The notes beneath the pieces were generated by a model. That model worked only from the letters and a program-made list of their open reading frames with translations. It was not told where the DNA came from and searched no databases. This document shows positions 1 through 64,000 of a stretch of DNA of 64,000 nucleotides, in pieces. Origin of the DNA: a virus; IMG/VR virus record IMGVR_UViG_3300017605_000342, positions 64,001-128,000 of that record. One strand, given 5' to 3'. Numbering within the stretch: the first letter of the stretch is position 1; each line of letters opens with the position of its first letter. The position numbers and the translations under genes were made by a program.

Positions 1-45
1 CGCAAAGTCTGAGCTAGTCAGGGAAATAATAGAGCATTACCTTAG

Positions 46-831
46 ATGACAACAACGTTAATACAAGGTAGGCATGGTAAATTTCTGGTGCCGGTCAATG
101 ACCAATACGTAGGTCAGTCTCTCTTAGCTTACGGAGAATTTTCCTACCTAGAATTTGAATTGTTTGAAGACCTCATAGAATCAGCGTTCGTAGTAGTAGA
201 GGTTGGGGCAAACATCGGAGCACACACAGTTGGTTTATCCGCTCTTGTCCCTGAGGGATCGGTACTTGCATTCGAGCCTCAGTCGTTTTGTTATGAGTTT
301 CTAGAAACCAATATCAACATCAACTCTATAAGAAACGTAACTACATTCGACGTTGCGTTGGGCAAGTACGCACAACAAATGTACGCACCAACATACTCAC
401 GGGATGCATTTGTTAATTGGGGTGGTATCAGCTTAGGTGCTAGGACTCGTAATAGCGAGGCAGTGTCGGTAGTTCGTGGAAGCAGCTTGGTGCCTTGGGT
501 AGATTTTTTAAAAGTAGATGTGGAGGGGATGGAGCAGGAAGTCCTAGAAGGACTAGAAGAAACTGTTATTAAGGCCAAACCCATTCTTTATATAGAAAAT
601 GATAGACCAGAAAAATCAGCATCGTTAGTAAAATACTGTTGGTCATTAGGATATGGGTTATACTGGCACATACCCCCGTTGTACAACCCAGATAATTTCA
701 ACAAAAATACCTTTAACATGTTTCCAAACATACACTCATTTAATATGGTAGGATTGCCCGTAGGCAAAACAATTAATCTACCGCCCATTACTACCTTGGA
801 GCACCCACTTGAAGCACGCAACCGTCATTAG
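46..831 (+). CDS. FkbM-family SAM methyltransferase
   Basis: VEVGANIGAHT, AFEP, KVDVEGME motifs. Confidence 0.85.
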   Translation: MTTTLIQGRHGKFLVPVNDQYVGQSLLAYGEFSYLEFELFEDLIESAFVVVEVGANIGAHTVGLSALVPEGSVLAFEPQSFCYEFLETNININSIRNVTTFDVALGKYAQQMYAPTYSRDAFVNWGGISLGARTRNSEAVSVVRGSSLVPWVDFLKVDVEGMEQEVLEGLEETVIKAKPILYIENDRPEKSASLVKYCWSLGYGLYWHIPPLYNPDNFNKNTFNMFPNIHSFNMVGLPVGKTINLPPITTLEHPLEARNRH

Positions 832-1807
832 ATTGGGAGCTATAGGAGACGCCGTGTGGACACTTCCCGTTATCCGTGAATTACACGCTGACGGCTATGA
901 AATCAGTGTACACTGTAAACAAATGTCCGCGCCCGTTTATAAGAACAATCCTTATATCAAGGATGTGTACTTATACCCAAATGAACCTGGTACAAAGGTT
1001 GATATAAGAGTTCCAAACGGAAGTAGGGTAATAGAGTTAGACAACACAGTCGAAGGAAAACTACTTTCTGACACGTTACCTGTAGGATGTACCACCCACG
1101 TACAGGCGTATTCTTTGCAATGCCCAAACTGTGCCGCAGCAAAGAAAAATCGTAGCACTACAGTGAACTACACAGAAGAACAGTTACGAGTTGCTGGTTA
1201 TCCGGGAAGCGACCCAAGTACCTTAGGAGAAATACGATTAGCTCAGGAAGACATGGAAGAAGTCAAAGATATTATCTCTTCTTGGGGTATCAGTTATGTA
1301 GTATTGTGGTCATTAGCCAACGTACGCCATAAACAATACCGCGAGTGGTTTAGCTTAATGCTAGAGTTTTGTGCCCAACACCCAGACGTGCTTGTTTATA
1401 CGATGGGTGTACCAGAATGTTCTGTGTACGAAGCTACAGCACACCGTATATGTTCTGGGCATTGGCCGCTGTCACAAAGTATTACACTGATAGCTCACGC
1501 TAATCTAGTAATCGGCGGCGAAACTGGCCCCATGAACATCGCCAGTTGTTTTGACAATGACAAGTTATTATTCCTGTCGCACTCATCTAGAGAGAATTTA
1601 TGTAAACACTGGACTAATACGGTCACCGTAACACCTAACTCAGAATGCCATCCATGCTATCAGTTACACCGCACTTTGGACAGTTGCCCTACTAGGCGCA
1701 TTAAAACTGGAACTGCCGACTATCTCCCTAAAGTACCTATTTGTACAACAGATTACGACCAGCACGAGTTACTTAACATACTTAATAGGATCAAATCGAG
1801 GATATAA
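809..1807 (+). CDS. GT9-family glycosyltransferase (heptosyltransferase-like, GT-B)
   Basis: N-terminal RLGAIGDAVWTLP, ETGPMNIA, C-terminal CHPC motif. Confidence 0.75.
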   Translation: MKHATVIRLGAIGDAVWTLPVIRELHADGYEISVHCKQMSAPVYKNNPYIKDVYLYPNEPGTKVDIRVPNGSRVIELDNTVEGKLLSDTLPVGCTTHVQAYSLQCPNCAAAKKNRSTTVNYTEEQLRVAGYPGSDPSTLGEIRLAQEDMEEVKDIISSWGISYVVLWSLANVRHKQYREWFSLMLEFCAQHPDVLVYTMGVPECSVYEATAHRICSGHWPLSQSITLIAHANLVIGGETGPMNIASCFDNDKLLFLSHSSRENLCKHWTNTVTVTPNSECHPCYQLHRTLDSCPTRRIKTGTADYLPKVPICTTDYDQHELLNILNRIKSRI

Positions 1808-2095
1808 ATGACGCGTAAAGAAATTGCAGTACAGATTCTATGTTCACTAACTTCTACCCAAGACAGTATGCGGGCCATCGGAGCTAGCGCTGACGATGCT
1901 GGTATTGATCCGTTTGTGTTTGCGGCTAGAAGTGCCGTGCAGTTCGCAGACGCATTACTGGCAGAGCTAGTAGAAGACACTCAAGAAGTAGCTACAGGTA
2001 TTGATAAAATACTTATGAAAGAAGTAGCTTCTCTACCAACACCAGTAAAAGCAAAAAGACCAAGAAGAAAGAAGATTGTAAAGAATGACGACTAA
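1808..2095 (+). CDS. Hypothetical protein
   Basis: Abuts upstream stop; AVQFADALLAEL helix, basic tail. Confidence 0.6.
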   Translation: MTRKEIAVQILCSLTSTQDSMRAIGASADDAGIDPFVFAARSAVQFADALLAELVEDTQEVATGIDKILMKEVASLPTPVKAKRPRRKKIVKNDD

Positions 2096-2822
2096 TTTAG
2101 TCTGTATAGCTACGCGGAAGTACATTCAGTACGTACCACAATTCATAGAGTCTGCATTAAAGTTCTTCTTCAATACCGAAGAGGGGTTTCGGCACATTAC
2201 TATCTTCACGGATGCCTCCGAAGAAACTATGCGCTCTTGGGAAAGTTCTGTAGTTACGTGCGTTACCATCCCATCATATGGTTTTCCTCACGCCACCATG
2301 TTACGCTATAGCATTTTTAGTGAACACGCAGAATATCTACGCCCTTACGACTATACTTTCTATGCCGACGTTGACAGTAAATTTGTTAGTCACGTAGGCA
2401 ACGGAGATATGCTCGCCGAAGTCATAACACATTCACAATGTAAGTACTACGTTGTAGCCCACCCCGGCTTTTGGGATAGTGGAAAAGGATCGTGGGAATC
2501 TAGACCAGCATCCTTATGCCATGTACCGGATGGCCGCAAGCTACCCTACGTGGCTGGTGGATTTTTGGGGGCACCTACCACAGACTTCTTAAACCTATCT
2601 GAAGTATGTTCTGCGCTGATCAACGGAGATTTGCGTAAAGGTATCACACCTACTTGGCATGACGAATCGGCACTTAATAAGTTCGTGTCTTGTATAGACG
2701 ACCATTGTATAATTCTACCGCCGGCATACGTTTACCCAGAAGAACGTCCTGCTTGGTTTACATGGACAGGCACGGCAAAAATACTAGCCCTAAAAAAGAA
2801 TCACGAGGAAATGAGATCATGA
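2085..2822 (+). CDS. GT6-family glycosyltransferase (ABO/alpha-1,3-Gal/GalNAc transferase-like)
   Basis: IATRKY..FIESALKFF, DVD, HPGF, YVAGGFLG, WHDESALNK motifs. Confidence 0.85.
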   Translation: MTTNLVCIATRKYIQYVPQFIESALKFFFNTEEGFRHITIFTDASEETMRSWESSVVTCVTIPSYGFPHATMLRYSIFSEHAEYLRPYDYTFYADVDSKFVSHVGNGDMLAEVITHSQCKYYVVAHPGFWDSGKGSWESRPASLCHVPDGRKLPYVAGGFLGAPTTDFLNLSEVCSALINGDLRKGITPTWHDESALNKFVSCIDDHCIILPPAYVYPEERPAWFTWTGTAKILALKKNHEEMRS

Positions 2823-3754
2823 CCTATAAAGTTTCTGTAGCAATACCTATTGCATACCCAGAAGAGATTACGTTTCTTCGGGGAAATATTGCACACATAG
2901 AAAAACACAACCATCCCAGTGTCGATTCCGAGGTTCTTATTATGGATCAAACGGGGACTGGCGACGTTCGTTCCGAGTTTGGGTCCAAGTACAAAGTCAT
3001 TGAAACACAGCGTATAGACGCCGGATGGCCCCTTGACCTAGCTTGTAGAGCTGCCGAAGGTGAGTACTTCGTATCCTTTGACGTAGACTGTGCGCCGATG
3101 CATAATGCGTGGTTATATGCTCCTACTAGGGTCCTAGCAGAATACCCTGACGTGTGTATGGTAGGCAAGGCAACGGGGTTGCACCTACACCACGATTACG
3201 CAAAGTGGGGTACGTTCTTCCACATAAACAACTACTACAGGTTCATGCGCACAGAACAAGCTAAGTATGTGTCACAGCAAGTAGGTTTCTTGCGGCCAGA
3301 GAACAGACCTAAAGCCAACTTTTACCCAAGCTCTACTTTCGCATTTGAAGCAAACGCTGATAATGGTGTACGAGCTAATAGCTTCACTGACAGAACTGGG
3401 ATGGGTAAGAAGTTCAGTATTGCCATGAATAAGGTGTTAGGTAACACCCAGCAAATGGGTGTTTATGGCATGGTGCTAGATGGCTTAGTGTTCCACATGG
3501 TGTTCTCTTCAAGCAAGGACTGGATCACCAACAAAGCCGTCACTTTGGGGGATGAGTACCTTGGCTGGTATGACCGCATCAACTCTGAAGGGTTTGTTAA
3601 CGTGTGGCCGGACATACAAGCCGCCCTTAAACCTAAGTATGAAATCCTGTATGATCGTCATCTGTGGGACGGTACCCAAGAATTAAAGCTAACACCCCAA
3701 GATGACTTGTTTAGAAATTTTTCTGCATGGAAATCTGAATCAAATGAAATCTAA
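2819..3754 (+). CDS. GT-A fold (GT2-like) glycosyltransferase
   Basis: Start moved to the ATGA overlap at 2819 (MTYKVSVAIP); AEGEYFVSFDVD DxD motif. Confidence 0.6.
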   Translation: MTYKVSVAIPIAYPEEITFLRGNIAHIEKHNHPSVDSEVLIMDQTGTGDVRSEFGSKYKVIETQRIDAGWPLDLACRAAEGEYFVSFDVDCAPMHNAWLYAPTRVLAEYPDVCMVGKATGLHLHHDYAKWGTFFHINNYYRFMRTEQAKYVSQQVGFLRPENRPKANFYPSSTFAFEANADNGVRANSFTDRTGMGKKFSIAMNKVLGNTQQMGVYGMVLDGLVFHMVFSSSKDWITNKAVTLGDEYLGWYDRINSEGFVNVWPDIQAALKPKYEILYDRHLWDGTQELKLTPQDDLFRNFSAWKSESNEI

Positions 3755-4388
3755 CCATTTTAACTGGTCATATCTTTTTGAAGATTCTTCCGTAGATTCA
3801 TTCTTGAAGGAAGAAAGACATTGGGGTCAAGGACAAGGCCCAGACAATCCCGGTAGACAGGCATGGTTAAACCGCGTTAAAGCATTGTCGCGTCCAGCAA
3901 TCATTGGTGAGCTTGGACCAGGTATTGGTGTTGATTATGGACTATTGCAAGACAGTGGACTCCTCTCTGGTATTACTTACCACGCACTAGATGTAACCCC
4001 AGAGTTCTGTGTTCACTTAGCCAAGACATATCCAGATCTTAAAGTAACCAATATCAACGGGTATGACATTCCATTCACTGACTGCTATTTCGATGTATTC
4101 TACATGCGGCACGTCCTAGAACACCAAGAGAATTACCGCTGGCAATTGCGTGAGATATTTAGAGTAACCCGCAACGAAATTTTTATCAACTTTTTCTTAC
4201 CACTCACAGAGTCTCCCGCAGACAATATTAAGTTTGATAATATTTTTTATCATAATCAATACTCTAAAACGTTGTTTGAAAAGTTCTGTAGCAAGTATGG
4301 ATGGGTTATTAATTCTGATACTACCAATACCACAATCATCGATGACGTAGAATACTCTGATGAAATCGTAGTACTATATAAGGTGTAA
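3744..4388 (+). CDS. Class I SAM-dependent methyltransferase
   Basis: ELGPGIG motif I, IPF.DCYFDVF, RHVLEH; start at MKSNHF. Confidence 0.75.
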   Translation: MKSNHFNWSYLFEDSSVDSFLKEERHWGQGQGPDNPGRQAWLNRVKALSRPAIIGELGPGIGVDYGLLQDSGLLSGITYHALDVTPEFCVHLAKTYPDLKVTNINGYDIPFTDCYFDVFYMRHVLEHQENYRWQLREIFRVTRNEIFINFFLPLTESPADNIKFDNIFYHNQYSKTLFEKFCSKYGWVINSDTTNTTIIDDVEYSDEIVVLYKV

Positions 4389-4392
4389 TCTT

Positions 4393-5049
4393 ATGAGAGT
4401 TGGAGTAATCCTCTACCATAAAAATATAGAAAAATACAAAAAGCACTGGATAGATAAATGTGTGTCTTCTATAGAACTACAAACATACCAAAACTTCGAT
4501 GTATGCGAGTTGTGTTATGGAGACACTGTAGTGACGGTAGCAGACCATATAGAACGTGTCCCAGAATTTCCAAACTACAAATTCCATTCATTACCACTGC
4601 CCAACCATGTTCATGCTCAAAATAGCCTGTTAGATGCCTGCTTCAAACACAACGATTATGACTATGTTTTTAATATTAACGTTGACGACTACTACGACAG
4701 ACGCCGTTTCGAGTGCCAACTAACAATGATAGAACAAGGTTATGATCTTGTAGCATCTAATTTCCAGCACGTTGAGGAAGGCCCTAACGGGTATGACGTT
4801 GTAGGCTACACATTTCCCGCGTCCAAGTACAGTGTGGGCGAGGAACTCATGCGGGATCATAATGTTATAGGGCATTCGTCAGTGTGTTATTCTCGAAATT
4901 TTTGGTTGACATATGGACCTTATCCTGATAGTATCCCCACTGAGGATTTGCTGCTGTGGAAGTTAGCCGTGTCTCGCGGAGCCGTCATTGGTATTTACCC
5001 AGAGGTTCTGATGTACTACCGCAGACATAACCAGCAAATATGTAAATGA
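4393..5049 (+). CDS. GT2-family glycosyltransferase
   Basis: NVDD...RFECQL, HSSV, EDLLLW, YYRRH motifs. Confidence 0.75.
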   Translation: MRVGVILYHKNIEKYKKHWIDKCVSSIELQTYQNFDVCELCYGDTVVTVADHIERVPEFPNYKFHSLPLPNHVHAQNSLLDACFKHNDYDYVFNINVDDYYDRRRFECQLTMIEQGYDLVASNFQHVEEGPNGYDVVGYTFPASKYSVGEELMRDHNVIGHSSVCYSRNFWLTYGPYPDSIPTEDLLLWKLAVSRGAVIGIYPEVLMYYRRHNQQICK

Positions 5050-5255
5050 AAATAAAAACTGACTTCACCACAGAATACGGTGTTCAATACAAAGAAACTT
5101 TAGGCTACCCATCTTTGTTTCATTGGTGCTGTGGTTTTAGAATGTACAGAATTATTTCTATATACAAATCAGACACCAAAGGCATCCATCGAGGCGGGTT
5201 AGTTGGTTGGATTTGTAGAGCATGTGGCACACGGAAAGACACATCATATGATTAA
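5046..5255 (+). CDS. Small Cys-containing hypothetical protein
   Basis: Overlaps flanking genes at both ends; CCG and CRACG. Confidence 0.45.
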   Translation: MKIKTDFTTEYGVQYKETLGYPSLFHWCCGFRMYRIISIYKSDTKGIHRGGLVGWICRACGTRKDTSYD

Positions 5256-5925
5256 CTTGATTATTCCCGACATCCATAACAAGATCAACATTGCGGAAAC
5301 GATCTTAAAAAATTACCTGTACGATCATGCTTGGTTTTTAGGTGACTACTTCGATGACTTTCACGACAGTGCTGAAGAGATTGTTGCCGTCGCTAGTTGG
5401 ATAAAAAAGAAACTACAAGACCCCAAGGTTACGTTGTTGTTGGGTAACCACGACTATCACTATTGGAAGCCGTTCTTACAGAAATGCAGCGGCTACACAG
5501 AAAGAAAGTACGGTGCTATAAGAACCATACTGTCTGAGGTAGACTTTGAGAGTATGCATACTCACGCTTGGGTAGATGGCTGGCTATTGTCTCATGCTGG
5601 CTACTCTAAGTATTACGCAGACCCGATTGAAGGTTTAACGCCCAAAATTACGGCTAAGCTAGATCAAAAAATGCGTGATAGCCACGCTGCCAGAAAATTA
5701 CCAGAACTTTTTTGGTGCGGACAAGATCGTTACGGTGTCAACCACCACTCCGGTATTATCTGGCAAGATTGGTTTACTGCTAGGAAAGTGCCGGGGGTTA
5801 ATCAGATCATGGGACATACTCCCCAACGCAACTGGAGAGAGCATGAAGGTGACTACTGCCTAGACACTGGCTTACATTGTGTTGGGCTACTTGAAGACGG
5901 TAAACTAACAGTAGAGTATCTATAA
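5248..5925 (+). CDS. Calcineurin-like metallophosphoesterase
   Basis: PDIHN, GDYFD, GNHD, SHAG, GHT motifs. Confidence 0.85.
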   Translation: MINLIIPDIHNKINIAETILKNYLYDHAWFLGDYFDDFHDSAEEIVAVASWIKKKLQDPKVTLLLGNHDYHYWKPFLQKCSGYTERKYGAIRTILSEVDFESMHTHAWVDGWLLSHAGYSKYYADPIEGLTPKITAKLDQKMRDSHAARKLPELFWCGQDRYGVNHHSGIIWQDWFTARKVPGVNQIMGHTPQRNWREHEGDYCLDTGLHCVGLLEDGKLTVEYL

Positions 5926-5938
5926 CCGGAGACACACT

Positions 5939-6268
5939 ATGAATCTAAACGACCCAAAGACAATATTTGCAGTAAGAACTTTCCTGAAAGATCTACATCA
6001 CACCGATTGGGAAAACCAATGGATAGCAGTGCGTGTGCAGGAACCACATAGATACCACAACGATCAGCCGTATTATGTGGCAGGTCAGTTAGATATTTCA
6101 GACGGTTCCCACACAGCTAGTTTCCATGTGGATTTCAAATCAAAAGATGAAGCAGATAAAATTCTAGAATCACTCAAAATACTTTCTAACACTTTAGTAG
6201 TATTGATTGACAAGATAGAAGAAAGTGGTGACAAACTTTCACAACTTAACGCTGGTCATAGAATCTGA
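5939..6268 (+). CDS. Hypothetical protein
   Basis: GGAG RBS; TGATG coupling to the next gene. Confidence 0.6.
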   Translation: MNLNDPKTIFAVRTFLKDLHHTDWENQWIAVRVQEPHRYHNDQPYYVAGQLDISDGSHTASFHVDFKSKDEADKILESLKILSNTLVVLIDKIEESGDKLSQLNAGHRI

Positions 6269-6900
6269 TGTCTAACACGTGGTTTTCTGCTGACCTACAC
6301 TTGGGTCACTTTAACATCAATAAATATTGCAATCGACCTTTTCTTACTAAAGAACTTTCAGAAGAGCTTGCTATACTAGAAGCGTCCAAACCCAGTGTAA
6401 CTGGTATTGGCCGTATGCACGATATTAAACGAAAAGTTACTTGGACGATGGACGAAACCATTATAGGTAACTGGAACAATGTCATCAAAGATGACGATGT
6501 TGTTTACCTTTTGGGTGATCTATGTTTTGCAGATGTAGATAAAGCACGGGAGTATATCAAAAGACTTAAAGGTAAAATTCATTTCATAGAAGGCAACCAC
6601 GACAAGCCTCTGGCAAACCTGAAGCACCTGTTTGTGTCCTATCGCAAATACAGTGAAATAACAATGGATAATGTCCCTGTAACATTATGTCATTATGCGT
6701 TGCGGGTTTGGAACAAGTCTCACCGGGGAGCCTACAGCCTTTATGGGCACTCCCACGGATCATTGCCTGACGATCCTATGGCTCTTTCGTTTGACTGTGG
6801 AGTAGATACCAACAATTTCTGTCCTTACAGTTGGGAAGATGTTACTAAGAAGATGGCTACAAAGACATGGAAACCCATAGATCATCATGGTCTACACTAG
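6268..6900 (+). CDS. Calcineurin-like metallophosphoesterase (phage type)
   Basis: ADLHLGH, LGD, GNHD, CHYA, GHSH motifs. Confidence 0.85.
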   Translation: MSNTWFSADLHLGHFNINKYCNRPFLTKELSEELAILEASKPSVTGIGRMHDIKRKVTWTMDETIIGNWNNVIKDDDVVYLLGDLCFADVDKAREYIKRLKGKIHFIEGNHDKPLANLKHLFVSYRKYSEITMDNVPVTLCHYALRVWNKSHRGAYSLYGHSHGSLPDDPMALSFDCGVDTNNFCPYSWEDVTKKMATKTWKPIDHHGLH

Positions 6901-6917
6901 TATAAAGGAAGTACTTA

Positions 6918-8015
6918 ATGAAAGTTTGTATAGTTCTGGGAACAAGACCGGAAGTAATAAAGTTCACTCCAATAATAGAAGCACTCAAGAAGAACCCAAC
7001 GATTGACTTGAGTGTTATAAGTACCGGGCAGCATACCACATTGCTGGACGTGCTGCCCTTGGATTGCACAGAGACGCTTGTATGGCAAGCACAAGAAGGC
7101 CACACCCTGTCAGGGACCTTGGCCGCAATGCTGTCGCGGTTGGACGTGGCTATACAACGTGTTGCCCCAGACATGATACTTGTTCAAGGTGATACCACTT
7201 CAGCTTTGTGCGGGGCGCTGGCGGCTGCTAATTACCAAATCCCTCTAGGACACGTTGAAGCTGGCTTACGCACATACGACAAGTCCAGCCCCTTCCCTGA
7301 AGAGAACATACGTCGCATCATATCGTCTGTGGCTGACCATCACTTTTGCATCTCCGGTACATCGATGGACAACCTCATAAAAGAGAATGTTGGTGGTAAA
7401 AAATATCTTACAGGGTCTACTGCTATCGACATGGTACACAGAATTAAACACATACATATCCCTAGTCCTAAAAAAACTATCTTACTAACTTTACATCGAA
7501 GAGAGAATTTAGATACTGACCGTGCAGCTAACTACCTGAAACAAATCATACGCTTTTTGAATGAGCATAATGAGGTCGGAAACGACCGAATAACTTGTCT
7601 GTGGGTAACACACCCCAACCCCAAAGTAAAAGCGTTGATCGACAGTTTAGATATTCCTACCAACATGGGGATCGTTGAGGCTGCCGACTACAATCACTTC
7701 ATTCAGTGGTGTAAATGGTCATGGGTTATATGCTCTGACTCTGGCGGAATCCAAGAAGAGAACACTGTATTACAGCGACCGCTGTTTATTCTCAGGGATA
7801 CCACAGAGCGACCGGAAGTCCTAGACTCACCCAACGTAGTGCTGGTGACTCACCCAGAAGCACTGTGGGTATGGCTACAAGACCTGTGGATCAGACCGGA
7901 ACGTTACCACAACAACGGTGTACGCAATGAGTTTAACTCTGTCATACCAGAATCTGAAATCTTTGGTGCGGGCACTGCTGGCGAACGCATCGCAGATATC
8001 ATTGGGACACTATGA
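6918..8015 (+). CDS. wecB: UDP-N-acetylhexosamine 2-epimerase (WecB/WbjD family)
   Basis: GTRPE, TGQH, QGDT, HVEAGLR, PEE, HRREN, DSGG.QEE, TERPE. Confidence 0.9.
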   Translation: MKVCIVLGTRPEVIKFTPIIEALKKNPTIDLSVISTGQHTTLLDVLPLDCTETLVWQAQEGHTLSGTLAAMLSRLDVAIQRVAPDMILVQGDTTSALCGALAAANYQIPLGHVEAGLRTYDKSSPFPEENIRRIISSVADHHFCISGTSMDNLIKENVGGKKYLTGSTAIDMVHRIKHIHIPSPKKTILLTLHRRENLDTDRAANYLKQIIRFLNEHNEVGNDRITCLWVTHPNPKVKALIDSLDIPTNMGIVEAADYNHFIQWCKWSWVICSDSGGIQEENTVLQRPLFILRDTTERPEVLDSPNVVLVTHPEALWVWLQDLWIRPERYHNNGVRNEFNSVIPESEIFGAGTAGERIADIIGTL

Positions 8016-8251
8016 ACGTAAAGAACACCCTACAAAAGTTATTGCCCTTGGAAGATTTAATTTGGGAACATGAACGTGAATTCCTCAGAGAGTTTTGCCA
8101 CAATGGTGACGACTTGATTGGATTGTATTTCTCAAGCGAGTGTTGTAGATTTGTTTACTTGCTACCTGAAGGACAGCACGTAATTGATACGATAAGTGCT
8201 AATAAACTAGACTGGTGGTTACACTCCATCGGTTTGTACGGGAGAGTTTAA
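8012..8251 (+). CDS. Hypothetical protein
   Basis: ATGA and TAATG overlaps with neighbours. Confidence 0.55.
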   Translation: MNVKNTLQKLLPLEDLIWEHEREFLREFCHNGDDLIGLYFSSECCRFVYLLPEGQHVIDTISANKLDWWLHSIGLYGRV

Positions 8252-8490
8252 TGCCAATATTGGAATTCAAGTGTAAAAAACATGGGCCATTTGAAATGAT
8301 TATTCTTAGCTGGGATAAAGCAGCGGAGTGTAGGCGGGCACCGTGTCCTACGTGCAAACACCACGCCCCTAAGGTAGAGTTTTCAACACCAGCTAGATTT
8401 ATGGGGTGCTTTGGAGAAAACAACGCAACTCCACCCGCACCCTCAAAAAGACATTCAACAAAGAAGATGGACAAAAAAGGAAACACATAA
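8251..8490 (+). CDS. FmdB-like zinc-ribbon protein
   Basis: MPILEFKCKKHG..FE...CPTC; TAATG-coupled start at 8251. Confidence 0.65.
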   Translation: MPILEFKCKKHGPFEMIILSWDKAAECRRAPCPTCKHHAPKVEFSTPARFMGCFGENNATPPAPSKRHSTKKMDKKGNT

Positions 8491-8843
8491 TGAAAACTAA
8501 GAAAACCAAAATTAAGAAGCCAGCTATCAAGAAAGCAACTACCGTAGAATTGCGAGAAGAGAACAAGTCTCTAAAAGAAACGTTAGCGATGGCTGACCGC
8601 ATCATTTTCAATTTGGTACAACAGCATCACGATGATGAATTCAAAGACGGTTATCGTGAATGTTACAGAATTAGCGCACCTGGTTTAGACCTGACGGACC
8701 CTAATGAATACAAGTGGGAAATCGATAGAGATATCCTAAAACAGCAGAACGTAATAGCCGTTGCTAAGTTCTCATTGATTAAACAGATATACCCATTCGA
8801 AAGACCAGAAGATCATGTCTCCCCTGTCTACGGGAAAGGCTAA
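8490..8843 (+). CDS. Hypothetical protein
   Basis: TAATG-coupled start (MKTKKTK) with AAGGA RBS. Confidence 0.55.
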   Translation: MKTKKTKIKKPAIKKATTVELREENKSLKETLAMADRIIFNLVQQHHDDEFKDGYRECYRISAPGLDLTDPNEYKWEIDRDILKQQNVIAVAKFSLIKQIYPFERPEDHVSPVYGKG

Positions 8844-8846
8844 TTC

Positions 8847-9659
8847 ATGCGGGTGTTCGTTCTTGGTAGTAAAGGCATGTTGGGTCACGTTGTATCAAGA
8901 TATCTCAAAGAACAATCTTATGAAGTCGTAGATGTTCCTAGAGAAAAGCTTGATGCAGCGCAGCACTTAGACCTTATAGACTGGAAGATACGTCCTTGGT
9001 GTTTACAACCCTCAGATGTCGTTATCAACTGTATAGGAATCGTGCCGCAAATAGAATCCGATCTTAAAACAGAACATCAAGTAAATGCGGTGTTCCCACA
9101 CAGTCTAGTAAGATGCGTAGACACACGTGTGATACACATAAGCACCAACTGCGTGTTCTCTGGGATAGAACGTAGAGCTTACACACACGCTGGATATACA
9201 GAGCATGATTTACCAAGACCCAGTAAAAGCTATGGTATAACAAAACTTCAAGGTGAGGTACCCCTGCACTCGATGGTGCTACGCACGTCTGTCATTGGCC
9301 CTCAAATAAAAGGTATGTACGGATTTCATGCTAAGGCACGATTGGGTATGATTACTGACGGTTACGTCGATCATTACTGGAACGGGGTAACCACACTACA
9401 ATTGGCAAAAACCATTGAGTGGATTATCAAAAAGCATCTGTTCAACTTTGGCGTGTACCACATACACTCTCCTAACATAATGTCAAAGTATGACCTTATA
9501 AAAGAGATACTACATGTCAATACCTCACACTGGAACATTAATCCAAAGCTAGCTGGTGGAGAAAATCTTACTCTGTGGTCCTTCCACCAAAATATCAACC
9601 ATCCTAACATAGACTGCACAATTCAGAGGCAACTAAGGGAACTTCATAAATGGTACTAA
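8847..9659 (+). CDS. RmlD-like NDP-4-keto-6-deoxy sugar reductase (extended SDR)
   Basis: VLGSKGMLG, INCIG, HISTNCVFSG, YGITK, WNGVTTLQLAK. Confidence 0.85.
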   Translation: MRVFVLGSKGMLGHVVSRYLKEQSYEVVDVPREKLDAAQHLDLIDWKIRPWCLQPSDVVINCIGIVPQIESDLKTEHQVNAVFPHSLVRCVDTRVIHISTNCVFSGIERRAYTHAGYTEHDLPRPSKSYGITKLQGEVPLHSMVLRTSVIGPQIKGMYGFHAKARLGMITDGYVDHYWNGVTTLQLAKTIEWIIKKHLFNFGVYHIHSPNIMSKYDLIKEILHVNTSHWNINPKLAGGENLTLWSFHQNINHPNIDCTIQRQLRELHKWY

Positions 9660-10471
9660 CACGCATATACGCTGTCCATTACAATCGTTCAGATTTTATT
9701 GAACTACAAAAGCAGTGCTTGGATAGATGGTTTCGTACGCCCTTCGAATACATCGTAATCAACAATGGGCGTGATCCAGATACACGCTCACAGCTAGCAT
9801 ATGCTGCTGCTAAGATCGGCTCTGATATTATTTACACCCATTCAGACACAGGCTTTGACAAAGCAGGTAAGCACCATGCAGACGCCCTCAACCAAGCTTG
9901 GAAAGAGCATATAACCAAGCACAACGACTTGGCTATGGTTCTAGACGGCGATGTGTTCTTGTTGGACAACTTCACTATCACAGATATACTATCTCAAACA
10001 AAACCAATCTTCGGAGTACCACAACATCGCAAGGTGTTCAACTATATTTCACCCACGCTGGTAGGAATGGATCTAGCAAAGATAACATTACTAGAAGAAA
10101 TAGATTGGGAAGGAAAAGAGATAGTACCTAAGGTACACTTGGACACTGGTGGAGGGTTGCATCCGTGGTGTCATGCTGGCGTTGTACGCCCCATCTCGAA
10201 TACATGGCATATCAAAGCAGACAACAACAATCTACACACGCTGCCGGACGCTGTAATGACTACGTATAGAGAAGGATTCGATGTTGAACTATACGGTGAC
10301 AAGTGGCTGCACTACTGTAGATCGTCCGGTTGGGACTGGCCCACAGAAGACTACGTACATCTAAAGTCAGTTTGGCTACGGAATTTCCTTGACATGCGGC
10401 TAGCGTGTGATATACAATTGAAGTACACTGGCTTCAATATCGGAGTCAATGACTATTTGGGTTGGGTATAA
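9650..10471 (+). CDS. Putative GT-A fold glycosyltransferase
   Basis: YIVINN, HADALN, VLDGDVF (DxD), LDTGG. Confidence 0.55.
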   Translation: MVLTRIYAVHYNRSDFIELQKQCLDRWFRTPFEYIVINNGRDPDTRSQLAYAAAKIGSDIIYTHSDTGFDKAGKHHADALNQAWKEHITKHNDLAMVLDGDVFLLDNFTITDILSQTKPIFGVPQHRKVFNYISPTLVGMDLAKITLLEEIDWEGKEIVPKVHLDTGGGLHPWCHAGVVRPISNTWHIKADNNNLHTLPDAVMTTYREGFDVELYGDKWLHYCRSSGWDWPTEDYVHLKSVWLRNFLDMRLACDIQLKYTGFNIGVNDYLGWV

Positions 10472-10561
10472 GGAAGTATGGGAGAACCAGGCAATCCACT
10501 GCCCCGCTAAGGCAAGGTCGCCCCACCGGGCGTGCATGTTCGAATCGTGCTACTTCCGCCA
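10472..10561 (+). tRNA. tRNA-Ser(GCT)
   Basis: GGAAGTA/TACTTCC acceptor stem, G73, encoded CCA, long variable arm CGCCC/GGGCG, TTCGAAT T-loop, anticodon loop CCGCTAA. Confidence 0.9.
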
Positions 10562-10566
10562 CATAT

Positions 10567-10896
10567 ATGAAAATGTTCGAAGACGAATTTCCCTGCATGG
10601 GACTATCACCACGTAGCTGGTCAGAAACCTCAGATACGACTATAGCTGTAACTAACTACAAAAAACAACTACTAGAAAAACCATCAATGATTCCCTTTGC
10701 AAAATTTACTAGATCAAACGGCGCTACTATATACGTCAATGCTAACAACATAGCTTACCTAGTATCAGTAGGAGAGACTCAGGTACGACTTGTCTTCGTG
10801 GGCGGTCCAGAGCCTGCCAACGATACAGTTATCGTACAAGGAAGTATTAGCCAAGTTGCCGACAGCCTTAGGTCCATAGGAGAAAAACATGTGTAA
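10567..10896 (+). CDS. Small protein; the part from 10687 resembles FlbD/SwrD-like small beta proteins
   Basis: FTRSNGATIYVNANNIAYL...VIVQGSISQV pattern; start uncertain (10567 or 10687). Confidence 0.45.
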   Translation: MKMFEDEFPCMGLSPRSWSETSDTTIAVTNYKKQLLEKPSMIPFAKFTRSNGATIYVNANNIAYLVSVGETQVRLVFVGGPEPANDTVIVQGSISQVADSLRSIGEKHV

Positions 10897-11011
10897 ATGC
10901 GGCCACACTCTTCTAGAACATAATGAGTTATCACACATTCTTTCATGCCCAAGGCTGGGGTGTAGTCAGTGTTCCTGTGAAGAATACTCCCCAAAGGATA
11001 CTAATGAGTAA
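10889..11011 (+). CDS. 40-aa Cys/His zinc-binding microprotein (not in ORF track)
   Basis: Hand translation MCKCGHTLLEH...CPRLGCSQCSCEEY; AGGAG RBS. Confidence 0.55.
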   Translation: MCKCGHTLLEHNELSHILSCPRLGCSQCSCEEYSPKDTNE

Positions 11012-11228
11012 GTTCTTCTGGCAGTTTATGGGAGACTTTACAGATATCCTAGATAAAGCTTTTAACTTCACAAGCGAAGTCTTTACGACCGTGCTTCAAA
11101 TAATTGGCATAGCTGTGTTGGGTATTTGTGCCGCAGCAATGTTAGCTATACCATTTGCGTTATATTGTGTGTACAGAGGAATAAAATGGCTGTTCGTTGG
11201 ATCGGTGGCTGGTCAAAACCAAGATTAG
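11004..11228 (+). CDS. Small membrane protein
   Basis: AAGGA RBS, MSKFFWQF start, long hydrophobic stretch. Confidence 0.5.
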   Translation: MSKFFWQFMGDFTDILDKAFNFTSEVFTTVLQIIGIAVLGICAAAMLAIPFALYCVYRGIKWLFVGSVAGQNQD

Positions 11229-11245
11229 CCACCAACAAAAATCAG

Positions 11246-12232
11246 ATGAAAGTACTTATCACAGGTGGGGCTGGGTTCTTAGGTACTCAGCTAACTAAGC
11301 ACTTCCTAGCACAAGACAACGAAGTAGTTGTAGCTAGTCGTGACGAAGCTAAGCACTGGAAGCTTAAACACTCGGTAGATAACGACCCACGCTTAACTAC
11401 CTTTGTCTGGAATGCCGCCGACCAGCATTACCTGAACGTCACTGGTATACTTCACTCCGTAGAGCCTGACGTTATCATCATGACTCACGCACTGAAACGT
11501 ATTGACGTGTGTGAAGCACAACCGGACGAGGCTTTAGAAATCAACACAGTTGCAGTACAACGGTTGCTGGAATACGTCATGTATTTCAAACCCAAGAATC
11601 TAAAAAACGTTGTGCTGATAAGTACAGACAAGGCAGCAAACCCGATATCCACATACGGCACCACAAAACTTCTGGCAGAACAGTTTATGCGCCACGCCCA
11701 ATCCGCGATGGGCAACCAAACAAAGTTTGTTGTAGTACGCTATGGCAATGTACTAGACAGCACTGGTAGCGTCATACCATACATCAAGAACCGTATTGGC
11801 TTTGGGCAACCCTTACAGATCACAGACCCAACCATGACTCGGTTTATCTTCTCATCCAGAGATGCTGTGGATATGGTTGTGCATATGATTACGAACAATG
11901 AATCCGGCCTGTGGATTCCCGGTAGGATACCGTCAATGAACATAGGCCATCTGTTTGAGCTATATTCTGAAAAGTATAGCCGAGCCGTTGAGCACGGCCC
12001 TCAAAGAGCATTCCCAGAAAAACCACATGAAGTCCTCAATACGGAGCACGAACAAATACAGTGGCTCCCGTACAAATGCCCTGTACCCATACGGGGTGTC
12101 TCACGGCAAGATTTTACTTGCCCCTATCAAGAGCTAAAGGTAGGTCGTGCTCAACAAATCATTTCTTCAGAAGACGTGCAAATAACAAAACAAGAACTCA
12201 AACTTCTACTAGAAAGAGAAAACTTACTGTGA
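11246..12232 (+). CDS. UDP-GlcNAc 4,6-dehydratase (PseB/CapE/WbjB-like, Polysacc_synt_2)
   Basis: ITGGAGFLG, SRDEAK, ISTDKAANP, YGTTK, RYGNVLDSTGSVIP, TDPTMTRF. Confidence 0.85.
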   Translation: MKVLITGGAGFLGTQLTKHFLAQDNEVVVASRDEAKHWKLKHSVDNDPRLTTFVWNAADQHYLNVTGILHSVEPDVIIMTHALKRIDVCEAQPDEALEINTVAVQRLLEYVMYFKPKNLKNVVLISTDKAANPISTYGTTKLLAEQFMRHAQSAMGNQTKFVVVRYGNVLDSTGSVIPYIKNRIGFGQPLQITDPTMTRFIFSSRDAVDMVVHMITNNESGLWIPGRIPSMNIGHLFELYSEKYSRAVEHGPQRAFPEKPHEVLNTEHEQIQWLPYKCPVPIRGVSRQDFTCPYQELKVGRAQQIISSEDVQITKQELKLLLERENLL

Positions 12233-13020
12233 TTGAAAAAGGCCACACCATACCGTGTTTAGACCACGGCTTTGTTAGACTAATAGATTATTTAGGCACT
12301 GAACAACGCATCGTTGAAGCAGCTAGGGTATCCTATAAATCTCCGTCTAAGGGAGATGACGCTGATAAAAAACTTATAGCTTATCTGTACAAGAATAGGC
12401 ACACTAGTCCCTTTGAGCAATGCAATATCACCTACAACATAAAATTACCTTTGTTTGTTCAAGGACAGCTAGTCAGACACAGAACACAGAGACTTAACCA
12501 AATGTCTGCACGTTACACAGAAATGCCGGATGAGTTTTATATTCCATCAGAATGGCGTCCACAAGACACCAAGAATAAACAAGGAAGTACCGAACAAGTT
12601 GGGTGGAATCCATCCGTAAAGGTCATGATGCCAAACCCACAGGTGTTAGGATCTGGCAATATACCAAATGGTCCGCTATGCGGTGACAAGCTTGGTGAAG
12701 AACCCTACCTATACACATACGAAGCTACTGCAATGGTTAATCACCACTGTAAGATCTCATATCAAAAATACGAATCCCTGCTACACGCCGGTGTAGCCAA
12801 GGAAATGTCACGCATGATCTTACCCCAGAACTTATACACAGAAATATACTCCAACTGGGATTTACACAATCTTATGCACATGTTTACATTGCGACTAGAT
12901 GCACACGCCCAACTAGAAATTAGGGTATTTGCACAAGCAATGTTTGACATCTTCGAGGCATTATATCCGTGGGTTTCGGAAGCTTACAAAAAATACACAT
13001 GGGTGGTTAAAGAACAGTGA
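12229..13020 (+). CDS. thyX: FAD-dependent thymidylate synthase
   Basis: AARVSY, HTSPFE, RHR, SARY, LRLDAHAQLEIR; GTG start in GTGA overlap. Confidence 0.95.
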   Translation: MIEKGHTIPCLDHGFVRLIDYLGTEQRIVEAARVSYKSPSKGDDADKKLIAYLYKNRHTSPFEQCNITYNIKLPLFVQGQLVRHRTQRLNQMSARYTEMPDEFYIPSEWRPQDTKNKQGSTEQVGWNPSVKVMMPNPQVLGSGNIPNGPLCGDKLGEEPYLYTYEATAMVNHHCKISYQKYESLLHAGVAKEMSRMILPQNLYTEIYSNWDLHNLMHMFTLRLDAHAQLEIRVFAQAMFDIFEALYPWVSEAYKKYTWVVKEQ

Positions 13021-13586
13021 TTGACTATAGTAAATGTATAAGAAAAGAAGCACGACCCCCACGCAAGAGAATTAGAGGCAGTGGTTCTATTTACTACGAT
13101 CCAAACTACGTTTATATTTTTCAGTGTAGTTCGTGCAGCAAAGAAATGCCTCTGCAACCGAACAAGTGGAAGACCCACTCAGGATACTGTGTGCGATGTG
13201 TTAAACGTAAGAATAAACCTTATCACACACTGTACGCAAGGCTGCTCACTTCCGCAAAGAAGGAAGGTAGGGAAGTGGAACTAACCTACGAAGAGTTTGA
13301 GTTCTTAACACAAATAGGCGTGTGTAACTACTGCAACTCAGAAATTAAATGGAATGAATTTAAGGCTGGGCCATACAATCTAGATAGGAAAGATAATACT
13401 AAAGGATATTCTTTTGAAAATGTAGTAGTTAGTTGTAAGGAATGTAACTTCATGAAAAATAGATTTTATAGCTTTGAAGAGTTCAAGGCTATATCAGAAG
13501 TTTTAAAAATCATGCGTGGAAATAGTAAAGAGAGAAAAACTGACTTAATTAGCTCACTTTGCTATACTCCACATACCAGTCTCTAA
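13017..13586 (+). CDS. HNH-type endonuclease with Zn-binding Cys pairs
   Basis: CNYC, LDRKDNTKGY..ENVVVSCKECNFMK. Confidence 0.75.
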   Translation: MIDYSKCIRKEARPPRKRIRGSGSIYYDPNYVYIFQCSSCSKEMPLQPNKWKTHSGYCVRCVKRKNKPYHTLYARLLTSAKKEGREVELTYEEFEFLTQIGVCNYCNSEIKWNEFKAGPYNLDRKDNTKGYSFENVVVSCKECNFMKNRFYSFEEFKAISEVLKIMRGNSKERKTDLISSLCYTPHTSL

Positions 13587-14248
13587 TAGTTAATTTCTTT
13601 TTGTTTGTAATACTCTATAGCGCTCTTGATTTCAATAGCGACCTCGCGCCCAGACAGTTCATTGCGCATCCCCATAGATTCAATGTGCGGGGCGTTATTG
13701 AAGTCAATAGCATACACCGTACCCTTAAACACAACGTAGTCTATTGAATACAGTGCATACGGAATTTTGTCGTTGTAAGAATCATACGCTGAAATACATC
13801 GCAGAGATATCTCTCGATCTCTCGAATAGTCCGCCTTCCAAGAACTTCCCGTCACTATAAAGCCAAACGCCTTAGATCCCACCTTAACAAACTTGTACAC
13901 CGAATACTTCCTAGCATTAACATTCCCCAGAAAGTGGGTAACAAACACACTAGGAAACTTCTCTAAGCAAGACTTGGCATCCAACAGGACCTTACCCTCC
14001 CCTCCATTGGCGCGAGTGTCCATGTGTGCTATGAAGTGCAGGTTGTCGGTTTGGTAAGCGTCCACAGCCTTCGGTATAACGGTCGCAGCCATACCATGAG
14101 TAGGTACCTTAAAGCCCCACTCAAGCAGACGTGACATCATGACGGGCCTGTCCATGTTAGGCTCTGCGTGCCTCTCCCAGACATACCCGTCCTTATCAAA
14201 CCACGTATCGTAGTAGTCAGACCAAAAACAAGAAAGTTTTACTTTCAC
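13583..14248 (-). CDS. ATP-grasp-like protein (tentative)
   Basis: GFKVP, GGEGK, SIDYV...YAIDFNNAP resembles an ATP-grasp C-terminal motif. Confidence 0.45.
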   Translation of the reverse strand: MKVKLSCFWSDYYDTWFDKDGYVWERHAEPNMDRPVMMSRLLEWGFKVPTHGMAATVIPKAVDAYQTDNLHFIAHMDTRANGGEGKVLLDAKSCLEKFPSVFVTHFLGNVNARKYSVYKFVKVGSKAFGFIVTGSSWKADYSRDREISLRCISAYDSYNDKIPYALYSIDYVVFKGTVYAIDFNNAPHIESMGMRNELSGREVAIEIKSAIEYYKQKEINY

Positions 14249-14608
14249 TTATTTAATTAGGTTGATGATTGCATCTGCCTTAGTGATAATCCACTTGGTA
14301 ACAAATGGTGCAACCAACTCCGTAGTAACACCCAAGAACAACGCAATGGATGCGTGATGGTGTAACGGCCCCAGCAGTTCGAACAGTAGCGGAAAAGGAA
14401 CTTTGTCTATGTACACAGCACTACCCAGCCAACTCGCACTTAAAGTAGCTAGCCAGCTAGCAGCATTTAACAAACTCGGTTCAAAAAACCAATCGAATGT
14501 AGCACGTTTAATTTTAGTTCTAGGCTTCTTTCCGTACGTAATGTACGAGATATACTTGTACAGCAGTACACTAAGTGTACCCGTAAACCACAATATGTAT
14601 AGATACAT
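14249..14608 (-). CDS. Multi-pass membrane protein (holin candidate)
   Basis: Two to three hydrophobic segments in 119 aa. Confidence 0.45.
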   Translation of the reverse strand: MYLYILWFTGTLSVLLYKYISYITYGKKPRTKIKRATFDWFFEPSLLNAASWLATLSASWLGSAVYIDKVPFPLLFELLGPLHHHASIALFLGVTTELVAPFVTKWIITKADAIINLIK

Positions 14609-14618
14609 TTACCTTACC

Positions 14619-14948
14619 TTAAGGTCTATTTGTATAGAACCTTGATGTAGCAGATTCTGGTCCTTCCTTCCCGTCCACGATGTACACACGCACAAAGTAC
14701 CAGTAGTTAGTTTTGCGTGCCGCAGACGTGTCGTAGAATATCAACTTATCAGTCCAACCGATCTTAACGGCGTCAGACATGTCACTACGCTGCGCACGGT
14801 AAATCGAGTACTTCAGCGCCACACCAGGTTCAATCTGCGAGCCGTCAACGTATTTAGTGGGCGCAAACCAACTACACGAGACAGTGGCTGCACTCAGGCA
14901 ACCACCGCTCAGTACCAGTAACAATAAAGCACAAATTATACTCTTCAT
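14619..14948 (-). CDS. Secreted single FN3-like domain protein
   Basis: Signal peptide; W..P, YSIYR, YWYFVRVY..DGKEG..S. Confidence 0.65.
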   Translation of the reverse strand: MKSIICALLLLVLSGGCLSAATVSCSWFAPTKYVDGSQIEPGVALKYSIYRAQRSDMSDAVKIGWTDKLIFYDTSAARKTNYWYFVRVYIVDGKEGPESATSRFYTNRP

Positions 14949-14949
14949 G

Positions 14950-15321
14950 TTATTTTACAGTGAAACCTGTTGCTGCTCCGGGGATCTTGTCAGAGAAATT
15001 GAAACGAACGATGACAGACTTTGCCCCTTCGACGCCATCAGTACTCACTCCCGAAACCTGATAATAATAAGTAGTCGTACCCGCCAGAGTCGTGTCCACA
15101 TAAGTCAATGCCGTAATAGCGGAGGCATTTAATTTAGTAGCGGCGGACCCGTCAGCGTTAACACTACGATAAACGTTGTATGTCACTCCGGTAACTGGGG
15201 TGCCATTAGTGCTTGTAGTGATTGCATTCCACGATGCTGTTGCCTTAGGTGTAGTCTGCGCAAACGCCGACCCTATTAACAACATTACCACAAACAGTAC
15301 TACAGTTAGCTTTTTATACAT
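14950..15321 (-). CDS. Secreted single FN3-like domain protein
   Basis: Signal peptide ending SAFA; YNVYRS, YVDTT, YYYQVSGV..DGVEG.KS. Confidence 0.7.
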   Translation of the reverse strand: MYKKLTVVLFVVMLLIGSAFAQTTPKATASWNAITTSTNGTPVTGVTYNVYRSVNADGSAATKLNASAITALTYVDTTLAGTTTYYYQVSGVSTDGVEGAKSVIVRFNFSDKIPGAATGFTVK

Positions 15322-15334
15322 TGTTTAAACCCTT

Positions 15335-16114
15335 TCACTTCACAGCCGCACTAACTACGACAGCGGTTACGGCTATCTCCACTGCCTTCCATCCAAAGTC
15401 CTTCACCTTCTGCCACTTCGACTTTTTGGCTGCGGTCTTGTATTTTTCCAAAGCAGCTTTATAGTCTTCCATGACTAGCTTGTAATCCTCTAACAACTTC
15501 TTGCTTTCGGCCAACACCGTTTGTGTTTGCCCCAGTAATTCAGTAAGCTGTTGAGTCTTACCCTGCTCCAGCTCTAGTTCTTGCTGTAGCGCTTTAAGAT
15601 CAGCCTCTAGCCTAGTTAGCTGAATGCTTTGGGCTACTACCTTCTGTGTATCTTCTTTAGTAAATTCGATGCCAGTTGCGGTCGGGGTAACCACCATGTT
15701 CGTGTACTTCGCCACGTCCTTGACAACTTCGGGGACTTGGCGAGTCGGGGCAGTGACTTCTTCGACCTTCTTCGTGGTTTCAACGGCTCGTGCCGATCTG
15801 AGTTTACGCAACTCACTCTGCTGAACCGATAACTGTTTGATTAATTCTTCGCGCTTTGCTGTTTCTTCGTTAAGTGCTGCTATTAGCTTTTGATTAACTG
15901 CACTATGTTCTAATACCAGTTTTTCTTTTTCTTTGGCTTCCGCTTCTTTAATCTCTGCAACTGCAATTGCTGCTTTGTAGTCTGCATACCCTGTAACAAA
16001 CTTATACCCTCCGTAAAGCAACACCAGTCCAACAATTCCAACCACCAAGAAGTTTGTAGTGAAAGAACGATTCTTCAATCCAACAACTACTTCATTGATC
16101 TTTTGGGTATCCAT
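15335..16114 (-). CDS. Membrane-anchored coiled-coil protein (spanin-like candidate)
   Basis: N-terminal TM, long heptad coiled coil, hydrophobic C-terminus. Confidence 0.45.
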   Translation of the reverse strand: MDTQKINEVVVGLKNRSFTTNFLVVGIVGLVLLYGGYKFVTGYADYKAAIAVAEIKEAEAKEKEKLVLEHSAVNQKLIAALNEETAKREELIKQLSVQQSELRKLRSARAVETTKKVEEVTAPTRQVPEVVKDVAKYTNMVVTPTATGIEFTKEDTQKVVAQSIQLTRLEADLKALQQELELEQGKTQQLTELLGQTQTVLAESKKLLEDYKLVMEDYKAALEKYKTAAKKSKWQKVKDFGWKAVEIAVTAVVVSAAVK

Positions 16115-16373
16115 TGTTTATCTTCTTCCAGACGATCCTAGAGTTATTCTTAGGATGACTCAGCACGTGCACACGAAAGAACGCGTCAAACGACATATAT
16201 ACACCGATTGACGAATCCCCATGAGCGGCGGCATCAACATCAGTCCGCCAGCACACGGCAACAAGGCCATTATGAAACACAATACCATCTAGTACACGGC
16301 CTGTAGAACTAACTCCAGAAGAATCAAATTCGCGGTACAAGGTAAACATTCTTGGTTCTGGAATTTTAGACAC
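16092..16373 (-). CDS. Conserved-looking phage hypothetical protein
   Basis: R..DSSGVSSTGRV..GIVF.NG..AVCW motif. Confidence 0.55.
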   Translation of the reverse strand: MSKIPEPRMFTLYREFDSSGVSSTGRVLDGIVFHNGLVAVCWRTDVDAAAHGDSSIGVYMSFDAFFRVHVLSHPKNNSRIVWKKINNGYPKDQ

Positions 16374-16385
16374 ATTTAACCTTTC

Positions 16386-17018
16386 TTACTGTAAAGTCTC
16401 TGGTTGGTTCTGCTGTCTTAACTGGTCTATGAACTGCCCCACTACGTCTAAGTCCCGAACTATCAAACTAAAACACTCTTCCGCACTTCTACGTAAATCT
16501 TCAAGCTCACCGTCATTGCAACGTATCTCAGCGAAATGCCCTGCGTAATGCTCTAGTTCCGTTTCAGACGGATGGCTGTGGTCTATCCCAGAAGCCATGT
16601 AGCGTTCCTGGTTCTTGTATCGCTCTACTTTTACGTAGTATCCTTCTCGATCTTTAATCCATTCTGCTTCATTCCTAAAACGAACATCTGAAACCAATGC
16701 TATCTGTGGTAGTTCAATATCTAACCTGCCTGATAATTTCTTAACCCAGTACTCTGAGTCTTGCACTCTACGAAACTCAGTGCCCCACCATTGTAACAAT
16801 TCCCTACATTTTCCCTCTTTGTCCGGCCTGTAAGGGATTCCGTATTCCTCACACAACTGGCGTTCTCGCCCACGGACTTCAGCTTTAAGTTCATCTGCAA
16901 ACGCATACCGTTTAATCTCGTATGGCCCGCCGTTTTCTTTGTGGAATTTGTCAATAATAAACTGACATACGGTGTCTTTACCGCAGCGAGCGCGGTGACC
17001 GAACCCGATGATAATCAT
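16386..17018 (-). CDS. Deoxynucleoside monophosphate kinase
   Basis: GHRARCGKDT P-loop, FADELK, RELLQWWGTEFRR, SDVRFRNE, HPSE. Confidence 0.9.
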   Translation of the reverse strand: MIIIGFGHRARCGKDTVCQFIIDKFHKENGGPYEIKRYAFADELKAEVRGRERQLCEEYGIPYRPDKEGKCRELLQWWGTEFRRVQDSEYWVKKLSGRLDIELPQIALVSDVRFRNEAEWIKDREGYYVKVERYKNQERYMASGIDHSHPSETELEHYAGHFAEIRCNDGELEDLRRSAEECFSLIVRDLDVVGQFIDQLRQQNQPETLQ

Positions 17019-17019
17019 G

Positions 17020-17226
17020 TTAAACCTTTCTTATCCAGTGGATTAGTACCGATGCACCGCAAACGATGGCCGATACTTTCAACGCAGTGCTTAATGCCAG
17101 TACGTCTGTAGCTATCACAGGCGACAACAACAACGCAACCCAGCCTGCCGCTAGGTAGACTAAACTACCTAGCAAGCAAGCCGCAACTGCCCAAGCTGCA
17201 AATTCTGTAGCGATCTTAATAATCAT
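17020..17226 (-). CDS. Small two-TM membrane protein
   Basis: Almost entirely hydrophobic 68 aa; ATGA overlap. Confidence 0.5.
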   Translation of the reverse strand: MIIKIATEFAAWAVAACLLGSLVYLAAGWVALLLSPVIATDVLALSTALKVSAIVCGASVLIHWIRKV

Positions 17227-18347
17227 CTTCCGTGCTTTTTTAAGAACTCCTTGGTGTACCTAGAATATTGATTTTCTGGTTTCTCTGATCTTATAGAACC
17301 AACATCTAAATTATACAGCCAAGTTTTCGGATGCCGCGCCGAAATGCCAAACATAGTCTGGGAAGCTTCGACCAGCGGATGTAGCTTCCACGCTAATCCC
17401 AACTCAGACTGTCCGCCCAAGCAGGAATTTACAATTAGCTTTTCTCTAATAATTGAATGGTGGAAGTGGCCGCACAAAATGATATCGAATGAATTACCCG
17501 TATCTTTAGAAAACTCTCGATAAATCTTTGAATCGAACATCGCCATAACAGCGTCTTCTAAAGATTCTAGGCGGTTCATCTTTGCATCGGTTCCATGCAT
17601 CAAGATGTACTTGTGCCCAAACTGCTTTACGGGAACAACGTACCCCGGATGTATTCTAATTGTAACACTTGGGTCATCTTCAAAATAATATGCCAACATC
17701 TCGAAGATCACATAATCCCACGTGTCGTATGCCATTCTCTTGGAAAATAGCTTTGCTGAAAATCTGCCGTGATTTCCAGCCAGACAATCTATCTCGATAG
17801 GGATACCCAGTTCCTTCAGGTCTAATATTGCCATGTGTAACAGTCGCGCCGTGAGGATGGCTGCCGAACTGTCATTCATGTCATTAGTAAGTTCAAGGTC
17901 TGAAACATGTGACCCTGAAATCATATCTCCCAAAATAGAAATCCAAATCTTGTCAAAGTTATACGCTGTACGGTGAAACCCAACAATCTGTTTAGTAGAC
18001 TTGACTATTTCCGCTATTCTATTTGCGGCAATCACACTATTAAACTTGTTAGCATTATTAGTTTCTTTATCTGATATAACTTCTGTTACGTGCCAGTCAC
18101 TCCATACTAGTGCTGCAACTTCAGAGTGTCCGAAAGCAAGGTCCTTCTCAACCTTGGTGGGGCTAACCACAAAAGGCTGCGACTTCTCCCGCTTAAGAAC
18201 ACCCGTAAGTTCGTCGATAACTTGCTCGAAGTCGAAACCGCCTCGCCTTAACAATTTCTTATTCAAGCTACGCAAATCGGCGTTTTCCGAAGTCAGGCGC
18301 TCCAACACTCGGAGGCGTTTTTCTTCGGCTGATAAAGGTTTGGTCAT
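17223..18347 (-). CDS. Metallophosphoesterase with N-terminal coiled coil
   Basis: SDWH, GDMISG, GNHGR, MHG, GHFH. Confidence 0.85.
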   Translation of the reverse strand: MTKPLSAEEKRLRVLERLTSENADLRSLNKKLLRRGGFDFEQVIDELTGVLKREKSQPFVVSPTKVEKDLAFGHSEVAALVWSDWHVTEVISDKETNNANKFNSVIAANRIAEIVKSTKQIVGFHRTAYNFDKIWISILGDMISGSHVSDLELTNDMNDSSAAILTARLLHMAILDLKELGIPIEIDCLAGNHGRFSAKLFSKRMAYDTWDYVIFEMLAYYFEDDPSVTIRIHPGYVVPVKQFGHKYILMHGTDAKMNRLESLEDAVMAMFDSKIYREFSKDTGNSFDIILCGHFHHSIIREKLIVNSCLGGQSELGLAWKLHPLVEASQTMFGISARHPKTWLYNLDVGSIRSEKPENQYSRYTKEFLKKHGR

Positions 18348-18380
18348 TGACCCTCTCTTTCGTCCTTCTATTGGTGAGAG

Positions 18381-18409
18381 ATGGTAGCACTTGAACCGTC
18401 AAAAGTCAA
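18381..18409 (-). promoter_or_regulatory. Sigma70-type promoter for the phosphoesterase/dNMP kinase unit
   Basis: TTGACT-17 bp-TACCAT with TG extension, in an intergenic gap. Confidence 0.7.
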
Positions 18410-18410
18410 G

Positions 18411-18713
18411 CTAAATCTTGAATAGAAATCTCAAGACTAGTTCGCCTGCAATGACTAAGCCCATACCGATTGCCCCCAATCGTTCACAACGGGACAGCCG
18501 CCTGTCTTGCGCCATAACTTCTTCTTGGCTCGCCTTATCCTGCTCTAATCTCAGTAGGCGTACTTCGTGTTTCACAAACTCTTCTTTTTCCACCTTGTCT
18601 CTCTCCAGTGTTGTCAGACGATAATTGGTACCATCCTTCAACTCCTTGAGATCTTTATACATCTCTGTCTGAATTGTGCGTACTTCAATTAAAATATCGT
18701 GATCTTCAGTCAT
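18411..18713 (-). CDS. Coiled-coil protein with C-terminal TM (holin/XhlA-like candidate)
   Basis: RL..LE.DK repeats, then a hydrophobic tail. Confidence 0.5.
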   Translation of the reverse strand: MTEDHDILIEVRTIQTEMYKDLKELKDGTNYRLTTLERDKVEKEEFVKHEVRLLRLEQDKASQEEVMAQDRRLSRCERLGAIGMGLVIAGELVLRFLFKI

Positions 18714-18724
18714 CCAAATCTCCG

Positions 18725-19624
18725 CTATGAAGTTCGTGTAATTCCAGTTGGATCTGTCGGCGTACCACTCAATGTAAATGTGGCTGCCGTCGTGGTACCG
18801 TCTAACTTCTTCATTGTAATAGTCAGAGACGACTTGTCAAACTCGTTCTGACGCTGCATAATCATCAACAAAAACTGCCCCAAGTTGGGTATTACGCCGT
18901 CTGCGGCATATGTCTCAGAGGCGGGAGACGACAGCCAAAACGCTGATGTGATAGCACTTAGCGCTGACGCTGCTAATGTGCCAGACGTGATTGAATTACT
19001 ACCCAAAGTTCCGACTGACACAAGCCCACTGGACAAACTAATTTCGTTAGAACCCGTGCCTGATCTTAGCTTTACGGAGTTATTTGCATCGACTGTAGGC
19101 AACCCCCCGTTAGCTGCCGCTGCTACGTTTGGAATTGCTCCTGCCGCAACAGCAGACCCACCACACTGAGTCACGTTAACAGCAGCAATACCAGAGGTTA
19201 AAGACACCTGTCCTGCACTCGTACCTGACTGTATCTGTATGCGTCCAGATGAGTCTACTACAAAAACGTCTAACGGGTAAGTGATGTTTACTTCGTCACA
19301 ACCGGATGAACGCATGTTCAAATGTACCCAATCAGAGCCAGTAGCCCAAAACGCGTCCGTCACATCAAAGCGATATACTCCGGGCATGTTGGTAGAATCA
19401 ACCTCTCGCCACCCTCCATCAGCGTGAGCAGTGTTGTTCGCAGCAAGTGTTGAACTAGGCGAGAAATTAACCGCTGTGGAAGCTCCCTGCCGATAGTAAT
19501 ACGCAGTGACACTACCAAAAGCAACACCCGTTTTACCGACCCCTGTGGAACTGTCATATAGGGTAACTTCCAAGGAAAGATCTACTCCACCTGGAGGAAT
19601 GCCACCCCTCATTTTATTAGACAT
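18725..19624 (-). CDS. Virion structural protein (tail-associated)
   Basis: G/S/T/A-rich; EVDSTNMPGVYRFD motif; end of tail operon. Confidence 0.6.
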   Translation of the reverse strand: MSNKMRGGIPPGGVDLSLEVTLYDSSTGVGKTGVAFGSVTAYYYRQGASTAVNFSPSSTLAANNTAHADGGWREVDSTNMPGVYRFDVTDAFWATGSDWVHLNMRSSGCDEVNITYPLDVFVVDSSGRIQIQSGTSAGQVSLTSGIAAVNVTQCGGSAVAAGAIPNVAAAANGGLPTVDANNSVKLRSGTGSNEISLSSGLVSVGTLGSNSITSGTLAASALSAITSAFWLSSPASETYAADGVIPNLGQFLLMIMQRQNEFDKSSLTITMKKLDGTTTAATFTLSGTPTDPTGITRTS

Positions 19625-19636
19625 CTATATACCTCA

Positions 19637-20116
19637 CTATGAAGTTGGTGGAGTAAACTGCAAGTAAAAAGCAGTCAATCTCACCACACCGGCTGACGGT
19701 GTACCACCATTCGCCGTAATTCTAATCTTTGCTGTTGAGCTTTGAGTTGGTCCGGCAGCATCCGTAGTTACAGCCCCTTTCATGTGATTCAACCCCACAC
19801 CAGTTGTTCCAGATGAAAGTGCCATGCCGGTAATAAACCTAGCCGCAGTAGTTGGGTCACCTATATCGATTGAAGTTACACCACCACCACTGATGGTGGT
19901 TGTTACTCTAGCCACCACTGCTTCTAATAAAGCATTTGCAGGTAAGTCAATGGTAGTATCAGAAGTCGTTCCAATAGTACTTAGGGTTTTTAATTCGGTA
20001 ACATAACCCTGAGTGACCTTGGCACCATTAGCCGTAGTTTCCTGAGCTTGAGTACCAAACCATGTGTTGTTCGCAGTGAAGAAATTCAGCGAACGTCTAA
20101 TCCAATTAACTGTCAT
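19637..20116 (-). CDS. Virion structural protein (beta-sandwich)
   Basis: LPANA, SIDIGD, AGVVRLTAFY; strong AGGAG RBS. Confidence 0.6.
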   Translation of the reverse strand: MTVNWIRRSLNFFTANNTWFGTQAQETTANGAKVTQGYVTELKTLSTIGTTSDTTIDLPANALLEAVVARVTTTISGGGVTSIDIGDPTTAARFITGMALSSGTTGVGLNHMKGAVTTDAAGPTQSSTAKIRITANGGTPSAGVVRLTAFYLQFTPPTS

Positions 20117-20124
20117 TTCTTCTC

Positions 20125-21306
20125 CTAGTTGTCATAAATCGTTACGCCTCTGCGTATATAGATGTTCTCCGTTCCAGGATTGTCAATCGTTATATAAGGG
20201 ATTAAATAAATGTCGGCGCTCATACTAGCTTTACCACTATTACCGATTTGATTATCCCTGATTACGCCACCTTGTGACGGGTTTAAACCACCAGTAGCAA
20301 TACCATAACCAGCGGCGGTTGCTTCTGGATTGTCCTCTCCAACACCAACAGTTCTTGTAGAGCTATATGGAGAATACTGTGTATCAGAACTTCTGTACGC
20401 TCTAATTCTATACGAGTAAATACCGCCGGTCACCACGTTAGTATCTGTAAAGGTTTGAACATCAGCCGCAGTAACAAATAAAGTTTCGAAAGTTCCACTG
20501 GACCCTATTTTACGTTCAATAATATAAGCGGTTTCTGTAGTTGCATTATCAACCCAAATCAATTTTACTTGCGGGTTACCCGACACAAACTCAGCCACGG
20601 CTGATGAGAAAGTCGGAGAAGTGAGATTTGACACCACCAAACTATCGGTGGTTATAGCACCGGAAGCTGCATAAGTAGACTCTCCGTATTGATTGACTGC
20701 TTTAACTCGGTACAAGTAAGAAACATCGTATGACAGCCCAGTATCAGAATATGAAACAGAATCTGCTGGCAGACTAGTTACTGTTCTCCACGTAGCATCA
20801 ACGTTGCTAGATCTCTGTAAAATGAAGTTACTCTCATTGTTAGAATTATCATTCCACAAAAGATCAATAGTGTTTGCAGTCGAGGCCCCAGTCAGGTTAG
20901 ACGGTGGCAACGGTGGTGCCGTATCAGTACCTGGATCTGGCACAGGATCGGGCGTAAAAGCTGGCAATGTAATTTCCGCAATATTAGAATAAGTACTATA
21001 TCCGCCAGCATGTTGATTTCTGACTCGGTATCTATAGACAGTGGAAGGGGTAAGCGTACGGTCATACCCATCCAAAAAATAAGCAAGTCCAGTGCTTGTC
21101 AAAACATACGGGTCCACAAGGTCCGTGGCAAACTCCGTAAAGCCACTACACGCAGCACCTGTACAGAACTCCAAACTGAAGAACACGCTGTTAGCCGTAG
21201 CTCCAGGTTCCCAGACTAAATAAACCACAAGTCTCTGACCAATAGTAAACTGTTTAACAGTGTAGCTTGCTTCTAAATTATTAGGTGGAAAATCTAATAT
21301 ACCCAT
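20125..21306 (-). CDS. Three-FN3-domain protein with beta-helix-like C-terminal segment
   Basis: WNDNSNNE, WVDNATTE, YRVKAVN/YRIRAY FN3 motifs; tail GVIRDNQIGNSG. Confidence 0.8.
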   Translation of the reverse strand: MGILDFPPNNLEASYTVKQFTIGQRLVVYLVWEPGATANSVFFSLEFCTGAACSGFTEFATDLVDPYVLTSTGLAYFLDGYDRTLTPSTVYRYRVRNQHAGGYSTYSNIAEITLPAFTPDPVPDPGTDTAPPLPPSNLTGASTANTIDLLWNDNSNNESNFILQRSSNVDATWRTVTSLPADSVSYSDTGLSYDVSYLYRVKAVNQYGESTYAASGAITTDSLVVSNLTSPTFSSAVAEFVSGNPQVKLIWVDNATTETAYIIERKIGSSGTFETLFVTAADVQTFTDTNVVTGGIYSYRIRAYRSSDTQYSPYSSTRTVGVGEDNPEATAAGYGIATGGLNPSQGGVIRDNQIGNSGKASMSADIYLIPYITIDNPGTENIYIRRGVTIYDN

Positions 21307-21311
21307 ATCAC

Positions 21312-23756
21312 TTAGTCAAATTGTAGAGGATAACCATGTCCATTATTTTTAATCTGATTATCACTAATAATGAAGTCTTTCAAACCATCAATCAAAATAC
21401 CGCTAGCTCCGTTACTGCAAACAACATTGTCTTGTATTGTGACACCCTCAGTAAGCGCTCCTTGTTGAGCCGCTCCCAAAATTCTAATACCATCAGAACC
21501 ATTACGACAGAATATGTTATCCGTGATTGTTAGACGTGCATCCAACCCCGCCGCTAAATCATAGATGTCTTGGTCAAAGGCCATGTCTTTTTCAACGAAC
21601 TCCATGCCATAGTCTGTGAACCAAACAGCGTTACCCATACCAGGTGTAACTAAATCGTCGAGGTTGCCGCACAAACCATCATCAGTTGGTAAAGTACCAA
21701 CAACAGTTCCGGGGATAGACGTTCCGTAGTTATTCGGTTCTGGAGAGGCACCAGTAATCTCCAAAAAGAATCTAGTAACAGCGACGTTTGTATCTGGAGG
21801 AAGTGCACCACAAGCTGCAAAGGCTCTTATTTCGGATGCTGTAAGAGCACGAGCAATCACTGCAACTCTTGCAATCTTACCGTTAAAGGCATGCTGTGGA
21901 GTCAAGCCGTACATGTTTATCCCGATACCACACGCAACTGAGCCGTTAGGTGCTATAGCATGACCACCACTTCTAGTACCAACCAGTTGCACGCTGCCTG
22001 GAGTAAACCCAGCATAAAAATCAGCAATAACAGGAGCACCAGAAAAAGTAATATTAATACAAACAAACAACGGCGTACCAGCCACCAAAAAGTTTGACGG
22101 TGCACCACCAGCAGTTGTAAGTGGAACCTTCAGAGAATAGTCTGTCCAGTTACCTGCCACTAGTGGCTCTGTTGACCAAAATAATTCTAGTTCATTTGAA
22201 GCAGTTATTCGCATAGAATAACCAGAGTCATATCTATTTCCAAGAATCGTCCCTAATACTCCTATACTGGCAGGTTCAATCCACGCGCACTGACAAGAAG
22301 GGTTATTGAATAGTCCCTGCCCAGTTAGTTTAATGTAGTTAGATACAGACCCATCCCACACCCTAGATAACCCAACATCCGCCGGCTCATCCGCTTCAGC
22401 ACCAGTTGCCCCAGTTAGGTCTGAAATATTGTTACCGTCAATAGTAACTTCAGTACTTGCCCAACATGCCGCACCTCTAAAGACACTGCAATTTTTACTG
22501 TAACAGCCAGTAACGTGCACACCGCGACACACATCCAAGTTAATCAAAGCTGTGTCTCTGTCGTTGCTGACGGCGTATTTCAGCGCGGTGTCAAATTTAA
22601 CGTTATCAAAGTTAACATAAGATGAAAAACCTATTTGAAACTTTTCACCAATTCCATGAGCAATTGTTAAATCTTTAACTGTAAGTTTACTTACTTTATA
22701 TGCCCGCAATGCCCACAAAGACTTGGCTTGCTTCGCCGCATCTTCTGTCTCGTCCTCTGTAAATTCTCCGTTAGTGTCATAGATACCTTCTAGGTCGATA
22801 GTACCTGTACCGTCAATGACAATATCATGATCACCAGAATCTATGTCTCCAACAAAAGAGTTTCGTGCTTCCAAAACAGTTATCTGTCCGTTAGGATAGT
22901 TCTGGATTGACGCAAATAATACCCGCAAAGTGCCGTTAACTCTAAAATGTACGCCACTGTCTATCCACAAACAAACCCCAACTGGTCCGTAATATGTTCC
23001 ATCACACAGATCGTCTTCAACAGGTGCAATATTGGCTATCACGCTACTTGGAACAAGAACGCGGGTTCTTCCCGATCCTGCTAAAACGTTTGCTCTCGCT
23101 TGATCCAGTGCTTGTTGGATTTTGGCGGTTTCATCACCAACTCCAGTAACTCCTAAATCTCGTACCACATCAATCCAGTCATCTGTAAAAGGAACAACAT
23201 CTGGGTCACTTTCACTAGGAAAAACAGACTGTGCAATAAACGTAGAAAATTCTCCGAGCGTGTTATAAAACAATGCGCCCAAAGGAATAGGCTCTATTAC
23301 AATAACCGCTTGTGGCACAACAATGGGTGGCGGCGTCGGTGTCGGTGGTATATCCGGTGGTGCAGGAGTGCTGTTTAACACCGTAACAGTTATAGTACTT
23401 GTTGTAAATGTATTACCAGCAAAGTCTGTAACTACCGCAGAAATTGTATGGGGGCCGTTAGTAGTTGTTGCTGTATTCCACGGCAACGAAAAGCTCGATG
23501 AAATCGAAGTTATAGGCCCACCAAGAGGAGCTGAATCTAGATAAAGTTGCACATTGGCCACTCCAACATCGTCGGTGGCAGTACACGTTACTGTAACACT
23601 GCCAGCTAGAGTAGCTCCGTTACTTGGTGCACTGATGGACCCAGTAGGCGCAGTAGTATCAGGAGTGCCACCGCCACCATACTCGTAGGCACCGATATCC
23701 CACGTTGACCCCTGAGGTCTTACAACTCCATCAAAATCTGTAGTAAATAAAGGCAT
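21312..23756 (-). CDS. Mosaic tailspike/adhesin: anchor peptide, Ig-like domain, beta-helix with inserted LamG-like domain
   Basis: DTTAPT..ISAP..G Ig domain; GDETAKIQQALD pectate-lyase-3-like start; I.DN.I..NG rungs; FNGKIARVAVIARALTASEI. Confidence 0.8.
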   Translation of the reverse strand: MPLFTTDFDGVVRPQGSTWDIGAYEYGGGGTPDTTAPTGSISAPSNGATLAGSVTVTCTATDDVGVANVQLYLDSAPLGGPITSISSSFSLPWNTATTTNGPHTISAVVTDFAGNTFTTSTITVTVLNSTPAPPDIPPTPTPPPIVVPQAVIVIEPIPLGALFYNTLGEFSTFIAQSVFPSESDPDVVPFTDDWIDVVRDLGVTGVGDETAKIQQALDQARANVLAGSGRTRVLVPSSVIANIAPVEDDLCDGTYYGPVGVCLWIDSGVHFRVNGTLRVLFASIQNYPNGQITVLEARNSFVGDIDSGDHDIVIDGTGTIDLEGIYDTNGEFTEDETEDAAKQAKSLWALRAYKVSKLTVKDLTIAHGIGEKFQIGFSSYVNFDNVKFDTALKYAVSNDRDTALINLDVCRGVHVTGCYSKNCSVFRGAACWASTEVTIDGNNISDLTGATGAEADEPADVGLSRVWDGSVSNYIKLTGQGLFNNPSCQCAWIEPASIGVLGTILGNRYDSGYSMRITASNELELFWSTEPLVAGNWTDYSLKVPLTTAGGAPSNFLVAGTPLFVCINITFSGAPVIADFYAGFTPGSVQLVGTRSGGHAIAPNGSVACGIGINMYGLTPQHAFNGKIARVAVIARALTASEIRAFAACGALPPDTNVAVTRFFLEITGASPEPNNYGTSIPGTVVGTLPTDDGLCGNLDDLVTPGMGNAVWFTDYGMEFVEKDMAFDQDIYDLAAGLDARLTITDNIFCRNGSDGIRILGAAQQGALTEGVTIQDNVVCSNGASGILIDGLKDFIISDNQIKNNGHGYPLQFD

Positions 23757-23759
23757 CTA

Positions 23760-24149
23760 TTACATCACTCTAAATGTACGATCACTAACATCAAACACAT
23801 CTGGATATTCTACACTACTTAGTTTAAGAATACATGTGCTAGATGATGGTCCTACTACCCACCAGTTTGCACTACCTGAGTTAAAAGTGTTAAATAGAAA
23901 CTGATAACTTGAACCATTATTTCTAGATAATTCAATCTTGATTGTAGAACTTTCTGGTAAGTTTGTAGAATTCCAGTAGAAACTTTTCCAACGTCCAGTC
24001 TTCAAACGTTCTCCACCATTTGGAGAAATAATAGAAATCGTAGGAGTTACAGGTTGCGGGTTATCGAAGATAAATTCTAACGCACCGATGTCCCAAGCAA
24101 CTCCCTGCGGCCTTAAAACACCATCGAAGTCTGTATTGAATAAAGGCAT
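23760..24149 (-). CDS. Anchor peptide plus single Ig-like (SPNGGE-type) domain
   Basis: ISIISPNGGE, IKIELSRNNG, DVSDRTF. Confidence 0.75.
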   Translation of the reverse strand: MPLFNTDFDGVLRPQGVAWDIGALEFIFDNPQPVTPTISIISPNGGERLKTGRWKSFYWNSTNLPESSTIKIELSRNNGSSYQFLFNTFNSGSANWWVVGPSSSTCILKLSSVEYPDVFDVSDRTFRVM

Positions 24150-24163
24150 AAGTTTTCCCTCCG

Positions 24164-25162
24164 TTAGTTAATCACAACCCCTTGGTCGATTGCGTTTGTG
24201 CTTGCGGCAGTCAGGTGGAAATCCCCACCAGCAGCGTTTACAAAGTGTGGGTCTGTGGTCAAGTTATTCGATAAAACCGTTCCTGATCCGTTGTTGGTAA
24301 TACCGCCACTTTGGTACACGATGTTGTTCTTTACCCTAGCTCCTGCACTATCTGCGTTCATGACTATTCCAGTAGGATTGTTGTAGATTGTGTTATTATA
24401 TATCATAGCGTTAGTCGGATTGTTCCAAGCTACTTCTATTCCGCGTGAATTGCCGTAGATCAAGTTGTTATAAACTAAAATGCTATCGCCAGAAGTTACG
24501 ACCACAGCAGCCGCATTACCTCCAGTGCCATTGCTATAGATCCTATTGTTCCTTATAATGTTTCCATCCGTCCGCTCACCATAGCCATTGTAAGTCTGTA
24601 CACCACAGCCAAAGTTAGAGTAGATCGTACATCCATCAACGATGTTGTGTTGACTGCCTAAGTAAAAGCCGTGATCTTGTGGGGTATTGCTTATAGTATT
24701 GTGCCCATTATGGTGTACGATGCAGTCGATAAACTCATTATAACCGTCAGCGGCGTGCGTGCAATGAACCCCTTGACGCTGAGCGTTCTTTATCTCACAC
24801 CCAATAACACGGATATGGTTCACACCACTGTTAATGGCAACAACTTCATCAGATGTGTTTTGACCATCCAGACTTAGGTTCTGAAAAATCACATACTTTA
24901 TATAAGAAGCCGTCATGTTCAGCACGCGCATATTGACTGTTTCTCCAGAATAGGCGGAAATCAGTGGTGCGTTGCTCCAAGACGTTCCGGTAGGAATTGT
25001 TTGAGAGTTGGCATCAATGCTCTCGTTATATGTGCCAGAGCGAATATAGAGCGTATCCCCAGCAACCATTACGCTGATGCCTTTGGCTATAGTTTGGAAA
25101 GGTGATCCGATAGTTCCTGGGTTACTATTATTACCTGTTGTTGCTACGTAGTATATTGCCAT
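24164..25162 (-). CDS. Right-handed beta-helix protein (DUF1565/pectate-lyase-like)
   Basis: YYVATTGNNSNPGT..PFQTI, GDTLYIRSGTY, repeated YNN.IY.N rungs, DPHFVNAAGGDFHL. Confidence 0.85.
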   Translation of the reverse strand: MAIYYVATTGNNSNPGTIGSPFQTIAKGISVMVAGDTLYIRSGTYNESIDANSQTIPTGTSWSNAPLISAYSGETVNMRVLNMTASYIKYVIFQNLSLDGQNTSDEVVAINSGVNHIRVIGCEIKNAQRQGVHCTHAADGYNEFIDCIVHHNGHNTISNTPQDHGFYLGSQHNIVDGCTIYSNFGCGVQTYNGYGERTDGNIIRNNRIYSNGTGGNAAAVVVTSGDSILVYNNLIYGNSRGIEVAWNNPTNAMIYNNTIYNNPTGIVMNADSAGARVKNNIVYQSGGITNNGSGTVLSNNLTTDPHFVNAAGGDFHLTAASTNAIDQGVVIN

Positions 25163-28100
25163 TATTCAGTTTCTCCTACGTTATCGTAAGTAAAATTTAG
25201 TCCTGGGCCATCCTCACTGGCACCTAGAACAATGTCTGAATGATTATAAAAACTCGTACCTACAAACGGAAGACACACTCTCAAGTTCAAATCTACTGTA
25301 TTGATGTTGTGTACTACCAAATTGTAATTAAGAATTGTTGCGGCTGAGACAGCAGCAGGCACTCTTGGAAGATCTACTACCGTAGCAAGAGGCTGCCAAT
25401 CTCCAGTCAACAAATAGTCTTGACGCGAGTAAAAACCATACGGCTGAATAGACTCTCCGGGGGCCGCGTCATCTTTGATGTTCAAACGAACATACAAACC
25501 GTCGTCTGCTGTAACATCAATAGCCCGTATCCAAATAAAGAAAACCGAAACGCCCTTTTGCATAGGAATTTCTGTTTCAAAATTGATAAACCCGCTGTCG
25601 AATATTGTTGCCCCACCTGGTAAAAAAACAGTGGCCCCTTCATACTGGAATCCATCGTTCGTTGGAGTAATGTTATAAGGTCCTGGGTTATCCACACCGA
25701 TTGGTATATACGGAGAAATAGCTGTGCCCACACCACGACTATCAGTGAAGACATTGGAACTCAACGATAGTAAGTTGTTGAATGTTGCAACTAGACCGTA
25801 TACATCACTACTTAGTAAAATTGTTCCGGCAGTAGTGATAGGTAAGTTAGCCTTAAACACTGGGTGTTTAATAGTACCGCCCTTTGCAACAATGCTAGAC
25901 GGGTTACCAGGAATTTCTGGGAATACAATACGGATTCCAGATGAGAACCTAGAATAATTTCCGGCTGCATCATACGCTCGAACAAAACAAATTGTTTCGC
26001 GGCGGCGGGCAATCTTAAATTCGGAGGCAGTTGTTTGTCCGTTTGTAATCGTGTCATAGACTAGGTAGTTGGTGTTGTTCGCATCTCCCCAACCTTGGTC
26101 TGCATACCTAAGCTCGAAGCCACCACCAACAGGTGGTGCTTGACCGATAGAAATTACGAAGTAGTTTGGGTCATCCTCGTCTACAGTAAGACCAGACACA
26201 AAAGTATCTGACGGTACAGAAGTCCATGCTTTTAGACGTAAGTCAACTAGAACATCTATAGCAGTCGCTGGCAACAACTCAGACGTACCACCATATGTCA
26301 GCGTTAGTGTAATTGAATTAAACAGCAATGACAGTGCATTCGTTGTTTCTATGATTTCAGCAAGATCGGCGGCGGTTGGTAACTCTGCCGTATCCGTTGG
26401 AGCAAATGGATTTGGTGGAACTTTCAGGCTAGCCAAGAATTTCTTAACTTGGTCGATCTTACCAAAAGTAACTGTGTGCTTAACAATGTCTTTTGATTTT
26501 GAATCAATCAAAGACTCTACTGAAGTAATAACTTCAGACTGAGACACAGGCAACCCAGCAGGCAAATTTGCAAACCTCAAAATAGTACCAGGACGAGGCA
26601 CACCCGTAAACTCTACAGTACTAAACTGCTCGTAGGTACCCGCATAGTGCTGGTATGAACCTTCGGCAACCAATGCAGCCGCTGCCATTTCGCACTCCAC
26701 AGATGTTCGTGGTAAAGGACTCAAATCTTTTTTGGTAATAGTACGCAACCCGTTGTCACCCCACACTGCTGCTTCTGATGTTATCAAATCAGCATTCTGG
26801 GCACGTCCTATGGCAATGCCGGCACGACGGTAGCGCAACCGCATGATTTGACCTGGTGTGGGTGTGTTGGCAGATAGCTTTGTACTGTCCTTAAAGAATG
26901 TTAGTGTTGCATCTCCTGCGTTATACAGGGTTGATCCTAGAATATTTCCAGAATCTATACGCCCTTGACGTGATGTAATAATGGTAGCAACAGGCCCCAT
27001 ACCATCGTAAGAATCTATTTCATTAGGTCCAACCTGTTTTGGCGTCCATGTTATAGAAGTAAAATCTTCTTCAATAGGAGCACCAGTACCAATATCAAAT
27101 TTGTTACGTTCAGGATACCACAGATCCTTGTCAACAGTTGACAATGACACTTGCATTGGCACACTGATTGTAATGTTTGATAGTGTTATATGCAAGTTGT
27201 TAGAAACTACAGGAACATACGCGGCAAAAAATTGTCCAGCACCTACTCCCGTGTTTGACCCCGCATGTGTCCAAATAGTTTGATTAGTTGTGGGCCTTCC
27301 GGTAGTTGCATCAATCTCTGTAATGATCGTTCTATATACCGGAATATCGGCAACAGTATTACCACCAAAACTACCCAAGGTTCCAGTGATAGTACGAAAC
27401 AGGTATTCCCTGTCGTGCCTGTTTATATTCTGAAAGGTTACTAGTGTGCGTAAAATGTATCTTTTGTTATCAGCTAACGTGCTGACCGTATAGGTATCCG
27501 ACTGCACTACCCCGTTAATGATTGGATGTAAGTCAGTGCCAACTACCTGAATACCAAACACACACCCCGCCATCGAAGAGCTTGGAGTACTTGTCCACAA
27601 TGACGCAATAATACCAGAACCACTATCTGTCACAAAGTCAAACTCTCCGTGAGTTAGACGTAAATTACCTTGCAAAGGAATCAATGCCTTAGATTGTAGG
27701 TACACTCCGTAAGCATCTGCCGCGTTGCCAATAATGTTTAGATACCCGTTGTCCACTCGGATAACGTTGTTAACGGAATCTACTTCAGTCCAAATGTTAC
27801 TATCAACTGCTGCCCCAGAAAAAATGTCATCTAACAACAAGGCACTGTCAACGCCATACACGGAAGAGGCCATCGGAAATGCATTAGTTAAACCGTCACC
27901 TACCCAAAATTCATTCATCAATCCTTGCGGTTCAACGTCTCCCAGCACAATGGCGTCATTAATAACTGGGTCTGTTATTGGACCGATAGACAAACGCCCC
28001 GGCGTGAAGTGTGGATTATGTTTACCTGCCCAGCCTGTGGCAGTACCTGTACCATTGCCCACAGAGTCTGTTAGCGTGAAATTGGACGCACCCACACTTT

Positions 28101-28860
28101 CAATAAACCAATTGCCAACGGCAGCGCTTTTAGTCCCATCAGCAAGTACGTGGTCAGATATGGAAATACAGTCTCCGTTGGCCCGTCCATGTGGTGTCAT
28201 TGTTGTCACAACAATTGGGGTACCACCAGTACTTGAAGCTATTCGCACACGACTACTCTGATCCGAATGCCCATTAATAATTAGTGTTGCGGGCGTTACG
28301 TCTTGTCGCTCGTAGTACAACTTAAAGTCATTTGTCCAGAAACGATAGTACGCGGCTGCTGCAAAGTCTTTGACAATCTGTCCAAAGGTTGTTGTAGGGT
28401 CAACGAAATAATAAGGTACCAACTGCCCGTCTTCGACAGCAGTAACATCAAACTTTCCCGGTGCAATACGGTTAGCCAAGTCTTTAATAATCGCGCCTTG
28501 TGTTTGGTTGATGTACACAGGCAGAATACCTAATGGAGCAAGATTCAAAATATAGCTATCGTCTGTTCCGGTAAAATGCCATGACCAGGTAGGTTGATCG
28601 GTAGGTGAATATTTCCCCACGTACTCTAACTGCGGCGCGTTTGTAACGAAGCCAGTCCAGTAAGTAGGATCTGAGTCAGTACCTAAAACAAAGTAACTAC
28701 CACGACGCGGTAGGACAAATCCACTACCCCACGCAGCCATATCCAAGTCAATCGTTGTAGGTTCGTTGACTGATTGCTTTATGACAGGTGACCCTGTTAA
28801 ATATTTGATGTAATCAATACCGGCCAACGTGGGGTCGGTAGAAGTTAATGTTAGTACCAT
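25162..28860 (-). CDS. Large tail tip/hub protein with C-terminal FN3-like domains
   Basis: 1232 aa, downstream of tape measure; QGAIIKDLANRI hub-like helix; VRAYDAAGNYS. Confidence 0.75.
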   Translation of the reverse strand: MVLTLTSTDPTLAGIDYIKYLTGSPVIKQSVNEPTTIDLDMAAWGSGFVLPRRGSYFVLGTDSDPTYWTGFVTNAPQLEYVGKYSPTDQPTWSWHFTGTDDSYILNLAPLGILPVYINQTQGAIIKDLANRIAPGKFDVTAVEDGQLVPYYFVDPTTTFGQIVKDFAAAAYYRFWTNDFKLYYERQDVTPATLIINGHSDQSSRVRIASSTGGTPIVVTTMTPHGRANGDCISISDHVLADGTKSAAVGNWFIESVGASNFTLTDSVGNGTGTATGWAGKHNPHFTPGRLSIGPITDPVINDAIVLGDVEPQGLMNEFWVGDGLTNAFPMASSVYGVDSALLLDDIFSGAAVDSNIWTEVDSVNNVIRVDNGYLNIIGNAADAYGVYLQSKALIPLQGNLRLTHGEFDFVTDSGSGIIASLWTSTPSSSMAGCVFGIQVVGTDLHPIINGVVQSDTYTVSTLADNKRYILRTLVTFQNINRHDREYLFRTITGTLGSFGGNTVADIPVYRTIITEIDATTGRPTTNQTIWTHAGSNTGVGAGQFFAAYVPVVSNNLHITLSNITISVPMQVSLSTVDKDLWYPERNKFDIGTGAPIEEDFTSITWTPKQVGPNEIDSYDGMGPVATIITSRQGRIDSGNILGSTLYNAGDATLTFFKDSTKLSANTPTPGQIMRLRYRRAGIAIGRAQNADLITSEAAVWGDNGLRTITKKDLSPLPRTSVECEMAAAALVAEGSYQHYAGTYEQFSTVEFTGVPRPGTILRFANLPAGLPVSQSEVITSVESLIDSKSKDIVKHTVTFGKIDQVKKFLASLKVPPNPFAPTDTAELPTAADLAEIIETTNALSLLFNSITLTLTYGGTSELLPATAIDVLVDLRLKAWTSVPSDTFVSGLTVDEDDPNYFVISIGQAPPVGGGFELRYADQGWGDANNTNYLVYDTITNGQTTASEFKIARRRETICFVRAYDAAGNYSRFSSGIRIVFPEIPGNPSSIVAKGGTIKHPVFKANLPITTAGTILLSSDVYGLVATFNNLLSLSSNVFTDSRGVGTAISPYIPIGVDNPGPYNITPTNDGFQYEGATVFLPGGATIFDSGFINFETEIPMQKGVSVFFIWIRAIDVTADDGLYVRLNIKDDAAPGESIQPYGFYSRQDYLLTGDWQPLATVVDLPRVPAAVSAATILNYNLVVHNINTVDLNLRVCLPFVGTSFYNHSDIVLGASEDGPGLNFTYDNVGETE

Positions 28861-29675
28861 TACTTATACGTATATCTTGTAGGTAAATTAAAGACTCTAG
28901 GTTTAAAATTTAAACCATACTTATTCTGCCACTCCCACACTGCACTGACGTGGCGATAAACTTTGTAAAATTCATCGATCTCTCCACGAGAGATGTAGTG
29001 TGTTGCAAACCCTTCAATGCCCTTGCGGTTTTGTGATCCAGTGTGCAAGACTAGCGCACCAACCAAGTCCTTGTACAATCCCATTTCTTCCAGCATTTTT
29101 ACATACGCCGACATCTGCAAAAACGCCGTGTCAGATACGGACTTACCAGACTTAATGTCTACAACGTACAAACCTTCAGGTAAGCTTAGTGGTTTACTGC
29201 CGTTGACTTCGTAAGTACCACTCTTAATACTCACCACTCCGTCAGTAGTACCAGCTTCTCGGTACTTCAGGGAATAAACCATACGCTCGGATTCTAGAAT
29301 AGTAGGTTTTACAACCTTCACAAACTGCACCAGTCTCCAGAATGCTAGCGCCTCGTCTTGGTCTTCTATGAAATATCTAGGCTTGGTGTCTACGACATTT
29401 GGTTCGTTATCATACTGCCCGTCTAGGTTAACAAAGACCTCGCCACCTTTGACGTATGTTTCAAACGCTTTGTGTATACTTGACCCCTTTTGCTGAGACT
29501 CTTTCAGGCGTTTGTCAGCCAACTCGTTACCAATATCACCGCGCCATTTGGCAAGATACGGTGCACCAACAGCGGATAATTTGGTTGTAACTGAGGGTAA
29601 GTAAACCTGACCTTCGCTATCTAAATCAATACGGTAGTAATGCTCGTTATACCATGAAACTTGTTTTACAGTCAA
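28860..29675 (-). CDS. PD-(D/E)xK exonuclease (Cas4/RecB-like phage nuclease)
   Basis: LPSVTTKL, GSSIH, AGTTD, VDIKSG, QMSAY. Confidence 0.85.
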   Translation of the reverse strand: MTVKQVSWYNEHYYRIDLDSEGQVYLPSVTTKLSAVGAPYLAKWRGDIGNELADKRLKESQQKGSSIHKAFETYVKGGEVFVNLDGQYDNEPNVVDTKPRYFIEDQDEALAFWRLVQFVKVVKPTILESERMVYSLKYREAGTTDGVVSIKSGTYEVNGSKPLSLPEGLYVVDIKSGKSVSDTAFLQMSAYVKMLEEMGLYKDLVGALVLHTGSQNRKGIEGFATHYISRGEIDEFYKVYRHVSAVWEWQNKYGLNFKPRVFNLPTRYTYK

Positions 29676-29682
29676 TGGGCCT

Positions 29683-30042
29683 CTATTCCAGCAATTCTAG
29701 CTGTTTCAATAAAGCTTCTGCTTTTTCTTTCCCTATTACTTCCAACAACTTACGTCGCTTTGTATCATTGCCTTTTGTCTTAAATAGCAGCAACAGCAAC
29801 ATGTCAAAGATAGTCTCTGATAAGCGGACGTTTTGGAACGAATTGCAATCCAACGTGAGGGTGAATCCTAACAGATCCTCGATACGGTCTGTCAGGAATT
29901 CACTATAATTGAGATCGCAGTTTTTGAAGGTAAGTCCACGTAGGTTCTTGAATTTACAGTTAACCAACAGAGCATTGTCAAAGTCTCTATTTACAGCAGT
30001 TAGATCTTCATCAATATGTTGTTCAGTGAACACACGTAACAT
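29683..30042 (-). CDS. Short pentapeptide-repeat-like protein
   Basis: DFDNA LLVNC KF..L TFKNC DLNYS EF periodicity. Confidence 0.55.
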   Translation of the reverse strand: MLRVFTEQHIDEDLTAVNRDFDNALLVNCKFKNLRGLTFKNCDLNYSEFLTDRIEDLLGFTLTLDCNSFQNVRLSETIFDMLLLLLFKTKGNDTKRRKLLEVIGKEKAEALLKQLELLE

Positions 30043-30048
30043 TGTGAA

Positions 30049-30077
30049 AGCTTACCACATTTGCGGGTCTATGTCAA
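30049..30077 (-). promoter_or_regulatory. Sigma70-type promoter, likely leaderless transcript
   Basis: TTGACA-17 bp-TAAGCT with TG extension; ATG begins 7 nt after the -10. Confidence 0.75.
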
Positions 30078-30084
30078 GCATTAC

Positions 30085-33000
30085 TTACGAGTTGTTAAAT
30101 CCAAAACGCGACTGGTCTGCAAAGAACGCAGTCATAGGGTCAATGATCTGGTTTGGAGTGATAGGGGCACCGCCCGTATTAATGTCAATCTTAATTTGTG
30201 GTGCCCCAACGGTTACATTAGTAATGCGTGGGCTGATCTGGCTTTGTAAAGCCGGATCTAGAGAGAAGTTCCCGGTAACCGGATCTCGCTTAATACCATT
30301 GATGATAGCTTGAATGTCCTTCCATTTTTGAATCTGACGATCTAGAGACTGCTCGTCTAACTGGTTCTGACGATCTTTTAGTTTTCCAGTATCTAGTGTA
30401 AGATTAAATATCGATTTTGTTTTTTCAAAAACCTTTTGCTTTGCAGCAATCTCTAGGTTTAACAATCGTATCTGTTCTTGAGTTTCTTTCTGCTTATCTG
30501 CAAAATCTTCACGTAATTTAACTAGAGCATTACCACGTTGAACAACGCCAGCAACACGGGCCTCGATAGCATCAGCAGTTAGTAGTTCAAACTGAGCTTT
30601 GTTAAACTCTTCCTGATCTTTGACCATCTGCTTGATCAGGTCGGAACGTTGTTTGAATAGGTCGTTCAATTCAAGCGCATTTGAAATAGCTTCCTTTTCT
30701 GCATCAACTAGGTCGTCTAGTAGGTCACCCTGAAGCTTCTCCAAAGAACGTGACAAGAACTCTACAGCGTTTTGTTGTTTTTCTAGAGTGAATTCCCCTT
30801 CACGGAATGAGTCAACATATGCCTGAACTTTTTTATTAACATCGTCCCAAGCACTACTAAAATTACGCAGAGCATCATTGCCTAGACGAAGCGCCCCTAG
30901 CTCATCTTCGAAAGAATCTTGGACTTCTTGTTGTTGCTTAATTAAGTCTTTGATAGATCTATCAAATTCAGGTAGTAGCTCTTCTAACTGCTTCTTACCA
31001 CCCTTTTTACCACTCAGACGTTCAATTGCCTGTAGTCGCTGTCTTTCCAACTCCCCGATGGTTCGACCCAAAGTTTCAGACTGATCGCGGAAATTTTCTA
31101 AAGTTTTGTCAAAAGCTTTTTTAATTTTCTCAGCAAGCCGTTTAGCCGCTGCTGTAAACGCTGACGCAATCAAAGACACTACAGCTCCAGCCGCCTGAAC
31201 GATAGGACCACCGGCTCCTAGTGCTTTTTGAAATATGGTTCCTACCTGAGATAATCCGGCACCTACTGCACCACCTATGCCAGCACTTTGGAAACCTTGT
31301 ATGACAGCACTAATTGCGCCTTCTAGTTTATTAACTACAGACAACACTGAGTTACCGAATTTAGATAAACCACTTTCTCTAAGGTGTTCAAAGTCAGATG
31401 TTAGCTTAGCTAGTTCTTCTCTAAGAGGATCTATAACTTCAGGCCCTAACTTAAGCTTACTAGCTTGTTCTATGCTACTCTGGACCTGCGCGATGCGTTC
31501 TCGTAGTACTTCACGTGCCGCATCAACAGCGGTTAGATCCAACCCAGTAACATCTTCTAAAGCACGCTTACCTCTACTTGCCGTTTTTCTACGCTCAGCA
31601 ATACGCTGGTCAATTGCAGCCCGTAGCTCTGCTTGACGCAAAGCCTCAACCGCATTTTTCTGCCGTTCCAATGCCGCAATGTTTCTTAACGCGGGTTCTA
31701 ATGCAGCCTGTTGCTGTTGTAGTCTTTGAAGTTCTACTTCAGCAAGACGCAGCTCTCCGTCAGCAACTAGGTGTGCCCCTTTAGCAAGTTCTACTTGATT
31801 TTTTAATCGCTGATCGTTTGACAGCGTGCCCTGCTCTTGTACGGCTATTAGTTGCTCTAATCCCTGTTGTTCTATTTTAACAAGGTCAATAGAAATAGCT
31901 AGTAGTTCTTGAGCTTCCTTACGACGCTGAATAACTCTGCTTGCAGAGTTAGCATTCATTGCCCTAGTAAAATCTTCGTCCAATTCCTGTTGCTTTCGTT
32001 TAAAATCTCCAGACTTGTCAAAACCTTCTGTATCGCCAGTCAGCGCTTTTTGTGTGTCTTTGGCAATCTGTATTTGACGGTTTAGATCTTCTTGAGCATT
32101 TACTTGACGGCGCAATATCAAAGATTCTTGTGCATCAATAATAGCACTTTCTAATGCAACACCATCTTGAACCTGTAACTGTAGTATCTCCGCATCTGCT
32201 TCTTTTTGCAGTTCTACCCTCTTATCTTGAAACGCAGTTTCAAATGCTAGTTTCTTACCAATCGCTATGCTTAATTGTATCTCTGATAACTGATCCAACC
32301 TTGCTGATTCTCGGCGTAACTTAGCTGCTTGAGTTATCAACTGACGTTGGCGTGGAATACTGTTAGCACTTGCCGTCTTTCTTTCCCGTTCAATATCAGT
32401 GATTTCTTTTTTAATAGCTTCTTGACGTAGTTCTGTAACTTTACTGATTGTTTCGGATTCGTCAACAACACGTACTTTGTTAAATTCTTTGAACAAATCT
32501 TCGGCTTGACGTAAGGCTTCTTTAGTAGCGTCCAAGTCATCTTTAAATTTGTCTTCACGATCTTTACGTAAAATAAGATTTACATCATGACGGGCCTTTA
32601 GCTCAGCTATCTGAGAGTCTTTGATTGCCTTACCTTCAAGCTCGGCTAGTGCATTAGCGCGTTTTTCGGCATCATCTTTAGGCTCTGTTAAACCTGGAAA
32701 TCTTTTTCTTTTCTTTTCAAGTTCTTCGATTTGCTTTTCTAGTTCTTTAAGTTCTGTTTTTGCAGCTACAAGGCTGGCTTCTGTGGCAGCTTTTTCAGCA
32801 TCCGTTGCCCTACTTATGACAAGACTTTGCTTAACTCTTTTTTGAGTAAGCTTTTCGACGGTTTCTCCTAGTTGAATGACACGAATATTAGAACGTTCTA
32901 ACTCATCGTTGAACTTTTGAATGTCATCAACATCCCCGAACAGTCTTTTCTTTTCTGCTCTAATTTCTTCTATTCTATTAAACTGCTCTCTTTGAACGGA

Positions 33001-36000
33001 GTCAATTAATTCCTTAGCTTTTCCTACTTCGTTGAAAACACCCTCACTAAATCTAAGATCTGTAAGCTCACGAATTCTAGCTTCATTGCTTTCTATGCTA
33101 GAAAGAAATAACTGCAAATCCGATTCAATAAGTTCTAGGCGACGACGAACAGCTACTTGCGCATCTGCCAATCCTGTTTCAATTGCTACACCTACACTCT
33201 TACCTAGCTCTTGTGCTTCTTTAGGCAAAGCTCTTTGAGCAGCAACCAACGGGGCCTGCACAGTATTGCGCAAAAGCTCTTTCATACCCACACCACCGCT
33301 GGCAGGGGCTTTTGCAAGCTCTTTGTCAATTTCTGTGATCTTCTTTATAAGCAACTGTCTTGCTTCGAAGATTGGAACAGATCCTTTTATGATTTCTTTC
33401 TTTCTTACTTCAGAAGTTTCTTTTTCTAAAAGTCTGCTCTTTTCTATAATTTGTACATGTGTTTCTTTAAGTTCATCAAGTAATCCTGCACGTTGTGTAG
33501 TCAATTCTTGCAGTGCTTTTTCTGGAAGTTTACTTACCTCTGCTGCTCCCACTATTTGATCCAATGCTTGGTTTACAGCCTTGACAGCGTTAGCCACAGC
33601 AGCCGGACCTATAGTAACTGCACCGATAGCCCCACTACCAGTACCACGGCTCTTTTCCGCAATCTGGCGGTTCAAAGATTCCAGAGCAGTTTCCGCTCTT
33701 TCCGCATTGTCCGCAAGTGATTTGAATGGATTGATGCTTGCGATCTTAAGTAAGATAGAGGCTAAGTCTGTTACTGTAGACAGTAAACTACCAAAGACAG
33801 ATCCTAAAGAAGATGCAAAATTAGTAATAGTGTCTTCGTTTTTTTCGAAAACTTCGATGATACGCTGCAATCCTGAAAGAGAAGCGTCGAACAACCCTTT
33901 AGAGAATGCACCAGAAAATATTTTTAGAAACAGTTCAACTTTGTCTAGAAGTCGTGCAAATATTCTGTCAGATAACTGCAAGCTCTTGGCTTGGTTGCTA
34001 GACAAAGACACCAGCACTTCAAATAGATTGCCTTCTTCTTTAGCTGTTCTGACTATCGCTGCTAGTTCATCGCTTGTTCTCTTCAGTGCACGCGGCAACG
34101 CATCTCGGGCAGTTACACCTTCTGTAAGTAACTTACTGATTTCTGAAACTGTACGTCTGGCATCCTTTAAGGAAATACCAACCGAACCCAAATCCTGAAT
34201 AATAAGCTCTACGGAACCTACAGCCTTCTCGATGTCACCACCAACAGCACGTAAACCACCCGACTGCACAAAGGATTCGAATGCCTGCTGGAAAACTTCG
34301 CTCGACGTGTTTACTCTAGTCGATGCAAGTTCTAGTCGTCTAGTTAGAGCTTCGGCAGCTTCCGTTCCCAACTCAAAGTTAGTAGCAATATCCGCAGAAA
34401 ATCTGACGTTCTGTAGTAAGATTTCTCTTACTTGAATCATACGTTCTTGAAAGTCAATCAAGAATGCCAATCCCTTCTGTATTGCTAATCCAACACCTTC
34501 GATAGGTGCCAAAGCACTACTGATAAGTGGGCCAGCTAATCTCCAAGCCAACTGGAACTTAATAACCGAACCTACCGACTGTCCTATGTTCTTCTCAAAC
34601 CCTTTTAAGATCTCGTTGAAGAACGTTCCTTTAGCGTTTGCTTTATCTTGTTCACGCTGAACTTTACGCAGATCTGTAATCACCGCTGTCATTGATGGTG
34701 GAGGCGGTGTTACAGGGGGCTTAACTGGAATAGGTGGGGTACCCGGAGGCGCACCAGGAGGTGGTGCTAATCCAACACCGGGCGGATGTGCGCGTAGTTG
34801 TGCGATCTCTTTTTCAATCACACGTATGCGCTCTAGTCTCTGTTTTTCAACAGCATCTAGTTGCTTATCGACAGCTTTTGCAGCCAACACTTTTTCAGTA
34901 TTAGCTGAACTGTTAAGAAACTTTATATTGTCGTTAATGAACTGCTGACGCTTAATCTGTTCATCAGCCAATAAAGCTTTCTCTGTGTCTAGTTGTTTTT
35001 CTTTAGATTCTATCTCTCTATTGTGCTGATCTAGTAGTCTTTTTTCTTCTGCTAATCGTTCTTTTCTTAGCTTTGTGGCTTCCTTGTTACTGTCCTTGGA
35101 GATCTTAATAGTTCTCTCTGTTTCGTCAGTAAGTGTTTTAAGCTTCTTCGCACTTAGCTCATTAAATGCTGTTGCTATGTCTTCGTTAGCCTGATCTTGA
35201 GCTTTTTTATTGTCAGAGATAGTCTGTTGAAATGCCGCTTTTTCTTTCTGTGTCTTAGCTTCGTTAGCTTCTAAGGATAATTGTATACCCTTTGCTTCTA
35301 GCTCAGCTTTACGCAACACTAACTTCTCAAAGTCCGGTAGCTGTGCTTCAAAATCCTTAACTTGCTTTTCAAACGTGTCAGTACTTTTAGTAGCTGCGGG
35401 TTTGGGAACAATCTGAAGTTCTTGTAATCTCTTTAGACTACCCGCCTTGTCTATTTCGCTTAGTTTGTTATTTGCAGCAGTAGCTTCTTGCTGGCGACGG
35501 GTACTTAAATCCTTTTCAGCACGTAGCAATTCCTCGTTAAGCGCAATAATATCGGCGTTCGCTCCGCGCTTTCTTAGCTTGCTAGTAGCAATCTCCTGCT
35601 GCTCGGCCTTATCTATGGCGGCGGCGGCTGTTGTAGTTTTGCTTTTTGCATCTGCTTCTGCTGCGTCTCTTATCTTATTAAACTCGACAGAAGCTTGCTT
35701 AGATGCGGCAATAATCTTATTAGGCAACGCCCCCGCAATGCGGTCGAATTGCGTTCCAAAAGACTTCAGCAACCCTAGCTCTTCATTCAGGGTTTTCTGC
35801 AAAGTCGCAACTTCATGCTGACGCGATGCATCGTTCTGAGCTGCTAGCAAATTATCTGCGGCCTTCTCGATGTCAACACGCTTCTGTAAAAAATCCAACT
35901 GCAAAGATTCTAACTTAGCCAAATCCGCCCGAACTTTGTCGGCTTTGGGCAAACCAGTGGGCAGGTCTACAACAGCGGCTTTCAAACCTACAACAGTGTC

Positions 36001-37488
36001 CGCTCGCGCTGACTGTTTCTCGGATATGGTCTTGAAAATCTTTGCACGGTCTGCATCTAGACGCAGTTGTTTTGAAATCTCGGCAGTGATAGCCTTTTCA
36101 GTTTCAAGGGACTGTCGTTGTAGAGTATTAAGTTCTGCGGTAAGTTCTAAAGAAGCTTTTTTAAGATCTTCTATTTCCCCTTCTACTTTAGCAACATTGG
36201 CTGTTTCTTCGTTGCTTAAAGAAATACCAGTGCCTTTCTTCTTAGAAAGATCTCGTCTAAGTAACAAGGATTCATTGTCAGATTCAAGTTTACGAATCTT
36301 TGACTGTATGTCTAAGAATTCTTGTATCTTCTTATTAAGTTGTTCTTGTAAAGCTATGTTCGCCTGGATCTTTGTTGGATGTAGCGGGTTTGATACAGGC
36401 ACTTTAAATGCTGCGGCCTGTACAGCAAACGCCTTTGCGCGAGCTAGGGCATCTTCTGCTGCCTTAGAGAAATCAGTTACAGCTTCTCCAAGCGGACGAA
36501 ATGTTTCTCCTTCTTCTGTGATCTTGAACCCAACACGCTTAACCAGCTCAAGAACAGCTTTCCCACCACGTTCTGCGGTTCTAAACTGGTCCGCCTCACC
36601 GTCAGATGCAATCTTATTTAGAGCAGTTGTTGTTTCCTTCTTTGAATTAATTCGACGCTTTTCTAGCTCAGCTAAAGACTCAAAGTTCTTGCGAGCAGCA
36701 TTTAAATCGGACTTACTAACCGAACTGCTGTCTAAAGATATCTGTCTTTGTAACGACAAAAATCTTTCCAAAGAATCCAAAAATTCTGGAGAAAACCCTT
36801 TGGCTACTTTGGCAAAATCTATTCTAGTTTGTAGCAACGATGCGTCATGGATCGCTGCCATTCCTTTTCCTAAAGTGTCTAAGAACTCTTTCAGTTCTTT
36901 GGAACGCTTTGCGGCTGTTGACGAACTATTACTTAGTTTAAGAAGTTTATTAGAAAGTAATTCAAGTTTTTCTTGTGTTTCGTTAGTACCCTTGATACCA
37001 CGAAATGCATCAATAAATCCTTCACCAACTAGCTTCTTGATGGAATTAAGTTCTCTGGTAATCTTTGCTTTTTCGGCTGCTAGATTACCACCAATTTCTG
37101 TTATACCTGCTTTTTCGGCGGCCCGAGTTTTCCCAAGTTTTACTTGGATATTTTCCAAAACGGTCAGAGGGTTAGCGTCAAGTGTTTTCTGGGCAGTAGA
37201 CGCAGCTTTAGCTAGCTGTGCAGCAAGATCTTTATCATCGACCTCAAATGTAGTTTTGAAGGGCTTTGAGAAGTTCTTGTTTAAATCTTCAACAGCAGTC
37301 TTGATTAGATTTTTCTGTGTATTTAGATTTGCTTCTAACTTTGTAATAGATTTTTGATCTATGTTAAAGTTAAGAGACGTAGTAGTAATAGTCTTAGAAA
37401 AGACCTCCCACTGCTTGGCCAGTTCTTCGACCTTACGTCCGAAATCCTTCCCGTCTAATAGTACACTAAAAATTTCTTGAAATGCCAT
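30085..37488 (-). CDS. Tail tape measure protein
   Basis: 2467 aa, helical/coiled-coil, Gly/Ala hydrophobic segments, downstream of tube and chaperone. Confidence 0.9.
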   Translation of the reverse strand: MAFQEIFSVLLDGKDFGRKVEELAKQWEVFSKTITTTSLNFNIDQKSITKLEANLNTQKNLIKTAVEDLNKNFSKPFKTTFEVDDKDLAAQLAKAASTAQKTLDANPLTVLENIQVKLGKTRAAEKAGITEIGGNLAAEKAKITRELNSIKKLVGEGFIDAFRGIKGTNETQEKLELLSNKLLKLSNSSSTAAKRSKELKEFLDTLGKGMAAIHDASLLQTRIDFAKVAKGFSPEFLDSLERFLSLQRQISLDSSSVSKSDLNAARKNFESLAELEKRRINSKKETTTALNKIASDGEADQFRTAERGGKAVLELVKRVGFKITEEGETFRPLGEAVTDFSKAAEDALARAKAFAVQAAAFKVPVSNPLHPTKIQANIALQEQLNKKIQEFLDIQSKIRKLESDNESLLLRRDLSKKKGTGISLSNEETANVAKVEGEIEDLKKASLELTAELNTLQRQSLETEKAITAEISKQLRLDADRAKIFKTISEKQSARADTVVGLKAAVVDLPTGLPKADKVRADLAKLESLQLDFLQKRVDIEKAADNLLAAQNDASRQHEVATLQKTLNEELGLLKSFGTQFDRIAGALPNKIIAASKQASVEFNKIRDAAEADAKSKTTTAAAAIDKAEQQEIATSKLRKRGANADIIALNEELLRAEKDLSTRRQQEATAANNKLSEIDKAGSLKRLQELQIVPKPAATKSTDTFEKQVKDFEAQLPDFEKLVLRKAELEAKGIQLSLEANEAKTQKEKAAFQQTISDNKKAQDQANEDIATAFNELSAKKLKTLTDETERTIKISKDSNKEATKLRKERLAEEKRLLDQHNREIESKEKQLDTEKALLADEQIKRQQFINDNIKFLNSSANTEKVLAAKAVDKQLDAVEKQRLERIRVIEKEIAQLRAHPPGVGLAPPPGAPPGTPPIPVKPPVTPPPPSMTAVITDLRKVQREQDKANAKGTFFNEILKGFEKNIGQSVGSVIKFQLAWRLAGPLISSALAPIEGVGLAIQKGLAFLIDFQERMIQVREILLQNVRFSADIATNFELGTEAAEALTRRLELASTRVNTSSEVFQQAFESFVQSGGLRAVGGDIEKAVGSVELIIQDLGSVGISLKDARRTVSEISKLLTEGVTARDALPRALKRTSDELAAIVRTAKEEGNLFEVLVSLSSNQAKSLQLSDRIFARLLDKVELFLKIFSGAFSKGLFDASLSGLQRIIEVFEKNEDTITNFASSLGSVFGSLLSTVTDLASILLKIASINPFKSLADNAERAETALESLNRQIAEKSRGTGSGAIGAVTIGPAAVANAVKAVNQALDQIVGAAEVSKLPEKALQELTTQRAGLLDELKETHVQIIEKSRLLEKETSEVRKKEIIKGSVPIFEARQLLIKKITEIDKELAKAPASGGVGMKELLRNTVQAPLVAAQRALPKEAQELGKSVGVAIETGLADAQVAVRRRLELIESDLQLFLSSIESNEARIRELTDLRFSEGVFNEVGKAKELIDSVQREQFNRIEEIRAEKKRLFGDVDDIQKFNDELERSNIRVIQLGETVEKLTQKRVKQSLVISRATDAEKAATEASLVAAKTELKELEKQIEELEKKRKRFPGLTEPKDDAEKRANALAELEGKAIKDSQIAELKARHDVNLILRKDREDKFKDDLDATKEALRQAEDLFKEFNKVRVVDESETISKVTELRQEAIKKEITDIERERKTASANSIPRQRQLITQAAKLRRESARLDQLSEIQLSIAIGKKLAFETAFQDKRVELQKEADAEILQLQVQDGVALESAIIDAQESLILRRQVNAQEDLNRQIQIAKDTQKALTGDTEGFDKSGDFKRKQQELDEDFTRAMNANSASRVIQRRKEAQELLAISIDLVKIEQQGLEQLIAVQEQGTLSNDQRLKNQVELAKGAHLVADGELRLAEVELQRLQQQQAALEPALRNIAALERQKNAVEALRQAELRAAIDQRIAERRKTASRGKRALEDVTGLDLTAVDAAREVLRERIAQVQSSIEQASKLKLGPEVIDPLREELAKLTSDFEHLRESGLSKFGNSVLSVVNKLEGAISAVIQGFQSAGIGGAVGAGLSQVGTIFQKALGAGGPIVQAAGAVVSLIASAFTAAAKRLAEKIKKAFDKTLENFRDQSETLGRTIGELERQRLQAIERLSGKKGGKKQLEELLPEFDRSIKDLIKQQQEVQDSFEDELGALRLGNDALRNFSSAWDDVNKKVQAYVDSFREGEFTLEKQQNAVEFLSRSLEKLQGDLLDDLVDAEKEAISNALELNDLFKQRSDLIKQMVKDQEEFNKAQFELLTADAIEARVAGVVQRGNALVKLREDFADKQKETQEQIRLLNLEIAAKQKVFEKTKSIFNLTLDTGKLKDRQNQLDEQSLDRQIQKWKDIQAIINGIKRDPVTGNFSLDPALQSQISPRITNVTVGAPQIKIDINTGGAPITPNQIIDPMTAFFADQSRFGFNNS

Positions 37489-38330
37489 TATTTAAACCTG
37501 CGGTTTATTTGACGTACTTTGCGAGTTCTCTGTTCTTTAGAAACAGCCTGTGGCTTTCGTTTTGCTACTGCTCTTTCTACAAACTGAGATCTTTTAATTG
37601 CCTTAAGTCTAGAACCTCGTGGCTTGTTTGCAATATGAGAATCCCCAGTTACTATGTTATCTACAGACTGTGCGCCTATAGCTACTACGACAGCAGCCTC
37701 ACGAAATATGGTAGCCGGGCTACGACCGCCTAATCTACCATCCAACCTTTTGTTAGGTTGAAACGAAGCACGCATTTGCCTGGCAATCATAGTCTTGACT
37801 TTTTGCATCTCTTCTAGAGTTGCATTTTCAAGAGCTATAAAGTCTGATTCACCGCTAATACCTTTTGCTACTGCGTTTGCCATTCCAATACGCAAAGCTT
37901 CACGAGCATCGGCCAGTGCTGTACGTATGAATCGTTTGGGTGGATAACCTGGATGGGTGATAATGTAACCCTTAGGAGTTACTAACCTACCGCCGCGCCC
38001 TAAAACCCTAAAGCCGTATGTTCTACCTTTGTATGTAGGAAAAGACATCTGATCTGGCGGCTCTGGATTATCATCTCCTGGAATGTTATATTCTTCAGAG
38101 ACACCACCAACACCAAATTCTGGAGCCGCCTTAACCTTCGTGGCCGTACCAAATTCCTGCCACAACACCCATTCAAGGGCATTTGTGGTAGGATCAGTAC
38201 CACCGGTAGGTATAAGGATCTTGGCTCCAATAGGATTCTTAAATAAATCTCTGCGCTTTCTAAGTTCAGCGCCTATCCCAGAATCTAAGATGCCACGAGA
38301 TCCAACACTCTTGACTGTTATCTTTGCCAT
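37488..38330 (-). CDS. HK97 gp10-like neck/tail completion protein
   Basis: WVLWQEFGT and HPGYPPKRFIRTAL motifs. Confidence 0.65.
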   Translation of the reverse strand: MAKITVKSVGSRGILDSGIGAELRKRRDLFKNPIGAKILIPTGGTDPTTNALEWVLWQEFGTATKVKAAPEFGVGGVSEEYNIPGDDNPEPPDQMSFPTYKGRTYGFRVLGRGGRLVTPKGYIITHPGYPPKRFIRTALADAREALRIGMANAVAKGISGESDFIALENATLEEMQKVKTMIARQMRASFQPNKRLDGRLGGRSPATIFREAAVVVAIGAQSVDNIVTGDSHIANKPRGSRLKAIKRSQFVERAVAKRKPQAVSKEQRTRKVRQINRRFK

Positions 38331-38332
38331 TG

Positions 38333-38755
38333 TTAGACACTCCAGTCAGACAGATATCTACGCAACACATCGAAGTCACTCGCTACTTCACTTAAGGACT
38401 TGTTAGGTGCGATCTGAGGATCATATCCAACTATCTTAGACGAGTCATGCGCTGCCGCAACATCTGCGTCATACGGACGCTTCTTAGCATCCTCTGAAAC
38501 TGTCTGTGATGAATTTGAATAGTCGTTGTATTCGTACTGTGGCGCGTTACTATTACGTCCTAGTCTCTCGTCCATGCGCTTAGAATTAACATGGGCAGCA
38601 TGGGACATCATAATGATTTGAGGCATCGTTAGATGCATCACATCACGCATAGGCCAGTGGTAAGCCTGACAGAAAGAGTCAACGATTAGTAAAGGATTGT
38701 CTTTGTCGTCAATGCCCGACTTTATACCATCAGACGAGCTAGTTGTGGAAAAAAA
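38333..38755 (-). CDS. Tail assembly chaperone, frameshifted C-terminal (gpT-like) part
   Basis: The -1 frame is open from the T7 run into the 105-aa ORF: STTSSSDG...CQAYHWPMRDVMHLTMPQ. Confidence 0.8.
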   Translation of the reverse strand, partial: FFSTTSSSDGIKSGIDDKDNPLLIVDSFCQAYHWPMRDVMHLTMPQIIMMSHAAHVNSKRMDERLGRNSNAPQYEYNDYSNSSQTVSEDAKKRPYDADVAAAHDSSKIVGYDPQIAPNKSLSEVASDFDVLRRYLSDWSV

Positions 38756-39189
38756 CTTGTAAAATCCTCGATGATGTTGTTTTTTGAAATCTGCATCAAA
38801 ACAACTTCAAGCATTTTAAACGGGGTCTTGCAAAGCTGCTTGCACTCGTCTATCGTTATTGTAGGCTCAGTTGCTGCCAGAACAATCAACGTCATCTGGG
38901 GTAAGGTGCTTTCAAACATTCCAAAGACTTTATCCAAGTCAATATCTGATATTGAAAAACCAATAGTGGTCTTCCCACCTTCTTGGGCTTCTTTAGCCTT
39001 AGAAAGAATTTCGTTGAATAGCGGTTTTAGGAACAGAGTAAACTTCATGTACGAATCATATTCAAGATCTACGATCTTAAACGTACGGCCACTAAGTTCA
39101 ATTGAGTGCTGGGAAAGTTCGGGGATGTTAAGTGTAGCACCTATAATCTGTTCTTGAGTAAGGTCTACTTTCTTGGTGCGGGTTGCCAT
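38722..39189 (-). CDS. Tail assembly chaperone (gpG-like)
   Basis: Follows tail tube; ends AGT TTT TTT CCA slippery site. Confidence 0.8.
   Translation of the reverse strand: MATRTKKVDLTQEQIIGATLNIPELSQHSIELSGRTFKIVDLEYDSYMKFTLFLKPLFNEILSKAKEAQEGGKTTIGFSISDIDLDKVFGMFESTLPQMTLIVLAATEPTITIDECKQLCKTPFKMLEVVLMQISKNNIIEDFTSFFPQLARLMV
38749..38755 (-). other. -1 programmed ribosomal frameshift slippery site T TTT TTT
   Basis: Seven T in X XXY YYZ register; the -1 frame joins the two ORFs. Confidence 0.8.
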
Positions 39190-39207
39190 TAGGCTCCTTT
39201 CGGGTTA

Positions 39208-39232
39208 GCTGGGGTGTTGTACCCACCCCAGC
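39208..39232 (-). terminator. GC-rich stem-loop after tail tube gene (terminator or mRNA stabiliser)
   Basis: GCTGGGGTG/CACCCCAGC 9-bp stem; no U-tract. Confidence 0.5.
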
Positions 39233-39244
39233 CCTTTAAACAAA

Positions 39245-39862
39245 TTAAGCGAAGAATGTCATTGAGAAGAACGATTCAACTGAGCTACCTGATGCCGTAA
39301 ACGACTTCAGTTTGCCCTGTCCCTGCAATTCTAGGAACTCACCGTTCTGCTGGAAGTTAAACGTCAAGTCACAAGACGGTGTGTACAACTGAATTTCCTT
39401 TCCGTCTAGCTTGTTCTGTAGTACTAGCAACATAGCCTTTGTGACGATATCTTCCGAACCCACCTGATAGTTAATGGTAGATCCTGACACGACAGTAGAT
39501 GCAGTCAAACCTGACACCTGTTCGAATGCCACGTCGTCAAACTGCGACAGGTTGAACTCGATGCTGGCAGTCTTTTCACCTACGTATGACTGACGCAAAA
39601 CCAAGTCAATACCAGTCTTGATTTCCTTAATTTCTTTGGTATACGTCACTGTTGCAACAGATTCGATGATTCCCAAGTCTGTCCAGCCAGATGGCGTAGC
39701 TCCATTACTCTTGGTAAAGTATGCCTGCACTGGAGCTGCGGTAATAGATTCTTCGTTCTTGATGTACACGCGTGGTGCCGGAACGAACTTAACTACCTGA
39801 GTACCAGTACGCCCAGAGGTAATGGGGTTCTGTCTTGTATTCTTATTAACGATAACAGCCAT
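39245..39862 (-). CDS. Major tail tube protein
   Basis: WTDLG motif, 205 aa, position upstream of chaperone, strong RBS. Confidence 0.8.
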   Translation of the reverse strand: MAVIVNKNTRQNPITSGRTGTQVVKFVPAPRVYIKNEESITAAPVQAYFTKSNGATPSGWTDLGIIESVATVTYTKEIKEIKTGIDLVLRQSYVGEKTASIEFNLSQFDDVAFEQVSGLTASTVVSGSTINYQVGSEDIVTKAMLLVLQNKLDGKEIQLYTPSCDLTFNFQQNGEFLELQGQGKLKSFTASGSSVESFFSMTFFA

Positions 39863-39892
39863 ATTTTATGGTAACTCCTATATGATTACTTA

Positions 39893-40312
39893 CTACTGTA
39901 AGATGATGTAATGCCGTAAATCAAAAGTAGCATTACTGTGGTAAATTCCTACTTCGGGAATTCGAATAAATCGAATCACGTCCCTGTCCCAGAAAATGTT
40001 TGTGCCCGTTGGGACTGGTGCTGCCGGGTTGCTGTAATTATACTTTTCAGTGTAGAATCGTTTCGACAACAGATTGAACACTTGCTGCTCTGCGTCCACT
40101 CCATCCAACTCACGTTCGTACACGATGTCAATACTTACAGTAAGTTCGTTAAGGTGTGGGTCGTAGCCCGCCACGAGAAAGCCTATGTTAACCGCGTTAG
40201 TTTTAAATATCGAGTACTCAGGGTAGTCTGGGTCATCTCTAATCGGATGTACCGACAACCCCGTCAATTCAGCATTTAACAATGATAAGAAAGTGTCGCG
40301 GCAGTTTCTCAT
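39893..40312 (-). CDS. Tail terminator-like protein
   Basis: Size and position upstream of tube; VSIDIV and IYHSNATF strands. Confidence 0.55.
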   Translation of the reverse strand: MRNCRDTFLSLLNAELTGLSVHPIRDDPDYPEYSIFKTNAVNIGFLVAGYDPHLNELTVSIDIVYERELDGVDAEQQVFNLLSKRFYTEKYNYSNPAAPVPTGTNIFWDRDVIRFIRIPEVGIYHSNATFDLRHYIILQ

Positions 40313-40779
40313 TAGTAACCAGATGTGCGCTTGTCACGTTCATCAAAAGATAGACTCAAAAATTCTGGATCATAGTCAATGGTTAGCCCATGACACTTAA
40401 TGTCTACAGAGTTACTCCAACGACTCGTTGCATTATTCTTATTCCTGAAATAACGTTTTGGGTTAGGATCGGGTTCTGTTTTATAGACAATGGAAACTCT
40501 ATCCCCATAGTCTTCTTTATACGGCCCTATTGAATTGATCTTGGCCGTTACCCAATCTACCTGTCGATCAACCTCATGGAACAAAAGCCTCTTTTTCTGA
40601 AAGACTTTGTAGCCCACATTCTCAAAGTGTTTAACTAACCACTTTGTTCCGGTCGCCGTCTCAGTAAATCGAATTGTCATCAAAGGCTTTGTTGTATCGG
40701 CGATTGTTAGCTTAGGCCACAGTCCAGCAAACATGCTCGCTAATCCGGTTTTTAGTAGAGTTCTTCGTAACATACTCAC
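40312..40779 (-). CDS. Protein with twin-arginine-like signal peptide
   Basis: MSMLRRTLLKTGLASMFAGLWP. Confidence 0.55.
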   Translation of the reverse strand: MSMLRRTLLKTGLASMFAGLWPKLTIADTTKPLMTIRFTETATGTKWLVKHFENVGYKVFQKKRLLFHEVDRQVDWVTAKINSIGPYKEDYGDRVSIVYKTEPDPNPKRYFRNKNNATSRWSNSVDIKCHGLTIDYDPEFLSLSFDERDKRTSGY

Positions 40780-40780
40780 C

Positions 40781-41203
40781 CTAACGGTCAGTAGACCTGT
40801 AGAACCCTAAGTAAGCCACCGTAACAGAGTTTACTCCAGGATCTTTGAAATCTATCAACCTGAAAATTTCTTCAACACCCAAAGAATCTTTCAGCACAAG
40901 TACCGTATCTTTGCTGGTAAACTCTTCACGTGTGATGCTATCTACCGACATTACAAACAACCAATCATCCACTAACAAAATACTGCTACCTTGTAAATAT
41001 GGAGATGATCGGTCTAATCTCAAACATGCGGGTTGTGGGTCTAACACTGTGTCCGCTTCAGATATGATAACGGAACGTCCTAGTAAAGCACTACCGCCAC
41101 TACGTGAGATCGTACGCTTGTAAGCAGTACGTTCGGTAATGGGAGCAAACTCTTCTAAGATATCAATAACTGTTTGGCGTAGTTCATCTGACAACGCAGA
41201 CAT
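40781..41203 (-). CDS. Head closure/stopper-like protein
   Basis: Position after adaptor, size, beta-rich. Confidence 0.55.
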   Translation of the reverse strand: MSALSDELRQTVIDILEEFAPITERTAYKRTISRSGGSALLGRSVIISEADTVLDPQPACLRLDRSSPYLQGSSILLVDDWLFVMSVDSITREEFTSKDTVLVLKDSLGVEEIFRLIDFKDPGVNSVTVAYLGFYRSTDR

Positions 41204-41206
41204 TGA

Positions 41207-41839
41207 TTATGACCTATAAACCTTGTCCGCTTGCAACATATACGGTGAAAGATACTGCATTGCCTGGGTGGAAACTGAGGCGGTAAGGGAGGCTGCACCG
41301 GACGAAGACACCTTAGCAGCATCTTGGTAGGTTGTGGCCTTTCTAATAGGACCAGGCAACTCTACTTCCTCGCTCTTTATCCCGGCCAGTATTTTTGCAG
41401 AAGTAGTGACCAAAGCCGTATCCGTGCTGGTAAAATTTTTCAAAAATATTGCCTGCTCACACTGAGCAATTTTAACAGCCTCTGGGATATAGGTATCTCC
41501 ACTGATAGAGTCAACGTCTAGGTTACGCGGAAATTGTAGATTTTGATTCCAAGTATATCTTACAGGATATTGTACATGTAAAAAATCATGCACCAACCCT
41601 GTTTGAGAATCATAATGTAGTGTTAGTTCCCTACGTTCTAAAACGTAGGTGTACTTAAACTGTTCAATGATTAAAGCGGCTTGGACTAGTAACGATTGCT
41701 TTTGCCCATCCCCCAAAGCTTCCCATGTAGAAGTCTTAGTTGTGTCAAAGTGATCGCTGAAATACTCATCTGCGTAGGCCACATTAATATATGAATTACT
41801 GTATTCACCACTTATTGTGTCATCCACCAGAACAGCCAC
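41207..41839 (-). CDS. Head-tail adaptor (DnaT-like family)
   Basis: NSYINVAYADEYF, QNLQFPR, IPEAVKIAQCEQA. Confidence 0.8.
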   Translation of the reverse strand: MAVLVDDTISGEYSNSYINVAYADEYFSDHFDTTKTSTWEALGDGQKQSLLVQAALIIEQFKYTYVLERRELTLHYDSQTGLVHDFLHVQYPVRYTWNQNLQFPRNLDVDSISGDTYIPEAVKIAQCEQAIFLKNFTSTDTALVTTSAKILAGIKSEEVELPGPIRKATTYQDAAKVSSSGAASLTASVSTQAMQYLSPYMLQADKVYRS

Positions 41840-42353
41840 GAGCTTTCTCCCGTTTTAATTCATGTTCCTTAGCATGTCTTAGTCTGTGACAATTAGCACA
41901 CAGAACTACCACACCAAGAGCCACTTCTTCTAGTATTTTCTCCCAAGTCGTAAGTAACAGCGTATTAAAATAGTTTTGTTTCTTACTTGGGTTAGTGTGA
42001 TGAAAGTCAAATACTTCCGTATAGTCACAAATAAAACCACAATCGTAACATCTTCCACCTAAGTGGGCTATCAACTTTCTTTTGACTTGTATTCTTCGGG
42101 CTTGCTGTGTAAGATTGTAAAGATTACTGCAAACTTGACAGTATTTAGTGCCGAGTTTTATAGGGTTTTTGCTGCAACGAATACACAGTCCGCCGACTAG
42201 ATTTTTGACTCTGTATAAACTAATTCTACTGGCCGGATTTGAGCACTTTTCGCAGTACTTACAATACCAAGTACGTTTTCTTCGCGGATTGGGATCAATC
42301 TTACTGTAATTTGTTTTACAAATCCCACAGAGTTGCGGTTCAAGACTAGCCAT
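41820..42353 (-). CDS. HNH endonuclease
   Basis: GGRCYDCG, FDFHH, LCANCHRLRH; multiple CxxC. Confidence 0.85.
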   Translation of the reverse strand: MASLEPQLCGICKTNYSKIDPNPRRKRTWYCKYCEKCSNPASRISLYRVKNLVGGLCIRCSKNPIKLGTKYCQVCSNLYNLTQQARRIQVKRKLIAHLGGRCYDCGFICDYTEVFDFHHTNPSKKQNYFNTLLLTTWEKILEEVALGVVVLCANCHRLRHAKEHELKREKARGCSGG

Positions 42354-42368
42354 GTGTCGACAACTCCA

Positions 42369-42671
42369 TTAACTAGGTTCACCCTTTCTCGGTGGCTTAG
42401 CCCCAAGAGCTTTATTAATGATTTCAACAGTCTTGGCAGCTTTTTCGTTAGATGTTGTTTTCGGTGTGTTATAATCTTCTACAATTTCTATAGCTTTTTT
42501 TAACTTTTCCGAATCAATCTCAAGTTTTTTTGATAAGTTTGCTTGCTCAGCTATCAGTTTTTCTGCTGCTGCCTGTACTTCTACAAAAGGAGTTGTATTA
42601 ATTGGAATAGCCGCTTGCTGTATCATCACTCCTACAAGATTTCCATTACCATCGTTGATATACTCGATCAT
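42369..42671 (-). CDS. Hypothetical protein
   Basis: ATGA overlap; coiled-coil middle. Confidence 0.5.
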   Translation of the reverse strand: MIEYINDGNGNLVGVMIQQAAIPINTTPFVEVQAAAEKLIAEQANLSKKLEIDSEKLKKAIEIVEDYNTPKTTSNEKAAKTVEIINKALGAKPPRKGEPS

Positions 42672-42877
42672 AGGGTTCTTTCAGCAACACCTTCTGCTTT
42701 GCCTTCTGAATGAGAAAGTTTTTTAGTTACTTCCAGCAATTGTGTCAGACGGCTATTCAATGAAAGTTCAATTTTCTGAATGTCATTAGCTGTTCTTCGT
42801 TGTGCCAGCAGCGTAAGGATGTTAGTCAAAAAAACAGTCAGTATTCCTATCAGTGTTACAAAACTAGATAAATCCAT
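42668..42877 (-). CDS. Small N-terminal TM protein
   Basis: Hydrophobic N-terminus, LNSRLTQLL, EG.AEG. Confidence 0.55.
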   Translation of the reverse strand: MDLSSFVTLIGILTVFLTNILTLLAQRRTANDIQKIELSLNSRLTQLLEVTKKLSHSEGKAEGVAERTL

Positions 42878-42895
42878 GATATTACCAATTTGTGG

Positions 42896-42970
42896 TGGTG
42901 GAGACGGTGAGAATCGAACTCACCCACGTGCATTGCAAGTGCGCATCGCCCCCTTGGTACATGCGCCCCC
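42896..42970 (-). tRNA. tRNA-Ala(TGC)
   Basis: GGGGGCG/CGTCTCC acceptor with G3:U70 and A73, loop CTTGCAA, TTCGATT T-loop, encoded CCA. Confidence 0.85.
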
Positions 42971-42981
42971 ACTGAAAAATT

Positions 42982-43033
42982 GGGTGAGGCTAACTGCTCA
43001 TCATTATAACGCGACTCGCTCGTTGCCCCACCC
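42982..43033 (-). terminator. Stem-loop after major capsid gene
   Basis: GGGTGGGGC/GCCTCACCC stem enclosing ~34 nt, followed by AATTTTT. Confidence 0.5.
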
Positions 43034-43039
43034 TCTTCC

Positions 43040-43963
43040 TTAACGACTATTTACGCGTACAACAAGGATAGACTTGTTGTCTTCTGCAACTACACCACCA
43101 GTTGCATCGCTGTATCCGTACAAGTGTGGAGCGAAGTGAACCGACGCAGAGATCACATCAGAGAACTTCAATGTGTTACGGTCGAATTCAACCTGCACTT
43201 CACGCTGGTAGAACAACGCCAACGCATCCGGTGCTACTAGATAAGTCTTGTACTGCTGGATAGCAGATACAGTGTTACTTGTTACCAAGTCAGAAACGTG
43301 GATTTTTAGACCAGCAATCATAGGTAGCACGCCACCAACGATCACGTTGTCATTTCCAGACTTCCCGATCTGGTACTGATTCTGAACTGCACCAGTCTGT
43401 AGCAGGTCACCGTACACCTTTGAGTGCATGATGATCCAACCACCCTGAAGCAATCGGCTGTGATTATCTCCCAGCTTGCGGGTCATAGCGCGGATAATAG
43501 CGTTCTGATCCATAGTACCGTTTGCGTTTGTCTGATCAGCCACAAGGTTCTGATCAAAGTTGTTGGGTGTTAGATCCAACTGACCTACCAGCTTAGCATC
43601 GATATACTCTGCTGCACGACGAGCAATCTGGTTGGCAATTTCTTCCACAGGGCTAGCCTTAGAAACCAAGCTAGCTGTGTCGGCGACTTCCCATGATCCA
43701 CCACCACGTACCACTGTAGCGGTTTCGCTATGTGTAGTGATGTTGTTGGGGGTTAGCGCCACACCTTCAACTAGGTCCGAAAACCCAGTCATACGGTTCC
43801 ATGCAGGAATCTTGAAGATTGTTCCGGGGCTTCCCAAAGGAAACTCACCGTTAACCCGAACAAGATTTGTGTTGCCAAGTACCAGATGGTCTGGAAACTT
43901 AGCAGACACCTGGTCTGCAAGAACCTCCGGGTTGATGATGTTAGCAATTTGTGTTAATGCCAT
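43040..43963 (-). CDS. Major capsid protein (HK97 fold)
   Basis: IINPEVLADQV, PGTIFKIP.W, MHSKVYGDL, VEFDRN; follows scaffold. Confidence 0.9.
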   Translation of the reverse strand: MALTQIANIINPEVLADQVSAKFPDHLVLGNTNLVRVNGEFPLGSPGTIFKIPAWNRMTGFSDLVEGVALTPNNITTHSETATVVRGGGSWEVADTASLVSKASPVEEIANQIARRAAEYIDAKLVGQLDLTPNNFDQNLVADQTNANGTMDQNAIIRAMTRKLGDNHSRLLQGGWIIMHSKVYGDLLQTGAVQNQYQIGKSGNDNVIVGGVLPMIAGLKIHVSDLVTSNTVSAIQQYKTYLVAPDALALFYQREVQVEFDRNTLKFSDVISASVHFAPHLYGYSDATGGVVAEDNKSILVVRVNSR

Positions 43964-44042
43964 ATTAGTATGTTTTTAACTCCTAAATATAAAAATACTC
44001 GTACAGAGTAGTACGCATCCGGCAGTTGTTAAACTACCCCTC

Positions 44043-44843
44043 TTAAATTAATTTTTTGTCTTTAGCTTCTTTGCGCATTGCGTCGTATTTAGCTCTGTCC
44101 TTAATAAATAGTTCATTCGCTTTGTTGATATCTGAATTCTTACCAAATACGTCTTCTAGTGCCCAACCCTTGCTGTTTAGCTTAGACTTAGATTCGCTAG
44201 AACCAAATCCTTGCAGCGCATCTGCTTGAACGTGTTGTGGGTTAAGTGTTCCGAACTCAATATATAGCTCGGTAAGACTCATAGGATCTGTCGTAGAATT
44301 AACGCGGGCACCGCCTTGTTCATTAACAACTATAAAATCGTCAAGATCCCTGTCATACTTAACCAAGTCTTCAGTTAGACGCAAGACCTGCTTTGGATTA
44401 ATAAATTTGAATTTGCCAATCGCTTCAGACATTACGTTGCGTTTGCGGATCGCAATCATCTCGTGATCCTTAGACACCAACGCCTGCTGATGGCGTTCAG
44501 CTTCCTTCTTTATTGCGTCTCTGTCGGCCTGAACTACTTTATTAGCTTTCTTTAGTTCTTCAACTTCGTTCTTCAGAATAATAAGTTCCTCAGAAGCATC
44601 CTTCGCTGCCTGAGAACCTTTGGGAGCAGCCTCTACCGCAGCCTTAGCTTCGGTTAGTGCCTGCTGTAATGCCGTTAGATCTTCCTCTAGCTTCTTATTC
44701 TTAGCTTGCAAATCTTTCTGGTGTCGTTGCAAACGTTCTGCAATCTTGTCATCGAAAAGTTTCTGCTGAGCTGGGGTTAATTTGTTCTCTGCACCGTCGT
44801 CTGACGTATTGTCCAACGCCGGATTTGTCGCATCCGTTGCCAT
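44043..44843 (-). CDS. Capsid scaffolding protein
   Basis: Coiled coil, IAERLQR, G.GS near C-terminus; between portal and capsid. Confidence 0.8.
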   Translation of the reverse strand: MATDATNPALDNTSDDGAENKLTPAQQKLFDDKIAERLQRHQKDLQAKNKKLEEDLTALQQALTEAKAAVEAAPKGSQAAKDASEELIILKNEVEELKKANKVVQADRDAIKKEAERHQQALVSKDHEMIAIRKRNVMSEAIGKFKFINPKQVLRLTEDLVKYDRDLDDFIVVNEQGGARVNSTTDPMSLTELYIEFGTLNPQHVQADALQGFGSSESKSKLNSKGWALEDVFGKNSDINKANELFIKDRAKYDAMRKEAKDKKLI

Positions 44844-44894
44844 TTTAAAACTCCTTTTTACTTCAACCTAGTTATAACGTACTAGTAACCGTGA

Positions 44895-45101
44895 TTAGTT
44901 GCGGCTGTCTTGGCCGTCTGGATTTGCTGTAGCGGCTAATTTCTTTTTAGAAATCAACGCCATCGCATCTCCTAGTTTTCCTACAGTCTTTCCCATCTTA
45001 GTAATGTCAGAGGCTGCCTCAGGCTTTTCTCCTGTAGCTGCTCCACCACCACCACGATTGGTAGTTGACTTATACTGATTTCCTACTTCGGGTTTTTCCA
45101 T
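44895..45101 (-). CDS. Hypothetical low-complexity protein
   Basis: Fills the portal-scaffold gap. Confidence 0.45.
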   Translation of the reverse strand: MEKPEVGNQYKSTTNRGGGGAATGEKPEAASDITKMGKTVGKLGDAMALISKKKLAATANPDGQDSRN

Positions 45102-45102
45102 A

Positions 45103-46695
45103 TTAATCACTCCGTAACTTATTATTAGGGCCTGTTTTCTGTTTCTCGGATTCCTTCTTTACTTCCGCCATCGTACCGGTTTGCTTCGGCTTCTGCTGAG
45201 CAGCGGGTGATTTTCCACCAGCCATAACTTCCTCGTGCCATTCTGCAAAATCAAGGCTGTCAATTTCTTTCATGACCTTGGCTAGGTCTTCCACAGAAAG
45301 CTTACCGTCATGTTCCTTGACTAAACGCTTAAGTTCGGCTTTAGCAAACGTCTCGGAGGGCAACGCCAAGTCCTTGAACAACATCAAGAGATTCGTCATG
45401 GAATCTACAAGGTTCGTTAGTTCGTAATGGTCCTTGTACTTGATCTTGCCTGACCACTTCTTTCCGTTAAATAGCCACGTTAAGCGGAACAGCTTGTTCT
45501 CGGCATCTTCTAACCGCTGTGCCCACGTTGCAATAAAAGGCACGGTGCGGGAAAATGACATCGACTGAGACATACCAGAAGATTTCGCTCCGTTAGCTAA
45601 ATCGCTACGTAAGTCTTGTACAGCCTGCCGAAAAATTTCGTTGATATTACTCTGACGTTCTTCCTGCAAGAACTTGGCGGGGTCTGCCGGCGGCGTAATG
45701 TATTGTGGCGGCTGCCCTCCCTTAGGGAAGTACACAACGTTAGACGTTGATACGTTACCCTGACTTGCATTCTGCATCGGGAACATCATGTCTTGTTCTT
45801 TGGCTAGAATATTAAAACACTGTCTATACAGAAACTCATCGATTAACGATGTAATATTCAAAATCGATCTGTTGGTGGCTCCAATATCTCGTAAAAAACT
45901 ATTGCCCATTCCTTTATACTTCTTGCTGTGTTTGTATGCGATGCATACAATCGGTAACTCTTTTATAGGTAGCGGGCGTTCCTCACGGGACACAATCTCT
46001 GGTCGCTTTTCATCAGTGACATCTACTATGGTTACTGTGACGCGATCCAAGAACCACTCACGGTAAACTTCATAGTACTTTTTACTACCCGATAACTGGT
46101 CGTGAGAGATTTCCATCTGAAGTCTCTTCACATAAACGAAGTTACCAAAGTCGTCAGTATCCCAATCAAGTATTTCGTCTGGAGGTACTATGCACCAATA
46201 GGGTCTGATGCCTAACTCTTGGGCACGATAAACAGTGAAGATATCTCCTTCTGCCAATTGAACCAACGGAGTATCTACAAAAACAAAAACATGTCCGTAA
46301 ATACGGCCTAAGTTGGAGACTTCGTGCATAAACCCATCGACCGACGACCCACGTTTATCCACGTCCTTAATGAACTCTGAAAACGCCAAGTTGTCTGCTC
46401 CACCGTCTCTATCGATAACATCAGAGAAAATGAAGTTTGTGTAAAAGTCAATAGTTAACGCACAGTAATTAAGATAATGGGCGCGTTTAATACGGTCGTA
46501 ATAATCTTCTTCGTTCTCACGCATATGCTTGAAGATGTTGTTTGCAATTGCATCCGCCCCACCTTCATAGCTATTAACAAAAAATTCCCACTGAGGTTTA
46601 TAGATGTCGTAGTACTCGTGAGTACTCCGTAAACGCTCTAGTTCATCCCTCTCAGACTGATTAGGAATATCGACGTATGTTACAATGTCTGCCAT
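45103..46695 (-). CDS. Portal protein
   Basis: SYEGG, RE..EDY.DR..RA.YLNY, YGHVFVFVD, KSSG motifs; 530 aa. Confidence 0.9.
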   Translation of the reverse strand: MADIVTYVDIPNQSERDELERLRSTHEYYDIYKPQWEFFVNSYEGGADAIANNIFKHMRENEEDYYDRIKRAHYLNYCALTIDFYTNFIFSDVIDRDGGADNLAFSEFIKDVDKRGSSVDGFMHEVSNLGRIYGHVFVFVDTPLVQLAEGDIFTVYRAQELGIRPYWCIVPPDEILDWDTDDFGNFVYVKRLQMEISHDQLSGSKKYYEVYREWFLDRVTVTIVDVTDEKRPEIVSREERPLPIKELPIVCIAYKHSKKYKGMGNSFLRDIGATNRSILNITSLIDEFLYRQCFNILAKEQDMMFPMQNASQGNVSTSNVVYFPKGGQPPQYITPPADPAKFLQEERQSNINEIFRQAVQDLRSDLANGAKSSGMSQSMSFSRTVPFIATWAQRLEDAENKLFRLTWLFNGKKWSGKIKYKDHYELTNLVDSMTNLLMLFKDLALPSETFAKAELKRLVKEHDGKLSVEDLAKVMKEIDSLDFAEWHEEVMAGGKSPAAQQKPKQTGTMAEVKKESEKQKTGPNNKLRSD

Positions 46696-47651
46696 TATCT
46701 ATAACTGACCTCGTTCGTTAAGAACCAGTGCAGTTGTTCCTCCAGCGTCTTTAAGCGCCGTAACCGCAGCCACTCTGTGTAAGGTTTGCTGCGTTCTTTT
46801 GCTTCCATCATCAAATCAAACATTGACTTACTTTGTAATGGCTTTGCTTGTTTCTTAAAATGCTCAGCCATGTCGTACACATATTGATCGGCGGTTTTAT
46901 CTGCCAAAATGTACGCACAAGAAAATAAGTTCTTGTAAAAGTTCGATGAATGGTGTCTTGCATACCCTCTGCTTGCTGCTGCCCAGTGGCGGTGTATTGA
47001 CAGAGGTGACATATACACCTTACCGCCTTGCATCCAAATCGATAAGTCCGTGGATAACTCTTCACCCGCGTAGCCTTCGAACGCGCTGCATAGATGATAC
47101 CCACCATACTTTACAAACGACTCTCGCTTAACACTGACTCCACCATGACCCCCAGCGGCGATTGGAAATGGCTTATATGGATAATAAGGAACAGCTTCTG
47201 CCGAACCCCAAAAATCTCTTTTGAGTTGCAGCTTGTATCCATACAGCACCAAGTCTTTAGGATAGTACTGAGTAGCTGAATGCAGCATATCTGCGTCTGG
47301 CACTCGTTCCCAATCGTGCATCAGTTGCTTAAAGAACCCAGGACAAACCACGATATGGTTGTCAGCGAAAAACACGTACTTTCCAGTAGAGTTCTCAAAA
47401 GCCCTTGCACGAGCAGCTTGGGGAGTAAGCGGGTTATCTGTATGGTCGTAATACGTTAAAAAATCTGTTGTGCGCTTCAGTTCACCTATTGTTTGTTTGA
47501 GATCAGCGTCGGGCTTTTCACCGTTTGAAACGATGCTAAACTCAAAGTCTAGCTTTGCTTCCTGTAGCTCAAACTCGAGAGAATTGATTGTGGCCCACAA
47601 CAAACCTGCCGGGCCTCTATGTGCTATACATATTGAAATGTCTTTCGTCAC
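46695..47651 (-). CDS. GT2-family glycosyltransferase
   Basis: ISICIAHRG, ARARAFENSTGKYVFFADNH, GGY, GYAGEE. Confidence 0.75.
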   Translation of the reverse strand: MTKDISICIAHRGPAGLLWATINSLEFELQEAKLDFEFSIVSNGEKPDADLKQTIGELKRTTDFLTYYDHTDNPLTPQAARARAFENSTGKYVFFADNHIVVCPGFFKQLMHDWERVPDADMLHSATQYYPKDLVLYGYKLQLKRDFWGSAEAVPYYPYKPFPIAAGGHGGVSVKRESFVKYGGYHLCSAFEGYAGEELSTDLSIWMQGGKVYMSPLSIHRHWAAASRGYARHHSSNFYKNLFSCAYILADKTADQYVYDMAEHFKKQAKPLQSKSMFDLMMEAKERSKPYTEWLRLRRLKTLEEQLHWFLTNEVSYR

Positions 47652-47689
47652 ACATCTGCCTTTCCGAGGGTATATTACCCGATATTTTT

Positions 47690-47713
47690 ATTTTACCACA
47701 GTACTAGTACTGT
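47690..47713 (-). promoter_or_regulatory. Extended -10 promoter with overlapping 16-bp palindrome
   Basis: ACAGTACTAGTACTGT (47698-47713), then GG and TAAAAT. Confidence 0.5.
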
Positions 47714-47735
47714 TGCTTAATCATACCTGTTAATA

Positions 47736-48074
47736 TTACTCGTTATTCCCAGTACGTACTTTAACTTCTGCCGGAATTACCCATTTACCTTGAATACCAG
47801 ATTGTACAGCTACAATCTCTAGTTTATAACCACCACCTAGTGTTGGATTAAAAGTTTCTTGGATAGGTCCTCGATACATACCATTACTTGCTACCACGTA
47901 AGACAGCGTAATTGCATTGACTTCAGGTACTATGTCTCCGTCTCTGTCTTTAAGGGTAGCAGTCACAGTTGCGGCGTTGAAATACGACGCGTCATCCAAC
48001 CCGTCATGGAGTTCGTCGATTTCCACATACATATCATTTTCAATAAATAGTGTTACTTTGGTTGGTATTGCCAT
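47736..48074 (-). CDS. Small Ig-like structural protein (BppU N-terminal-like)
   Basis: ATVTATLKD.DG, NGMYRG, GYKLEI strands; start MAIPTK. Confidence 0.55.
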   Translation of the reverse strand: MAIPTKVTLFIENDMYVEIDELHDGLDDASYFNAATVTATLKDRDGDIVPEVNAITLSYVVASNGMYRGPIQETFNPTLGGGYKLEIVAVQSGIQGKWVIPAEVKVRTGNNE

Positions 48075-48085
48075 TAAATGTCCCC

Positions 48086-48901
48086 TTAGATGCCTACTAC
48101 TCTGAACCAATCAGATAGCATATGAGCGCCTGAACTAGATGTTTGCAGGCAGTAGCCTACCTGATCAAAGCTAGTAATGTACGTCGCAATGGTTTCAGAG
48201 TATACCGTTCTCCAGTCCGTCTCCGCACTATCTCCAGACGCTACTCTAAAAACAATGTTTGTACCATCATTCTCAATAGCTAGCATTGTTCTAGCCGATC
48301 TAGTCAGTTCAATGTCGGCAGTCAGTGCGTTCGCGTTGAACGTTGACGAGTCAGTATTTTTCTGAATAAGCACCTCACCAATATGAGAGGATAGTAGGCA
48401 TATCAACCTACCATTGCTGTTATTACGCACGAACAACCCACCGTATGTAGCAGACGATCCTACTGGTAGAACAGTGATTGGTGCGTAATACCTTTTGTTA
48501 GTTGGTGACGAAGCTGTTTTGTAAAGATATGCACCACGACCAGAAGTACCGGAAGTAGCAGACATACGTAACAGGCTGGGTGTCAAATTGTTCACGTCTG
48601 CAACTACTACTGAATGGTTATCATAGGTCCACCCAGATGGCGGATCGGCATTGGCACCTTCCCACTCTTCGTCTTCAGAAGCGTCTCGTCTCGGCCAACC
48701 TGGTTGATCTACTGGCCTCCACAACGCCCCAGAAGAATCCTTAAAGTACAGCTTATTGTCCTTACTTAATTTATATAGCTGAGTCGCGCTAGCACCACCC
48801 ACACTTGGCAAACTTGTCACTTCAATCATGTCATCCTCTTCTGATCTAACTGCATTTGTATAAATAAATGTGTCGGTGAAATCTATTATAGCTCTAGGCA
48901 T
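48086..48901 (-). CDS. Putative virion beta-sandwich/lectin protein
   Basis: LYFKDSSG fibre-like segment; DGTNIVFR, SDWFRV. Confidence 0.55.
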   Translation of the reverse strand: MPRAIIDFTDTFIYTNAVRSEEDDMIEVTSLPSVGGASATQLYKLSKDNKLYFKDSSGALWRPVDQPGWPRRDASEDEEWEGANADPPSGWTYDNHSVVVADVNNLTPSLLRMSATSGTSGRGAYLYKTASSPTNKRYYAPITVLPVGSSATYGGLFVRNNSNGRLICLLSSHIGEVLIQKNTDSSTFNANALTADIELTRSARTMLAIENDGTNIVFRVASGDSAETDWRTVYSETIATYITSFDQVGYCLQTSSSGAHMLSDWFRVVGI

Positions 48902-49735
48902 TTAGTACTCTATAATTTCAAATCTTTTTGAATATGAATAATTGCTAGTATTGATACACTTCGGACTGGCAGTTACACCACCCGACAACCACTTGTTTGT
49001 GAAATAACTGGTTGCTATGGCTAAGTCCGACCCTTGTCCGTTAAGGTCAACGTTGTACATGGCAACTTCGCCAACACGGCCATTGAAGTAAGCACTTCCT
49101 GCCGTACCATTCCTACCAAGCATAATGTTTCCGGTAGTTGTGGAAGTTGCTCCACTAGCAACACTAGACTCTGCCCCGCCATTAATAGCCATGTACAGGT
49201 TTGTTCCATTATGTCTAAGCATGACAACATAAGATGTAGCCAAACTGATTGTAGCTTCAACTTTGTCTTCATTCCCATCCCAGTTATACCCTTGTAAAGT
49301 ATGAACTCCAGCAACACTCTTAACATGCAAACCAAAAAACTGCCCAGAATCTACAAAAATTCCATCGTTGTTAAATGCACTTGCATCCGAACCAACTATT
49401 GCCTCAACATAAATAGACAACAAAACTGTTTTGGCACTTGCACTCAAAACATTGGCCAAACTTTTTGGAGTAACCCCGGCACTATCGTACAAACCCATTC
49501 GGTCATTTGTACCATCAAAATCTAAACATGCCAAAGCCATCAACGGAACAGAAGTTCGGTAAGTCGGTTCGGCAGACGGGTCTGACAAATACCAAAAAGA
49601 CAAATCTTTACCGTCATCGTCTTCCCATTCTTCTACAGTTTCCCCATCCACAGCAGAAGTTGAACCTGTCTTGATAACGTCGTCATTATTAGATGCATCA
49701 AAATGTGCCGTTAAGTTCGTTGTTGGTAAAGGCAT
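48902..49735 (-). CDS. LamG/concanavalin A-like domain protein
   Basis: AHFDAS, FDGTND, FNGRVGEVAMYN, YFTNKW. Confidence 0.8.
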   Translation of the reverse strand: MPLPTTNLTAHFDASNNDDVIKTGSTSAVDGETVEEWEDDDGKDLSFWYLSDPSAEPTYRTSVPLMALACLDFDGTNDRMGLYDSAGVTPKSLANVLSASAKTVLLSIYVEAIVGSDASAFNNDGIFVDSGQFFGLHVKSVAGVHTLQGYNWDGNEDKVEATISLATSYVVMLRHNGTNLYMAINGGAESSVASGATSTTTGNIMLGRNGTAGSAYFNGRVGEVAMYNVDLNGQGSDLAIATSYFTNKWLSGGVTASPKCINTSNYSYSKRFEIIEY

Positions 49736-49737
49736 AA

Positions 49738-51273
49738 TTAAACTGGAGTTGGCATGTTTGCCCCAATATCACCACCATCTGTCGCAGCATTGTGATATGG
49801 GCTAATATTAGTTAAACGTAGGTCAGCATATCCAGATAATGTTACAAACCCGACCTCAGCCAAAGTATCAGGAAAGTAATTACCAGCGGGATAAAATGGT
49901 CCCCACCCTTGATCTACGGGAGTTGCAAATACATTCTTAGAAATCACAGAATTTGGAAGATATGTATTGATTGACGGAGTACCAGAATTCTGTCCATCGC
50001 CTTTAATTCCATATTGATTGTGCTGAACGATGTTATTGGTAAAACGCATTCGCGGACAAGGAGCTGCGCTAAGAATCATCGTATCTCCACTATTCAAAAT
50101 AGTATTGTGGTCGATGTTAATATCTTGATAACCATTAATTAATAGGAATGGATTTACATCAATGTCATAAATCAAATTTCTTTGAATACATAGTCTTTGA
50201 GCGAAATCACTTGGAACGCCACTTTCTGTGTCCTGCCCGAGCATATTAATACCGTTGTACGAATTACGGATCGTGTTACGTAAAAACGAAACATCACTAA
50301 CAGTAGCCCAAGGATTTGTACCACTTTGGTTACGTACAGTAAATAGAACCGCGTAGCCAGTCTGAGCATCCGCCCAACAGTTTTCAACAATATTGTCAGA
50401 AACTAGAACTCTCTTGGCGTGTTTAAGTTCCAAGCTATTCTTCACTGTCCAGTGAGTTCCCAAATAACTAGGATCGTCTATCTTCCAAGTTAGTGGCTTA
50501 AACAATAAATTATTGCGAATCTCAATGTCTGACGGAGTAAGGTTGTGAATAGCTGCATCTGCCCCTCCAAACAAAACATTCTCACCAGCACCCTCTAGGT
50601 AATTGTTAACAATCTTATAGGGGCCTAAACCTGTCCACCCAGCAATAGCTTGAGTATCTGCTCCGACCTCTTTCCAGTCGGAAACATAAGAGTCAATAAC
50701 TGCCTGGTGACTTCCTGCAAACATAACCCCGCGTCTCCCGCCATTTACCGAACTACCACGCACGCCACAACGATCTAAAATGATGTGGTGCGGAAAATTG
50801 TTTGCGTTTGTTTCAGAGCCTGTACCAAGACACACTAATCCACCGTTTGTTGCCGTTGCGCCGGATTTAATGTCACAGTTAATAAAACGGTAATGATGTG
50901 CTCCTGCTTCTGCTTGGATAGTTGCGGCAGTATTGGCAGTAGCGATCTTAGGAAATCCGGTCAAGTCCCCGGTAGTAACTCGCGTACCCTCCGTAGTTAA
51001 CGAAGCAGAACTACGAATATAAATGTAACTACTACCACTCTTAACTGGTAGACTGAAATTTCCAGTATAAACAGATCCAGCATTAAGCGTAATTATATCT
51101 CCAGGATTTGCAGAGTTTAACGCGGCTTGAAAATCTCCACCATCTCCTACTACAATGGTTGACCCAGAAGGAGTAACGTACGTTGTATCTATATACACGC
51201 GTGGTAATTCTGGATCTGCAAATGGAACTGGCTTAAAATGTTTATGTGTGAATGGAAAATTATAACCAATCAT
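49738..51273 (-). CDS. Right-handed beta-helix (polysaccharide lyase-like) protein
   Basis: GDFQAALNSANPGDII, NNYLEGAGEN, KNSLELK, C-terminal SPY...TDGGDIGAN; start MIGYNF. Confidence 0.85.
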   Translation of the reverse strand: MIGYNFPFTHKHFKPVPFADPELPRVYIDTTYVTPSGSTIVVGDGGDFQAALNSANPGDIITLNAGSVYTGNFSLPVKSGSSYIYIRSSASLTTEGTRVTTGDLTGFPKIATANTAATIQAEAGAHHYRFINCDIKSGATATNGGLVCLGTGSETNANNFPHHIILDRCGVRGSSVNGGRRGVMFAGSHQAVIDSYVSDWKEVGADTQAIAGWTGLGPYKIVNNYLEGAGENVLFGGADAAIHNLTPSDIEIRNNLLFKPLTWKIDDPSYLGTHWTVKNSLELKHAKRVLVSDNIVENCWADAQTGYAVLFTVRNQSGTNPWATVSDVSFLRNTIRNSYNGINMLGQDTESGVPSDFAQRLCIQRNLIYDIDVNPFLLINGYQDINIDHNTILNSGDTMILSAAPCPRMRFTNNIVQHNQYGIKGDGQNSGTPSINTYLPNSVISKNVFATPVDQGWGPFYPAGNYFPDTLAEVGFVTLSGYADLRLTNISPYHNAATDGGDIGANMPTPV

Positions 51274-51274
51274 T

Positions 51275-54200
51275 TTATTCATCATCCTTACATGCTGCAA
51301 GATCAACATCGGCTTGCACTGCCTTGACTATATCAGCCGACCCAACAACAGCCGCAGGGATAACTTCGGCAGTATTGGTTACTGCTGCTGGTATAACATC
51401 AGCCGCCAGCACAACAGCCGCAGGGATAACATCAGCAGTGTTTGTGACACTAGCTGGAGTAACTTCAGCAGTGTTGGTTACCATAGCCAAAATAACGGCG
51501 ATGGTAGTTAGACACATTGTTCTTAAAATAAACAACGACTGATCTGGTGTCAGATGTATTTGCTGAATTAACCATGATTTTACAAAATGTGTAAAAATCG
51601 GTTCGTTGGTTTGTAACAACCAATCCAAGTCAATCAGAGGAGTATTGAACTCCATTCCACTAATTAGTGAAAGCAACTCGGCACGGAACTTTGCTGATCG
51701 AGTGATTTCGGTAAACGCCGGCAACCACGTAGAAAGATCAAAGATTTCTTCACGTTTTACAAAAGATAACCGTGATAGTTCAACAGAGTTCTTTCTCCCT
51801 AACAGCGTTGGAACAAAGTTCTCTTTGAACCACTTGTCCAAAGTAACCACTTCACTAGGAGTAAACTGGAATGTGCCGTTTCTGTCTATAAGTGCGAATC
51901 TCTTCTGGGGACGCTCTAGTTCTCTAGCCCATTTATCCAGAGTTACTTGCTCTCCGCTAGGAGTAAACTGGAATGCACTACCCTTATCTAGTAGTGTTAA
52001 CTTCTTAGCTGGGCGTTCTAATTCTTTAAACCACTTATCGACAGTAACACCACCATCTTGGCGTGGAACCACTACTCCCAGAACATCACGGAAAAATTTC
52101 TTAGAGAAGATCGGGTTGTGATCTTTGTACCACTTATCAACCGTAGTTCTCTCGGCTTGTGTTAGCTGTCTTGGATCAATTGCGTAATACCCCGTACGAA
52201 TAAGAGGAATGCGGGTTGTGGGTGGTATACCAGTTTCTCTGAACCAACGATCCACGGGAACTCTAAACTCGCGTGTATCCATAACAGACACACCCTCTCT
52301 TACCAAGCGAAGCTTATCTCTCTGTGGTACAGACAACTGCTGCCAATACTTATCCAAGTCAATTCTGAACTGCTTGGCATCAAACACACTAGCCCCTTCA
52401 CGCACCAACTGTGGTGGAAATCTTCTAGGTTCTGCTAGTTGTCGCCAGTACTTATCCAGTGTAATTCTTTCTGCTTGTGTCAATTGTCGCGGGTCAATAG
52501 TGAACCACCCAGGCAATCTTGGGGCAGCTTTCTTTGGCGGTGTTTCTGTTTCTTTAAACCACCGATCTGAAAACGCAGACGTGTCCTCGTATCTAAACGG
52601 AGAAACTGAATGATCATACTGGGGCAATTCACGAATAGGCAAATACAAACTAGTCTTAGTACCAACCACAAAGCTAACTATAAACCGTGGTAAAACCTGA
52701 GATTGGCTTTCACGAACTAGCGGTAACACGCTGCGTCTTGGTTCTGAAAGTGGTCCCCACCACTTATCTACAGTTACTATTTCTTGTTGCTGTTGGTACG
52801 GAGGATATACCGAAGTATCGCGCAAACTTGGTCTAGCTTTGTTGAAGTCTAGATAAAAAGTACCATCCTGTCCCACAACAAATGAGATATCTTTTGCATC
52901 TATAAACTCATTAACATAAGGTGTTAATTGCTTTTGTATGCGCTTATACTCTTGTTGATAAACAAACTTATCCACATCAATTCTAAACTGCTTAGGATCA
53001 AAACCAGACACGCCCTCTTTCACTAGCTCAGACTTAGAACGACGTGGCTCTGACAACTGCTGCCAGTACTTATCGATGGTACTGCGTTCAGCCTGAATCA
53101 ATTGATATGGATCTATTGTGTACCCCTCTTTCACCAACGGCTTAGCAGTCTTTGGAGGTGTCTGAGTTTCACGATACCATCTATCCAGATCTACCCTGAA
53201 TTCTTTTAGATCAAACGCAGAAATGCCTTGCTTCAACAGTTGGGCCGAAGTTCTTACTGGTGTTTCAGTATTACGATACCAACCGTCCAGTCTCGCAACA
53301 AACTGTCTTACATCGAAAATACTAAGACCTTCTCTGACAAGTGCTGGTTTGGAACGCACTGGTTCTGTTAGTTGTTGCCAATACTTATCAACTGTAGAAC
53401 GCTCAGCCTGTGTTAACTGACGTGGATCAATAGTGAACGCACCTTCACGAACTAGTGGCATACGTTGCCAAATAGTCTTTTCAGTTTCCTTGAACCATTT
53501 ATCTACAGTTATTGTTTCACCACGAGAAACTAAGTCCTTCGCAAAAAATCCTTCTGGTACTAATGGTTTCTTTGTCCAAAGTGTTCTTGCAGTTTCTCTG
53601 TACCACTTATCCAACGTACTATTCTCAGCCTGTGTTAGCTGTCTAGGATCTATGACAAATAAACCCTCACGCACAAGCGGTCGAACCCTATCCGGTGGCG
53701 TCCCAGTCAGTCTAAACCATCTATCTAATGGTACCAGAAGCTCGTGTGGGTCTGTAACAGATATACCAGATCTAGGTAGTATCTTAGCTAACGGCATCGG
53801 CTCAAAAATATTTCTAAACCACTTATCTACTGTAGATGTTTCTCCAGTAAAGAACGGGGCGGCTTTACCTTGGTACTGAAACTTGGTTAGATATCTTAAA
53901 TGCAAGTCATTGGTTACAACTGCAATTACGTCAGGCTGTGAAAACGGATACGTAGGAAACGTACTTTGTTGCCCTGTGATAAGTGGATCACGTAATGGCA
54001 AGTAAATACTTGTCTTTGTACCTACTGCGTATCTCACAGTAAATTCAGTGAACGCCTGCGTATGACCTTCTCTAACCAACTGGCGCGGCACCATTCTTGG
54101 CTGATTAGGTAATTGGTAATGCTTGTCTATCGTCACTATCTCTTGCTGCTGTTGGTATGCGGGTGCTGCCAACATATCCAACGTCGCTAATCTAGCCTTA

Positions 54201-54730
54201 CCAAAAGGACGGTACGACACTTGATAGTACTTGTCGATAGAACTACGTTCAGCCTGTGTTAATTGTACAGGGTCGATTATTGAAATACCTGTCTTAACTA
54301 GTGGCTTGTAAACATTGGGCGATCTCTCAGTTTCCTTAAACCACTTATCCAAGTTAATCGGAAATTCAGCTTGAGCATCTTTCGAGAAATGGCCTTCAGC
54401 GACCAGCTCTCTGCGAACCATCTTCGGTTGATTTGGCTGCTGCCAGTATTTGTCAACCGTGCTGCGTTCAACCTGTGTTAGCTGTCGCGGATCTACAGAA
54501 AAATGCCCTTCTGGTACAAGGTACTTCGGAAATTGTTTTGGCTGATTTGGTACTTGGTAATACTTATCTAAAAAAACAACTACCGGAAAAGAGGCAACAA
54601 ACGGTGGTTCAGCCTTAATCTGATACTGGAACCGCTCGTCAACCCCAATAGCTGTACTATCAAGTTCGACTTGAAGAGTGGGTGATGCCCCTCCAACATC
54701 TGTTCCACCAAATAGCAATAGCAAAGACAT
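51275..54730 (-). CDS. 1151-aa tandem repeat protein (D[KR][WY] repeats), function unknown
   Basis: About 23 clear 33-38 aa units; MSLLLLFGG N-terminus; 11-aa repeats at C-terminus. Confidence 0.9.
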   Translation of the reverse strand: MSLLLLFGGTDVGGASPTLQVELDSTAIGVDERFQYQIKAEPPFVASFPVVVFLDKYYQVPNQPKQFPKYLVPEGHFSVDPRQLTQVERSTVDKYWQQPNQPKMVRRELVAEGHFSKDAQAEFPINLDKWFKETERSPNVYKPLVKTGISIIDPVQLTQAERSSIDKYYQVSYRPFGKARLATLDMLAAPAYQQQQEIVTIDKHYQLPNQPRMVPRQLVREGHTQAFTEFTVRYAVGTKTSIYLPLRDPLITGQQSTFPTYPFSQPDVIAVVTNDLHLRYLTKFQYQGKAAPFFTGETSTVDKWFRNIFEPMPLAKILPRSGISVTDPHELLVPLDRWFRLTGTPPDRVRPLVREGLFVIDPRQLTQAENSTLDKWYRETARTLWTKKPLVPEGFFAKDLVSRGETITVDKWFKETEKTIWQRMPLVREGAFTIDPRQLTQAERSTVDKYWQQLTEPVRSKPALVREGLSIFDVRQFVARLDGWYRNTETPVRTSAQLLKQGISAFDLKEFRVDLDRWYRETQTPPKTAKPLVKEGYTIDPYQLIQAERSTIDKYWQQLSEPRRSKSELVKEGVSGFDPKQFRIDVDKFVYQQEYKRIQKQLTPYVNEFIDAKDISFVVGQDGTFYLDFNKARPSLRDTSVYPPYQQQQEIVTVDKWWGPLSEPRRSVLPLVRESQSQVLPRFIVSFVVGTKTSLYLPIRELPQYDHSVSPFRYEDTSAFSDRWFKETETPPKKAAPRLPGWFTIDPRQLTQAERITLDKYWRQLAEPRRFPPQLVREGASVFDAKQFRIDLDKYWQQLSVPQRDKLRLVREGVSVMDTREFRVPVDRWFRETGIPPTTRIPLIRTGYYAIDPRQLTQAERTTVDKWYKDHNPIFSKKFFRDVLGVVVPRQDGGVTVDKWFKELERPAKKLTLLDKGSAFQFTPSGEQVTLDKWARELERPQKRFALIDRNGTFQFTPSEVVTLDKWFKENFVPTLLGRKNSVELSRLSFVKREEIFDLSTWLPAFTEITRSAKFRAELLSLISGMEFNTPLIDLDWLLQTNEPIFTHFVKSWLIQQIHLTPDQSLFILRTMCLTTIAVILAMVTNTAEVTPASVTNTADVIPAAVVLAADVIPAAVTNTAEVIPAAVVGSADIVKAVQADVDLAACKDDE
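51317..51481 (-). repeat. Five degenerate 33-bp (11-aa) tandem repeats
   Basis: VTNTAEVTPAS/VTNTADVIPAA/VVLAADVIPAA/VTNTAEVIPAA/VVGSADIVKAV. Confidence 0.85.
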
Positions 54731-54733
54731 AGG

Positions 54734-55429
54734 TTATATACCAAACATACCGGCTGACCCAACTGGGTCCACCATGCTGATTCCAGTGCCAGAAACGTAG
54801 AACTCCATCACAATAATTCCCCACGCAGTTGTGTTTGCGTTAGTCCAAGTAATCGTCGATCCAGTCTCACCACTTGCACGAGACGCAGTTTCCTGACTAT
54901 GTGCTGGATTGGTAAAAGATACCTCTGAGCTTGCGATTTCTCCCCATGATCCTGGGGCAGTCCACTGAGCTGCTGAGTTGGTTGTATTCGTCGCAAACCC
55001 CAAACAGCCGTTACCTGTAAGAATAGCAGCATCCATAGTAACTGCGGGATTTGCAGAAGAGCCTGTAGCCGTCTTGAATTGACGCAGTAAAGGATTAGTC
55101 GTTGAATCACCACCAGTCACACGAACCACATGCATCGCACTACCGGTGGAATTTCCTGAAATTGTATAGACAGGAGTCGTTGAAGTGGCGGCTGTAGCAG
55201 CAGCATAAAATATGAAGATTGTATCTGCGCCAGCATTTTTTGTAAAGCTTGTTAAGAAGTACCACGTCCAAGCACCAGACATGGAACCGACAGCGGTATT
55301 ACCGGTCACGCTTACACAAGCAATTAACAGGTCACCAGCCGCTGGCGTTCCAGCAGTACCAGTGTGATTAGCTGCGTTGTTAGATGTGTTCGCTGAAGCT
55401 GCCGCCAAAGCTGTAAAGGCTAGTGCCAT
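54734..55429 (-). CDS. Ser/Thr/Ala-rich virion beta-sandwich protein
   Basis: AGDLLIACV motif, WTAPGSW. Confidence 0.6.
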   Translation of the reverse strand: MALAFTALAAASANTSNNAANHTGTAGTPAAGDLLIACVSVTGNTAVGSMSGAWTWYFLTSFTKNAGADTIFIFYAAATAATSTTPVYTISGNSTGSAMHVVRVTGGDSTTNPLLRQFKTATGSSANPAVTMDAAILTGNGCLGFATNTTNSAAQWTAPGSWGEIASSEVSFTNPAHSQETASRASGETGSTITWTNANTTAWGIIVMEFYVSGTGISMVDPVGSAGMFGI

Positions 55430-55605
55430 TATTCCTCTTTAACACACTGAACTCTGTTGTTGTGGGTGTGGTTATTACCTTTTCGTTCCTCTTTAGTTTC
55501 AGGTTGCCCACATTTGCAGCAATGATACCATCCACGTCCGTTGTAGAATTCTCCGAAAGTGTCGTCGTTTACTTCTTTGTAATCGCAAAAACAATGTTTA
55601 TTCAT
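55429..55605 (-). CDS. Cys-rich microprotein
   Basis: HCFCDY, HCCKCG; AAGGA RBS; TAATG coupling. Confidence 0.45.
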   Translation of the reverse strand: MNKHCFCDYKEVNDDTFGEFYNGRGWYHCCKCGQPETKEERKGNNHTHNNRVQCVKEE

Positions 55606-55610
55606 AGTCC

Positions 55611-56429
55611 TTACCATTCATACCCAGCTACACAGACATCGATTGAAATACCAGCATCCGTAGTAATGTGTAATTCTCGGTCTGCTGTTGTACAAAAGAT
55701 CGGTGAGGCTGGCGTAAAAACTAAACCAGGTTTAGATGTAGTACTTGGAGCCGATGAAAATGCAAGCACGGCTTGGTCAGTACCCGCTGAGTAGGTGGTA
55801 TCCGCATTATCACCGAACCACAAAATAATACGGGCGGCAGTCGTCGCGTAAGTACCGACCACAATCGACGTAATGGCAATTTTCTTACCAGAGGTTGGGG
55901 ACCATACGTCAGTACCAGTCTGAGTAGAAGTGGCGTTAAATGTCTTATGGATAAATAGCGCGGGATCAATATGCGCAGTAAGTTGTCTTCCCCAAAGGTC
56001 GCTCACACCATTTGCACGATCTGAGTTTGCAACAGCAGTTGGTAAAGCGTTGATCGCCTTGAAACCAACCTTGACTGGGTTACCAGAATCGGCAGAATCA
56101 TGCGGCGTGCCTCCACCAACTGCCAATGCATCCACAGCAGAAGAACCCGTCTCATCAACCACGGAAGTTTGTAGAGTACCATCACCGATTCTTACAGCAA
56201 CTGGAGTCCCTGATGGGGCATCGACTGTGATCGAGTTACCACCGTCGTTCATACGAGTTACATCAACGTCTAAACCGTTGGTCGCATCTCCACCTATTTT
56301 TCCGGTTGCATCTGCCGTTCCATCTACCAACTTTACATATTGATAATGAACACCGGAAACGTCGTCAGTTGCAACTACTGGGGTTGCTGTGCCTGTACCA
56401 GATGCTGGAATTGTTACGTTATCTGCCAT
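55611..56429 (-). CDS. Putative virion structural/fibre protein
   Basis: MADN...ATDDVSGVHYQYVKL N-terminus; C-terminal PTSGKKIAITS beta domain. Confidence 0.65.
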   Translation of the reverse strand: MADNVTIPASGTGTATPVVATDDVSGVHYQYVKLVDGTADATGKIGGDATNGLDVDVTRMNDGGNSITVDAPSGTPVAVRIGDGTLQTSVVDETGSSAVDALAVGGGTPHDSADSGNPVKVGFKAINALPTAVANSDRANGVSDLWGRQLTAHIDPALFIHKTFNATSTQTGTDVWSPTSGKKIAITSIVVGTYATTAARIILWFGDNADTTYSAGTDQAVLAFSSAPSTTSKPGLVFTPASPIFCTTADRELHITTDAGISIDVCVAGYEW

Positions 56430-57716
56430 TTAGTAACCTACCTGTTTTCTACTTTTGTAAAAGTTTATGTTTGATGCAGAAACAAACGGAGACAAACTAG
56501 CCGCTGTTACACGTATGTCATCAAACCACATGGTGTGTGCGTTAGTTGCCGAACTATCCAAGTCTATAGTAGTGATTGAAGCATAGCTGCCGGTATTAAC
56601 AGTATTCCAAGGGGTCCATGATCCACCGTCGATTCGCGCCCTATACTGATTCGGCTGGTTAGTGTTATCAAACTGCATCTCGCATTGATACCACGTATCA
56701 GCCGAATAAGCTTGAATCGTTTCGTACACCCCACCGCTATCGTCATACGTTTCTATGTTACCTGTTGGGCCGAATCTAATATACATCCGACCACCAGTAT
56801 TACCAATCGATGACCTTAACGTCACACCTATATTGTCATTAGGATTGGTGATACTGATACGCATTCTCCAAGAAACGCTTCCCGCAGAAAGCGGGGCAAT
56901 TTCTCGGTAGTAATGAGTTTCAGTAGTTGTATTGGCCCGTACCGCTTTGCCGCCTTGACCACCGGATGGAGCAACTTCAACACTCTTATGACCAGTCGTT
57001 GGAGTAGACCAGCCCGTTAAAAACGCAGCCCAAGGACTCACCCAATTCGCACCGTCAGACAAACCAACCAATTCGGCACCAGTCGCGTAACTATCAAAAG
57101 AATCTGCCGCCACCCACGAAGTTCCTAATGCTACTGATCGGATGTCATCAACATAGGCAACTGCATTAAATCCAGTCTCAGCATCAATGTGAAACCGTGA
57201 AATGCTGGCGTAAGATCCACCGTCTACAGACTTAAAAGCACTCCAGTAAGAATCATTGATTCGAACTCGATACAAACCAGGATGGTCAGTATTATCAAAG
57301 TGAACCACAATGGTATACCAAGTATTGGCGGCGTATGTTTGTAAAGTATCGTAGACGACGGTATTCCCATTCCATATCTTGATGGTTCCGTCAGACGCAA
57401 AGTTCACAAACATCTTACCGTTTGTACTGTCATCCAATACGATCTTAAAATCACCGCTTGGGGACGCGGAATCCAGCCGTACTCTGTAAGAAACAAACCC
57501 TTGCGTAATAGCAGTCATACTACGATGGTACTCTGAAAGTGGGTCGGCATTACAACGCACTGCGTTGCCACCCTGTCCGCCACTGGGAGCCGTTTCGATG
57601 GTCAACACACCAGCCACTTGCGTCCATGCGGAAGTCCAGTTGCTACCACCATTCTTGCCGTTTAGGTCATTTGTTAGTGTGTAGCTATCAAAGTCATCTG
57701 TTGCAATCCAAGCCAT
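56430..57716 (-). CDS. Tandem two-domain lectin-like (concanavalin-type) protein
   Basis: Internal ~200-aa duplication: D.FDSY, APSGGQGG, TWY, DDIR each occur twice. Confidence 0.75.
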   Translation of the reverse strand: MAWIATDDFDSYTLTNDLNGKNGGSNWTSAWTQVAGVLTIETAPSGGQGGNAVRCNADPLSEYHRSMTAITQGFVSYRVRLDSASPSGDFKIVLDDSTNGKMFVNFASDGTIKIWNGNTVVYDTLQTYAANTWYTIVVHFDNTDHPGLYRVRINDSYWSAFKSVDGGSYASISRFHIDAETGFNAVAYVDDIRSVALGTSWVAADSFDSYATGAELVGLSDGANWVSPWAAFLTGWSTPTTGHKSVEVAPSGGQGGKAVRANTTTETHYYREIAPLSAGSVSWRMRISITNPNDNIGVTLRSSIGNTGGRMYIRFGPTGNIETYDDSGGVYETIQAYSADTWYQCEMQFDNTNQPNQYRARIDGGSWTPWNTVNTGSYASITTIDLDSSATNAHTMWFDDIRVTAASLSPFVSASNINFYKSRKQVGY

Positions 57717-57997
57717 TATCTAAGTACCGATATCTTACCGTTCTCAAAATCTTCCATACGTTTCTCAAATGGGTAACATTTTGCAATACATGCGGGCGCA
57801 CCACAAAGCCAAGAATCGCACTTAGTGCAATAACCGCGTAATACACCACTACCTTTCACAGAAATACAGTGTTTATGGCAATGACCACATTGAAGTGTCT
57901 GCGCGATTTCCTCGCCATCTGCGAGGATATATCCTGACGGTTTTCTGCTTGTTGTGGCAGATTCACCGGGTTCGAGGATTAGTTTGCCTTCCGCCAT
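57716..57997 (-). CDS. Cys-rich zinc-binding protein
   Basis: TLQCGHC, KGSG..RGYCTKC, LCG..C...C.PFEK. Confidence 0.7.
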   Translation of the reverse strand: MAEGKLILEPGESATTSRKPSGYILADGEEIAQTLQCGHCHKHCISVKGSGVLRGYCTKCDSWLCGAPACIAKCYPFEKRMEDFENGKISVLR

Positions 57998-58140
57998 TAC
58001 CCAATTCTCCAATTAGTTCCCCAACTGTGGGATATGGACTTTTTCTTACCACTAGCCAACATAGCTTCCTGAGTTCTGCGATAAGCTTTTTCTTCTTCTG
58101 TAAGGGGAAATAATGCGGCTGTAAAAACACATACTATCAT
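57997..58140 (-). CDS. Small hypothetical protein
   Basis: Fills the gap; TAATG coupling. Confidence 0.4.
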   Translation of the reverse strand: MIVCVFTAALFPLTEEEKAYRRTQEAMLASGKKKSISHSWGTNWRIG

Positions 58141-58141
58141 G

Positions 58142-58351
58142 TTAACCTGCCTTTTGTTTTTGAAGCATGTAGTTGTTAAATGCGCGGTTTTTCTCGGCAC
58201 ATAAAACACAATGCATATCTTGGTTTATCTTGGTGTCTAGGCCACAAGACATACATTTGTGGGGTTGTGGGGTTGGTTCAACTAGTATGATGTTTTGAAA
58301 CTTTTCGTCATCTATCTGATTGTTCTGTTTAAGGTAGATCGGTTGTGACAT
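58142..58351 (-). CDS. Small zinc-finger protein
   Basis: CMSCG...CVLC. Confidence 0.5.
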   Translation of the reverse strand: MSQPIYLKQNNQIDDEKFQNIILVEPTPQPHKCMSCGLDTKINQDMHCVLCAEKNRAFNNYMLQKQKAG

Positions 58352-58676
58352 CACGTTCTTCTTTCTTATGCTTTTTACTATAAACAGCCACCGAATCTGG
58401 AAGTGGGGCCTTAGGGTACTTCTCTTTGAAAGCATCCAAATAACAGTCAACACAATACTCTGCGAAAATTGATTCTCTACCATTTACACCCAAAACAGGT
58501 CTTAAATGGAAGTGGTGTGGGACTGGAGATTGAAACCCATTTCCCTGCATATTTAGGTACTGTTCTAGAGTATCTCCACACGCATTACATGAACGTCCTG
58601 CTGTCGTGTTTTCGCGCCATCCTGCACAGATCTCACAAGCACCATCCTGCTCGTCGATCAAAACTGGTCTTACCAT
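58329..58676 (-). CDS. Cys-rich zinc-binding protein
   Basis: CEIC, CNAC, CVDC; AAGGA RBS. Confidence 0.6.
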   Translation of the reverse strand: MVRPVLIDEQDGACEICAGWRENTTAGRSCNACGDTLEQYLNMQGNGFQSPVPHHFHLRPVLGVNGRESIFAEYCVDCYLDAFKEKYPKAPLPDSVAVYSKKHKKEERDVTTDLP

Positions 58677-58694
58677 TTGATATCCTTTGAAATA

Positions 58695-58767
58695 AATTGA
58701 GGTGTCATTGCTTACGATTGCCAGCCATTGTAGGCGTATGATCTTACTCGCTGGCGCAACCCCAATT
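58695..58767 (-). ncRNA. Candidate structured RNA element
   Basis: Nested stems AATTGGGGT/ACCTCAATT, TGC/GCA, GCCAGC/GCTGGC fill the intergenic gap. Confidence 0.45.
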
Positions 58768-58770
58768 CAA

Positions 58771-59220
58771 TTACTCTTCGAACAAAATTGTGTAGGTCAT
58801 TGCAACAGCAGACCCACCGATAGCGTTCTGTAATAGCCCGATACCGTTAGATGCTGTAGACGGTGCTTTCAACTCACTTCCCGGTGCAGCGACCCAACGG
58901 AATGTCGCACGTTGGTTTGTTGCAAAACGAAGTAAGATTGTGTTTGCGGTGTAGGTAGGTTCTACAGAGTGGTTAACCTTCACCACAGATGTACCTGCCG
59001 GATCACCAGAATCTAGCGCTGCGTAGGTAAAGGTTGTACCAGTACCGTCAGCAGTGTAACGCTGTAGGATGTACTCACCAGCGTTGTCGGCGGGTGTTGC
59101 TACCGAACCCACCAACACGTCATAAATTAACGGACGAACTGCTGCTGTCGCTGTGATAGAAATCGCAGACGTGCTAGCAGTGTTTGTATCCGTAGTTGCT
59201 ACTGAATATTTTCTTGCCAT
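58771..59220 (-). CDS. 149-aa Thr/Ala-rich structural protein, candidate high-copy subunit
   Basis: ATPADNA, NQRATFRWVAAPGSEL; strong AGGAG RBS; 3' stem-loop. Confidence 0.7.
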   Translation of the reverse strand: MARKYSVATTDTNTASTSAISITATAAVRPLIYDVLVGSVATPADNAGEYILQRYTADGTGTTFTYAALDSGDPAGTSVVKVNHSVEPTYTANTILLRFATNQRATFRWVAAPGSELKAPSTASNGIGLLQNAIGGSAVAMTYTILFEE

Positions 59221-59243
59221 AATAGTTTATTAGCTCTCCTAAA

Positions 59244-59423
59244 TTAACATTCAAAAAATTCTACACGGTCATCTTGTAGAAAATTATCAAACCCATCTGT
59301 TATGCGGGCTATTTCATTCTGATAGCAAAACTCTATCAATTCTAATGCTTCAGCCATTGACACGACCGGACTGACAATTCTAACCACAACTTTGGTTGAT
59401 TTCGAATCGGTAATCTTTTCCAA
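59244..59423 (-). CDS. Small hypothetical protein
   Basis: TTG start after GAGG RBS; start uncertain. Confidence 0.35.
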   Translation of the reverse strand: MEKITDSKSTKVVVRIVSPVVSMAEALELIEFCYQNEIARITDGFDNFLQDDRVEFFEC

Positions 59424-59676
59424 TGAATTCCTCACCAAGGTACTCGTACAATGCTTTGAAGTTCTTGGAAAATGCATCGCGCATTCTCTCAGCGACTAAC
59501 GTAGATGCACTCTGTGTATCAACGTGACAGTCTAAACAGTAAAACTGTGTGCAATACTTACAGTACTCTAGGTGCGGGTGCAGACACGGTGCGTACTGTT
59601 CCGGGTGTTTGTGCTTCTCACTCTGACTAATTGGGGTATAGTTGGCTCCCCACGCGCCATAAAACATATTAAACAT
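59380..59676 (-). CDS. Cys-rich hypothetical protein
   Basis: CLH...CKYC..FYCLDC. Confidence 0.55.
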   Translation of the reverse strand: MFNMFYGAWGANYTPISQSEKHKHPEQYAPCLHPHLEYCKYCTQFYCLDCHVDTQSASTLVAERMRDAFSKNFKALYEYLGEEFIGKDYRFEINQSCG

Positions 59677-59899
59677 TGTAATTCTCTACTTCCTTTCGCA
59701 AGATTTCCTTGAGTTCGATTTCAGAAGTAACCCCGGCTGTAAACTCTGCAATTTGATGGTCGATTGTTTCGGATAACTCACTAACAGCCTTAGGTGGCGA
59801 CCACGTAAATGGTACAAACCAGTCTTGAAATTCATTAAGGGAAGTCTCTCCAAAGATATACTTTTGTAGTTCAAACACTAACAAGTCGGCTTGTTTCAT
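59669..59899 (-). CDS. Small acidic helical protein
   Basis: GETSLNEFQDWF...SEIELKEILR. Confidence 0.55.
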   Translation of the reverse strand: MKQADLLVFELQKYIFGETSLNEFQDWFVPFTWSPPKAVSELSETIDHQIAEFTAGVTSEIELKEILRKEVENYNV

Positions 59900-59904
59900 T
59901 TTGT

Positions 59905-59978
59905 TGGTCTGGGTAGCTGGAATCGAACCAGCTCTTCATGATCCCAAGTCACGGGTGCAACCATTACACCATACCCAG
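59905..59978 (-). tRNA. tRNA-Pro(TGG)
   Basis: CTGGGTA/TACCCAG acceptor, C1-G72, A73, loop CTTGGGA, TTCGATT, CCA. Confidence 0.92.
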
Positions 59979-60124
59979 ATATGTCGGGTATGGGTTGGGG
60001 TTCTCAGGATTTGTCATTGTGATATTCCTTCCACTTTTTCATAGTATCTGGTCTTGAGAGATACATGAACTTCCAATATGCTTTAAAACAAAACTTACAG
60101 CGTGGGCCTTCTTTGCAAGGCACG

Positions 60125-60259
60125 TTATGAACGACTGCCACTTTTCTTTTTGTCCTTAGCTTTGACGACTTTGATGCCGCCGTCTTTCTTGAACTGCTCG
60201 TAAATTTCTGGCTTATGTTCTTTAAGCCAAGTACGCTGTTTACGTGAATAAAATGTCAT
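60125..60259 (-). CDS. 44-aa basic microprotein (paralog of the adjacent 37-aa gene; not in ORF track)
   Basis: MTFYSRKQRTWLKEHKPEIYEQFKKDGG...; ATGA overlap. Confidence 0.65.
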   Translation of the reverse strand: MTFYSRKQRTWLKEHKPEIYEQFKKDGGIKVVKAKDKKKSGSRS

Positions 60260-60369
60260 TTGCGTTTACCACGGCGAACCTTGGTGCCGTACTTCTTTGC
60301 CCAACGTTTCGCAATTTTCGGAAGCTTTGCAAACATGTAACGACGTTGTTTAGCAGACTTAAATGGCAT
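60256..60369 (-). CDS. 37-aa basic microprotein, MPFKSxKQRR type (not in ORF track)
   Basis: MPFKSAKQRRYMFAKLPKIAKRWAKKYGTKVRRGKRK. Confidence 0.75.
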   Translation of the reverse strand: MPFKSAKQRRYMFAKLPKIAKRWAKKYGTKVRRGKRK

Positions 60370-60370
60370 C

Positions 60371-60511
60371 CTAGACCTTCTTTACAGTCAAAAGTTTTAG
60401 AAAATTACTATCTATTATTTCTTCTAAGATATATTCAAGTTCTTTATACGTTGCCACTAACTTTGTACATTCGCGTGAAGTTTGCAGCTCCATATAAATG
60501 ATTTCATACAT
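60371..60511 (-). CDS. 46-aa hypothetical protein (not in ORF track)
   Basis: GAGG RBS; MYEIIYMELQ...TVKKV fills the gap. Confidence 0.45.
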   Translation of the reverse strand: MYEIIYMELQTSRECTKLVATYKELEYILEEIIDSNFLKLLTVKKV

Positions 60512-60521
60512 CTTAGTAACC

Positions 60522-60947
60522 TCATGATTTTTTACTCGGTTTGATGTACTGCACGGATGCTGGCAATGGTGAATCTTTTTCCCAAAATGCTAGTCTAGTT
60601 TGATTTTTGTTTACGCTGAGTATTCCTGTTACGCAGTGGTTATGGCGTCTATGGTCTTGAAAGTCGCAGTGTGACATCACAGTGTCATCGTCTGGATGAC
60701 TATGAATATCGCCGATTACTACCATGCCCCATTCTCTTGCGCGGGCATGCACTGTCTCAACAGCACCACGAACTGTTTCGATATTACCCGGAGTCTTTGT
60801 CGCTAGCTCCGGGTAAATCCATCTATGTACCTCAACTAATGAGGGTGATATCCGATATCCAAGCAACATTGCATACTCTTCATCCAGCGACCGAATACAC
60901 TTGCGGCGAAAGTAGTCAAGATGATGCCGTTTTAACCGGACTATCAT
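60522..60947 (-). CDS. JAB/MPN+ (JAMM) metallo-isopeptidase
   Basis: E..AMLLG and GDIHSHPDDDTVMSHCD = HxH-x7-S-x2-D. Confidence 0.85.
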   Translation of the reverse strand: MIVRLKRHHLDYFRRKCIRSLDEEYAMLLGYRISPSLVEVHRWIYPELATKTPGNIETVRGAVETVHARAREWGMVVIGDIHSHPDDDTVMSHCDFQDHRRHNHCVTGILSVNKNQTRLAFWEKDSPLPASVQYIKPSKKS

Positions 60948-60949
60948 AC

Positions 60950-61267
60950 TTACTGTCTGAATACTAAAATCACATCAGAGGTTTTAACATCCGGTAGGGT
61001 TTCTAACGGAGTTGTAGGACGATCTTCTGTTAACAGTGCCACTACAGCGTATGCGGCACCGATAGTGCCCGTCTCATCGCCAAAATGACAAGACACTGCC
61101 CAATGGCCACCATGCTTTTCTACTTCACGCTGCAAGTACCATTTGTTGTCAGCAGCCTGTACATAGACCTGCACAGGGAGTTTAGCTGGAGTAACTTTAC
61201 CACACACTGTGAACTCAAAGCCCACAGTGTCAAACATCTCAGGACTGTCTATTCTTACTTTGCTCAT
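60950..61267 (-). CDS. Single Ig-like domain protein
   Basis: IDSP, TVCGKV, WYLQ, GHW...HFG, YAVVA. Confidence 0.55.
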   Translation of the reverse strand: MSKVRIDSPEMFDTVGFEFTVCGKVTPAKLPVQVYVQAADNKWYLQREVEKHGGHWAVSCHFGDETGTIGAAYAVVALLTEDRPTTPLETLPDVKTSDVILVFRQ

Positions 61268-62326
61268 TTAATCCGTCCTTATGTCATCTTCATTACGACT
61301 CTTAAAGTATGCTCTAATCTTGTCGCGTAAGATAACATTACGATCAGTTAAAGTGTACAATCCCTGAACATCTTTCTTCAGGTCTAACTGGTAGTTGAAC
61401 TGCTCATCTACCAGAATTTTCCAACGGCTGTTATAGCGTCTGTTACGCTTTGGTCCGTGGAAGTAATGCAGGACCAAACCAGGTGTATATCCGATGTTCT
61501 GCTTAATGTGCAGATCACATCGATTCTGCCATTCCTGCCAGTAATCTTTAAATGTCTGGTGCATTCCTCCATGAATGGACTCTTGCACTTTCCCAATTAG
61601 GGCAGTTGCTTGGTGATGGTCCCCAGATCCCAATATCGCAACGTCTCCCAAACCACCCAAGTCAGCCAACGCTGACCTACGATATGCCCAAGAATAACCG
61701 CTGTGAAAGGCAGCTCCACCACTACCATATGGATAGTTCCAATGCCCCTGTTCTTGCTTCTTTGTGTTAACACGTGTGGGTTGTTTATGCCCGTGCATCC
61801 AATCAAAGACAAAACCCGTCTGTGTATTTAACGGCTCAAAGTCAGGGTTTAAGTCTGTTGCATAAGAAAACATCTGTACAATTTTGTACGACTGTAGTTG
61901 GTGTAATGTTTCGTTCACCCAATCTGGGCGTGCAAACTCGATGTCTGCGTCAATTGTTGCCACATACTCCCAATCTGCGGGTAGTCTCTGAATAGCTAAG
62001 TTTAGCAACAGCTCTTTAGACCAGATTTCAGATGTTGTGCGCAACTGAATGTGGTGTGGATTATCTGGTTCAGTTACTTCAAAAGCACGATCACGCAACG
62101 CAAGCTCAATGGTGTACAGAATACCACCAGCATTCTCAACCATCTGTTCAAACGCGTGATACAACTTATATCGCGTGTAGTAACGTGGCGGATTAAAGAT
62201 AGCGGTCACCACGTACAATGGAGAAACAATCGGCGTAACATGATGCTGACGACGTGCAGGATCGTTTCTATAAGGATCAATCTGCTGAATCTTTTCTACA
62301 TGTCTTGAGGGTGTAATATATTTCAT
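61268..62326 (-). CDS. GT-A fold glycosyltransferase-like protein
   Basis: WSKELLLNLAI, YVATIDADIEF (DxD), GSGD, LHYFHG. Confidence 0.65.
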   Translation of the reverse strand: MKYITPSRHVEKIQQIDPYRNDPARRQHHVTPIVSPLYVVTAIFNPPRYYTRYKLYHAFEQMVENAGGILYTIELALRDRAFEVTEPDNPHHIQLRTTSEIWSKELLLNLAIQRLPADWEYVATIDADIEFARPDWVNETLHQLQSYKIVQMFSYATDLNPDFEPLNTQTGFVFDWMHGHKQPTRVNTKKQEQGHWNYPYGSGGAAFHSGYSWAYRRSALADLGGLGDVAILGSGDHHQATALIGKVQESIHGGMHQTFKDYWQEWQNRCDLHIKQNIGYTPGLVLHYFHGPKRNRRYNSRWKILVDEQFNYQLDLKKDVQGLYTLTDRNVILRDKIRAYFKSRNEDDIRTD

Positions 62327-63651
62327 TAAATACCACGTTCGTTACAATAGATATATTTATTTTCCGGCTGGTTTAATAACATTGCTGCCAATGCTAGTGA
62401 AATAACACAGTCGTCAAACTTTTGTCTACCTCTTGGAGCACTATATTGAACAACACCGCCCGGTGTTATGTGGATCTCATAATCTTCCAACTCTCGCATC
62501 AATTCGGGAATATTAGGGTACGTGATCTTGCGTTGCTCAATCATGACGCGTAGATTTTCTATGGCTTCACGTTTAGCGATGTTGGTGTAAAACCGATATG
62601 GAATCACATTCAAACCAGAAACCTGCAAGGTGTTGAATATCGGATCTCCCTGAGAAGTTGCGTCCATTATTAGAATCGCATTATTATAACGACGACATAC
62701 GTCGATAATACGAGTATATTGCAGTTGCCAGTCTATTTCATTAAAACGTTCAAAATAAACAACTCGCCGACGATTAAGGTCTACTACCGTTATAACAGTG
62801 TAGTCGTGTGACCTTGCTAAGTCTAGCCCAACACCATACCTAGTATGCGGGTTAGGCAGCTCTCCGATACCATCCCAAGGACCATGTACGCAGTCCTTGT
62901 AAGTACCGAACACTGTTGAAGCGTTGTCCAAAAACTCTGCTTCAATTTCCTGGCGAAACACCTCTGTGGGCATGTTTCTGCGAGCATCTTCGATGTCTTC
63001 CGGTTTGATCCACGGATTTGCCCACGTGGGCATTCTCATCGAAAACCACTCTGGGTGTGGATCAATCTCGCCTTTGCCTAAACGTTCCTTGTTCCCGCGC
63101 TGGAAGAAATCGTAGAACAAGTTATGCCCTTTAGGGGTTGACAGAAAAATAACTCGACCACGAGTCTGTGTGATAGTCGTTCTAAACGAATCGTAGGCAG
63201 CGTCTTTGATACGCGCCATCTCGTCTGCAACTATTAAGTGAACTCTGAATCCTCGCAGTTTGTCTTCGTCTTCCGCAGTTTTGAACCACATTTCGCTATG
63301 CGGTTCGCCATCAGGCCGAAATAACGTAATCATGTTTTCTTTCTTGGATTCTTCCCAAGAGCCTTTCGGCAACAATTTCTTTACGTAATCTTTTCCAACT
63401 TCTGCCTGCGCGTATGACGGCGCGATCCACCAATTCACCGACTCCGGTGTTTCCCACGCATGCTTTGTGAATACGATACTAGCACCGTAGGATTTTCCTG
63501 CTTTTGATCCCCATGCTCCAACCACGTAGCGGATTTTGGGATCTCTATAAAATGCCATTAGCAACTGAGCTTGACGATCATATAACTCAGGTAAAATTAA
63601 AACTACATCCTTTGCCGCTGGCGGGCGTGGTGGTTGAACTATTCCTTGCAT
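62326..63651 (-). CDS. terL: Terminase large subunit
   Basis: GSKAGKS Walker A, WWIAPSY, LRG, ADE Walker B, STPKG.N.FY, F.QE..AEF, GLDLA, DDCVISLALA. Confidence 0.95.
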   Translation of the reverse strand: MQGIVQPPRPPAAKDVVLILPELYDRQAQLLMAFYRDPKIRYVVGAWGSKAGKSYGASIVFTKHAWETPESVNWWIAPSYAQAEVGKDYVKKLLPKGSWEESKKENMITLFRPDGEPHSEMWFKTAEDEDKLRGFRVHLIVADEMARIKDAAYDSFRTTITQTRGRVIFLSTPKGHNLFYDFFQRGNKERLGKGEIDPHPEWFSMRMPTWANPWIKPEDIEDARRNMPTEVFRQEIEAEFLDNASTVFGTYKDCVHGPWDGIGELPNPHTRYGVGLDLARSHDYTVITVVDLNRRRVVYFERFNEIDWQLQYTRIIDVCRRYNNAILIMDATSQGDPIFNTLQVSGLNVIPYRFYTNIAKREAIENLRVMIEQRKITYPNIPELMRELEDYEIHITPGGVVQYSAPRGRQKFDDCVISLALAAMLLNQPENKYIYCNERGI

Positions 63652-63655
63652 TTAA

Positions 63656-64000
63656 CTACTCCGACGGTACAGTCCCGTCGTCAGACTCCTTAGGCGCTTG
63701 TATCAACGCCTTGTAATGGTATTGCGGACCATCTTCATGAATCTTGTCCACAATTTCTTTGGCTCTGTTCTGGTCTTGTACCGTCTCGGTTACCACAGTC
63801 CCATCGTGAGTATTGACTACTGCGATGTGTACGTATGATGGAGCATGTGCTCCAGCAACGTTCTTAGGCAACCAACCAAAGTCTTGAAGGAGTTTTAACA
63901 TTTGTACTCGCATGTCGAAAATCATCTTACATGCTTGGTTAAATGTAGGCGATCCTTCTCTCGCCTGCTTCTTGTTACGCTCTAAATCTGCTCGCTGTTT
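63656..64000 (-). CDS. 5'-truncated gene upstream of terL (terminase small subunit candidate)
   Basis: Frame is open from the window edge (KQRADLERNKK...) into the 89-aa ORF; assigned by position only. Confidence 0.5.
   Translation of the reverse strand, partial: KQRADLERNKKQAREGSPTFNQACKMIFDMRVQMLKLLQDFGWLPKNVAGAHAPSYVHIAVVNTHDGTVVTETVQDQNRAKEIVDKIHEDGPQYHYKALIQAPKESDDGTVPSE

Follow-up and report, generated by a model that had tools for sequence, protein, structure and literature searches.

Gene organization of the tail-tip locus

The window analyzed here, a stretch of 64,000 nucleotides of virus DNA, contains a tail-tip module of a 160-kb uncultured soil siphophage. Five ORFs of 1232, 332, 129, 814, and 393 aa were confirmed on the minus strand at the coordinates and lengths reported in the first-pass annotation, each with its own start and its own stop codon. 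The stop codon of the 1232-aa gene overlaps the start of the 332-aa gene (TAATG). A GGAGGG Shine–Dalgarno sequence lies 8 nt upstream of the ATG of the 129-aa gene, and the 14-nt spacing between the 332- and 129-aa genes is identical in the related locus L003. The 129- and 814-aa genes are in frame with each other, and tandem TAA-TAG stop codons precede the ATG of the 814-aa gene. The breaks between genes consist of 14-nt and 3-nt spacers or one-base overlaps and contain no homing endonuclease gene or mobile element. Introns and inteins at the junctions, of which the first-pass annotation had seen no signature, were rejected at spacer lengths of no more than 14 nt. An inversion-type shufflon was also rejected, because all genes lie on one strand. 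The coordinates of the features are listed in the table.

Table. Features of the tail-tip locus, by position in the window
Feature	Position	Strand	Basis
Cmod, C-terminal module (~70 aa) of the 393-aa protein	20128..20340	-	Conserved across the family
Three FN3 domains of the 393-aa protein	20341..21306	-	Pfam fn3; AlphaFold2
Last beta-helix rungs of the core	21315..21641	-	Pfam Beta_helix/NosD, residues 709–808
LamG-like insert (~240 aa) in a core-helix loop	21642..22346	-	Pfam Laminin_G_3, 9.3e-6
First part of the core beta-helix, residues ~150–470 of the 814-aa protein	22347..23309	-	Identity to relatives; AlphaFold2
Complete Big_7 Ig domain, residues 37–107 of the 814-aa protein	23436..23648	-	Pfam Big_7, 2e-13, positions 1–70 of 70
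Cap peptide copy 2, first 26 codons of the 814-aa gene	23679..23756	-	NF041518 positions 35–57
Cdom, small C-terminal Ig-like domain of the 129-aa protein	23760..24071	-	tblastn
Cap peptide copy 1, first 26 codons of the 129-aa gene	24072..24149	-	NF041518 positions 36–57
14-nt spacer between the 332- and 129-aa genes	24150..24163	-	Shine–Dalgarno GGAGGG; sequence read directly; 129-aa gene in another frame
Head, 332-aa right-handed beta-helix enzyme (DUF1565/Pel9A-like)	24164..25162	-	Pfam; alignment to L021
Tail hub/tip protein, 1232 aa (P0001)	25162..28860	-	Identity to Tunturi_4 gp15

Residues 1 to 969 of the hub showed 36 to 40% identity to gp15, a virion structural protein of Tunturiibacter phage Tunturi_4 whose gene comes after the tape measure gene. 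This distant hub homologue was the only relative in the phage database, and the tail genes downstream of it are unrelated to those of the window; the same database gave no DNA match and no protein match to the 814-aa protein, and an IMG/VR scan with the hub gave no matches. Only one relative is in culture, and it infects Acidobacteriota. The comparisons below were made with about seven independent loci of one clade, and every genome among them is an uncultured metagenome assembly.

The cap domain of the head enzyme is divided between genes

The 332-aa head scored above the curated cut-offs of two Pfam models, Beta_helix (PF13229; 3.6e-16, 59.6 bits, cut-off 25.9) and DUF1565 (PF07602; 8.4e-9, 35.6 bits, cut-off 20.3), which places it among the beta-helix/DUF1565 polysaccharide-active enzymes. 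Through a 58%-identical homologue in locus L040, its first 75 residues could be aligned to two enzymes of solved structure, 3vst and 5olq, and its N-terminus matches residue 2 of 3vst, a GH120 xylosidase, indicating that the 5′ boundary of the gene is natural. The C-terminus stops inside the choice-of-anchor-Q cap, at about position 34 of the 58-position NF041518 model, without the final DIGAYE-type segment. The 23 residues missing from this cap form the start of both the 129-aa and the 814-aa genes, in which residues 5 to 26 (24 bits) and residues 4 to 26 (33.5 bits), respectively, match the end of the model (cut-off 25 bits). A complete NF041518 domain on one chain was accordingly not found in the window, where the domain is spread over genes, and the fused 413-aa relative in L040 matches positions 10 to 57 at 63.8 bits.

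The alignment of the two pieces onto single-chain homologues is contiguous and colinear. Residues 202 to 332 of the head align to residues 308 to 458 of the single-chain homologue L021, in which the motif follows directly, and cap copy 1 aligns to residues 457 to 482 of the same protein. The cap motif is internal in all 23 of the other viral loci, 260 to 1200 aa inside one ORF. From these alignments, the 332|129 and 129|814 boundaries were confirmed to share a single split domain. Of the earlier claim that three of the four gene boundaries cut through a domain, what stands is one split domain touching two of the four boundaries, not three split domains.

Cap copy 1 is one arm of a 68-nt direct repeat with 78% identity, and its pN/pS is 0.17 to 0.22 at a pS of 0.65 to 0.73. 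The remainder of the 129-aa protein, Cdom, is what the non-core tail genes in the relatives have in common at their C-terminal ends; tblastn placed it at the ends of the 1031-, 340-, and 129-aa proteins of L003, the 240-aa protein of L040, the 138-aa protein of L049, the 1046-, 340-, and 133-aa proteins of L054, and the 127-aa protein of L055. Every split locus has an extra tail gene of the Cdom type, and neither of the unsplit loci (L043 and L045) has one. The name Kre9_KNH-like for this domain is an Atlas lead only, of fairly high score.

The first part of the core helix in the 814-aa protein is present in every relative (50 to 82% identity to the 411-aa protein of L045, the 482-aa protein of L040, the 729-aa protein of L003, and the 811-aa protein of L043). 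In the AlphaFold2 model of the whole protein, built from seven sequences, core-helix residues 190 to 450 reached a pLDDT of 70 to 90, and the model was poor outside the core helix. A Foldseek search with this model returned the HK620 tailspike, GH28 enzymes, and AlgE epimerases, a generic beta-helix/tailspike match. The LamG-like insert is absent from L040, L045, and L043, and the hub protein of L054 contains a copy with 45% identity to it. The 814-aa protein ends just past an NNG rung motif, and the same ending is kept in seven relatives.

Fused forms and a second cut site in relatives

Homologues carrying the two halves in one ORF, for which the first-pass annotation had advised a search, exist not only among the 23 other viral loci but also within the compared relatives. 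In L043, the head, cap, and core form a single 811-aa ORF corresponding to the 332-aa plus 814-aa proteins, and in the 421- and 413-aa proteins of L040 the head and cap are fused.

A second cut was observed in the relatives at one fixed position in Big_7, after the fourth strand. It was seen in four independent assemblies (L003, L040/L041, L049, and L059), and the LGG codons at the cut double as the GGAGG ribosome site of the next gene. Loci cut in Big_7 contain one or two heads that end in the N-terminal half and two tails that start with the C-terminal half; genes of 480 to 730 aa starting with the Ig C-half are intact in four assemblies. The number of partners varies. A single head is accompanied by two cap-led genes in the window and by three in each of L003 and L054, and L040 has two N-half and two C-half genes.

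An 83-aa gene consisting only of the cap and a half-Ig recurs in two contigs with the same length, 75% identity, and a pN/pS of 0.24, a sign of purifying selection. In L059, this cap-led gene lies directly after the hub with no head gene between them, and in L055 a cap-led gene occurs in a non-tail context, so the cap is not always found beside a capless head. The core protein of L045 lacks the cap peptide and occupies the same place in the tail locus. An IMG/VR pattern scan for cap-led starts retrieved only the L003 contig, and an IMG/VR scan for the Ig junction gave no matches.

Within these genes, conservation is highest in the half-domains. Cap copy 2 of the 814-aa protein shows 85% identity to its L054 orthologue compared with 54 to 59% for the rest of the protein, the C-terminus of the head 81% compared with 66% for the head body, and the cap plus half-Ig of L040 86% compared with 53% for the head body. 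The pN/pS of the half-domains was 0.10 to 0.22 at a pS of 0.65 to 0.8, and the flanking ORFs are long and intact (pN/pS 0.1 to 0.4). Because the half-domains are the best conserved and the synonymous sites are saturated, selection acts on the protein.

The hub and the 393-aa protein

It had been proposed that an FN3-like domain of the hub is completed by the 814-aa protein, which would plug into the tail hub through FN3 strands. This split was not supported, since the Big_7 domain of the 814-aa protein is already complete; furthermore, the hub C-terminus is conserved in L045, whose homologue of this protein lacks the N-terminal 150 aa. The hub C-terminus is kept in L003, L043, L045, L054, and L059 regardless of the next gene, including L059, where the downstream partner differs. 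Nothing was found in favor of the FN3-strand plug, and the 814-aa protein, said to carry a half of all three split domains, has a proven half of one only.

The FN3 part of the 393-aa protein was modeled by AlphaFold2 as three beta-sandwiches with a pLDDT of 80 to 90, and Cmod folded alone reached only 30 to 40. Cmod is the sole part common to all family members (166 to 644 aa) and is always C-terminal, and in the relatives the gene upstream of a Cmod protein has beta-helix rungs at its end in every case. Searches of Pfam, NCBIfam, and PDB gave no relative of Cmod. An exhaustive HMMER search of 1.84 billion representatives (15 hits) yielded no fused 814/393 homologue; the eight hits inspected were FN3-array proteins with Cmod at the extreme C-terminus and not behind beta-helix rungs. 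When the last 70 aa were compared with the core rungs by hhalign, a weak likeness to one beta-helix rung was obtained over 16 columns, at a probability of 21%. Across the relatives, the 814- and 393-aa genes are a conserved pair, with the 393-aa gene a constant partner gene of the core, and Cmod is a candidate dock for the end of the core helix. The earlier proposal that the 393-aa protein caps the 814-aa protein is plausible, based on the conserved neighbor pair and on Cmod being unfolded alone in AlphaFold2.

Alternative explanations for the divided domains

Phage tail genes are highly mosaic, and the cap and half-Ig leaders could be recombination scars, by-products of module shuffling carried by proteins that fold and work, or idle, alone. 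The loci differ by whole cassettes flanked by repeated cap-coding 5′ ends, the LamG cassette belongs to the core helix in the window and to the hub protein in L054, and the cap-led gene of L055 lies away from any head. Scars should decay, however, whereas the halves are instead the best-conserved segments at saturated synonymous sites. Neither half of an Ig domain divided into four and three strands is able to fold, yet the C-half genes are intact, and the 83-aa gene made of two halves has been kept at its 75% identity. We consider an origin as scars unlikely. In Klebsiella KP32-type and CBA120-type systems, short conserved N-terminal peptides anchor secondary receptor-binding proteins, and by this precedent the cap peptide could dock the 129- and 814-aa proteins to the virion, for example to the hub, leaving the head independent. 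The conservation of the hub C-terminal tail in all relatives and the headless arrangement of L059 would fit such an anchor. Against it, the peptide keeps the exact cap-domain consensus and is contiguous with the head in fused relatives, the C-terminal half of the head is conserved in parallel, and the L045 core stands in the same tail-locus place without the peptide, so that a virion anchor appears improbable.

Translational joining of the genes by frameshift, bypass, or read-through into fused virion proteins is very improbable, even though just 14 nt separate the 332-aa gene from the 129-aa gene, which is in a different frame, and the 129- and 814-aa genes are in frame with only TAA-TAG between them. 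The 332|129 spacer has no slippery heptamer, and a TAA six codons before the ATG blocks the downstream frame and leaves a two-codon window. The spacer nucleotides differ among the window, L003, and L054, and a ribosome-binding site and ATG are kept in each. In L040, a head ending in half-Ig precedes another head, where a fusion would be senseless, and two tandem stops stand before the 814-aa gene. We give equally little credence to assembly or sequencing errors, or to a defective genome with decaying pseudogenes. Every source is a metagenome assembly, and L059 has 3.4x coverage and an Ig-C/Cdom gene that looks frameshifted into 75- and 50-aa pieces, but these junctions were seen again across independent samples and assemblers (JGI, ENA, and Logan) at 55 to 82% protein identity, a start codon with a ribosome site is found at every junction, and the flanking ORFs are long and under constraint at the pN/pS given above.

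Proposed assembly of the receptor-binding apparatus

The relatives in which the domain is whole or cut elsewhere suggest that these tail proteins probably snap together via rebuilt split domains. Judged from the gene sequences, it is probable that receptor-binding modules are joined noncovalently, one to many, by reconstitution of a domain in trans. The linkage of adjacent tail genes by a split domain, as first proposed, has strong comparative support for the beta-helix cap, and the detailed adaptor model is not supported in its original form. The locus would encode the receptor-binding and depolymerase apparatus of a long-tailed phage in modular form, each module being a separate polypeptide. 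The capless 332-aa head would be captured, per copy, by one of two tails, either the 129-aa protein (cap plus small Ig-like domain) or the 814-aa protein (cap, Big_7 Ig, proline linker, and second, core beta-helix), a one-to-many join that is impossible for a fused gene. The halves would bind each other in the virion, with the core protein as the putative virion-anchored piece. The 393-aa protein may dock through Cmod, which is the weaker part of the model.

The cut in Big_7 would give the relatives a second connector of the same logic, and the 83-aa protein would bridge head and tail. We lean toward the wider reading that this soil-phage clade uses two natural split-domain connectors, one cut in the beta-helix cap before the last segment and one cut in an Ig domain between four strands and three, with combinable heads and tails and an 83-aa adaptor made of half of each.

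If the halves reassemble, these phages obtain host-recognition parts that are branched and exchangeable and need no dedicated docking domains, by a route in which an existing domain is cut and its downstream half is copied onto new modules. Structural biologists would gain a natural case of virion assembly by fragment complementation, and phage engineers two small, apparently orthogonal connectors of about 25 and 45 residues with which depolymerases or binding domains could be attached to a tail. Annotators of metagenomic phages should also not take every tail gene that looks truncated for a pseudogene.

Comparison with known systems

A literature search returned no description of split-domain joins in tail proteins. 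The closest single-chain counterparts are the choice-of-anchor-Q/DUF1565 proteins (NF041518, PF07602, and PF13229). Like them, the head has beta-helix repeats and a DUF1565 N-terminus, and the head and cap peptide together reproduce their C-terminal domain; unlike in these proteins, the domain is not on one chain here. In chaperone-usher pili, pilins lacking a single strand polymerize head to tail by donor-strand complementation. The similarity lies in an incomplete Ig-like fold completed by strands of another polypeptide, whereas the Ig here is cut into roughly four strands plus three, with the halves on unlike proteins, and the Ig of the window itself is whole, its cut lying in the beta-helix cap.

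Branched receptor-binding complexes are known from the TSP1-4 tailspikes of CBA120, gp63.1/gp66 of G7C, and the anchor-branch depolymerases of Klebsiella KP32-type phages. They share with the present locus tandem receptor-binding/depolymerase genes with swappable modules and a conserved N-terminal segment on the secondary proteins, represented here by the cap that heads two genes. They dock through a complete domain dedicated to that role (T4 gp10-like or XD), for which no Pfam/PHROG match was found in any of the five proteins, whereas the proposed dock here is the unfinished catalytic beta-helix end of the partner, or a half-Ig.

Genes in pieces have precedents in the ribonucleotide reductase of Aeromonas phage Aeh1, which is split by a homing endonuclease gene, and in the split DNA polymerase and topoisomerase genes of T4-like phages. 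As in those cases, a sequence that is contiguous in relatives occurs as two adjacent ORFs whose products are expected to reassemble. The present case differs in that no mobile endonuclease lies at the break in this locus, the cut divides a small structural domain in a virion protein rather than an enzyme subunit, the downstream half is carried by two or three genes in a one-to-many arrangement, and two different cut sites occur within one clade.

The Five ORFs Lie in a Tail-Tip Module

The first-pass annotation had placed ORFs of 1232, 332, 129, 814, and 393 aa in the window, and all five were present, on the minus strand, at exactly those coordinates. The source record is a 160,874-bp linear IMG/VR viral contig with an estimated completeness of 77%, of which the window covers bases 64001–128000. 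Upstream of the five lies a 2467-aa ORF of tape-measure size, which had no match in Pfam or PHROG; a tape-measure role would imply a tail of unusual length. Downstream are a conserved small-gene set, an exonuclease, and a dNMP kinase. The 1232-aa protein (the hub) was 36–40% identical over residues 1–969 to gp15, a virion structural protein of Tunturiibacter phage Tunturi_4 whose gene lies directly 3′ of the tape measure gene, and the 119-aa gene upstream in the window matched Tunturi_4 gp14 at 49%. The phage collection searched contained no closer cultured relative, and the relatives compared here (L numbers) form a small clade of uncultured viral contigs. The five ORFs make up a tail-tip module; the phage is long-tailed and comes from metagenomes of soil type.

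A 271-aa PD-(D/E)xK-type exonuclease gene (phrog_298, 5e-31) separates the tape-measure region from the hub. At this position in L045 and Tunturi_4, a small 119–135-aa gene adjoins the hub with nothing between, and the exonuclease gene has the look of a cassette inserted there. The analysis detected no distal-tail-protein family.

Coordinates of features in the window and in related contigs
Feature	Sequence	Position	Strand	Remark
Five tail ORFs	window	20125–28860	−	
2467-aa ORF	window	30085–37488	−	tape-measure position; L045 counterpart 2448 aa
Exonuclease gene	window	28860–29675	−	
Hub end	window	25162–25300	−	
LamG-like insert	window	21642–22346	−	
LamG-like copy	L054	~70–765		within hub protein
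340-aa gene	L003	5605–6627		
340-aa gene	L054	6419–7441		
Cap-Cdom gene	L055	167–550		
IgC-Cdom gene	L059	983–1398		

The Cap Domain Is Divided among Three Genes

The 332-aa protein (the head) is a right-handed β-helix enzyme of the DUF1565/Pel9A-like kind. Its N terminus falls at residue 2 of the solved GH120 xylosidase 3vst, and it ends directly after a conserved A-I-D-x-G segment. The 129- and 814-aa proteins both open with a peptide of 26 residues (the cap) that closes on a DIGAYE-type motif and matches positions 36–57 and 35–57, respectively, of the curated 58-position model NF041518 (choice-of-anchor Q); the fused relative L040 413 carries positions 10–57 on a single chain. In BLASTP, the last part of the 332-aa protein and the first part of the 129-aa protein aligned contiguously to single-chain proteins: on L021, residues 202–332 of the former fell on 308–458 and residues 1–26 of the latter on 457–482, and the placement on L037 and L008 agreed. 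The motif lay 260–1200 residues inside one ORF in 23 other motif-bearing IMG/VR loci; only in the window and L003 did it stand six residues from a start codon. The 332|129 junction consists of TAA, 14 nt containing GGAGGG, and an ATG in a different frame, and the 129|814 junction reads TAA-TAG-ATG. The split domain proposed earlier for these boundaries was borne out by the model match, the contiguous mapping, and the internal motif elsewhere, and homologs with both halves on one ORF, suggested as a check, were found (L021, L037, L008, L040 413, and the 811-aa ORF of L043). As judged from sequence comparison, the two junctions are a true split domain; the family model suggests the structural role of the cap.

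A Second Cut Site and the Gene Orders of Relatives

Module maps were drawn by tblastn and by reading of ORFs. The core is the β-helix of the 814-aa protein; IgN and IgC are the halves of its Big_7 Ig domain, Cdom is a small C-terminal Ig-like domain, and Cmod is the C-terminal module of the 393-aa protein.

Gene order following the hub
Locus	Genes
Window	head / cap-Cdom / cap-Ig-core / FN3-Cmod
L003, L054	head / cap-Ig-LamG-FN3-Cdom / truncated head-Ig-Cdom / cap-Cdom / cap-Ig-core / FN3-Cmod
L043	head-cap-core (single 811-aa ORF) / FN3-Cmod
L045	core only / FN3-Cmod
L040/L041	head-cap-IgN / head-cap-IgN / IgC-FN3-Cdom / IgC-core / FN3-Cmod
L049	head-cap-IgN / IgC-Cdom / IgC-core / FN3-Cmod
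L059	cap-IgN (83 aa) / IgC-Cdom / IgC-core / FN3-Cmod

The cap-Ig-core gene is whole in L054 and comes as 83-aa (cap-IgN) and 729-aa (IgC-core) pieces in L003. This second cut, within the Big_7 Ig domain, falls after L-G-G-P-x-T at the identical residue in all four assemblies having it; the LGG codons form a GGAGG positioned for the ATG of the next gene, and the stop codon usually overlaps the start codon (TAATG). One combined alignment covers every fused and split form. Both splits are derived, since the outgroups are unbroken.

A conserved 340-aa gene of L003 and L054, absent from the window, joins the first ~76 residues of a head β-helix to a whole Big_7 Ig and Cdom, a third mosaic kind. 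L055, a contig of 3 kb, has a cap-Cdom gene whose product shares 63% identity with the 129-aa protein; the genes around it are small and unrelated, and no head or hub gene was visible nearby. The IgC-Cdom gene of L059 (contig coverage 3.4x) is in two pieces, ORFs of 75 and 50 aa. A frameshift from sequencing is the probable cause, which sets this break apart from the clean domain splits.

The Hub and 814|393 Junctions

The proposal that the 814-aa protein completes an FN3 domain of the hub was unsupported: the head gene begins at the natural N terminus of its fold, the 814-aa protein has a whole Big_7 domain, and the hub C terminus is kept in L045 and L059, where the protein that follows lacks the relevant region or differs in it. 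The last hub domain gave an Atlas lead to CBM_4_9 (score 0.85), which is a lead only. The last ~20 hub residues form a tail conserved in L003, L043, L045, L054, and L059 whatever gene comes next, and this tail is a candidate for docking the core protein.

The final ~70 residues of the 393-aa protein (Cmod) are the sole segment common to a family of FN3-array proteins of 166–644 aa, always at the extreme C terminus, and in the relatives examined the gene upstream always ends in β-helix rungs with the same terminal motif. Folded alone, the 393-aa protein gave pLDDT 80–90 for three FN3 domains and 30–40 for Cmod; the low value fits a partner-requiring segment, but a shallow alignment could yield the same. 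The split domain proposed at 814|393 is no more than a possibility. Cmod resembled a helix rung weakly (16 columns at probability 21%), and no protein among 1.84 billion representatives carried Cmod after a helix on one chain. The two genes are a conserved pair whose proteins probably interact.

In the 814-aa protein, a LamG-like insert of 240 aa lies within the core helix; L040, L043, and L045 have core proteins without it. Three FN3-Cmod proteins, those of L045 (P0008), L049, and L054, carry weaker LamG inserts. The 240-aa insert looks like an in-frame domain cassette moving between tail proteins.

Conservation of the Halves and Alternative Readings

By Nei–Gojobori counts, cap peptides of paralogs and orthologs showed pN/pS 0.10–0.26 at pS 0.6–0.9. 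Identity between the 814-aa protein and L054 566 was 85% in the cap, 59% in the Ig, and 54% in the core; between the 332-aa protein and L003 329 it was 81% in the last 37 residues and 66% in the body; and between the two L040 heads, 53% in the body and 86% in the cap and half-Ig (pS 0.68). Synonymous sites were saturated in these comparisons, so the conservation reflects protein-level selection and is no product of a recent gene conversion or of DNA homology that was preserved. L003 and L059 share an 83-aa gene that encodes solely the cap peptide plus IgN, at equal length, 75% identity, and pN/pS 0.24 (cap part, 0.10). When an Ig-like sandwich is divided behind its fourth strand, each of its two sheets is made up from both halves, and neither half is expected to fold alone; intact IgC-led genes of 480–730 aa are therefore hard to explain without a partner. 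In the tblastn maps, one or more additional Cdom-type tail genes accompanied the core in all split loci and in neither of the two unsplit ones. On the simplest reading, the cut would come where a single head has to serve several tails, with the multiplied halves acting as plugs.

Assembly error, which the first-pass annotation had named as a refutation, is excluded by recurrence of the junctions across independent samples and assemblers. Joining of the pieces in translation by recoding is unlikely: the junctions lack a slippery site, the downstream frame has a stop six codons ahead of its ATG, the spacers are not conserved, and an IgN-ending head of L040 precedes another head. Recombination scars fit the mosaicism, as with the LamG cassette found in the core helix in the window and, at 45% identity, in the hub of L054, but leave the conservation pattern and the 83-aa gene unexplained. 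That the cap peptide instead anchors to another tail part seems improbable to us.

Comparison with Known Systems

In the full-text literature searched, no description turned up of split domains joining tail proteins. Three known concepts come closest: phage genes-in-pieces, branched receptor-binding complexes with N-terminal anchors, and the donor-strand complementation of pili. This locus differs from all three in having neither a mobile element at the break nor a dedicated docking domain, in the multiplication of the downstream half across several genes, and in the presence of two cut sites within one clade.

Follow-up and report, generated by a model that had tools for sequence, protein, structure and literature searches.

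A choice-of-anchor-Q motif divided among neighbouring tail genes of a phage suggests a split-domain joint

Within the DNA analysed here (the window: 64,000 nt, positions 64,001 to 128,000 of virus record IMGVR_UViG_3300017605_000342), a beta-helix gene ends on the first half of a choice-of-anchor-Q (CAQ) motif, and each of the next two genes begins with the second half. Why would a phage keep one motif in pieces on separate polypeptides, and might the pieces come together again? A sequence-only reading of the window proposed a natural plug and socket, by which one enzyme could dock on either a small Ig protein or a large adhesin. Here, the truncated helix is referred to as the socket and the 26-residue second halves as plugs.

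One motif on three polypeptides

The three genes (P0001, P0002, and P0003) and their neighbours all lie on the minus strand and have the following features:

25162..28860, minus strand: P0005, 1232-aa tail protein without known family (no Pfam, NCBIfam, or PHROG match)
24164..25162, minus strand: P0001, 332-aa PL9-like right-handed beta-helix (socket), truncated inside CAQ (PF13229, PF22842)
24167..24253, minus strand: first half of the CAQ motif, DPHFVNAAGGDFHLTAASTNAIDQGVVIN, socket end of P0001
24150..24163, minus strand: junction 1 spacer, CGGAGGGAAAACTT, 14 nt, with Shine-Dalgarno GGAGG
23760..24149, minus strand: P0002, 129 aa, plug 1 and a small domain, as a lead probably Ig-like of the Kre9/KNH type
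24072..24149, minus strand: plug 1, second CAQ half, MPLFNTDFDGVLRPQGVAWDIGALEF, start of P0002 (NF041518)
23757..23762, minus strand: junction 2, TAA TAG immediately 5' of the P0003 ATG
21312..23756, minus strand: P0003, 814 aa
23679..23756, minus strand: plug 2, second CAQ half, MPLFTTDFDGVVRPQGSTWDIGAYEY, start of P0003 (NF041518)
23436..23648, minus strand: Big_7 Ig domain of P0003, aa 37-107, unbroken (PF17957)
23508..23525, minus strand: LGGPIT, P0003 aa 78-83, the site (S2) where relatives cut the Ig
20125..21306, minus strand: P0004, 393 aa with fn3 repeats, next tail gene in the same block

The C-terminus of P0001, ...DPHFVNAAGGDFHLTAASTNAIDQGVVIN, is followed directly by TAA, and junction 1 reads AAC TAA CGGAGGGAAAACTT ATG, with the P0002 start out of frame with P0001, in agreement with the sequence-only reading. 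Junction 2 reads ATG TAA TAG ATG and is bridged without indels by contigs from soil runs X1, X2, and X5, while the P0005 stop overlaps the P0001 start (TAATG). The three proteins P0001, P0002, and P0003 belong to a tail-fibre module and are made as separate polypeptides with coupled translation. A promoter and terminator scan found nothing beyond chance at the junctions, and no RNA sequencing run is listed as containing the stretch. DNA coverage of the window comes from low-share soil, rhizosphere, and freshwater contigs, with parts of the stretch lacking cover. The source phage is described as a soil phage.

The CAQ profile (NCBIfam NF041518, choice_anch_Q; 58 positions, 25-bit cut-off) matches residues 5-26 of P0002 over profile positions 36-57 (24.0 bits, E 3.5e-5) and residues 4-26 of P0003 over positions 35-57 (29.8 bits, E 5.4e-7, above the cut-off), so the resemblance of the plugs to CAQ exceeds chance. 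P0001 gave no match to this profile, either at full length or as residues 290-332 alone, and the whole profile is matched within no single one of the three polypeptides. Joining the last 31 aa of P0001 to a plug lengthens the match to positions 17-57 and brings the score to 35.9 bits with the P0002 plug and 42.9 bits with the P0003 plug. Sequence and profile matches bear out in full the earlier observation of a CAQ-like motif split across genes with its second half on two partners, and the suggested comparison of separate with fused sequences favours the fused.

Bacterial beta-helix proteins carry the same sequence motif at their C-terminus, where it forms one continuous stretch rather than being divided between genes. 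Continuity had been claimed as the normal state, and in 73 of 74 metagenomic occurrences the second-half pattern follows the first half in the same ORF; most of 468 homologues are likewise about 400-420 aa long with the motif unbroken. The sole non-continuous metagenomic case (L028) does not represent this design, being a bacterial gene with a frameshift that lies next to RHS genes. A search of metagenome contigs for the pattern at a protein start returned 0 matches. Within the complete virus record (160,874 bp) the first half occurs once and the second half twice, with no further copies.

The two plugs share 20 of 26 residues, and 10 of these 20 identical codons differ synonymously, figures that a script recomputed exactly as first given. 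At the DNA level they match at 58 of 78 nt, the longest exact run being 11 nt. Across the eight plugs compared, mean pS is 0.75 versus a mean pN of 0.13, and plug 1 shows a dN/dS of about 0.05-0.15 against the other plugs. Judged by these substitution patterns, the plugs are under strong purifying selection, as had been proposed for both peptides.

The same cut and other cuts in relatives

The cut inside CAQ (S1) is common to the window and four other phage contigs, which carry one or two truncated helices and one to three plug-first proteins. In L007, the 329-aa helix ends in AIDQGVVIN and is followed by three plug-first proteins (1031, 129, and 83 aa). L002 likewise has one helix, of 332 aa, before three plug-first proteins (1046, 133, and 566 aa), and L082 has two helices of 340 aa each before a single plug-first protein of 1031 aa. 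A soil strain contig also spans the junction. The L007, L002, and L082 helices are 34-67% identical to P0001 and come from independent assemblies of different samples. The last 19 aa of P0001 are identical (19/19) to those of both L082 helices, the bodies of which are 34-38% identical, and the DNA coding for these residues matches at 42-44 of 57 nt. Purifying selection thus acts on the socket end as well as on the plugs. Homologues of P0005 lie 5' of the helix gene(s) in L002, L003, and L007, and homologues of P0004 lie 3' of the P0003 homologue in L002, L003, L005, and L007. Searches of viral contigs found no P0001-related loci; among phage records, megablast of 9 kb gave no match and tblastn with P0001 only two weak N-terminal matches.

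The window is a single metagenome-assembled record with low depth in other runs, and its divided motif could in principle have arisen by a recent lesion or by misassembly of one contig. However, the same cut appears in the independent assemblies L007, L002, and L082, and a second type of cut (S2, below) is identical in ENA and JGI assemblies (L003/L004 and L005/L006), making such an artefact extremely unlikely. The sequence-only reading had named a recent, unique lesion as the finding that would count against it; relatives reveal the opposite, a cut conserved in five phages.

The linker region proposed to serve as a joint across this phage group runs from the helix through CAQ and a Gly/Pro linker to a Big_7 Ig domain, and it is cut at three sites: after DPxFV (S0), inside CAQ (S1, as in the window), and inside the Big_7 Ig (S2). 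In L003 and L005, the two helices extend past a complete CAQ into Big_7, where they end after profile positions 1-45, and the P0002 and P0003 orthologues begin with the remainder of Big_7. In P0003 of the window, plug 2 leads through a Gly/Pro linker into a complete Big_7 Ig, followed by a large body that contains a LamG-like insert and, at the C-terminus, by a beta-helix. Its Ig (aa 37-107) matches PF17957 over profile positions 1-70 of 70 (55.7 bits), and at site S2 the window has GGTGGG versus the Shine-Dalgarno GGAGG of split relatives. In L080 and L081 the cut follows DPxFV, and the CAQ remainder forms the C-terminus of an upstream fn3 protein. L007 carries both the S1 and S2 cuts, and its 83-aa protein is an adaptor that combines a plug end with a socket end; used as a protein query, this adaptor draws matches dominated by tandem Big_7 adhesins. 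L010 and L011 encode the helix, CAQ, and a P0002-like domain fused in one protein. Matching halves lie in the same locus throughout, with plug type equal to socket type, and socket-to-plug numbers range from 2:1 to 1:3 among loci (1:2 in the window). The sequence-only reading had recognized the S1 cut but missed the S0 and S2 sites and the duplication of sockets.

Programmed recoding, whether by frameshift, readthrough, or ribosome hopping, would fuse P0001 to the next gene, and in L002 and L082 the plug gene does lie in frame behind a TAG stop. Yet the socket-to-plug spacers measure 14, 14, 12, 9, and (strain contig) 13 nt, with frame offsets of 2, 2, 0, 0, and 1; the plug gene can thus occupy any of the three frames, and recoding is in effect excluded on this ground. 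Moreover, the stops vary between TAA and TAG, each plug gene is equipped with an ATG and a Shine-Dalgarno of its own, no slippery site is present, and the RNA structure z-score at the junction 1 spacer is 0.01. The socket, socket, plug, plug arrangement of L003 and L005 places another gene between matching halves, and L080 and L081 encode the completing half upstream. We consider recoding very improbable.

The conserved gene starts could also be boundaries of module exchange, serving as recombination linkers by which phages exchange tail cassettes, with the half domains as tolerated by-products that do not interact. Plug-first cassettes accumulate in tandem, two to three per locus, and other modules move as well, such as the LamG-like insert, which P0003 has in the window and the homologues of P0005 and P0004 have in L002. 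Nevertheless, with synonymous sites between plugs saturated and plugs 1 and 2 sharing no exact run beyond 11 nt, identity is too low for homologous recombination, and selection acts on the peptide. In addition, half of a 3+3-strand Ig sandwich or half of an enzyme cap should not fold alone. Module exchange may account for the spread of cassettes but not for the retention of halves, and as a full explanation it seems quite unlikely.

A proposed split-domain joint

P0001 matches PF13229 at 59.6 bits (cut-off 25.9) and falls just below the cut-off of the Pel9A-like family PF22842 (23.5 versus 25.2 bits); by sequence, its match to the PDB is confined to the N-terminal cap region. P0001 is a putative polysaccharide lyase or depolymerase of PL9-like type. 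The fold match to PL9 enzymes uses a predicted model of the L002 orthologue rather than of P0001 itself: the AlphaFold2 model of the natural L002 read-through (helix plus plug), with a mean pLDDT of 91.6, aligns with Pel9A (1ru4) over model residues 1-364, through the plug (Z 37.6, rmsd 1.9, 324 aligned), and with the RG lyase 5olr over model residues 2-362 (Z 34.7). In solved PL9 lyases the plug region belongs to a single-chain fold, and in the predicted model it is structurally equivalent to the end of these enzymes. The confident placement of the plug (residues at pLDDT 90-93) is expected from fused homologues in the alignment and thus is not independent evidence for docking in trans. For the natural L080 read-through (P0285; fn3 and CAQ rest before the helix), with an alignment two sequences deep, the N-terminal 133 residues have a pLDDT of 25-54, and this model carries no weight for or against the proposal.

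P0001 lacks the last piece of its fold and its neighbours start with that piece, so the proteins would most likely clip together by rebuilding the fold. We propose that the C-terminal cap (the CAQ motif) of a PL9-like enzyme was cut in a loop and the missing ~26 residues placed at the N-termini of P0002 and P0003. After translation, a plug would insert into the unfinished helix end and rebuild the cap without a covalent bond, tying the enzyme to either plug-bearing payload, small and Ig-like (P0002) or large (P0003). On the comparative evidence, all of which fits a plug and socket, non-covalent split-domain complementation of this kind probably joins these modular tail proteins. The plug may thereby dock physically on P0001, the two plugs may be used alternatively or competitively, and the complex may be present in the virion. 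The unequal socket and plug counts would mean either that P0001 is in excess, that plugs compete, or that one plug has another partner.

The idea of a plug and socket is strengthened by the conserved cut, the selection, the fused forms, the matched types, and the lack of recoding, but the identities first given to the partners fared less well. For P0002, Ig protein is no more than a lead (atlas score 0.87 for a Kre9/KNH-like domain); its body is 50% identical to the C-terminal domain of a 240-aa protein of L005. The label of adhesin for P0003 is tentative.

The plug could instead be a shared N-terminal docking peptide for another tail protein, for example P0005, with its CAQ resemblance merely historical. 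Plugs outnumber sockets in the window, L002, and L007; the contig of a P0002 homologue (P0127), 2,970 bp long, shows no socket; and there are known cases of conserved N-terminal peptides docking on a different domain, as with KP32 gp38 on the gp37 branching domain. This explanation is nonetheless unlikely: the halves sum to one HMM domain and one structural unit of PL9 enzymes, the partner ends change to match where the cut has moved to the Ig or to DPxFV, and the socket end is conserved far beyond the helix body, which goes unexplained if nothing binds there.

Returning to split-domain complementation, we see an even chance that this phage group possesses a general, evolvable joint, with a migrating cut, independently multiplying sockets and plugs, many-to-many assemblies, and chaining adaptors. 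Should the halves reassemble, a simple rule would underlie the way in which large phages construct and rearrange their multi-protein organs of host recognition, as any payload starting with the 26-residue peptide could hang on the enzyme and the joint could be moved or chained. Such a joint would be a naturally occurring set of non-covalent tags and catchers by which modules for host recognition could be swapped, with potential as short tags for cargo on a stable beta-helix or Ig scaffold. For annotators, there would be reason not to label such genes truncated or frameshifted, and partners would become predictable from sequence alone. The fused, S0, S1, and S2 versions of the same proteins also form a ready experimental set on the evolution of protein fission.

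Comparison with known systems

By Rosetta-stone logic, separate proteins with fused homologues are expected to interact, and in engineered split tags (SpyTag/SpyCatcher, split GFP) a small domain is split into a tag and a catcher that form a docking pair. Unlike these, the cut here is natural, lies inside a domain rather than between domains, occurs at several sites in one lineage, and would leave a joint that is non-covalent as far as can be told. Chaperone-usher pili (Fim, Pap) assemble by donor-strand complementation, with a periplasmic chaperone and an outer-membrane usher driving strand exchange. The joint proposed here would be assembled in the cytoplasm, with neither chaperone nor usher, and would not form a homopolymer; in place of a single strand, it would donate three strands (S2) or, at S1, some 26 irregular residues. 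Pfam, NCBIfam, and PHROG scans of the tail-module proteins returned no chaperone or usher families.

In the branched receptor-binding complexes of Klebsiella podophages such as KP32, a secondary tail protein is attached to another tail protein by a short conserved N-terminal peptide that can be moved to other payloads (PMC13352976, PMC6872550); the docking of the gp38 peptide on gp37 was confirmed by ITC (PMC13352976). A conserved N-terminal peptide is likewise present on P0002 and P0003. However, the target of the KP32 peptide is an intact T4gp10-like branching domain, whereas the peptide here is the missing part of its partner's own fold, continuous with that fold in hundreds of homologues. 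Sequence scans of P0001 and P0005 with Pfam, NCBIfam, and PHROG list no T4gp10-like branching domain.

The principle has one structural precedent, by analogy, in the baseplate tripod of Lactococcus phage Tuc2009, where a C-terminal beta-hairpin of BppU completes the beta-sandwich of BppA domain 2 and the composite Ig-like domain was seen in a crystal structure (PMC4742702). Two tail proteins are joined there via one composite Ig-like domain, the logic of the S2 cut and, by extension, of S1. The Tuc2009 hairpin is a 25-residue addition to one partner, whereas here a PL9-like cap (S1) or a 3+3-strand Ig (S2) is itself cut, one and the same plug occurs on two to three distinct proteins, duplicated sockets exist, and close relatives are cut at different sites.

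Two halves of one motif in neighbouring genes

The window covers bases 64001-128000 of an IMG/VR virus record (160,874 bp, completeness estimate 77%) and carries a co-oriented block of minus-strand genes; no close record for the window was found in the phage collection. In order, the block comprises:

2467-aa protein
Two small genes
P0005, 1232-aa tail protein
24164-25162, minus: P0001, 332-aa PL9-like beta-helix
23760-24149, minus: P0002, 129 aa
21312-23756, minus: P0003, 814 aa
P0004, 393-aa fn3 protein

PHROG matches are weak but point to a block of tail genes: tail spike proteins for the P0003 C-terminal helix, and central tail fibre J for the fn3 repeats in P0004. Two exonuclease-family genes lie in or beside the tail module (28860-29675 and 17223-18347; phrog_298, E 5e-31, and phrog_284, E 4e-36), the first of which is located between P0005, to which it is coupled, and the 2467-aa protein. 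P0003 breaks off after a pair of helix rungs (...NNGHGYPLQFD; 21312-21480) and rung-like repeats occur at the end of P0004 (GVIRDNQIGNSG...IDNPGTENIYIRRGVTIYDN; 20125-20330), both features being kept in contigs L002, L003, L005, and L007.

The sequence-only reading described a choice-of-anchor-Q (CAQ) motif divided between P0001 and its two neighbours, and all of that description is present in the sequence. P0001 ends in ...DPHFVNAAGGDFHLTAASTNAIDQGVVIN followed by TAA, a 14-nt spacer (CGGAGGGAAAACTT) containing GGAGG leads to an out-of-frame ATG, and P0002 begins with MPLFNTDFDGVLRPQGVAWDIGALEF. The stop of P0002 (TAA TAG) is then followed by the P0003 N-terminus, MPLFTTDFDGVVRPQGSTWDIGAYEY. 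We refer to the truncated helix as the socket and to the N-terminal missing half as the plug. As had been noted, the two N-terminal 26-mers share 20 of 26 residues, with synonymous differences in 10 of the 20 codons for shared residues; at the DNA level 58 of 78 nt are identical, and the longest exact run is 11 nt. The whole 160-kb record holds a single first half and two second halves.

The NCBIfam CAQ model (58 positions) did not match P0001 alone, and on the separate plug proteins it matched only positions 35/36-57 (29.8 bits for the P0003 N-terminus, 24.0 bits for that of P0002). Fusing the last 31 residues of P0001 to a plug, the comparison that the earlier reading had proposed, extended the match to positions 17-57 and raised the score to 42.9 bits (P0003) and 35.9 bits (P0002). 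The socket end and the plugs belong to one domain.

Elsewhere the motif is normally continuous, as had been claimed: in a pattern scan of metagenomic sequences the second half followed the first within the same ORF in 73 of 74 occurrences, usually ending a few residues before the stop. The sole exception, L028 (3985-4820), is a bacterial beta-helix gene beside RHS-repeat genes; its CAQ second half lies in a different frame from the helix, and the gene is probably frameshifted or misassembled rather than an instance of the phage design. Three viral contigs have the continuous motif. A search of 5.8 billion proteins returned 468 homologues of P0001, most of them 400-420 aa long with an unbroken motif, and contigs L010 and L011 encode helix, CAQ, and a P0002-like domain in one protein, the fused counterpart of P0001 plus P0002.

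Because the junction in the related contig L002 is in frame behind a TAG, a natural read-through protein (P0129: helix, five linker residues, plug, and Big_7 domain) could be folded. The predicted model has a mean pLDDT of 91.6, with 63 for the artificial linker and 90-93 for plug residues, the latter being expected from fused homologues in the alignment and thus not proof of docking in trans. More telling is the comparison with solved PL9 structures: the pectate lyase Pel9A (1ru4) matches model residues 1-364, i.e. through the plug (Z 37.6, rmsd 1.9 Å), and a PL9 rhamnogalacturonan lyase (5olr) matches residues 2-362. The plug in the predicted model therefore corresponds to the end of a single-chain catalytic fold. 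Invariant plug residues are L3, F4, D7, F/Y8, D9, R13, G16, W19, D20, I21, G22, A23, and E25; several are aromatic and would be exposed if uncovered.

Conservation of the cut inside CAQ

If the split were a recent, unique lesion, relatives should lack it; instead, the same cut (S1) is kept in three other contigs:

L007 (124-kb IMG/VR contig, closest relative, ~67% identity): 329-aa helix ending ...AASTNAIDQGVVIN, TAG, 14-nt spacer; plug-first proteins of 1031, 129, and 83 aa
L002 (25-kb Logan contig): 332-aa helix ending ...AIDNGVTIN; plug-first proteins of 1046, 133, and 566 aa
L082 (31-kb contig, another sample): two 340-aa helix paralogues, then a plug-first 1031-aa protein

In both L082 helices the C-terminal 19 residues equal those of P0001, with only 42-44 of the 57 coding bases matching and the remainder of the proteins 34-38% identical. 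For a set of eight plugs, pS averages 0.75 and pN 0.13. Independent, low-depth contigs from soil runs span both window junctions, and their differences fall mostly at third codon positions. A fourth P0002 homologue, the plug-first P0127 (127 aa; L008:167-550), comes from a 2,970-bp contig that otherwise shows small unrelated genes and no helix gene.

Recoding across the junction, which would produce a fused protein, was also considered and is rejected. Socket-to-plug spacers measure 14, 14, 12, and 9 nt, with 13 nt in one strain contig (depth ~2), and therefore every possible frame relation between helix and plug gene occurs. The stop codon varies between TAA and TAG, all plug genes come with an ATG and a Shine-Dalgarno sequence of their own, and junction RNA folds no better than shuffled sequences (z 0.01). 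The 13-nt spacer reflects the loss of one base at window position 24157 (run X2), a strain variant or an error that alters the frame relation and touches neither gene.

Other cut sites and partial modules

Two further cut sites were found. The first, S2, lies inside the Big_7 Ig domain, between three strands on either side in the P0129 model. It occurs in L003/L004 and L005/L006 (the same phages in ENA and JGI assemblies), where the P0005 homologue is succeeded by two paralogous helix proteins of 407-421 aa. These have full CAQ, a GGGTPDTT linker, and Big_7 profile positions 1-45, ending ...VQFYLDGSPLGGP(I/V)T-TAATG, and the next two genes open with what remains of the Ig domain (e.g., MSDYTKTWDTTSVVNGPHTIGVV... 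and MATFSRSWNTLASANSAHTIHAVV...). The two plug genes correspond by orthology to P0002 and P0003: the L003 487-aa protein matches P0003 residues 87-814 from its residue 2 onward (51-57% identity), and the L005 240-aa protein matches the P0002 body at its end (50%). Gene order is socket, socket, plug, plug, so another gene lies between matching halves.

L007 carries both S1 and S2 cuts. Its 83-aa ORF consists of the S1 plug, linker, and first half of Big_7, and after TAG-T-ATG a 729-aa protein opens with the second half; in the window these pieces are a single gene, P0003. The S2 site reads GGTGGG in the unsplit window gene (23517-23522) versus GGAGG in split forms, in which the Gly-Gly codons thus also supply the Shine-Dalgarno sequence of the following gene, ~10 nt ahead of the stop-start overlap TAATG, at:

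L003:11205-11226
L003:12452-12473
L005:1253-1274
L005:2494-2515

The other site, S0, lies after DPxFV. L080 and L081 encode helices of 310 and 324 aa whose C-termini read ...NPLFVNP or ...DPLFVSVA, and the gene upstream (133/134 aa) encodes an fn3 domain with the rest of the motif at its end (DFHLQSGSPA...DLDGRQRP...IGAFEG). P0006, the closest P0001 homologue (71% identity), shares this end point, as does P0028. Wherever such a locus was seen, the completing piece is of the type that matches the unfinished end.

A LamG-like module (...SNYIKLTGQGLF..SCQCAWIEP..GTILGNRYDSGYSMRITASNELELFW...) lies inside P0003 (window 21700-22400, residues ~460-650) and inside its L007 counterpart. In L002 it is found within the P0005 and P0004 homologues (L002:2-700 and 10500-11200) and is missing from the 566-aa P0003 homologue; the domain seems to hop whole between neighbouring tail genes. 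A gene of 340-345 aa, absent from the window, was found at:

L002:6419-7441
L007:17860-18882
L082:13096-14133

Its start resembles the beta-helix enzymes' N-terminal cap (M.TFYVSK.G...GDILYVLAGTY), without helix rungs, and is followed by a Big_7 domain and a small domain similar to P0002. Its product may be another partial fold.

A probable docking joint and known systems

The split CAQ arrangement is real and conserved, and it is most likely a docking joint. The preferred explanation is non-covalent split-domain complementation, in which P0002 or P0003 would complete P0001 and thereby be tied to it. We infer docking, stoichiometry, competition, and virion location of the three proteins alike. 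Socket-to-plug ratios are 2:1 in L082, 1:2 in the window, and 1:3 in L002 and L007, and this variation suggests interchangeable parts.

In the literature we came across no report of a CAQ motif or PL9 cap being split, of one lineage using alternative cut sites, or of adaptors that are double-ended. Known phage assemblies offer two comparisons. A crystal structure of Tuc2009 BppU-BppA reveals one composite Ig-like domain common to two baseplate proteins (PMC4742702), and in Klebsiella podophages a second tailspike is attached via a conserved N-terminal peptide (PMC13352976).

Follow-up and report, generated by a model that had tools for sequence, protein, structure and literature searches.

A conserved gene cassette between the terminase and portal genes of an uncultured soil phage: a possible accessory adhesin module

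The window (the whole 64,000-nucleotide stretch analysed) comes from an uncultured soil phage that is kin to a phage of Acidobacteriota. Between its genes for the large terminase subunit (terL) and the portal protein lies an 11.5 kb block of densely packed ORFs (47736–59220), which is kept as one block and represents a real unit. Its frame genes co-occur in a fixed order, and the cassette sits among head genes. Our preferred interpretation, to which we assign a probability of roughly 0.4, is that the block is a portable accessory adhesin cassette within the head-gene cluster, the products of which are probably carried on the virion. Its conserved frame comprises a probably abundant jelly-roll protein (P149), up to three small proteins of Zn-ribbon type (at least one, CYS being the constant one), a long repeat protein (REP) and a small closing protein (p124), with exchangeable cargo encoded between the frame genes (here lec428, p272, p231, bh523, lamG277 and p271). 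Together with proteins of the late virion, these products would build a surface appendage, additional to the normal tail tip, that would bind, and perhaps cut, host or matrix glycans. REP would provide an extended multivalent backbone, P149 a high-copy subunit or anchor, and the Zn-ribbon proteins would act as assembly helpers.

The gap between terL and portal measures 15,631 bases, in agreement with the ~15.6 kb of the preliminary description, and every gene in it is on the minus strand. The left flank is terL (62326–63651, minus strand; PHROG 2, 4e-43; Pfam Terminase_6N, 2.4e-13, and Terminase_6C, 7e-9), which lies outside the cassette, and the right flank is the portal gene (45103–46695, minus strand; phrog_145, 6e-51). 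The portal is 47% identical to that of Tunturi_4, the closest cultured relative, where one glycosyltransferase gene alone (gp2) separates terL from portal. The orthologue of gp2 in the window is GTb318 (46695–47651, minus strand; 34% identity, 7e-60), a GT2 glycosyltransferase gene (Glycos_transf_2, 28.2 bits, above the cut-off of 23.3) that overlaps the portal start and is likewise outside the cassette. The glycosyltransferase of the related contig L123 is also orthologous, and GTb318 is the ancestral neighbour of portal. At the terL end, GTa352 (61268–62326, minus strand) is a weak GT2-like gene, scoring 16.6 bits with Glycos_transf_2 (below the cut-off of 23.3). It has no relationship to the Tunturi_4 glycosyltransferase, is missing in the relatives L080 and L128, and is a lineage-specific extra gene. 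Glycosyltransferases flank the gap, an arrangement that suits a glycan-remodelling island just as well and weighs against the adhesin reading.

The interval between terL and P149 also holds a 105-aa ORF and a gene for a stand-alone Prok-JAB (JAMM) protein (JAB141, 60522–60947, minus strand; 32.6 bits, above the cut-off of 25), and a Prok-JAB gene occupies the same interval in L080, L082 and L128. Closer to P149 are a tRNA-Pro(tgg) gene (59905–59978, minus strand; ARAGORN; Rfam tRNA, 58.5 bits) and, from the ORF list, the small ORFs p76 and p98zn (Cys-rich) with the doubtful, overlapping p77 (59244–59899, minus strand); copies of this last region, 62–74% identical, occur in L080–L082 only. The first list of the gap's contents had left out all of these, as well as the GT2-like gene and the GT2 gene before portal. 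The bounds it gave for the block nevertheless coincide with the conserved cassette ends, P149 and p124, and the ORFs it listed there exist, although the labels ‘fibre-like’ (p272, p231) and ‘Ig-like’ (p124) were not confirmed. A tail set is indeed present elsewhere in the window, comprising an adaptor, a tube (candidate p205, phrog_117), a 2467-aa protein in the tape-measure position, which matches the Tunturi_4 locus, and tailspike-like and J-like proteins. The capsid gene is at 43040–43963, ~15 kb from the P149 gene.

P149, used as the sole query, retrieved 85 distinct loci, at which conservation of the block was examined; CYS was counted where at least 1.5 kb of downstream DNA was available and REP where there was at least 8 kb. 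CYS follows P149 on the same strand within 4.5 kb in 55 of 66 loci and is its most constant partner. REP follows P149 in 15 of 40 loci, with a single match out of place; ~60% of the loci with enough downstream DNA have P149-CYS without REP. In the reverse search, with REP alone, roughly 15 of 18 loci with usable upstream DNA have CYS, and 13 have P149. The 149-aa, Cys-rich and repeat families, whose co-occurrence the preliminary description had put forward as a test of its own proposal, are found together in fixed order and on one strand in many unrelated phage contigs, whichever the direction of search. As judged from these contigs, the cassette recurs in many unrelated uncultured phages. The 86.6-kb contig L128 keeps the full gene order of the cassette, with identities of 87% for P149, 75% for p124, 71% for CYS, 70% for p231 and 65% for bh523, against 44% for terL. 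L123 keeps the distal half, beside the glycosyltransferase and portal genes. In L080, terL and P149 are 80% and 79% identical to those of the window, yet all genes after CYS are different. On these alignments, the cargo between the conserved genes is exchanged among relatives.

The first cassette gene, P149 (58771–59220, minus strand), has no match in Pfam, PHROG or NCBIfam and was not found in any cultured phage. Its relatives form at least 739 clusters, all hypothetical, from uncultured phages and metagenome bins of many bacterial phyla. An NQRATFRW motif and a C-terminal Glu are both invariant in an alignment of 30 sequences, which has no conserved Cys column; P149 itself has no cysteine. 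Its ribosome-binding signal (TAGGAG, a 15-nt spacer, ATGGC) is of the same type as those of the capsid and tube genes, and among 54 minus-strand genes only these three have TAGGAG with a 12–16 nt spacer and ATGGC. Strong Shine-Dalgarno sites precede 15 of 26 P149 homologues, against a noisy background of 22%. Such signals suggest that P149 is probably highly expressed. A hairpin 3′ of its stop codon is not significant (z −1.3), which counts against the adhesin reading.

The AF2 model of P149 is a stand-alone jelly-roll of 10 strands and no helix (pLDDT 94, pTM 0.87). Its best structural match is Ena1B (Z 9.8, rmsd 2.3, 97 residues aligned, 4% identity), and further matches are to the cement protein of KHP40 (Z 8.6), the HFTV1 turret (Z 8.1), the KHP30 cement protein (Z 7.6), ExsF/BxpB (Z 7.5–7.8) and chains from the capsid entries for GP4 and Pam1 (Z 6.8–6.9), all of these scores falling in the range reached by unrelated jelly-rolls. 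Small viral capsids are also among the nearest structures. The generic range of the scores is a further point against an adhesin cassette. The Bacillus spore-surface jelly-rolls, which include the best matches (subunits of the Ena (DUF3992) endospore pili, PDB 7a02, 8pdz and 9i0y; ExsF/BxpB, PDB 9h3d and 8d02), are small proteins that build or anchor surface filaments, and ExsF/BxpB anchors a fibre protein by gripping its N-terminal peptide. They differ in that P149 has no Ena-type disulfide connector, identity is 4–12% and the hosts are unrelated; common descent is not indicated. Because P149 is without cysteine, an Ena-type disulfide-linked pilus is ruled out. P149 is also far better conserved than the capsid, portal and terminase genes of its carriers, which is odd for a protein docking on those lattices; this too weighs against the adhesin reading.

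CYS (57716–58012, minus strand; 93 aa from the ATG at 57997) is Zn-ribbon-like; 7 Cys residues and a single His are conserved among 58 homologues. Between it and P149 is p115zn (58329–58676, minus strand), a small Cys-rich protein with CxxC pairs that is present in some cassette copies, its homologues occupying this position in 16 loci. The ORF p113 (58142–58483, minus strand) has a CxxC…CxxC pattern; residues 62–103 alone are conserved, in L080–L082, and its true start is probably internal. Another small Cys-rich ORF, p62 (55429–55617, minus strand; ORF list), has no homologue among the sequences searched.

REP (51275–54730, minus strand; 1151 aa) has an N-terminal QYQ..AEP motif, ~22 repeats of ~36 aa around [TV]xDK[WY] and C-terminal 11-aa repeats; the repeats are marked by 22 D[KRG][WYF] motifs spaced 33–38 aa apart. 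Every ORF matched by an HMM of the repeat unit lies downstream of P149 and in the same orientation. The length of REP varies ~five-fold between phages at a constant period of ~36 aa, and is greater where more cargo separates REP from CYS (Spearman 0.52, p = 0.0015, n = 34, not corrected for phylogeny). Five repeats modelled with AF2 gave no confident fold as a monomer and little helix, at a confidence too low to judge (pLDDT 43.5), and the missing fold tells against the adhesin reading. The cassette is closed by p124 (47736–48074, minus strand; 112 aa from ATG), which in L123, as in L128, is 75% identical. A homologue immediately follows REP in L003, L110 and L120, and in L107 one comes within 1 kb behind it.

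The cargo begins with lec428 (56430–57716, minus strand; 428 aa), a lectin-like protein with a tandem duplicated beta-rich domain. The internal duplication is certain (two halves 37% identical, 2e-46), and the lectin label comes only from a match to a Sialidase-like CBM (PF22585) that, with 25.4 bits, falls short of the cut-off of 27. A homologue (53% identical) has the same place in L128. The next gene, p272 (55611–56429, minus strand), belongs to a large, widespread family of at least 894 clusters with no Pfam match. Elsewhere the family occupies tail-fibre loci: in L129, a weak Baseplate_J_C gene is followed, a few kb further on, by two tandem copies, and on another contig a homologue adjoins a 523-aa protein with a weak Beta_helix match. 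Directly upstream of REP, p231 (54734–55429, minus strand) is beta-rich with an N-terminal ‘GDLLI’ motif; its homologue in L031 comes immediately after CYS, and p231-like N-termini, as judged by eye, start two REP-cluster proteins (in L060 and L024). After REP, bh523 (49738–51309, minus strand; 523 aa) has a Beta_helix (PF13229) match of 19.9 bits, below the cut-off of 25.9, and a weak NosD match, and is a probable right-handed beta-helix enzyme, with counterparts 63–65% identical in L123 and L128. It is followed by lamG277 (48902–49735, minus strand; 277 aa), with a ConA/LamG-like lectin or glucanase fold (Laminin_G_3, PF13385, 31.4 bits, above the cut-off of 27.6), and by p271 (48086–48901, minus strand), of unassigned family, for which L123 and L128 have homologues of 30% identity in the corresponding position. 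The cargo is thus of a receptor-binding kind, and the glycan-related nature proposed for it is borne out in part: LamG passes its Pfam cut-off, and the beta-helix and CBM matches are weak. LamG genes turn up repeatedly behind P149-CYS (in L080, L127, L128 and the neighbour survey), and recurrent genes downstream of P149 in relatives also include beta-helix, GH16 and DUF2341.

The proposed link to head genes fits the neighbourhoods. Of the 25 PHROG families most often matched upstream of P149, all those with a name are head or packaging families, and a capsid gene or a portal-MuF fusion is directly upstream in L006 and L010. A non-virion auxiliary island is an unlikely alternative, in which proteins made late would target the envelope of the host or the polysaccharide around it (for instance to remodel it, to exclude superinfection or to help release) and P149, CYS and REP would form a soluble or envelope-associated complex. 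It would account for the flanking glycosyltransferase genes, for glycosyltransferase, methyltransferase, GH16 and GH130 genes among the neighbours, and for the high cargo turnover, which is a usual trait of accessory ‘moron’ regions. PHROG families, structural or other, gave no match to any of the block's proteins, which favours such an island and counts against an adhesin cassette. The same is true of the classical signal peptides on cargo in a few relatives (L080, L014, L015 and L067), since such proteins would exit the cytoplasm and so not join virions. However, signal peptides are absent from all cargo proteins of this window, and the 4 of 181 downstream neighbours that have one are no more than in upstream controls. 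The cassette, moreover, is always within, and co-oriented with, head or tail morphogenesis genes, P149 has a ribosome-binding signal of the capsid and tube type, and the p272 family and beta-helix genes occur in tail-fibre loci elsewhere.

It is similarly improbable that the block joins two unrelated neighbours and builds no single appendage, P149 (perhaps with CYS) being a jelly-roll capsid cement or decoration and the rest ordinary tail-mounted side fibres or spikes. The cement proteins of the H. pylori phages KHP30 and KHP40 (PDB 7dn2, 7dou) and the HFTV1 turret (PDB 8qpg) are single jelly-rolls of similar size (~120–155 aa) and, like the GP4 and Pam1 chains, align with P149 (rmsd 2.6–3.0 over 98–103 residues for the cement and turret proteins, at an identity of 5–13%, generic for the fold). 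The P149 gene comes right after the capsid gene in L006; its place varies in other loci, and in this window it is distant from that gene. The loci with P149-CYS and no REP also agree with two separate functions, as do SU10-like podoviruses, in which P149-CYS is found amid adaptor and fibre genes without REP. Against this, P149 is 40–87% identical, with its polar motif invariant, in phages that differ in the families matched by their head and neck genes, whereas a cement that binds the lattice should co-vary with the capsid. In addition, REP and p124 are found solely downstream of P149-CYS, and the whole block is in order in L128.

The literal model of the preliminary description, in which P149 would form a polymeric tube or filament, with the Zn proteins as chaperones, REP as a length ruler and lectins and enzymes as the tip, is very unlikely: gene order and co-occurrence, the variable length of REP at constant period, a pilus subunit as top structural match and the high-expression signal of P149 would suit it, but P149 is modelled as a jelly-roll and has no tail-tube profile match, its best 50 VIA matches are all jelly-rolls with no tail-tube structure among them (absence from that list not being exclusion), an Ena-type pilus is excluded as above, most P149 loci are without REP, and REP resembles tape-measure proteins in being long and of varying length but differs in its place between terL and portal, outside the tail module, in its ~36-aa DK[WY] period, in a mostly non-helical model of low confidence, and in the presence of a separate protein in the tape-measure position.

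The accessory adhesin cassette has partial parallels among known phage structures. The neck passage structure of lactococcal siphophages and their carbohydrate-binding decorations, the whiskers of T4, and the head fibres and neck appendages of phi29 are accessory head or neck structures that bind glycans or aid adsorption, are additional to the tail-tip receptor-binding proteins, and are present or missing among related phages. The proposed appendage would be alike in being accessory, glycan-binding and additional to the tail tip. The cassette has no sequence or profile similarity to these systems, and its frame of jelly-roll, Zn-ribbon and 36-aa repeat proteins is without counterpart there. 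The branched multi-spike receptor-binding complexes of G7C, CBA120 and PhiK64-1, whose genes belong to the tail module, attach to the tail baseplate by T4 gp10-like domains. They share with the cassette interchangeable glycan-binding or glycan-cleaving proteins encoded with a conserved docking protein, and horizontal exchange of cargo; the conserved genes of the cassette, by contrast, are new families and lie among head genes. In a bolder form of the adhesin reading, which we consider very improbable, the cassette would encode an ‘adhesin display’ organelle of a previously undescribed kind, complete in itself and horizontally mobile. REP would be its intrinsically extended backbone, each ~36-aa DK[WY] unit recruiting P149 and/or lectin or enzyme cargo as a scaffoldin does in a cellulosome; the outcome would be a filament on the head or neck that binds glycans multivalently, its length and valency set by the repeat number.

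The core protein of the cassette, with its numerous uncultured relatives, falls outside the Pfam and PHROG families and does not occur in cultured phages. P149, CYS and the DK[WY] repeat are three clean new families for annotation databases, and in at least one phage pair the conservation of the cassette far exceeds that of the terminase. Soil phages are almost unstudied structurally. If the second glycan-binding appendage is real, it would bear on how such phages find their hosts in polysaccharide-rich soil matrices, and on the evolution of host range by cassette swapping.

The virus record from which the window derives is 160,874 bp long, with an estimated completeness of 77%, and all genes of the window from ~13.6 kb on lie on the minus strand. 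The terminase gene terL (62326–63651, minus; PHROG 2, 4e-43) and the portal gene (45103–46695, minus; phrog_145, 6e-51) are separated by 15,631 bases, and the portal is followed by genes for the scaffold (44043–44843, minus), major capsid protein (43040–43963, minus), head-tail adaptor (41207–41839, minus) and tail tube (39245–39862, minus). The closest cultured phage is Tunturiibacter phage Tunturi_4 (portals 47% identical), a siphovirus with a prolate head (PMC11924767). In the Tunturi_4 genome terL, a single glycosyltransferase gene and portal are contiguous, and since that glycosyltransferase has its orthologue in the GT2 gene adjoining portal in the window (46695–47651; 34% identity, 7e-60), about 14.7 kb are extra relative to Tunturi_4. 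The GT2-like gene adjoining terL shows no relation to the Tunturi_4 glycosyltransferase. A tRNA-Pro(tgg) gene (59905–59978, minus) lies in the late operon between a JAB gene and small ORFs, and is preceded by ~540 bases (59979–60521) without an ORF on the gene strand. The JAB gene itself (Prok-JAB, stand-alone, 60522–60947) is located between terL and the block, as it is in the related contigs L080, L082 and L128 (36–56% identical); it was not seen in other P149 loci, nor was a ubiquitin-like or E1/E2 partner gene seen for it. Midway through the tail module, a 271-aa gene (28860–29675, minus) matches PHROG 298 ‘exonuclease’ (5e-31), an annotation that is odd for this position.

The preliminary description had proposed that the island between terL and portal (47736–59220, minus) may encode a second appendage, with a gene order paralleling tube, chaperone, ruler, tip and anchor. 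The ORFs it listed exist and leave little space between them, the stop codon of one often overlapping the start codon of the next. Profile matches above threshold are limited to Laminin_G_3 (277-aa protein), Prok-JAB (141 aa) and GT2 (318 aa), with weaker, below-threshold matches to Beta_helix and NosD (523-aa protein, bh523) and to a Sialidase-like CBM (428-aa protein, lec428). The PHROG scan gave no match for any block protein, most of the island proteins were without a match in the Pfam and NCBIfam scans, and PDB sequence searches with P149 (the 149-aa protein that opens the block), its profile, the small Cys-rich protein CYS and the cargo proteins p231, p272 and bh523 found nothing meaningful. 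The component families are undescribed. No paralogy among the island proteins was found by BLAST; lec428 is an internal duplication, its halves being 37% identical (2e-46). Long DNA or inverted repeats that could mark the cassette ends were not found, the only matches being diverged internal repeats of the 1151-aa repeat protein REP (60–78% DNA identity) and short ones at chance level.

When ORFs were clustered from 78 IMG/VR loci fetched by P149 alone, a fixed one-strand order emerged: P149, sometimes the Cys-rich p115zn, CYS, none to several variable genes, and REP. HMM counts over 85 distinct P149 loci place CYS within 4.5 kb after P149 in 55 of the 66 loci with enough downstream DNA, and an ORF with REP units after P149 in 15 of 40, with only one CYS or REP match upstream or on the opposite strand. 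As a direct query REP retrieved one locus, the search patterns being too specific, and a reverse search by the REP repeat alignment gave 24 new loci; of the ~18 with usable upstream DNA, 15 have CYS and 13 have P149, upstream and on the same strand. Homologues of the closing gene p124 directly follow REP in three loci (L003, L110, L120) and lie at most 1 kb from it in L107, L031 has a p231 homologue after CYS, and p231-like N-termini, judged by eye, start two proteins of the REP cluster. The predicted co-occurrence of the 149-aa, Cys-rich and repeat families is therefore borne out, in fixed order and in both search directions.

Conservation extends to the entire block. In L128, an 86.6 kb ENA contig, the order is terL, JAB, P149, Zn protein, CYS, a 159-aa gene, lec428-like, p272, p231, REP (1192 aa), a beta-helix protein, a 101-aa gene, LamG, p271-like and p124-like. 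Identities to the window are 87% for P149, 75% for p124, 71% for CYS, 70% for p231, 65% for bh523, 53% for both lec428 and p272, and 46% for REP, compared with 44% for terL and 36% for JAB, so that either the cassette is far more constrained than the terminase, or it has passed between these lineages in one piece. In L123 the distal half of the block is retained beside a glycosyltransferase and portal (bh523 63%, p124 75%, portal 47% and capsid 52% identical to the window). L080 is close to the window in terL (80%) and P149 (79%), yet all genes after CYS differ, including two signal-peptide proteins and two LamG proteins, and no REP is found within the available 14 kb; here the frame is conserved and the cargo exchanged. 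Large proteins with classical signal peptides are encoded after P149 and CYS in both L080 (5053–9229) and L015 (14173–19386), those of L080 also with recurring segments rich in Ser and Thr; one would not expect a phage late operon to encode exported proteins. The conserved frame runs from P149 to p124, which matches the boundaries originally assigned to the island. A chance pile-up of unrelated accessory genes was rejected in view of the co-occurrence together with the block conservation. Overall, this cassette is conserved and mobile, its frame being fixed while its glycan-related cargo can be exchanged.

Morphogenesis genes surround the cassette and run in the same direction, and its position among them varies between phages. 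In L003 it is flanked by portal plus a MuF-like gene on one side and by the prohead protease on the other; it lies directly after the capsid gene in L006, directly after a portal-MuF fusion in L010, and upstream of both a tail-protein-PHROG gene and the tape measure in L022; in podoviruses with a P22- or SU10-type portal and adaptor, P149 and CYS follow the adaptor and precede the fibre genes. Among upstream neighbours (n=139) the 25 most frequent PHROG families, where named, are all head or packaging families. Downstream neighbours belong mostly to unknown families, with recurrent LamG_3, DUF2341, GT2, Beta_helix, GH16 and GH130. The GT2, GH16 and GH130 genes would suit a non-virion island that acts on glycans, which the head and packaging genes on the other side make an unlikely reading. 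Members of the p272 family, which counts at least 894 clusters and has no Pfam model, also occur independently of P149. In L129 a weak Baseplate_J_C gene is followed, after a few kb, by a tandem pair, and in another contig one copy adjoins a beta-helix gene close to where the structural genes end; tail-fibre genes typically lie at such positions. Over its C-terminal ~170 aa the window copy (55611–56429) is 58–71% identical to the tandem paralogues (L129:8041–10660), which makes this region an unknown domain of very high conservation in fibre-like loci.

P149 shares a start-site signal, TAGGAG with a 12–16 nt spacer and ATGGC, with only the capsid and tube genes among 54 minus-strand genes, and a strong Shine-Dalgarno site precedes 15 of 26 P149 homologues, the background rate being 22% but noisy; these sequence signals suggest abundant production of P149. 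Strong hairpins after the stop codons of capsid (42940–43045, minus; z -4.0, then a U run) and tube (39190–39250, minus; z -2.2) look like terminators or attenuators behind two major virion genes. For P149 itself a hairpin behind the stop codon lacks significance (z -1.3), and a promoter and terminator scan gave counts not above those of shuffled sequence. In a full-length alignment of thirty P149 homologues the NQRATFRW motif, several Asp and Arg residues and the C-terminal Glu are invariant. The AlphaFold2 model (pLDDT 94, pTM 0.87) has ten strands and no helix, and its structural matches are single jelly-rolls: the Ena1B pilus subunit (Z 9.8), a nanovirus capsid protein (Z 8.9), the KHP40 phage cement protein (Z 8.6), the HFTV1 turret (Z 8.1) and the ExsF and BxpB spore anchors (Z 7.5–7.8). 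As these values are slightly above the generic jelly-roll level, they tell which fold P149 has but not what it does. BFVD matches are confined to uncharacterised phage proteins, and at 90% identity the family forms at least 739 clusters, every one annotated ‘hypothetical’ and none with a Pfam domain. Among the 50,697 phage records of INPHARED one uncultured record matches P149 and none matches REP; P149 is also present in 15 contigs of metagenome bins assigned to many phyla. Longer fused forms were looked for and none was found, which is weak evidence. Three tandem paralogues (34–42% identical to the window P149) precede CYS in an IMG/VR contig (L049:10001–11380). P149 could be a capsid cement protein standing beside unrelated side fibres, as the KHP40 match would allow, an improbable arrangement given that L128 keeps the whole block in order.

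REP carries 22 D[KRG][WYF] motifs at a spacing of 33–38 aa, and its family shares an N-terminal [RK][WF]QYQ..AEP motif followed by E-T-I-T-L-D-K-W units. The C-terminus (51275–51500, minus) consists of short ~11-aa repeats (TNTAEVIPAAV-like), and relatives end in similar short, strand-like repeats of differing sequence. An AlphaFold2 model of a five-repeat fragment (46-row repeat alignment) is not usable for fold searches because of its low confidence (mean pLDDT 43.5, pTM 0.14), which would fit an obligate oligomer as well as short motifs arrayed in extended form. Prediction of a complex between P149 and the REP N-terminus, with a score of 0.00 in a run without controls, speaks neither for nor against an interaction. 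REP tends to be longer where more cargo DNA lies between it and CYS (Spearman 0.52, p = 0.0015, n = 34; the statistics ignore the kinship of loci). A literal tube-and-ruler filament is highly doubtful, the tube analogy for P149 finding no support in its jelly-roll model.

Accessory receptor-binding cassettes are already known as a kind, and there is a small chance that the present one represents a new, scaffold-based principle of display. The reading that we favour, with a probability of roughly 40%, is that the products of the cassette are borne on the virion and form an accessory adhesion structure, in which REP would serve as the backbone and P149 as an abundant subunit or anchor.
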